Shown here: positions 1 through 16,247 of the stretch, piece by piece
Layout: each line of letters opens with the position of its first letter
Numbering within the stretch: position 1 is the first letter of the stretch
Origin: Promethearchaeota archaeon
Lineage (GTDB): Archaea; Asgardarchaeota; Lokiarchaeia; Sigyniarchaeales; SOKP01
Assembly: GCA_048938025.1 (NCBI GenBank)
Contig: JBHLMP010000028.1
Location: 34,300-50,546, forward strand
Length of the DNA stretch: 16,247 nucleotides
Direction: 5' to 3'
Notes under the pieces: model-generated
Told to the model about the DNA's origin: nothing
What the model saw: only the letters and a program-made list of their open reading frames with translations
The model's database searches: none
Translations under genes and position numbers: made by a program

Positions 1-117
1 GTTACTGGTGGCATAGGTGCTTCTGGTTTCTTAGGGAGTGGTGTTACTGGTGGCATAGGTGCTTCTGGTTTCTTAGGAGGTGGCGTTACTGGTGGTTTAG
101 GTGCTTCTGGTTTTGGT
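1..117 (-). repeat. Coding tandem repeat, 42-bp unit (14 aa, about P[P/L]PKKPEAPMPPVT)
   Basis: Units start with GTTACTGGTGG at 1, 43 and 85 on the + strand. Units 1-42 and 43-84 are nearly identical, 85-117 is a shorter 33-bp variant, and a degenerate copy follows at about 118-140. The array probably continues beyond the window. Confidence 0.9.
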
Positions 118-1223
118 GTAACTGCTGGTTTTCTAGGGGTATCAGTCTCTAGTGGTGTTGCTGGTGTAGGTTGTGGTGCACCCACTTTTTGTAGCATGGT
201 TTTAATCTTTTGAGCTTTTTCAAAAAATTCTCTTCCTAGTGAGTCATCTCCTAATTCAATACATAAATCACTTATTTTCTCGAATAAAAATGCTGCCTTA
301 TCGAAATCAGCAGTCTCTAATGCTTTAATCGCATCCTCTGTTAACTTATCTCTCTCTAAAAGTGGTTTTAATAAAGGTGAAACCTCAGCACTCATATCTA
401 AAATATCTGCTATAATTTGGATCATTTTATCTCGATTCCCACTATTCTTAGCAATCATGGAATATGACTTTAAGCCAAGAATTTTTTCCATTTGTGAGGG
501 ATTTATAGCATCATCTAAATCCTGCTTATTTCCTATTACAGCAGTATGGGCATGTGGCGCTTGTTCTTTAATTAATTCTAAGAAAAATTTACTTTTTTCT
601 ACATTTTCTAATGTAGAATCAACCACTAATAGTACAGCATCACTACCTTTAATAAAATTATTCCAAAGGTAACTAAATTGTTCTTGTCCAGCAAAATCCC
701 AAAGATGAAAATGTAATTTACCAATTTTTATTGTAGCGATATCTCCTGTTATTGTTGGTATGTGTTGCATAGGAATTTCTTCAGCTTTAATCAATCTTGT
801 AATTGTTGTTTTTCCAACTCCAGAAAAGCCAACAAGGGAAATTTTAGGTCTTAAATTTCTATGAATAGAATCTATTGTAGGATCAAAAACTTCAAAAGTT
901 TTAGCATCAAATCTATGTTGTAAAATATCTTCAAATAGGTTTAAGAATTCTTTTTTACATCTTATTAATTCTTTCTTTATATTGTCAAAATTATCAGTTA
1001 AACCGGTCACAAACAGAAAAATTAATTCCATATCTTTTTCAGTTATATATGATACCCTAAATTTGAAATAATCATGATATTGGACCTTGTCTCCTCCTCT
1101 GCCAAAAGCATCATCCGTGATTTCTGAAACAATTGTATTAAAAACTTCTTCTTTTAATGCTTTACCAAAATGTCTGTAATATAAAAGTTCATTACCTTTA
1201 TATATGTATACTTGTCTTAAAAT
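1..1223 (-). CDS. Longin-like domain + small GTPase (Arf/Rab/Roc-like) + TPR-like helical hairpin + Pro-rich tail; 3'-truncated by the window edge; absent from the ORF track
   Basis: Manual translation gives a stop-free frame from 1229 to 1: (I)LRQVYIYKGNELLYYRHF...FRVSYITEKDMELIFLFVTG...KISLVGFSGVGKTT (G1, 804-830)...PTIT (G2)...LWDFAGQEQF (G3, 684-701)...VIGNKQD (G4, 519-530)...ALETADFDKAAFLFEKISDLCIELGDD...PKKPEAPMPPVTP repeats. An in-frame TGA lies at 1232-1230 and the first in-frame ATG is at 1031. The start at ATT 1223 is inferred. Confidence 0.9.
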   Translation of the reverse strand, partial: MLRQVYIYKGNELLYYRHFGKALKEEVFNTIVSEITDDAFGRGGDKVQYHDYFKFRVSYITEKDMELIFLFVTGLTDNFDNIKKELIRCKKEFLNLFEDILQHRFDAKTFEVFDPTIDSIHRNLRPKISLVGFSGVGKTTITRLIKAEEIPMQHIPTITGDIATIKIGKLHFHLWDFAGQEQFSYLWNNFIKGSDAVLLVVDSTLENVEKSKFFLELIKEQAPHAHTAVIGNKQDLDDAINPSQMEKILGLKSYSMIAKNSGNRDKMIQIIADILDMSAEVSPLLKPLLERDKLTEDAIKALETADFDKAAFLFEKISDLCIELGDDSLGREFFEKAQKIKTMLQKVGAPQPTPATPLETDTPRKPAVTPKPEAPKPPVTPPPKKPEAPMPPVTPLPKKPEAPMPPV

Positions 1224-1229
1224 CGCAAT

Positions 1230-1234
1230 TCACC
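1230..1234 (-). promoter_or_regulatory. Putative Shine-Dalgarno site GGTGA for the longin-GTPase gene
   Basis: The minus strand reads TTTT-GGTGA-ATTGCG-ATT-TTA-AGA-CAA. GGTGA is a typical archaeal SD core and lies 6 nt before ATT(1223). Confidence 0.55.
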
Positions 1235-1263
1235 AAAATAATTAAATTATAATTTTATTAGGA

Positions 1264-1755
1264 TCAATCGGAAATAAATTTTACTAGATCTTTAATAATT
1301 GAATATTTATCTTGTTTCATTTGTTCTCTTTCTAATGTCTCTTCAATTTTTGAGATTTCTTTGGAAAAATCGAATACTGAAAATTTTTTAATTTCTTTCT
1401 CTTTAGAGCTTTCACTTAATTTTTTTAAAAACACACTGATACTTGGCATAAACTTTGCTAAATTTACATTTAAATCTAGTTTTGATATTAAAATTAATTC
1501 TTCACTGAAAGAAAATAAATAATTATACTTCTGGGCTTCTAGAGCAAAGGAATTGATTTGATTTAACTTTAGTTCATTAGCAATTTCTTTAGAACCTGCA
1601 ATTAAAGAAATTATTTTTTGTGGAATGACTTTTCCTTTAGCAAATTCTTTAATTAAAGAATCTAACACTATTCCATATTTATTTGCTATAGCACATTCAG
1701 CATTTAAATCAGATTTAAGTTGAGAGATAATTTCCTCGTAATTAATTTGAATCAT
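1264..1755 (-). CDS. Roadblock/LC7 (MglB/LAMTOR-like) domain protein with C-terminal helical extension
   Basis: The 163-aa ORF follows the roadblock pattern: helix (YEEIISQLKSDL), beta hairpin (CAIANKYGIVLDS), helix (IISLIAGSKEIANEL), three strands (SFALEAQKYNYLFSFSEELILISKL), helix (LAKFMPSISVFLKKL). It sits about 40 bp upstream of the GTPase gene on the same strand. The fold was judged by eye only. Confidence 0.6.
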   Translation of the reverse strand: MIQINYEEIISQLKSDLNAECAIANKYGIVLDSLIKEFAKGKVIPQKIISLIAGSKEIANELKLNQINSFALEAQKYNYLFSFSEELILISKLDLNVNLAKFMPSISVFLKKLSESSKEKEIKKFSVFDFSKEISKIEETLEREQMKQDKYSIIKDLVKFISD

Positions 1756-1865
1756 TATTAAGAGATGTTGTTTTTTAATAAATAATGTAAAATTATTTAT
1801 TTATATTTATTTAAAATTGAAGCTCTATAAAATAAGATTTTAATCAAACTCAATAGTATATTAGA
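1756..1865. promoter_or_regulatory. Divergent promoter region (roadblock/GTPase versus UPF0280)
   Basis: This is a 110-bp, extremely AT-rich spacer between divergent starts, with TATA-like elements (TTTATATT around 1801-1808, CTATAAAA around 1825-1832). The functional boxes cannot be assigned. Confidence 0.4.
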
Positions 1866-2654
1866 TTGAAAATATTTAGATCTCATTTTACGGAAAAAGA
1901 GTCTGACATAACAATTATTTCAGATTCGAAAAATGCGATATTAAGAGCAAAAGAAGCGTTTTATTATCATAGAAATAATTTAGAAAAATTCTTATTAGAA
2001 AATAATGATTTTCTTATTTCTTTTTCTCCAGTAAAGGTTAAAACTGATTTAAAAATTATTAATCTGATGGCAAATGCAGCGGGTATCTGCAATGTAGGAC
2101 CTATGGCAACAGTGGCAGGAGCTTTTGCAGATCTAATGCTAGAATCTATGAAACTTAAGGATGAGAATGATTTTATTCCTGTTAAAATTGCACTTGTTGA
2201 AAATGGTGGTGAAATTGCTATTGAATCTGAAAAACCTATGAAAATAGCACTTTATGCTGGATTTAATGAATTAAATTTAAACTTGGGATTTTTAATTAAA
2301 AAGCATGATTGCCCTATAGGAATTGCTACAAGTTCTGCAACAATAGGTCATGCTATTAGTCTTGGTCAAGCAGATGTAGTTACAATCTTTGCTGAAAATG
2401 CCACTTTAGCAGATGGAGCTGCTACAGCGATCGGAAATTTAGTGAAGGGAAACGATATTGAAGGATCTATAAAGAAGGGCTTAGATGCTGTTAATGATGT
2501 TGATGGTGTATTTGGTGCCTTAATTTACAGGGAAGGGAAAATTGGGCAAATAGGAAAAATCCCTCAATTAATAAAAATTGAAGGGAACACAACAAAAATA
2601 TTGAAAGAAAAAATTGAAGATTATTTTCCAAATGATTTTGAGTTTATTAAATAA
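1866..2654 (+). CDS. UPF0280 family protein (ApbE-like superfamily)
   Basis: Family motifs VGPMATVAGAFAD, VENGGEIA and GIATSSATIGHAISLGQADVVTIFAENATLADGAATAIGN are present. TTG start; the 3' end overlaps the convergent gene by 8 bp. Confidence 0.9.
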   Translation: MKIFRSHFTEKESDITIISDSKNAILRAKEAFYYHRNNLEKFLLENNDFLISFSPVKVKTDLKIINLMANAAGICNVGPMATVAGAFADLMLESMKLKDENDFIPVKIALVENGGEIAIESEKPMKIALYAGFNELNLNLGFLIKKHDCPIGIATSSATIGHAISLGQADVVTIFAENATLADGAATAIGNLVKGNDIEGSIKKGLDAVNDVDGVFGALIYREGKIGQIGKIPQLIKIEGNTTKILKEKIEDYFPNDFEFIK

Positions 2655-4926
2655 CCCAAAATATTGGTGTTTCCTCTCCATTTTGAGTCATCGAGGAACA
2701 AATCTTATTCAAATAATCCAGAGTATAATATATTTCTTCTTCTTCATCTGTCAATTGCCCAAATAACTCAAAACCTTTATTAATTATATAAGTCCCATCA
2801 AATGTTATATAAACATCCGTATTATACTCGTTCTTTATTTCTTGTAAAATATTTGTTCCATTTTCATCAAAATGGTTTTCTGGAGAAAATAAATCAATAT
2901 CATATTTCAAGAAAAAATCTGTTTCATTATAAAGAAGAGCTTCACTTTTATTGTCAAATGGATAATCATAATATTTAAAAACATGTTTCCAACCAAATTC
3001 TGAAATAATTACATTTCTATCAGAAGTATAACGAGAGTACCATCTGATATTAGATACATCTCTTCTCTTTAAATTGAAAACTTCAAACGCAACAGATTCA
3101 TAAAAATAAGTGGAAAATAATGAAAAGCATACTATAAATAAAATTAACATTTTCAATTTTATTGCTCTTATGGAACCAATCTTAATTAGTTTATAAATAT
3201 ATGACACAAATCCAATCACAATAGCAGGAGGAATTAAATATAAAATTCTCTGCCAAATCATATTGCTTAAAAATAAGATATTAAAAATAAAACCCGCACC
3301 TAAAAGAACCAAAAGACCTATAGCCCATAAAAACAATGGCTTTCCTTTTGGTTTTTTTTGATATAATACTAAACCCCAGACTGCAAAAGAACTAATAATT
3401 AGGATTTCAGCAACATAAAAGATATTTACTATATGAAAATTAAACCAAAAGAGGTTTGCTATTAAAAAAAGAAAAGTAAACGAGATTGTTATGCTAAATA
3501 TTAGTGGAATTATTATTTTCTCTTCTATTTTCTTATATTTTCCACTTCTTTTCCCTGTTATTATTAATTTGTATCTTCCTTTTGTGAAAATGATTGATTT
3601 TTGTACCTTCCATATAAAAAGTATTCCCACTATTCCTCCCGTGATTGCACCTAAAATAAGTAGATGAATGGGTAAATTTAATGGAATAAAAAACCAAAAA
3701 TGACCATAACCTATACCAAAGAAGCTTAAAGTTAAAAAGATACCAACTAATCCACATAAAAATATAAAATCAATCCCCCGTCTATAATCTTTTAAAAAGT
3801 ATATAAAATATAACCATAAAAAAGAGATTAATAAAATCATAGACGTAACAACATGTGTAAGAACAGCGCTAATAAAAATTAAGATTATTAGAATATAATA
3901 TAAAAAAATATCTTTTAAAATGAGGCTTTTAGAGGGTCGTTCGGGTTGAATTAAATCCTGCAATCTTACATATAGAAGAAAGAAAATTGCTAAGCATTTG
4001 ATCAGAGCAGAACCGGATGGCCAGTATTGAAGCATCATAGTAGAAAAACCTAAAGAAGAAAATTCTAATATAAATACACCAAAAATAGCTAAGTTTTTAT
4101 TTCTGAAGATTCTCTTCAGAATATTATAAAATATCAAGGCAGATACAAAAAATGTATAAAAGATAAAGTATCTTGGAATGAGTAAATGATTTATACCCGA
4201 GAAAAAATAAATCACTGCTCCAAATATATTTAAAGCCATAGTTCCATGATATCCTTCTAAAGGTAAATAATTGATATCAGTTATTATTCTACTATTAAGA
4301 ACATGGAGCCAAGGATCTGTCCCAAAAAAATAACTAACTTTAACAATATTTAAAACGCAAATTAAAAATATAAAAACTATCAATAAAAGGGCATTAATAG
4401 AAGTTAGCTTTTTAATGTAATTTAATAGGGAAAAATTGGGTAAATTCCGATTACCTTGTATTGACGATATGTCACTTCTAAGAAACTTATATGACCCGTG
4501 TTTAAATTCAGAAAAAATAATATAAAAAATAATGGGAAAGAATAAAATAATTATTGTAAAAAAGAAAAAAATCCCAGTTAAAGGGATTCCAAACCAATAC
4601 CCAATATATCCTATAAGTATATAGAAAACAGAATTAATAATAATAGTTAGACTCAGTTTCTCTAAAAAGTTAAAAGATTTTTCTCTAAGAATAATGAAAA
4701 AAAGAGGATAAGTAGGTAAGAATAGTATAGTAAAAACTGTACTAAAAGCAATAGCTACTTTATAAATGAAACCCAACAAGAATATATCAGATATTCCAAT
4801 AATTTCATCAATAGTAACTAATTTAAGAAAGATAATTCCTAAAACAATTAAAGAAAGAATGAAAATAAATAAATTTATTCTCGATTTGACTTTAAAAATT
4901 ATTTGGTTCAATCTAAACCTATTCAT
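2647..4926 (-). CDS. Large polytopic membrane protein, probable GT-C-fold glycosyltransferase (DUF2206/DUF6541-like)
   Basis: 759 aa with many hydrophobic TM segments. An external-loop motif GTDPWLH is followed by YHGT-like residues, and there is a soluble C-terminal domain. It is the last gene of the glycan locus, 14 bp downstream of the epimerase. Confidence 0.55.
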   Translation of the reverse strand: MNRFRLNQIIFKVKSRINLFIFILSLIVLGIIFLKLVTIDEIIGISDIFLLGFIYKVAIAFSTVFTILFLPTYPLFFIILREKSFNFLEKLSLTIIINSVFYILIGYIGYWFGIPLTGIFFFFTIIILFFPIIFYIIFSEFKHGSYKFLRSDISSIQGNRNLPNFSLLNYIKKLTSINALLLIVFIFLICVLNIVKVSYFFGTDPWLHVLNSRIITDINYLPLEGYHGTMALNIFGAVIYFFSGINHLLIPRYFIFYTFFVSALIFYNILKRIFRNKNLAIFGVFILEFSSLGFSTMMLQYWPSGSALIKCLAIFFLLYVRLQDLIQPERPSKSLILKDIFLYYILIILIFISAVLTHVVTSMILLISFLWLYFIYFLKDYRRGIDFIFLCGLVGIFLTLSFFGIGYGHFWFFIPLNLPIHLLILGAITGGIVGILFIWKVQKSIIFTKGRYKLIITGKRSGKYKKIEEKIIIPLIFSITISFTFLFLIANLFWFNFHIVNIFYVAEILIISSFAVWGLVLYQKKPKGKPLFLWAIGLLVLLGAGFIFNILFLSNMIWQRILYLIPPAIVIGFVSYIYKLIKIGSIRAIKLKMLILFIVCFSLFSTYFYESVAFEVFNLKRRDVSNIRWYSRYTSDRNVIISEFGWKHVFKYYDYPFDNKSEALLYNETDFFLKYDIDLFSPENHFDENGTNILQEIKNEYNTDVYITFDGTYIINKGFELFGQLTDEEEEIYYTLDYLNKICSSMTQNGEETPIFWVI

Positions 4927-4940
4927 ATTTCTTAGTTAAT

Positions 4941-5912
4941 TTAATTAATTTTCAAATTAACATTATATTTATTACAATACCAAGTAAAATAATCTCTTAA
5001 GCCTTGTTCCTGACTATATTGAGGTTGAAATCCAATTATCCCTTTAGCTTCAGAAATATCAGCGAAACTGTGCAAAATATCTCCTGGTCTAGGATCAGTG
5101 TAAATTATTTTTAAATTCTTTTTATCTGTAAGGTTAAGAATTAATTTTGCAAGATTGTTCAAAGTTATTGGAGAACCAGCACCAATATTTAAAATCTCTC
5201 CTGAAACATCATGTTCAGCAGCTATTAAATTTGCTTTTACTACATCCTTAATATAAGTAAAATCTCTTGATTGTTCTCCATCACCAAAAATTATCAAATC
5301 TTCATTATTAATAATTCTTCCCAGCCAAATTGCAATAACACCGCTATATGGAGAATCTTTTTGCCTTGGACCAAAAACGTTGAAATATCTTAATGATATC
5401 GTTTTTAATCCATAAACTTGATGAAATACCTGCATATATGCCTCACATGCCAATTTTGATACTCCGTAGGGAGAAATTGGTATCCTTGGCATATCTTCTT
5501 TTTTTGGTAAAGTAGGTGTATCACCATATACAGAAGAACTTGACGCAAAGATAATTTTTTCAACATTTTTTTTTCTTGCAGCATTTAATAAATTTAGTGT
5601 ACCATTTATATTGACATCATTGCAAGATTCTGGCATTTTTACTGATTGAGGGACACTTGTAAATGCTGCTTCATGAAAGATAATATCAATATCTTTTAAA
5701 ATGTCTATTAAAAAGTTAATATCTCTTATATCTCCTTTATGAAATTGAAAATTTCCATTTTTCAATGCCTCTTCTAAATTTTCAATCCGACCATTAAAAA
5801 GGTTATCTAAACCAATTACTTCTGCTCCAATTTCTAACAATTTATCAGTTAAATTACTTCCTATAAAACCAGCAGCTCCAGTAACTAAGATCTTTTTATC
5901 TTTAAGGTTCAT
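4941..5912 (-). CDS. NAD-dependent NDP-sugar epimerase/dehydratase (extended SDR; WbpP/GalE-like UDP-Glc(NAc) 4-epimerase)
   Basis: Motifs: Rossmann LVTGAAGFIGS, ASSSSVYG, catalytic YGVSK (YxxxK), LRYFNVFGPRQ, GDGEQSRDFTY and RPGDILHS. Confidence 0.92.
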   Translation of the reverse strand: MNLKDKKILVTGAAGFIGSNLTDKLLEIGAEVIGLDNLFNGRIENLEEALKNGNFQFHKGDIRDINFLIDILKDIDIIFHEAAFTSVPQSVKMPESCNDVNINGTLNLLNAARKKNVEKIIFASSSSVYGDTPTLPKKEDMPRIPISPYGVSKLACEAYMQVFHQVYGLKTISLRYFNVFGPRQKDSPYSGVIAIWLGRIINNEDLIIFGDGEQSRDFTYIKDVVKANLIAAEHDVSGEILNIGAGSPITLNNLAKLILNLTDKKNLKIIYTDPRPGDILHSFADISEAKGIIGFQPQYSQEQGLRDYFTWYCNKYNVNLKIN

Positions 5913-6065
5913 TGGTATTTCAACAATAGATTTGAATTATTACCCTTTTTAATTTTTATTAAAAAAATCCTATTTTTTTATTAAATTGTGTTTTATCATA
6001 AAAAATTTCATATCATATAAAAATGTTCATAAAAAATAAATTTTTCAAGGTAAATAATAATTTCC

Positions 6066-7202
6066 TTAATCTAAATCCTTTAAATATCCCATAAATCCTT
6101 CTTTATATTCTTTTGGACTCTTAGTTGGTCTTTTTAATTCTGATCTCGAATTCATTTTTATTTTTATTAATATTAAAATTGGTCCTTTTCGGTTTTTAAT
6201 ATTATCTATCGATTTTAATAATTCTTCTGAAGTTTCAACTCGAGTACTCCATTTATAGTTTGATGCTAGAGCAACATTAACGAAGTCAACATTAGGAGAA
6301 TTAGTTGGTTGACCACCTGTAGATTCATGAGCTTCATTATCCAAAATAATATGGACAAAATTAGTAGGGGAATTTTTTCCAATTGTGGTAAAAGCCCCCA
6401 TTTGCATAATAGCTGCGCCATCACCATCAAATACTATCACTCTATTTTTTGGTTTGTGTAGCGCGATACTTAATCCAATCGAGCTAGCACATCCCATAGA
6501 ACCAATATTATAAAAACTTTTATGATGATCTTTATTTTTTGACTCTCTATATTCATATAACTCTCGTGTAATGTAACCTGTAGTTGAAACAATGATTTCT
6601 TTATGATTCAAATTATCCATAATCAACTGAATTACTTCTTTAGTTGTTAAATTATATCTGTTTGATTGCTTAAATTTCATTTCATAATCTTTAAAGAAGC
6701 CTCTCTGAAAAATGAATGCGTAAGGACCTTTATTATCATTGAAATAATTTATAGCTTTAATCAGTTCATTTTTAACAACACTTAAATCGGGTTCCAATAT
6801 ACTATAAGGTATTTGGAGCGTGTCTAATAATGGTAAGGTAATCTTTCCCATTTTTTTATGTTGGGGAGCATCAATTTTTCCAGGTTCACCACGCCATCCT
6901 ATCATTAAAAGAATAGGAATTGAATGTACATCGGGATCACATAAAGATGTAAGAGGATTGACTGCCTTTCCAAGTCCAGAATTTTGCATATATACAATTC
7001 CTATTTTATTAGTTGCTAAATGATAACCAGATGCTAATGCAATAGCTTCACATTCATTACATGCAATGATATTTTTAAGTTCTTTACTAGCATTATCTGC
7101 TAAAAATTTCATCAAATCTTTAAAAGTTGAATCTGGAATTCCTGTAAAGAAGCTAAAGTTATTGTCTCTTAGGATTTCAAAAAATTTTTCACAAGAAATC
7201 AT
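6066..7202 (-). CDS. ppd: Phosphonopyruvate decarboxylase (ThDP-dependent, fused alpha/beta)
   Basis: Motifs: FFTGIPDS, NECEAIALASG, VYMQNSGLG, IGWRGEPG..DAPQH, STTG...RE, GSMGCASSIG, and the ThDP motif DGDGAAIMQMG...DNEAHESTGGQPT. It is clustered with PEP mutase. Confidence 0.93.
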   Translation of the reverse strand: MISCEKFFEILRDNNFSFFTGIPDSTFKDLMKFLADNASKELKNIIACNECEAIALASGYHLATNKIGIVYMQNSGLGKAVNPLTSLCDPDVHSIPILLMIGWRGEPGKIDAPQHKKMGKITLPLLDTLQIPYSILEPDLSVVKNELIKAINYFNDNKGPYAFIFQRGFFKDYEMKFKQSNRYNLTTKEVIQLIMDNLNHKEIIVSTTGYITRELYEYRESKNKDHHKSFYNIGSMGCASSIGLSIALHKPKNRVIVFDGDGAAIMQMGAFTTIGKNSPTNFVHIILDNEAHESTGGQPTNSPNVDFVNVALASNYKWSTRVETSEELLKSIDNIKNRKGPILILIKIKMNSRSELKRPTKSPKEYKEGFMGYLKDLD

Positions 7203-7224
7203 TTTACTTACATTACTTACTTTT

Positions 7225-7941
7225 TTACTTATTATTATTTAGATAATTTTTTACTCCTTCTAAATCTTCATGATCATCAATTTCCACACAAAATTCATTA
7301 TAAAAACAGGGTTTTAGAATAAGAGTATCTAAAATTTCATTTAAAGCATCTTCAGCATAGCAATTTACTTTGTTATTTTTTACAAATTTTTCTATATGAT
7401 TAAGCCAACTTAGCATAAATTCCTTAGTTAGTTTGTATAATGGAGCTAAGAATGCAGCATTAGGTCCAAACAAATTAACCCCTATCTTACTTACTCTATC
7501 ATTTAAAATAATTGCTTTAAAGTCTTTAACTGGAGGGGGAATTTCTTTGTTGACCAACACACAATCTTTTTCCTTCGAATCAAGTAATAACTTTACTAAA
7601 TTTTCAGAAAATATTAAATCTCCGTGAGAATATAAAACATCCTCATTAATCATGTCTTTTGCTAAATGTATGGAATATATGTAATTTGTTTTGTCATAAA
7701 GTGGATTATTAATATACTGAACATTAATTAACGGATAACGTTCATTAATATGATTTTTAATTTGATCCTCAAATGGACCTGTCGGAATGATAAAATCTTT
7801 AAAACCATGCTTAAGTATATTTTTTAATTGATGATCTAAAATTGTTTCATTGTTACTAATTTTAACAAGACATTTTGGTTTAGTATTGGTTAGTGGTGCC
7901 AATCTTTTACCTATTCCTGCATTCAATAATATAACTTTCAT
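7225..7941 (-). CDS. LicC/PntC-like NTP transferase (phosphocholine/phosphonate cytidylyltransferase family)
   Basis: Motifs: N-terminal ILLNAGIGKRLAPLTNTKPKCL, NPLYDKTNYIYS, HGDLIF and C-terminal EIDDHEDL. Its start overlaps the ADH stop (ATGA at 7941-7938). Confidence 0.85.
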   Translation of the reverse strand: MKVILLNAGIGKRLAPLTNTKPKCLVKISNNETILDHQLKNILKHGFKDFIIPTGPFEDQIKNHINERYPLINVQYINNPLYDKTNYIYSIHLAKDMINEDVLYSHGDLIFSENLVKLLLDSKEKDCVLVNKEIPPPVKDFKAIILNDRVSKIGVNLFGPNAAFLAPLYKLTKEFMLSWLNHIEKFVKNNKVNCYAEDALNEILDTLILKPCFYNEFCVEIDDHEDLEGVKNYLNNNK

Positions 7942-9074
7942 CTTATTTCTTCTAAAATATTTCTTAATTGAGGTTCTGTCAATAATCTAGGATTTTTTTT
8001 AACTCGTTCAGGATTAAAACCATTTTTTATAATTATTTCAATATCTTCTTGGGATTTTATCCCTAAATCTTGTAACTTTATTTCTAATCCAATATCTATC
8101 ATTAAATCTTTGATTTTTTCTTTTGCTTCAATAAAACTAGAAACACCTATTATGGAGATCAATTCACTCATAGTTTTCTTTACATATTCAACTCCACGTG
8201 TATCCAATACATCCTTTTCATTGACTTCTGAATTAAAGACAATCATAGAGGGTAGGGTTAAAGCTACAGCATGACCATGGGGTATATTAAAATATGAGGT
8301 AATAGGATATGAAATAGCATGACAAGCTGTTGTCTTTGTGATATTTATTGCTTTTCCCGCGTAATTAGCAGCAAGTGCCATGTTATATCTAGATTCTTCA
8401 TTAGGATTATTAACTGCCTTTAATAAATTATTAATAATCAATTCTATTGCTTTTTTAGCGAATCTTTTTGATACATCTGTAGAATTGATATTCCAATAAG
8501 ATTCTATTCCCTGACTTAATGCATCCATTCCTGTGTAAGCAGTAACTCTTTTTGGAAGAGTATATGTTAATTCAGGATCAACAATTACATAATTAGCATA
8601 TAAATAATTAGGATCTGCTAAAGAGTATTTTGTTTTATCAATAAAAACTACGGCAAAATGAGTTGCTTCACTACCCGTTCCTGTTGTAGTTGGTATTAAT
8701 ATTAATGGAGTACCTTTTCTATTAATTTTTAATTTTTTTAAAATATAGTCTTCAATTTTTCCTTTATTAGTAGAGAAAATTGACACACTTTTTCCAATAT
8801 CTAAAACAGATCCCCCTCCCATAGCTATAATTAAATCATAATTCCCTTTCCTAAACAAATTTAATGCCTTTTTAATACCTTCGATTGTGGGAGTAGGTTC
8901 AATATCATTAAAATGAAAAAATTTACATTCTTTTTCAATTATGTATTTAACTTTATCAATATTACCCTGTTCCAATGGTGAATTACCTGTAATATAAAAG
9001 ACGTTTTTAAGGTGATTTTCTATTAAAATTGTTCGGAGATTTTTAACAGAACCCTTTCCAATAAATTCATTCAT
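7938..9074 (-). CDS. Iron-containing (group III) alcohol dehydrogenase, probable phosphonoacetaldehyde reductase (PhpC/FomC/Pdh-like)
   Basis: Motifs: GGGSVLDIGK, IPTTTGTGSEATHFAV, DALSQGIESYW, TTACHAISYP and HGHAVA. It lies between pepM and ppd. Confidence 0.88.
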   Translation of the reverse strand: MNEFIGKGSVKNLRTILIENHLKNVFYITGNSPLEQGNIDKVKYIIEKECKFFHFNDIEPTPTIEGIKKALNLFRKGNYDLIIAMGGGSVLDIGKSVSIFSTNKGKIEDYILKKLKINRKGTPLILIPTTTGTGSEATHFAVVFIDKTKYSLADPNYLYANYVIVDPELTYTLPKRVTAYTGMDALSQGIESYWNINSTDVSKRFAKKAIELIINNLLKAVNNPNEESRYNMALAANYAGKAINITKTTACHAISYPITSYFNIPHGHAVALTLPSMIVFNSEVNEKDVLDTRGVEYVKKTMSELISIIGVSSFIEAKEKIKDLMIDIGLEIKLQDLGIKSQEDIEIIIKNGFNPERVKKNPRLLTEPQLRNILEEIR

Positions 9075-9102
9075 ATTCCTAATCCACTTTCTAAGAAAAA
9101 TA

Positions 9103-10812
9103 TCATATTAATTTTTCAGCAATTTCAACATCTTTTTTATTATGAATCTCAAACCATCCTTTATGAACTTCTAAAATATCTACTCTAAAGCCCCTATCTA
9201 TTACTTCTTGTATAAGATCTGTAAATGATGCTTTCTCAATTGAATTTGCTTCATGAAAAAACCCCTTATGATTCAACTTACAATCATTATATATACTTCG
9301 AATGATATTAACTCCTGTTTCAGAGAAGTATGCTATACCAGTAAACTCAAAATCCGCCATGTCTTTATTAATTGTTTTCCCTATTCGTATAATCTCGTTC
9401 TTTATTTGATATAAATCTCTCGTTTGTTCACTAGGCTGATTTTTTGTTAAAACAAGGTCAAGAATTTTATCAATTTCATGTTTATGATAAGTATAAGAAT
9501 TATCTAATACTAAAATAATATCTCCCCTTGCATTGAGAAGATTTTTTATTATTTGTTCATTAAACAATATATCAGAGCATATAAAAATAAATCCACCCTC
9601 CATATCTTCTTCAGCTTTAAACAGAGAATGTAGAATATAATATTGATCATACTCATCATTATCAATGTATTTTACTCCTTCGATATCAAATACATTCTTA
9701 TTAAATCCTCTAATAACTATTATATTATTAATACCGCAATTCTTTAATGTTTCTATTTGTCTTTGGAGAACTGGTTTACCTTTTAAAGATATCATTCCCT
9801 TTGGAATATTAAACTCAGGATTTCTACCCGCGGCTGGAATAATGACTTTTGTAGGTCCTTTAATATATATCATATCTTTTTCCTTAACATCTAAAAAACC
9901 TACATCCTTAAAAACTGTTTTAACAGGACTACACATTGATTCAGCCTCAAAAGCTCTTTTATTCCTTAATATAATCGAAGCTGTTTCCTTCATAGCTTTA
10001 TGAGCTGCACGTAAAAGATGGTTAGCATATATAACGATGTTAAAACCATGCTCCTTTAATTCGTTCTCTGTAATTGTATTATAGGTAGTAGGGATACAAA
10101 CTAGAGGTTTTCTAAAACCTAACTCTTTTGTTAATTTCTCATATTCTTTAGCAAATTCCAAAATTTCTCTAGGATCACTTTGCTTCGAATGAATCATTAT
10201 TCCATCTGCACCTGCTAGTGAATACTTCTTAGCCCTATAAATAGCATCTTCTAATCCTGAACCAGCTATCAAACTTTCAATTCGAGCAACAATCATAAAA
10301 TCATCAGAAATTTGAATGCCTTTACCCCTTTTAATTTTTGTAGCAAAAATATCTGGGTCTTCTTGATCTTGGATAGTACCGCCTTCTAAACTATTTCTCT
10401 TCGGAAATTTTTTATCCTCAATAATTACCATTGATACACCCATATCTTCTAATGTACGAACAAAGTATTCGAAATTTGCTGCTTCACCTCCAGTATCTCC
10501 ATCAATAATTATAGGTTTATTAGAACCATTTAATATTTGTCGAAGAGTCTCATATCTAGATTCAACACCTAAAACTTCAATATCGGGATATCCTTTAGCA
10601 GCACTATCTGTAAAACTGCTGGCCCAAAAACCGTCAAATTCAAGGATTTCATCTTGGCTTGTTTCTTTTATATTATTAGCTATAATAGCACTAAGACCAT
10701 TGTGGGCTTCTATGATTCTTACTAAATCTTTATTCTGAAGTAGATCTTTAAGCAATCTTCTCCTTTCATCGGGCAAGATCCTGCTTTTTAGTTTCAATTC
10801 CATTATACTCAC
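9103..10812 (-). CDS. pepM: Phosphoenolpyruvate mutase fused to a C-terminal cytidylyltransferase-like (PntC/LicC) domain
   Basis: The PepM-specific loop EDKKFPKRNS (EDKxxxxxNS) is at 10390-10419, with EAHNGLSA, DGDTGG, ARIESLI and IYANHLLRA. The second domain starts at KVIIPAAG (about 9850). The start is GTG 10812 or ATG 10803. Confidence 0.96.
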   Translation of the reverse strand: MSIMELKLKSRILPDERRRLLKDLLQNKDLVRIIEAHNGLSAIIANNIKETSQDEILEFDGFWASSFTDSAAKGYPDIEVLGVESRYETLRQILNGSNKPIIIDGDTGGEAANFEYFVRTLEDMGVSMVIIEDKKFPKRNSLEGGTIQDQEDPDIFATKIKRGKGIQISDDFMIVARIESLIAGSGLEDAIYRAKKYSLAGADGIMIHSKQSDPREILEFAKEYEKLTKELGFRKPLVCIPTTYNTITENELKEHGFNIVIYANHLLRAAHKAMKETASIILRNKRAFEAESMCSPVKTVFKDVGFLDVKEKDMIYIKGPTKVIIPAAGRNPEFNIPKGMISLKGKPVLQRQIETLKNCGINNIIVIRGFNKNVFDIEGVKYIDNDEYDQYYILHSLFKAEEDMEGGFIFICSDILFNEQIIKNLLNARGDIILVLDNSYTYHKHEIDKILDLVLTKNQPSEQTRDLYQIKNEIIRIGKTINKDMADFEFTGIAYFSETGVNIIRSIYNDCKLNHKGFFHEANSIEKASFTDLIQEVIDRGFRVDILEVHKGWFEIHNKKDVEIAEKLI

Positions 10813-10972
10813 TTTAATTTCTCATAAATTTAGAGTAATGACTTATTTAAAAATAATTAAGTATATTAAATTTCCAATCTATTGATATAAAAATTTAATT
10901 TAAGATAAGTATTTAAAGAAACTATGATTAATTAGCTTTTTCTTTTAAGTATTACATAAGTTATCAGAAATT

Positions 10973-10983
10973 AAAAAAAAAAA
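10973..10983 (-). terminator. Oligo-T (T11) archaeal-type terminator after the MFS gene
   Basis: A run of 11 A on the + strand gives T11 on the coding strand, 3 nt after the MFS TAA stop. Confidence 0.55.
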
Positions 10984-10986
10984 GTT

Positions 10987-12297
10987 TTAAAGGTACTCTC
11001 TTCTTTTTGGCATGCTTTTCCAATCAAATAATAGGACTATTCCACCTACTAAAGCAACGATTATCCAAAGCGTAAAAGCGGCTCCAGAACCAGCAGCATC
11101 AATAAGAGCGCCTGATGTAAAAGTTGTAATAGCAGCTCCAATATATCCAACTCCATCAATAAATCCACAAGCAGCAGAAGATGCTTTTCTTGTACCAAAT
11201 TCCATGGGAATTGTAGAAACTAGAAGTGCGTGAGGTCCAAAATTTAAAAAGCCTATTAATATCAAGACAGGAATTCCAAAAACCATATCAAGTGGTGGTA
11301 ACAATGTATATAAAAATAAAGTAAATGCCAAACCAATAAAAAGAGCGCAAACTACAGGCATTCTTCTTTTTTTAAGATATTTGTCTGAAACCCATGCAGC
11401 GATAATAACGCCAATTGTACCCCCTATAGGGTAAAAAATGGATTTCCATGTGCCAAAGTATTCGGCACCCGTTATTTCAGGACTTAATAAATATGGGAGC
11501 CAGTCAGTTAATCCATATCTAACTATATTTAAACAAAATAACCCAAATGCTGCAAAGAGAACAGTTTTAGTCTTAATCACTGTGTTAAGAGTATACTTAA
11601 AACCCACGAATTCATCAGGACGGCATTCTCCCATTACTATTTTACCATCACATTCTTCTTCTAAAGTTGGTAAACCAACCTCTTCAGGAGCATTTCTACT
11701 ACGGGTATAAAAATGAATTGCCATGAAAACCATGATAATCCCTGGAATAATAAAAGAAAAACGCCAGTTCAGACTGAATGTGTCAGTAATAAGTATTGCA
11801 ATAATCCATGATATGACTCCTCCAAGTAGATATGAAGTGGCAAGTCTACTAGACCATTTCCCTCTTTCATCTGGAGGATGCCAATTCGCAATGGTTTTTA
11901 CGGAAGGCGCCCATCCCATTGCTTGGAAATAACCATTCAAGCCCCAAAAAAGAAATGCTACCCAAATAAAATCAAATGCAACTCCCATTAATAAATTTAA
12001 AGCTGAAGACACAATTAAGCCGAGAGTAATAAAACGTCTGGCACCAACTTTATCACCCAAAAAACCATTAAAAAATTGTCCAAATGCATAAGCAAGAAGA
12101 AAAGTCGAACTTACTAGTCCCATTAAAGTAGCGGAATATGCACCAAATTCATCCATGATGAAGGGTTTTGCTATTGCGTAATTATTACGTCCTATATAAT
12201 AGATTATATATGTAATCCAAACAGTGAAAAATATTCGCCTTCGCCAGGATTTGAATTGTTTTTTAACTTCATTTTCATTAGTAATTGCTTGACTCAT
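10987..12297 (-). CDS. MFS transporter, organophosphate:Pi antiporter (OPA; GlpT/UhpT/PgtP/SLC37-like) family
   Basis: 12-TM MFS pattern. Motifs: YYIGRNNY (GlpT YYLVRKNF-like), GFLGDKVGARR (motif A), NGYFQAMGWAP, W.PPDERG, RNAPEEVGLP, VRYGLTDWLP (GlpT LRYGILDWSP-like) and AACGFIDGVGYIG. Confidence 0.9.
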   Translation of the reverse strand: MSQAITNENEVKKQFKSWRRRIFFTVWITYIIYYIGRNNYAIAKPFIMDEFGAYSATLMGLVSSTFLLAYAFGQFFNGFLGDKVGARRFITLGLIVSSALNLLMGVAFDFIWVAFLFWGLNGYFQAMGWAPSVKTIANWHPPDERGKWSSRLATSYLLGGVISWIIAILITDTFSLNWRFSFIIPGIIMVFMAIHFYTRSRNAPEEVGLPTLEEECDGKIVMGECRPDEFVGFKYTLNTVIKTKTVLFAAFGLFCLNIVRYGLTDWLPYLLSPEITGAEYFGTWKSIFYPIGGTIGVIIAAWVSDKYLKKRRMPVVCALFIGLAFTLFLYTLLPPLDMVFGIPVLILIGFLNFGPHALLVSTIPMEFGTRKASSAACGFIDGVGYIGAAITTFTSGALIDAAGSGAAFTLWIIVALVGGIVLLFDWKSMPKRREYL

Positions 12298-12327
12298 ATC
12301 TTTTTATCCCTTTTTTAATTATATATT

Positions 12328-13101
12328 TTATATTTTACCTTCTTTAATTAATTGTTTAGCAAATTCATAATCTTGGTCTGTGTCCAATTCAACCCAACTT
12401 CCTTCTATATCTACTGAATACATAGGATATCCTCTAAAAATGAGTTCTTCAAACATATCTGTTAAGTATGCTTTTTCAAAGGTTGTAGCATCGTGAAAAC
12501 GTCCTGCAAACTTGCAAGTTTTATTGTACTTTGCACGATTGTAATTACGAGTTAGAATTTCAGCACCTTTTTTAGAAATTTTACCAAGACCTATGAATTC
12601 TCCATAAGCGATATCAGGATTGAAAAATTTAGAAAGGTGAATTACCTTACCATCTTCCACAAGAACTAATTCTGCTTCATCTGTAGGATGTTTTGTGCGC
12701 CCCTCGTATCGGTCTCTCCAAGCTGTATCTACTACAAGGCTAAAATCATGTTGAGAATCTAGTAGTTTCTGAACAACTTCTTTACTAAAAAGAATGTCTG
12801 AATATGTGAATACAAATTCATCATCCATCTCTGGTTCAGCATAAAATAGCGATTCTAGAATATTATTGTTATAAAAATCATCATTATCATAATATCTAAA
12901 ATTAGGAAAGTCAATTGTTTCTTTCTGATAACCTCGAATAATAACTATATCATTAATACCACAGCTATAAAATGTCTCTAAAGTTCGATCAAGTATCGTT
13001 TTTCCTTCAATTTCTAATAGGCATTTAGGTTTATATTCTGTGAATGGCCGTAATCTAGTACTGGGTCCAGCAGCTATAATTATAGCTTTCATATTTTCCA
13101 C
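12328..13101 (-). CDS. LicC/PntC-like NTP transferase (phosphocholine/phosphonate cytidylyltransferase family)
   Basis: Motifs: KAIIIAAGPSTRLRPFTEYKPKCLL, NNILESL, YSDILF, GEFIGL, AYLTDMFEELI and WVELDTDQD. The start is GTG 13101 or ATG 13092. Confidence 0.9.
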   Translation of the reverse strand: MENMKAIIIAAGPSTRLRPFTEYKPKCLLEIEGKTILDRTLETFYSCGINDIVIIRGYQKETIDFPNFRYYDNDDFYNNNILESLFYAEPEMDDEFVFTYSDILFSKEVVQKLLDSQHDFSLVVDTAWRDRYEGRTKHPTDEAELVLVEDGKVIHLSKFFNPDIAYGEFIGLGKISKKGAEILTRNYNRAKYNKTCKFAGRFHDATTFEKAYLTDMFEELIFRGYPMYSVDIEGSWVELDTDQDYEFAKQLIKEGKI

Positions 13102-13293
13102 ATTTTTTAATATACTTTATAACTATTTTTTATTTATTCAGTAAGTAGATTTTTATGAAAATTATATATTTTTTATATTTGTTTCGGATTGGTATATAGT
13201 TTATATATTACAAAAAAGTTGATTGATATTCGATCGAAAATAATATTAAATAAGTATAGAATAGTGCTAAACCAGAAGAAAAGTTATAAAAGA

Positions 13294-14799
13294 TTAATTG
13301 TAATATTTTCTAACATATTTATTAAAGTATAGGGGAAAATACAAAATCCAAACAACTATTTCTTTCCATCTTTGAAATAACTGATTCCTGCGTGCTATAA
13401 TTGATCTCATTACGAATTTTAAATAACCAGTTTTGTTAAGTTGATTAGATAATTCGTTTAATTGGGTATCTAGGATTGTAAATTTTTTTGAATAACGTTG
13501 ATACTTTTTATATAATTTCTTTAAACCATATCCAGTTAATCTATTATAAATAAGAACAGTTGTAATATCTTTATTTTTTGATAATACTGAATTAGAAACA
13601 TCAGATAATTCTACTATTTTATTCTTTCTTTGTAGGTTCTCTTTAAGAAATTTTATTAATTGAGAGGGAAATTGTTTAGGAATTAAAATTGTTTCAGATT
13701 CTATTGAAGGTAAAATGCTCTTGCTATAAAGAGTATTTAAAGTGCTTTTAATGATTTCATAAGCTTTTAGTTCTGTTTTTAAATAAAAATGATATAACTC
13801 ATTATAAATTTCAGGATAATTTTCTTTAATATCTTTTTTTTCAAGGGGGTCCTTATTTAGGTTAAATAATGAAAATTTTCCATTATCATTACGCAATTTC
13901 CAATTGTTTTTTGTAATCATGGTTTTTTTAATTGATTGAAACATTAAATAACAATCTCCTCGAATAATTCGGTTTTTGTTAACATTAATATCTTTTTCTA
14001 TCAACTCTTTAAAAGAAATTGATTCTCTGTCATGATTAGCTTTGAGATTTAGATAATCAAGTATAGTATCAATGATATCAAGTAAATAAACACGGCTTTT
14101 AATCGTTTTTGGAGGAGAATCAGTTAATGAACTTGGTAATTTTATAAATAAAGCAGGTTGCATAGAGGATTGGTGAATATCATCAAAATGTAATAACTTA
14201 GTTTTTTTATATAAATTCTTATCATAATATCCATGATCAGAATTAAGAATGAAAATTGCATTATCCCAAAATCCATTTTCCTTTAAATAATCAATAATCT
14301 TATTAACATAAAAATCAACTTGAGTATCACTCGGTCTAAAGAATACGAAAAAGAAGTTATTCTCATTAGAGGGGGATTCTTTGATTGTTTCCATGAAAAT
14401 ATGATAAATTTCATCGGCATCTAACCAATGATCACCCTGATATAACTCTTTAATATAAACTGGGTTAAGAATTTCCTTTACAATTTCTACCTGTTCCCTC
14501 CCAAAAATAATTGATTGTATATTATAATTCTCTTTTTTTAAAGGGAAAATACAATTTTCATATTCTAGACTGGGAATATTTTCAATTGAGCGATAATAAT
14601 CAGGAAATATATAATATGGGAATCTGCCAGTTAAAAATGATAGAAGAGATAAATTAGTTGATGGGAATTGAGAAAGGGCATCTTCAAAATAAAAACCTTC
14701 CTTGTTTTTTTTTAATTTTTTATATATTGGAAGTAGCCCATGTAGATCAGATCTTTCATAATTACAAATTGAATCAGTCACTATCCAAAAAATATCCAT
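13294..14799 (-). CDS. Alkaline phosphatase/sulfatase-superfamily protein with a Thr at the nucleophile position and an unknown C-terminal domain
   Basis: Motifs: metal-ligand IVTDS (D9), FPSTNLSLLSFLTGRFP (T48, no CxPxR), ILNSDHG, and a sulfatase-like C-terminus (LLDIIDTILDYL; LFNLNKDPLEKKDI). An SD-like AGGTG lies just upstream of the ATG. No signal peptide is visible. Confidence 0.8.
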   Translation of the reverse strand: MDIFWIVTDSICNYERSDLHGLLPIYKKLKKNKEGFYFEDALSQFPSTNLSLLSFLTGRFPYYIFPDYYRSIENIPSLEYENCIFPLKKENYNIQSIIFGREQVEIVKEILNPVYIKELYQGDHWLDADEIYHIFMETIKESPSNENNFFFVFFRPSDTQVDFYVNKIIDYLKENGFWDNAIFILNSDHGYYDKNLYKKTKLLHFDDIHQSSMQPALFIKLPSSLTDSPPKTIKSRVYLLDIIDTILDYLNLKANHDRESISFKELIEKDINVNKNRIIRGDCYLMFQSIKKTMITKNNWKLRNDNGKFSLFNLNKDPLEKKDIKENYPEIYNELYHFYLKTELKAYEIIKSTLNTLYSKSILPSIESETILIPKQFPSQLIKFLKENLQRKNKIVELSDVSNSVLSKNKDITTVLIYNRLTGYGLKKLYKKYQRYSKKFTILDTQLNELSNQLNKTGYLKFVMRSIIARRNQLFQRWKEIVVWILYFPLYFNKYVRKYYN

Positions 14800-14846
14800 C
14801 TTAGCACCTTGATATAGTAGAATAGAATATTTGTATTTCTATTTTT

Positions 14847-15959
14847 TTAATTTTCTAAACTCTTTTCATACGTCTCTAAAACAGTTTTTGCACTTTCTTT
14901 CCAAGAATATAATTTTACTCTTTCTAAACCTTTAGCTATTAAATTTTTCCTTAAATTTTCATCTTCCAAAACTTTTATTAATTTGTTTGCCAATTCAACG
15001 GGATCTTTATTATTATCTAATATTAAAGCCGCATTGCCAACTATCTCCGGAATGGCAAATGCATCAGATGTTATGACAGGACATCCACATGCCATTGCTT
15101 CAAGATTAGGGATACCAAAACCTTCGAAAAGTGAAGGAAATACAAATATTTCTGCTAAATTTAGAAGTTTAACGACATCTTCTCTTGGAATAAAGCCGGT
15201 AAAAATAATATTATTTTCAATTTTATTTTTTTTAATGGATTCTAGTATTTCCTTATTTTGCCAACCATTACCCCCTATTACAAGTTTAATGTCTTTTTTA
15301 TGTTCTGTCAAAATTTTGAAAGCATTAAGAATTGTCCATGGGTTTTTTCTTTCAGAAAATCTACTTAAATGGAAAATATACGGACCTTCAATTCCATATC
15401 TTTTTTTTATTTCAAATGGTTTCTGTTTGTATAATTTAAAATCATCGTCTGCCGAATTATAGGTTATAACAATTTTACTTTCATCATATCCATAATTTTT
15501 AATAATTAGATTTTTTGAAGTATTGGAAACTGTAAAAATATAATCCATTTTTTTAACATAAAAAGGCCTAATATATTTTGTACGAAATAATTTAACTTTC
15601 CCATAAATATGTCGTAGAAGTATTTGGGAGCCTCCTCCTCCATGAATCGTGGCAACTTTTTTTGTTTTTCTTAACCAAATGGGTGAAAGAATATTTAATG
15701 GAGAATAATGAATTAGATCAAACTTTTCCCTTTCAAGTTTAAGCGATGCTATAAGGGGATTCCTAGGAATTATTAATTCTTGAGCATTTTTATATAATTC
15801 ATTCTCATTTTTAACATAATGTATAAGATTAATCTCAAATCTATCATTTATCTCTAAAATATGCTGAACTAAATGCTTTAAATGAAAACCACTACCACTC
15901 ATTCCTTGGTCAATTGGCCTTGTTATAATCCCAACTTTAGGTTTCCTATTTCTCTTCAT
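14847..15959 (-). CDS. Glycosyltransferase family 4 (GT-B, retaining)
   Basis: Motifs: SRFSERKN, FTGFIPREDV, FVFPSLFEGFGIPNLEAMACGCPVITS (ExxxxxxxE) and YSWKESAK. Confidence 0.93.
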   Translation of the reverse strand: MKRNRKPKVGIITRPIDQGMSGSGFHLKHLVQHILEINDRFEINLIHYVKNENELYKNAQELIIPRNPLIASLKLEREKFDLIHYSPLNILSPIWLRKTKKVATIHGGGGSQILLRHIYGKVKLFRTKYIRPFYVKKMDYIFTVSNTSKNLIIKNYGYDESKIVITYNSADDDFKLYKQKPFEIKKRYGIEGPYIFHLSRFSERKNPWTILNAFKILTEHKKDIKLVIGGNGWQNKEILESIKKNKIENNIIFTGFIPREDVVKLLNLAEIFVFPSLFEGFGIPNLEAMACGCPVITSDAFAIPEIVGNAALILDNNKDPVELANKLIKVLEDENLRKNLIAKGLERVKLYSWKESAKTVLETYEKSLEN

Positions 15960-15997
15960 TATAATTTTGATATTTTAAATGAATTGGTAAGAATTTA

Positions 15998-16247
15998 TTA
16001 ATTAATTGAATTATAGATCTTAATAACATCTTTCTCAATACTTCTATATTTAGTTATCGTAAAAGCTATTAATACAATCAACAAAAAAAAGACATAAGTC
16101 GTTACTAGAAATTTTAAAATCCATAATAAATCAAAATAAATGTATAACAAATATCCAATGAAAAATACTGTTGTTATTAACATAGTATGACTAAAAGCAT
16201 TAATTAGATTGATAATTATCCCCTTAAATAATTTAGATCCTCCTTTT
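15998..16247 (-). CDS. C-terminal fragment of a membrane protein (5'-truncated by the window edge)
   Basis: The frame of the 61-aa track ORF stays open to the window end (KGGSKLFKGIIINLINAFSHT-MLITTVFF...), so the track's ATG is probably internal. It has two hydrophobic helices and a basic tail; the family cannot be determined. Confidence 0.65.
   Translation of the reverse strand, partial: KGGSKLFKGIIINLINAFSHTMLITTVFFIGYLLYIYFDLLWILKFLVTTYVFFLLIVLIAFTITKYRSIEKDVIKIYNSIN

Follow-up and report, generated by a model that had tools for sequence, protein, structure and literature searches.

A predicted gene island for 2-hydroxyethylphosphonate synthesis and phosphonyl tailoring in a Promethearchaeota archaeon

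The window analyzed here, a stretch of 16,247 nucleotides whose end is the end of its contig, carries on its minus strand (positions 6066-16247) a gene island that we read, with a probability of roughly 65%, as directing the synthesis of 2-hydroxyethylphosphonate (HEP), its activation with CTP, and its attachment to a membrane-bound glycan or lipid ("phosphonyl tailoring"). The host is a Promethearchaeota (Loki-type Asgard) archaeon. All of the genes named in an earlier, sequence-only reading of this DNA were found in place, and the features of the window are as follows.

3-1031, small GTPase of the Arf/Ras/Roc type (profile match)
2647-4926, minus strand, TM759, a 759-residue polytopic membrane glycosyltransferase of GT-C fold (predicted structure)
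4941-5912, minus strand, NAD-dependent sugar-nucleotide epimerase/dehydratase (PF01370, 226.9 bits)
6066-7202, minus strand, Ppd, phosphonopyruvate decarboxylase (TIGR03297, both TPP domains)
7225-7941, minus strand, NT238, LicC/PntC-like nucleotidyltransferase with canonical signature (PF00483, 51.5 bits; PF12804)
7938-9074, minus strand, Fe-ADH, group III iron-type alcohol dehydrogenase (PF00465, 129 bits; PF25137, 138 bits)
9103-10812, minus strand, PepM fusion, PEP mutase (residues ~20-310) with a C-terminal PF12804 nucleotidyltransferase-like domain (~320-569) (TIGR02320, EDKKFPKRNS)
10987-12297, minus strand, MFS transporter of the organophosphate:phosphate antiporter (OPA) type, GlpT/PgtP/UhpC-like (PF07690, 161.6 bits)
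12328-13101, minus strand, NT257, LicC/PntC-like nucleotidyltransferase with canonical signature (PF12804, 50.3 bits)
13294-14799, minus strand, Sulf501, alkaline-phosphatase-superfamily (sulfatase-fold) protein with Thr48 at the nucleophile position (PF00884, residues 160-251 only)
14847-15959, minus strand, GT4 (GT-B fold) glycosyltransferase (PF00534, 144.9 bits; PF13439)
15998-16246, minus strand, C-terminal 82 residues of a CDP-alcohol phosphotransferase, open-ended ORF (alignment to relatives)

Host lineage and genomic setting

The Asgard origin claimed for the contig held up. The PepM fusion has 22 full-length relatives (68-86% identity), 20 of them labeled Promethearchaeota or Promethearchaeia, one Odinarchaeota, and one "uncultured archaeon," and the block and its flanks are syntenic across at least seven, and up to about a dozen, independent MAGs, so that the contig is not chimeric. 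Across the lineage, an above-threshold PepM was found in 17 of the 54 genomes surveyed for the genus and in 42 of the 400 surveyed for the phylum. Contamination with bacterial DNA, or a chimera in which the phosphonate genes are not Asgard, might be suspected from the contamination estimate of the source MAG (5.1%), from the patchy distribution of PepM inside the genus, and from the closest non-Asgard homologues of PepM, NT238, Fe-ADH, and Ppd, which are bacterial. We give this explanation next to no credence: identity to those homologues is only 28-49%, the f1 PepM sequences form one clade with a long stem (support 100/100), GC is evenly low throughout the window, the runs of four studies hold nearly identical stretches of the flank as well as of the cluster, and at least seven independent MAGs share the junctions that join the island to an Asgard-type flank (TM759, orf262, orf163, and the small GTPase).

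The description of the cluster as complete was wrong, because the contig stops within it; the 82-residue ORF at the severed end is the tail of a longer CDP-alcohol transferase, 49-57% identical to the C termini of six proteins of 268-291 residues in syntenic loci. At the other end, the supposed longin-GTPase is a GTPase in which no longin domain was detected, and the supposed roadblock gene is unconfirmed, its 163-residue product having no Pfam match at E ≤ 1 and weak atlas leads to Roadblock/LC7 only. TM759 has no Pfam match either; its AF2 model (pTM 0.81) superposes on yeast STT3 with a VIA-align Z of 18.7 (rmsd 3.4 Å over 319 residues), the top 40 entries of a structure search are all of GT-C fold, the WWD motif is absent, and D204 is invariant. 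The GT-C fold proposed earlier is thus real, but TM759 and the flanking genes are also present at sites where the island is absent and so form a conserved flank that is not island-specific. The epimerase, rightly identified, is a variable accessory gene between core and flank, found at the same position in nine related loci (L009-L012, L018, L020, L023, L027, and L029) and missing from that position in L014, L015, L017, and L019.

The predicted route to HEP

The first step is well supported by sequence: PepM would turn PEP into phosphonopyruvate, and decarboxylation by Ppd to phosphonoacetaldehyde would draw the unfavorable mutase reaction forward. Both genes had been recognized correctly, scoring above their NCBIfam equivalog cut-offs (PepM, 352.4 bits against 319.55 for TIGR02320; Ppd, 437 bits against 312.5 for TIGR03297, with both TPP domains found). 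The PepM motif EDKKFPKRNS is present, the EDK-x5-NS pattern occurs in all 47 PepM domains retained of the 48 found, and the domain matches the PDB PepM 5unc (E 5.8e-49). We take the fusion to start at the ATG at 10803, not the GTG at 10812, because the collection's own gene call is 566 residues long. In its C-terminal domain (PF12804 at residues 323-430; best PDB match, LicC), the canonical Arg of the nucleotidyltransferase signature is missing, and none of the 28 local copies or the 107 readable database copies has it; with this atypical signature the domain may be catalytically altered or regulatory. Other Asgard families have a PF01467-PepM architecture.

Gene context suggests that Fe-ADH would reduce phosphonoacetaldehyde to HEP in the second step. 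It is the sole enzyme of the block that could act on this aldehyde, adjoins PepM in all 21 Asgard loci extending that far, and overlaps the start of NT238 with its stop by 4 bp (ATGA). According to PMC8942020, the HEP class is recognized by Ppm, Ppd, and Fe-ADH without a competing enzyme. A genome-wide profile search found no AEP transaminase above cut-off, the best scores being 158 bits for a cut-off of 361 and 109 bits for a cut-off of 401, both on another contig, and each of the 14 control genomes also gave matches to the same aminotransferase models. The PepM/Ppd/ADH route to HEP proposed earlier therefore stands as regards the genes present and the lack of an above-threshold transaminase, but HEP itself is read from gene context only, and Fe-ADH reaches 197 bits with the phosphonate Fe-ADH model TIGR03405 against a cut-off of 424 (NCBIfam), falling below the cut-off of every other specific model too. 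All 21 Asgard copies, moreover, carry Gln at a position that we take to be a metal ligand and that is His in 10 of the 11 homologues from bacterial clusters; because of this substitution the activity and substrate of the enzyme are unproven, and we treat it as a candidate phosphonoacetaldehyde reductase.

The low model scores and the Gln would also suit an enzyme that does not reduce phosphonoacetaldehyde, the product then being AEP (through an unlinked aminotransferase such as the generic class-V enzyme of 158 bits found elsewhere in the genome), phosphonoacetate, or methylphosphonate (through an unlinked MpnS). We regard this as improbable, given that Fe-ADH is strictly kept in the core and overlaps NT238, that the aminotransferase lies far under its cut-off and the same models respond in every control genome, and that the block contains no aldehyde dehydrogenase or cupin.

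Activation, modular layouts, and candidate transferases

Family membership suggests that, in the third step, a LicC/PntC-type nucleotidyltransferase would convert HEP and CTP to CMP-HEP. The three cytidylyltransferase-like domains and the CMP-type activation proposed earlier were borne out at the family level, all three domains being LicC/PntC-like with LicC as best match. NT238 is the likeliest candidate for the HEP cytidylyltransferase, because it invariably accompanies the core and begins within the overlap at the end of Fe-ADH; of the 22 Asgard loci, 20 have it together with PepM and two are cut short. It has homologues of 36-42% identity in 16 of 18 bacterial PepM loci, and matches LicC (E 7.6e-11) and 6pd1 (E 5.8e-9) in the PDB. 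NT257, which matches LicC 1jyk (E 2.4e-15) and also 6pd1, is a paralogue of the PepM-fused domain (34% identity, E 6e-47 to PepM residues 322-569) and always adjoins the MFS gene, including in a genome without PepM. Sequence does not reveal which nucleotide and substrate NT238 and NT257 would use; according to PMC6697681, characterized PntCs favor AEP, fusions of Ppm to PF12804 or PF01467 are established, and Fom1 forms CMP-HEP.

When loci are compared across genomes, four genes (PepM fusion, Fe-ADH, NT238, and Ppd) form a core that is paired with alternative transferases: Sulf501 in the window and 12 further loci, and, in five loci, a CDP-glycerol transferase of the TagF type (PF04464, 271 bits). 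This variety of transferases with a single core was counted for a CMP-donor logic. The OPA transporter and NT257 are a separable module: nine of the 22 Asgard PepM loci lack the MFS gene, the genome G002 has MFS, NT257, Sulf501, GT4, CDP-OH, and Wzx genes at the same site with PepM absent, and neither module adjoins TM759 in the stretches read of G003 and G005. The transporter is of the OPA type, as had been recognized, with TIGR00881 as its best model (230 bits, below the cut-off of 408; UhpC 199 and GlpT 189 bits), and the module would probably import an external organophosphate or phosphonate and activate it as a CMP/CDP derivative for the same transferases. That the MFS protein exports a diffusible, antibiotic-like phosphonate seems very improbable. 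HEP and CMP-HEP are indeed intermediates of fosfomycin-type pathways as described in PMC6697681, but no radical SAM, cupin dioxygenase, ATP-grasp, or NRPS gene was found in the window or in the Pfam-scanned parts of relatives' flanks, the transporter is an antiporter type that many of the loci lack, and the adjoining genes are those of glycan or lipid assembly.

Under the tailoring reading, the phosphonyl group would in the fourth step be handed to a lipid or lipid-linked glycan at the cytoplasmic membrane face, the candidates being Sulf501, the CDP-alcohol phosphotransferase, or both. Assembly of the glycoconjugate, its flipping across the membrane, and its delivery would then fall to GT4, a Wzx-type flippase, and the GT-C enzyme of the flank. 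The sulfatase fold claimed for Sulf501 was confirmed (AF2 pLDDT 91.8; Foldseek top E 5e-16), and metal and nucleophile positions are conserved (invariant D9, S47, D188-H189-G190, and H204), but by motif the protein is not a sulfatase, as the alignment of homologues shows no formylglycine C/S-x-P-x-R and has Thr/Ser at that position. Named homologues come nearly all from Asgard-labeled records, none was found in 18 bacterial PepM loci (tblastn, E ≤ 1e-5), and there is no characterized close relative. The modeled fold makes Sulf501 a candidate phosphonyl/phosphoryl transferase, which by analogy with other alkaline-phosphatase-superfamily transferases would act through a covalent Thr48-phosphonyl intermediate. 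GT4, correctly named earlier, reaches the cut-off of no NCBIfam equivalog and has homologues of 56-66% identity in 6 of 12 loci of the MFS/NT257 layout; relatives' loci encode a Wzx-type flippase and a CDP-alcohol transferase, in keeping with the glycan or lipid setting first proposed.

The product could instead be a membrane phosphonolipid made by the CDP-alcohol phosphotransferase, which would either use CMP-HEP to place the HEP-phosphonyl group on a lipid alcohol (archaeol or polyprenol) or join CDP-archaeol to the free hydroxyl of HEP, giving a phosphonate-terminated head group. The transferase at the cluster end has archaetidylinositol-phosphate synthase as its best NCBIfam match (39.8 bits, below cut-off), and its L011 homologue matches PF01066 (28 bits, cut-off 22) and, in the PDB, the archaeal AF2299 (E 3.9e-7), all of which would suit such a role; PMC8942020 predicts phosphonolipid products for bacterial Ppm/PntC clusters that contain CDP-OH transferases. 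However, the enzyme accompanies Sulf501 in all eight loci of the MFS/NT257 layout reaching far enough upstream, occurs with that module even without PepM, and was detected in none of the seven PepM loci of the other layout; it travels with the import module, not the PepM core. Its neighbors are GT4, the Wzx flippase, and sugar-nucleotide genes, other layouts have a glycan-directed TagF-type transferase, and His replaces the last signature Asp of the enzyme, whose catalytic motif falls outside the window. We consider a phosphonolipid possible but unlikely.

Relation to known phosphonate systems

The bacterial Pnt pathway (Tde1415, Ari1348; Rice et al. 2019, PMC6697681) likewise joins a PepM-PF12804 fusion and stand-alone LicC-like nucleotidyltransferases in a cluster, with Ppd driving the route and cell-surface glycans or lipids as the setting. 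Its characterized PntCs use AEP and sit with an AEP transaminase (PMC6697681), whereas the Asgard island has Fe-ADH instead, which places it on the HEP branch; the fused Asgard domain also lacks the canonical Arg, and the host is archaeal. The Fom1/FomC steps of fosfomycin synthesis, as cited in PMC6697681, have the chemistry proposed here (group III ADH to HEP, PepM-fused cytidylyltransferase to CMP-HEP), but the Fom1 domain is an N-terminal PF01467, unlike the C-terminal PF12804 of the island, which is without the downstream fosfomycin tailoring genes. An archaeal PepM/Ppd/ADH route to HEP with a cell-associated product is described for the methylphosphonate cluster of Nitrosopumilus maritimus (PMC8942020; bioRxiv 2020.11.04.368217). 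That organism belongs to another phylum, and the Asgard PepM differs in being fused. The N. maritimus cluster presumably also holds nucleotidyltransferase and sulfatase-like genes. Because Pfam detected no MpnS-like gene in the window or the scanned parts of relatives' flanks, HEP, not methylphosphonate, is the likely moiety.

A Ppm/Ppd/PhpC-type neighborhood also underlies the HEP-decorated exopolysaccharide of the actinobacterium Stackebrandtia nassauensis (cited in PMC8942020), where HEP is a glycan decoration as it would be here. The same source describes Burkholderiales "CDP-OH" clusters, which likewise have a Ppm-PntC fusion, a second PntC, and a CDP-alcohol phosphatidyltransferase, and Selenomonas "multiple sulfatase" clusters, which likewise combine pepM with sulfatase-family genes; these are AEP/1-hydroxy-AEP clusters, unlike the HEP-type Asgard island, which is further set apart by a Sulf501 family almost confined to Asgard-labeled records. 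We found no paper describing phosphonate biosynthesis in Asgard archaea, and to that extent the novelty suggested earlier stands, but these proteins already bear the NCBI name "phosphoenolpyruvate mutase [Promethearchaeota archaeon]," and a cold-seep BGC survey (PMC11051675) tallies phosphonate BGCs in six unnamed archaeal phyla. The island would thus represent a known kind of pathway, the bacterial HEP route with phosphonyl tailoring, in a new lineage and with some unusual sequence variants.

Gene content and origin of the phosphonate island

Pfam and NCBIfam scans of the window returned the gene list of the sequence-only reading and confirmed by gene content that a phosphonate cluster is present, with 2-hydroxyethylphosphonate as its predicted product. 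Twelve of the 13 window genes lie on the minus strand, with orf262 as the sole exception, in DNA of low GC content (0.23-0.37 per kb).

Features of the window, from high to low coordinates
15998-16246, minus strand: open-ended 82-aa ORF, no family match in Pfam or NCBIfam
next in order, minus strand: GT4 glycosyltransferase (Pfam/NCBIfam scan)
after GT4, minus strand: Sulf501, 501-aa sulfatase-fold protein, PF00884 match on residues 160-251 only
after Sulf501, minus strand: NT257, 257-aa nucleotidyltransferase-like protein, PF12804
after NT257, minus strand: MFS transporter, best models all organophosphate:Pi antiporters (PgtP/UhpC/GlpT), all below cut-off
after the MFS gene, minus strand: PEP mutase with C-terminal PF12804 domain (PepM fusion), TIGR02320, motif EDKKFPKRNS
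7938-9074, minus strand: group III Fe-ADH, PF00465
after Fe-ADH, minus strand: NT238, 238-aa nucleotidyltransferase, its ATG overlapping the ADH stop by 4 bp
after NT238, minus strand: phosphonopyruvate decarboxylase (Ppd), TIGR03297
after Ppd, minus strand: NAD-dependent epimerase/dehydratase (Pfam/NCBIfam scan)
after the epimerase, minus strand: TM759, 759-aa polytopic protein, no family match
1866-2654, plus strand: orf262, 262 aa, no Pfam match
1264-1755, minus strand: orf163, 163 aa, no Pfam match
3-1031, minus strand: Arf/Ras/Roc-type small GTPase with a proline-rich tail (Pfam/NCBIfam scan)

The interpretation placed on these genes, a complete cluster for synthesis, activation and transfer of 2-hydroxyethylphosphonate (HEP) to an Asgard surface, was largely right, with corrections to its completeness, to the sulfatase reading of Sulf501 and to the place of the GT-C protein. 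The cluster is cut: the contig stops at the end of the window, and in relatives the 82-aa ORF runs on into a membrane protein of 268-291 aa.

The window forms the final 16 kb of contig C20 in a metagenome-assembled genome (MAG) of 3.52 Mb in 88 contigs, with completeness of 96.7% and contamination of 5.1%. Scanning named genome records brought up 40 PepM loci, 22 of which hold the full-length fusion at 68-86% identity; 20 of these carry the Asgard labels Promethearchaeota or Promethearchaeia, one is labelled Odinarchaeota and one "uncultured archaeon." The remaining 18 loci are bacterial (Bacillota, Synergistota), are 45-49% identical and mostly match over just the PepM domain. When the window was mapped onto the 40 loci, all 14 of its proteins recurred in the same order in four MAGs (loci L010, L011, L020 and L027), and three more MAGs share this order minus one or two accessory genes, with partial copies of the island on several shorter contigs. 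The shared order runs from the tail of a CDP-alcohol (CDP-OH) transferase through GT4, Sulf501, NT257, the MFS transporter, the PepM fusion, Fe-ADH, NT238, Ppd, the epimerase (where present) and TM759 to orf262, orf163 and the GTPase. Because the junction between phosphonate genes and Asgard flank recurs independently across MAGs, a chimeric contig is very unlikely, and the doubts over taxonomy and chimerism that accompanied the sequence-only reading were settled in favor of an Asgard origin. Flank and cluster alike are matched by short, near-identical Logan contigs, which come from four studies (30/30 depth bins in three runs and 28/30 in the fourth), none of them spanning the window, so that continuity is not provable from them. 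The sides of the many apparent joints in these contigs measure just 20-49 letters, with most below 30, and the joints were disregarded as cross-matches; depth was greatest over the small-GTPase domain (bin 543-1084), as expected of a conserved multi-copy domain.

An N-terminal extension of ∼60 aa, a helical middle and a proline-rich, repetitive tail cut off by the start of the window mark this GTPase, which has a paralogue of 30% identity on the same contig, ∼12 kb upstream of the window (L050). Both orf262 and orf163 are kept in the island flank of all related MAGs at 64-97% identity, and orf163 gave weak protein-atlas leads to Roadblock/LC7 clusters (0.87-0.89).

Enzymes of the proposed HEP branch and of predicted nucleotide activation

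The identities of PepM and Ppd, the predicted mutase and decarboxylase, are secure from their equivalog scores and the PepM motif. PepM reached 352.4 bits against TIGR02320 in the window scan (cut-off 319.55) and 354.5 bits in a genome search, and Ppd reached 437 bits against TIGR03297 (cut-off 312.5) with both TPP domains, PF02776 and PF02775, present. [quoted passage not shown] A catabolic reading was rejected, with the phosphonopyruvate hydrolase model giving 162 bits against a cut-off of 374, PepM giving 352, and Ppd acting in the biosynthetic direction.

The third enzyme of the branch is identified differently. Fe-ADH falls under every specific cut-off, including that of the phosphonate-associated TIGR03405 (197.2 versus 423.7 bits), and for this reason its role as phosphonoacetaldehyde reductase comes from context only. 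A PDB sequence search returned generic alcohol, methanol, propanediol and lactaldehyde dehydrogenases and no phosphonate-specific structure. The context consists of its adjacency to PepM, seen in all 21 Asgard loci that reach that far, the short overlap with NT238, and the lack of competing enzymes, from which we infer a candidate phosphonoacetaldehyde reductase. Within the block there is no aldehyde dehydrogenase or aminotransferase gene, and no AEP transaminase passed its cut-off in the genome, where the best matches (158 versus 361 and 109 versus 401 bits) lie on another contig; the same models also give matches in 14/14 control genomes. No MpnS/HEPD-type cupin dioxygenase was found in the window or in the scanned stretches of L011 and L021. 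In the classification set out in PMC8942020, the HEP class is defined by Ppm, Ppd and Fe-ADH without competing branch enzymes, and the cluster, with its PF00465 protein next to Ppm and Ppd and no competing enzyme, is by this rule a HEP-class neighborhood.

One residue of this Fe-ADH is unusual. GGGS, Asp-184, His-252 and His-266 are invariant in 32/32 sequences, and residue 188 is glutamine in all 21 Asgard copies and histidine in 10 of the 11 bacterial cluster homologues. We take position 188, in the pattern D-x3-H, to be a metal ligand and the canonical ligands to be one aspartate and three histidines.

Three nucleotidyltransferase domains are present, namely the stand-alone NT238 and NT257 and the domain fused to PepM. 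All three pass the Pfam cut-off (PF12804/PF00483) with LicC as the best PDB match for each, NT238 and NT257 additionally matching 6pd1, and they are of the LicC/PntC type, with CTP and HEP as putative substrates. Such combinations have precedents: according to Rice et al. (PMC6697681), PF12804 fusions make up a third and PF01467 fusions a quarter of Ppm enzymes, Ppm clusters often combine fused and stand-alone nucleotidyltransferases, CMP-AEP is made by PntCs, and CMP-HEP is made by the fused CyTase of Fom1.

NT257 and the fused domain are paralogues (34% identity, E 6e-47), while NT238 is only a distant relative of the latter (23%). Both stand-alone proteins carry the canonical N-terminal nucleotidyltransferase signature, G-x-G-x-R-L followed by P-K. 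In the fused domain (window 9103-10140), PAAG-x-D/N-P-x-F-x-IPK stands where the canonical form reads G-x-G-x-R-L...KPK, and the loss of the signature arginine, together with a shortening by ∼5 residues at this point, was seen in 28/28 local copies and in 107/107 readable database fusions, the signature pattern having matched nothing in the other 13 of the 120 listed. Of the 22 Asgard loci, 20 have NT238 next to the core and the remaining two are cut short. Homologues 36-42% identical to it are present at 16 of 18 PepM loci from bacteria, and 10 of those loci also have Fe-ADH and Ppd homologues. Because it travels with the Asgard core and has homologues at bacterial PepM loci, NT238 is the best candidate for a predicted HEP cytidylyltransferase.

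Candidate transferases and the modular island

Sulf501 is well modeled (AF2 pLDDT 91.8) and has the sulfatase/alkaline-phosphatase fold (top Foldseek E 5e-16, TM about 0.5), so the earlier assignment to a sulfatase fold stands. A sulfatase function was rejected for want of C/S-x-P-x-R, the formylglycine motif of sulfatases; the site reads Thr-48-N-L-S-L, with neither proline nor arginine, and the protein is better filed as an alkaline-phosphatase-superfamily hydrolase or transferase. Position 48 is threonine in 17 and serine in 2 of 19 aligned sequences, and Asp-9, Ser-47, Asp-188-His-189-Gly-190 and His-204 are invariant. There is no N-terminal signal or membrane segment, and the protein ends with an extra α/β domain and a long hydrophobic helix (471-500); it would probably be a membrane-associated enzyme at the cytoplasmic face. 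The family is nearly confined to Asgard-labelled and sediment records, with 59 matches of at least 46% identity before a fall to 38% or less, and in the protein atlas it meets only generic "sulfatase-like hydrolase/transferase" clusters.

The 82-aa ORF, which has no domain match by itself, is probably the last 82 residues of a CDP-alcohol phosphotransferase. The full-length L011 homologue matches PF01066 (28 bits versus 22) and the archaeal CDP-alcohol phosphotransferase AF2299 (E 3.9e-7), its best NCBIfam model being archaetidylinositol-phosphate synthase, well under cut-off. The signature of these enzymes is D-x2-D-G-x2-A-R-x8-G-x3-D-x3-D. The motif falls outside the window; in the relatives, 6/6 full-length copies read D-x2-D-G-x2-A-R-x8-G-x3-D-x3-H, and alignment to AF2299 confirmed histidine for the last aspartate. 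Upstream of the CDP-alcohol gene, L011 continues with another small PF12804 protein, a Wzx-type Polysacc_synt flippase and an epimerase.

The MFS transporter stays below the subfamily and equivalog cut-offs (TIGR00881 230 versus 408, UhpC 199 versus 564, GlpT 189 versus 633), and at family level its predicted resemblance to the OPA transporters holds, all best matches being of that type.

TM759 has no Pfam match; its structure model (pTM 0.81) aligns to STT3, AglB, PglB, ALG, ArnT, DPY19, Pmt and Aft, best to STT3 (Z 18.7, rmsd 3.4 Å, 319 residues). The top 40 structural matches are all GT-C, after which Z drops from 8.6 to 6.2, and Foldseek ranks 1-23 are GT-C too. An AglB-type oligosaccharyltransferase was rejected as its identity: WWDxG is the motif of STT3/AglB enzymes, and WW[DE] is absent from TM759 and all 20 aligned homologues. 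An invariant Asp-204 is located after the first core helix. All named members among the 199 relatives detected are Asgard-labelled or from marine sediment metagenomes, and TM759 is, on its modeled fold, a GT-C enzyme of an undescribed family. The GT-C fold proposed from sequence was thus borne out, and membership of the phosphonate island was not, TM759 being part of the conserved flank.

Across loci, the core of PepM fusion, Fe-ADH, NT238 and Ppd is combined with different partners. In the first layout, found in the window and in the 8 loci that reach far enough, the partners are Sulf501, MFS, NT257, GT4 and the CDP-alcohol transferase; in the second (L023, L029) there is Sulf501 alone; and in the third, at 5 loci, a TagF-type CDP-glycerol transferase (PF04464, 271 bits), followed in L021 by a dTDP-rhamnose gene set. 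Of all the evidence, the pairing of one four-gene core with different kinds of CDP/CMP-donor enzyme speaks best for CMP-HEP as the core's output. It also points to MFS and NT257 as an import-and-activate module of their own that would supply the same transferases. Genome G002, of the same genus and with no PepM, has TM759, MFS, NT257, Sulf501, GT4, the CDP-alcohol transferase and Wzx at this chromosomal site. Genomes G003 and G005 have TM759 and then epimerases only within the stretches read, the G005 contig ending ∼1.8 kb past TM759.

Beside the TagF-type island of L021 lie two genes for proteins with eukaryote-like signature domains, one of 551 aa with weak UQ_con and RWD matches (16085-17740, minus strand) and one of 903 aa with a Cnd1/HEAT match (6313-9024, plus strand). 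At L009 (14741-17416), ∼2.7 kb separate Ppd from the epimerase versus ∼150 bp in the window.

HEP carries a phosphonate as well as a free hydroxyl and is thus a possible bifunctional building block. Loki-type Asgard archaea might then use CMP-HEP in the manner of bacterial CDP-glycerol, yielding on the envelope a hydrolysis-resistant, teichoic-acid-like poly(hydroxyethylphosphonate) or a lipid with a phosphonate head group, a reading to which we give roughly one chance in eight. The builder would be the Thr-nucleophile alkaline-phosphatase-fold transferase, the His-variant CDP-alcohol transferase or the TagF-like enzyme, and interchangeable de novo and import modules would supply the same machinery.

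Distribution, exchange and significance

Among 400 genomes of the phylum, 42 encode a PepM that scores above cut-off; within the genus the figure is 17 of 54. Counting from the listed rows, 31 of the 42 have a long fusion with PF12804, which in 30 cases belongs to family f1, and 11 have a shorter form (G038, G035, G171, G172, G053, G073, G080, G102 and others). In G038 (L003:1495-2802, minus strand), a 435-aa protein joins an N-terminal PF01467 cytidylyltransferase-like domain to PepM, a Fom1-type layout, followed by Ppd, with a PALP (PLP-dependent) gene adjoining. Similar PepM frames of 429-442 aa, with higher TIGR02320 scores (373-412 bits), occur in f2, f13, f16 and a single genome of f1, and family f15 has a 311-aa frame (393 bits). 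In G226, of the same genus, the sole match is to 52 N-terminal PepM residues (C87:36796-36954), broken by one TGA and one TAA, possibly the remains of an island that was lost.

The PepM tree was built from 47 domains after a length/stop filter had removed L013. In it the f1 fusions group together with 100/100 support at the end of a long stem, and the two subclades of this group correspond to the two island layouts. The tree is unrooted, was sampled by query-pattern matching and has long branches that meet, and hence gives no donor or direction of transfer. Within the genus, the window is a mosaic. Its flank, Ppd, NT238 and Fe-ADH are closest to L029 (85-97% identity), to which PepM is only 70% and Sulf501 66% identical; to L010, PepM is 86% and Sulf501 82% identical, and PepM, NT257, MFS and Sulf501 together are at 82-93%. 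Because ancestry switches there from L029-like to L010-like, the sequences suggest cassette exchange by recombination within the genus, with a breakpoint between the Fe-ADH and PepM genes (∼9074-9103).

No account of phosphonate biosynthesis in Asgard archaea turned up in the literature searched. A RefSeq-based inventory takes in 12 archaeal phosphonate neighborhoods and has no word beginning "Loki" (PMC8942020), a cold-seep study reports Asgard phnWX catabolic genes (PMC12106651), and another cold-seep survey puts phosphonate BGCs in six unnamed archaeal phyla (PMC11051675). NCBI pipeline names for these Asgard proteins are already PEP mutase, and the pathway type is already known. New here are its occurrence in this lineage and several details: a Thr-type partner with the alkaline-phosphatase fold that is specific to Asgard archaea, a CDP-alcohol transferase with the His variant, a fused domain that lacks the Arg, and an island of modular build.

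Cultured Asgard members bear elaborate surface protrusions, and to our knowledge the chemistry of the Asgard cell envelope is almost unknown. A conserved island that places a C-P compound on the envelope would be a concrete, testable feature of these organisms, and a poly(hydroxyethylphosphonate) or phosphonate lipid, if it exists, would add a new class to the envelope polymers or lipids of archaea, and this in the prokaryotes most closely related to eukaryotes. The step of CMP-phosphonate transfer is, as far as we know, unsolved in bacteria too, and the modular layout, in which three alternative transferases accompany one biosynthetic core and the import/activation module is separable, offers natural controls for finding the transferase. 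With PepM in about one-tenth of the representative genomes of the phylum, Asgard archaea are therefore a plausible, uncounted source of phosphonate in anoxic marine sediments, which would bear on sediment phosphorus cycling.
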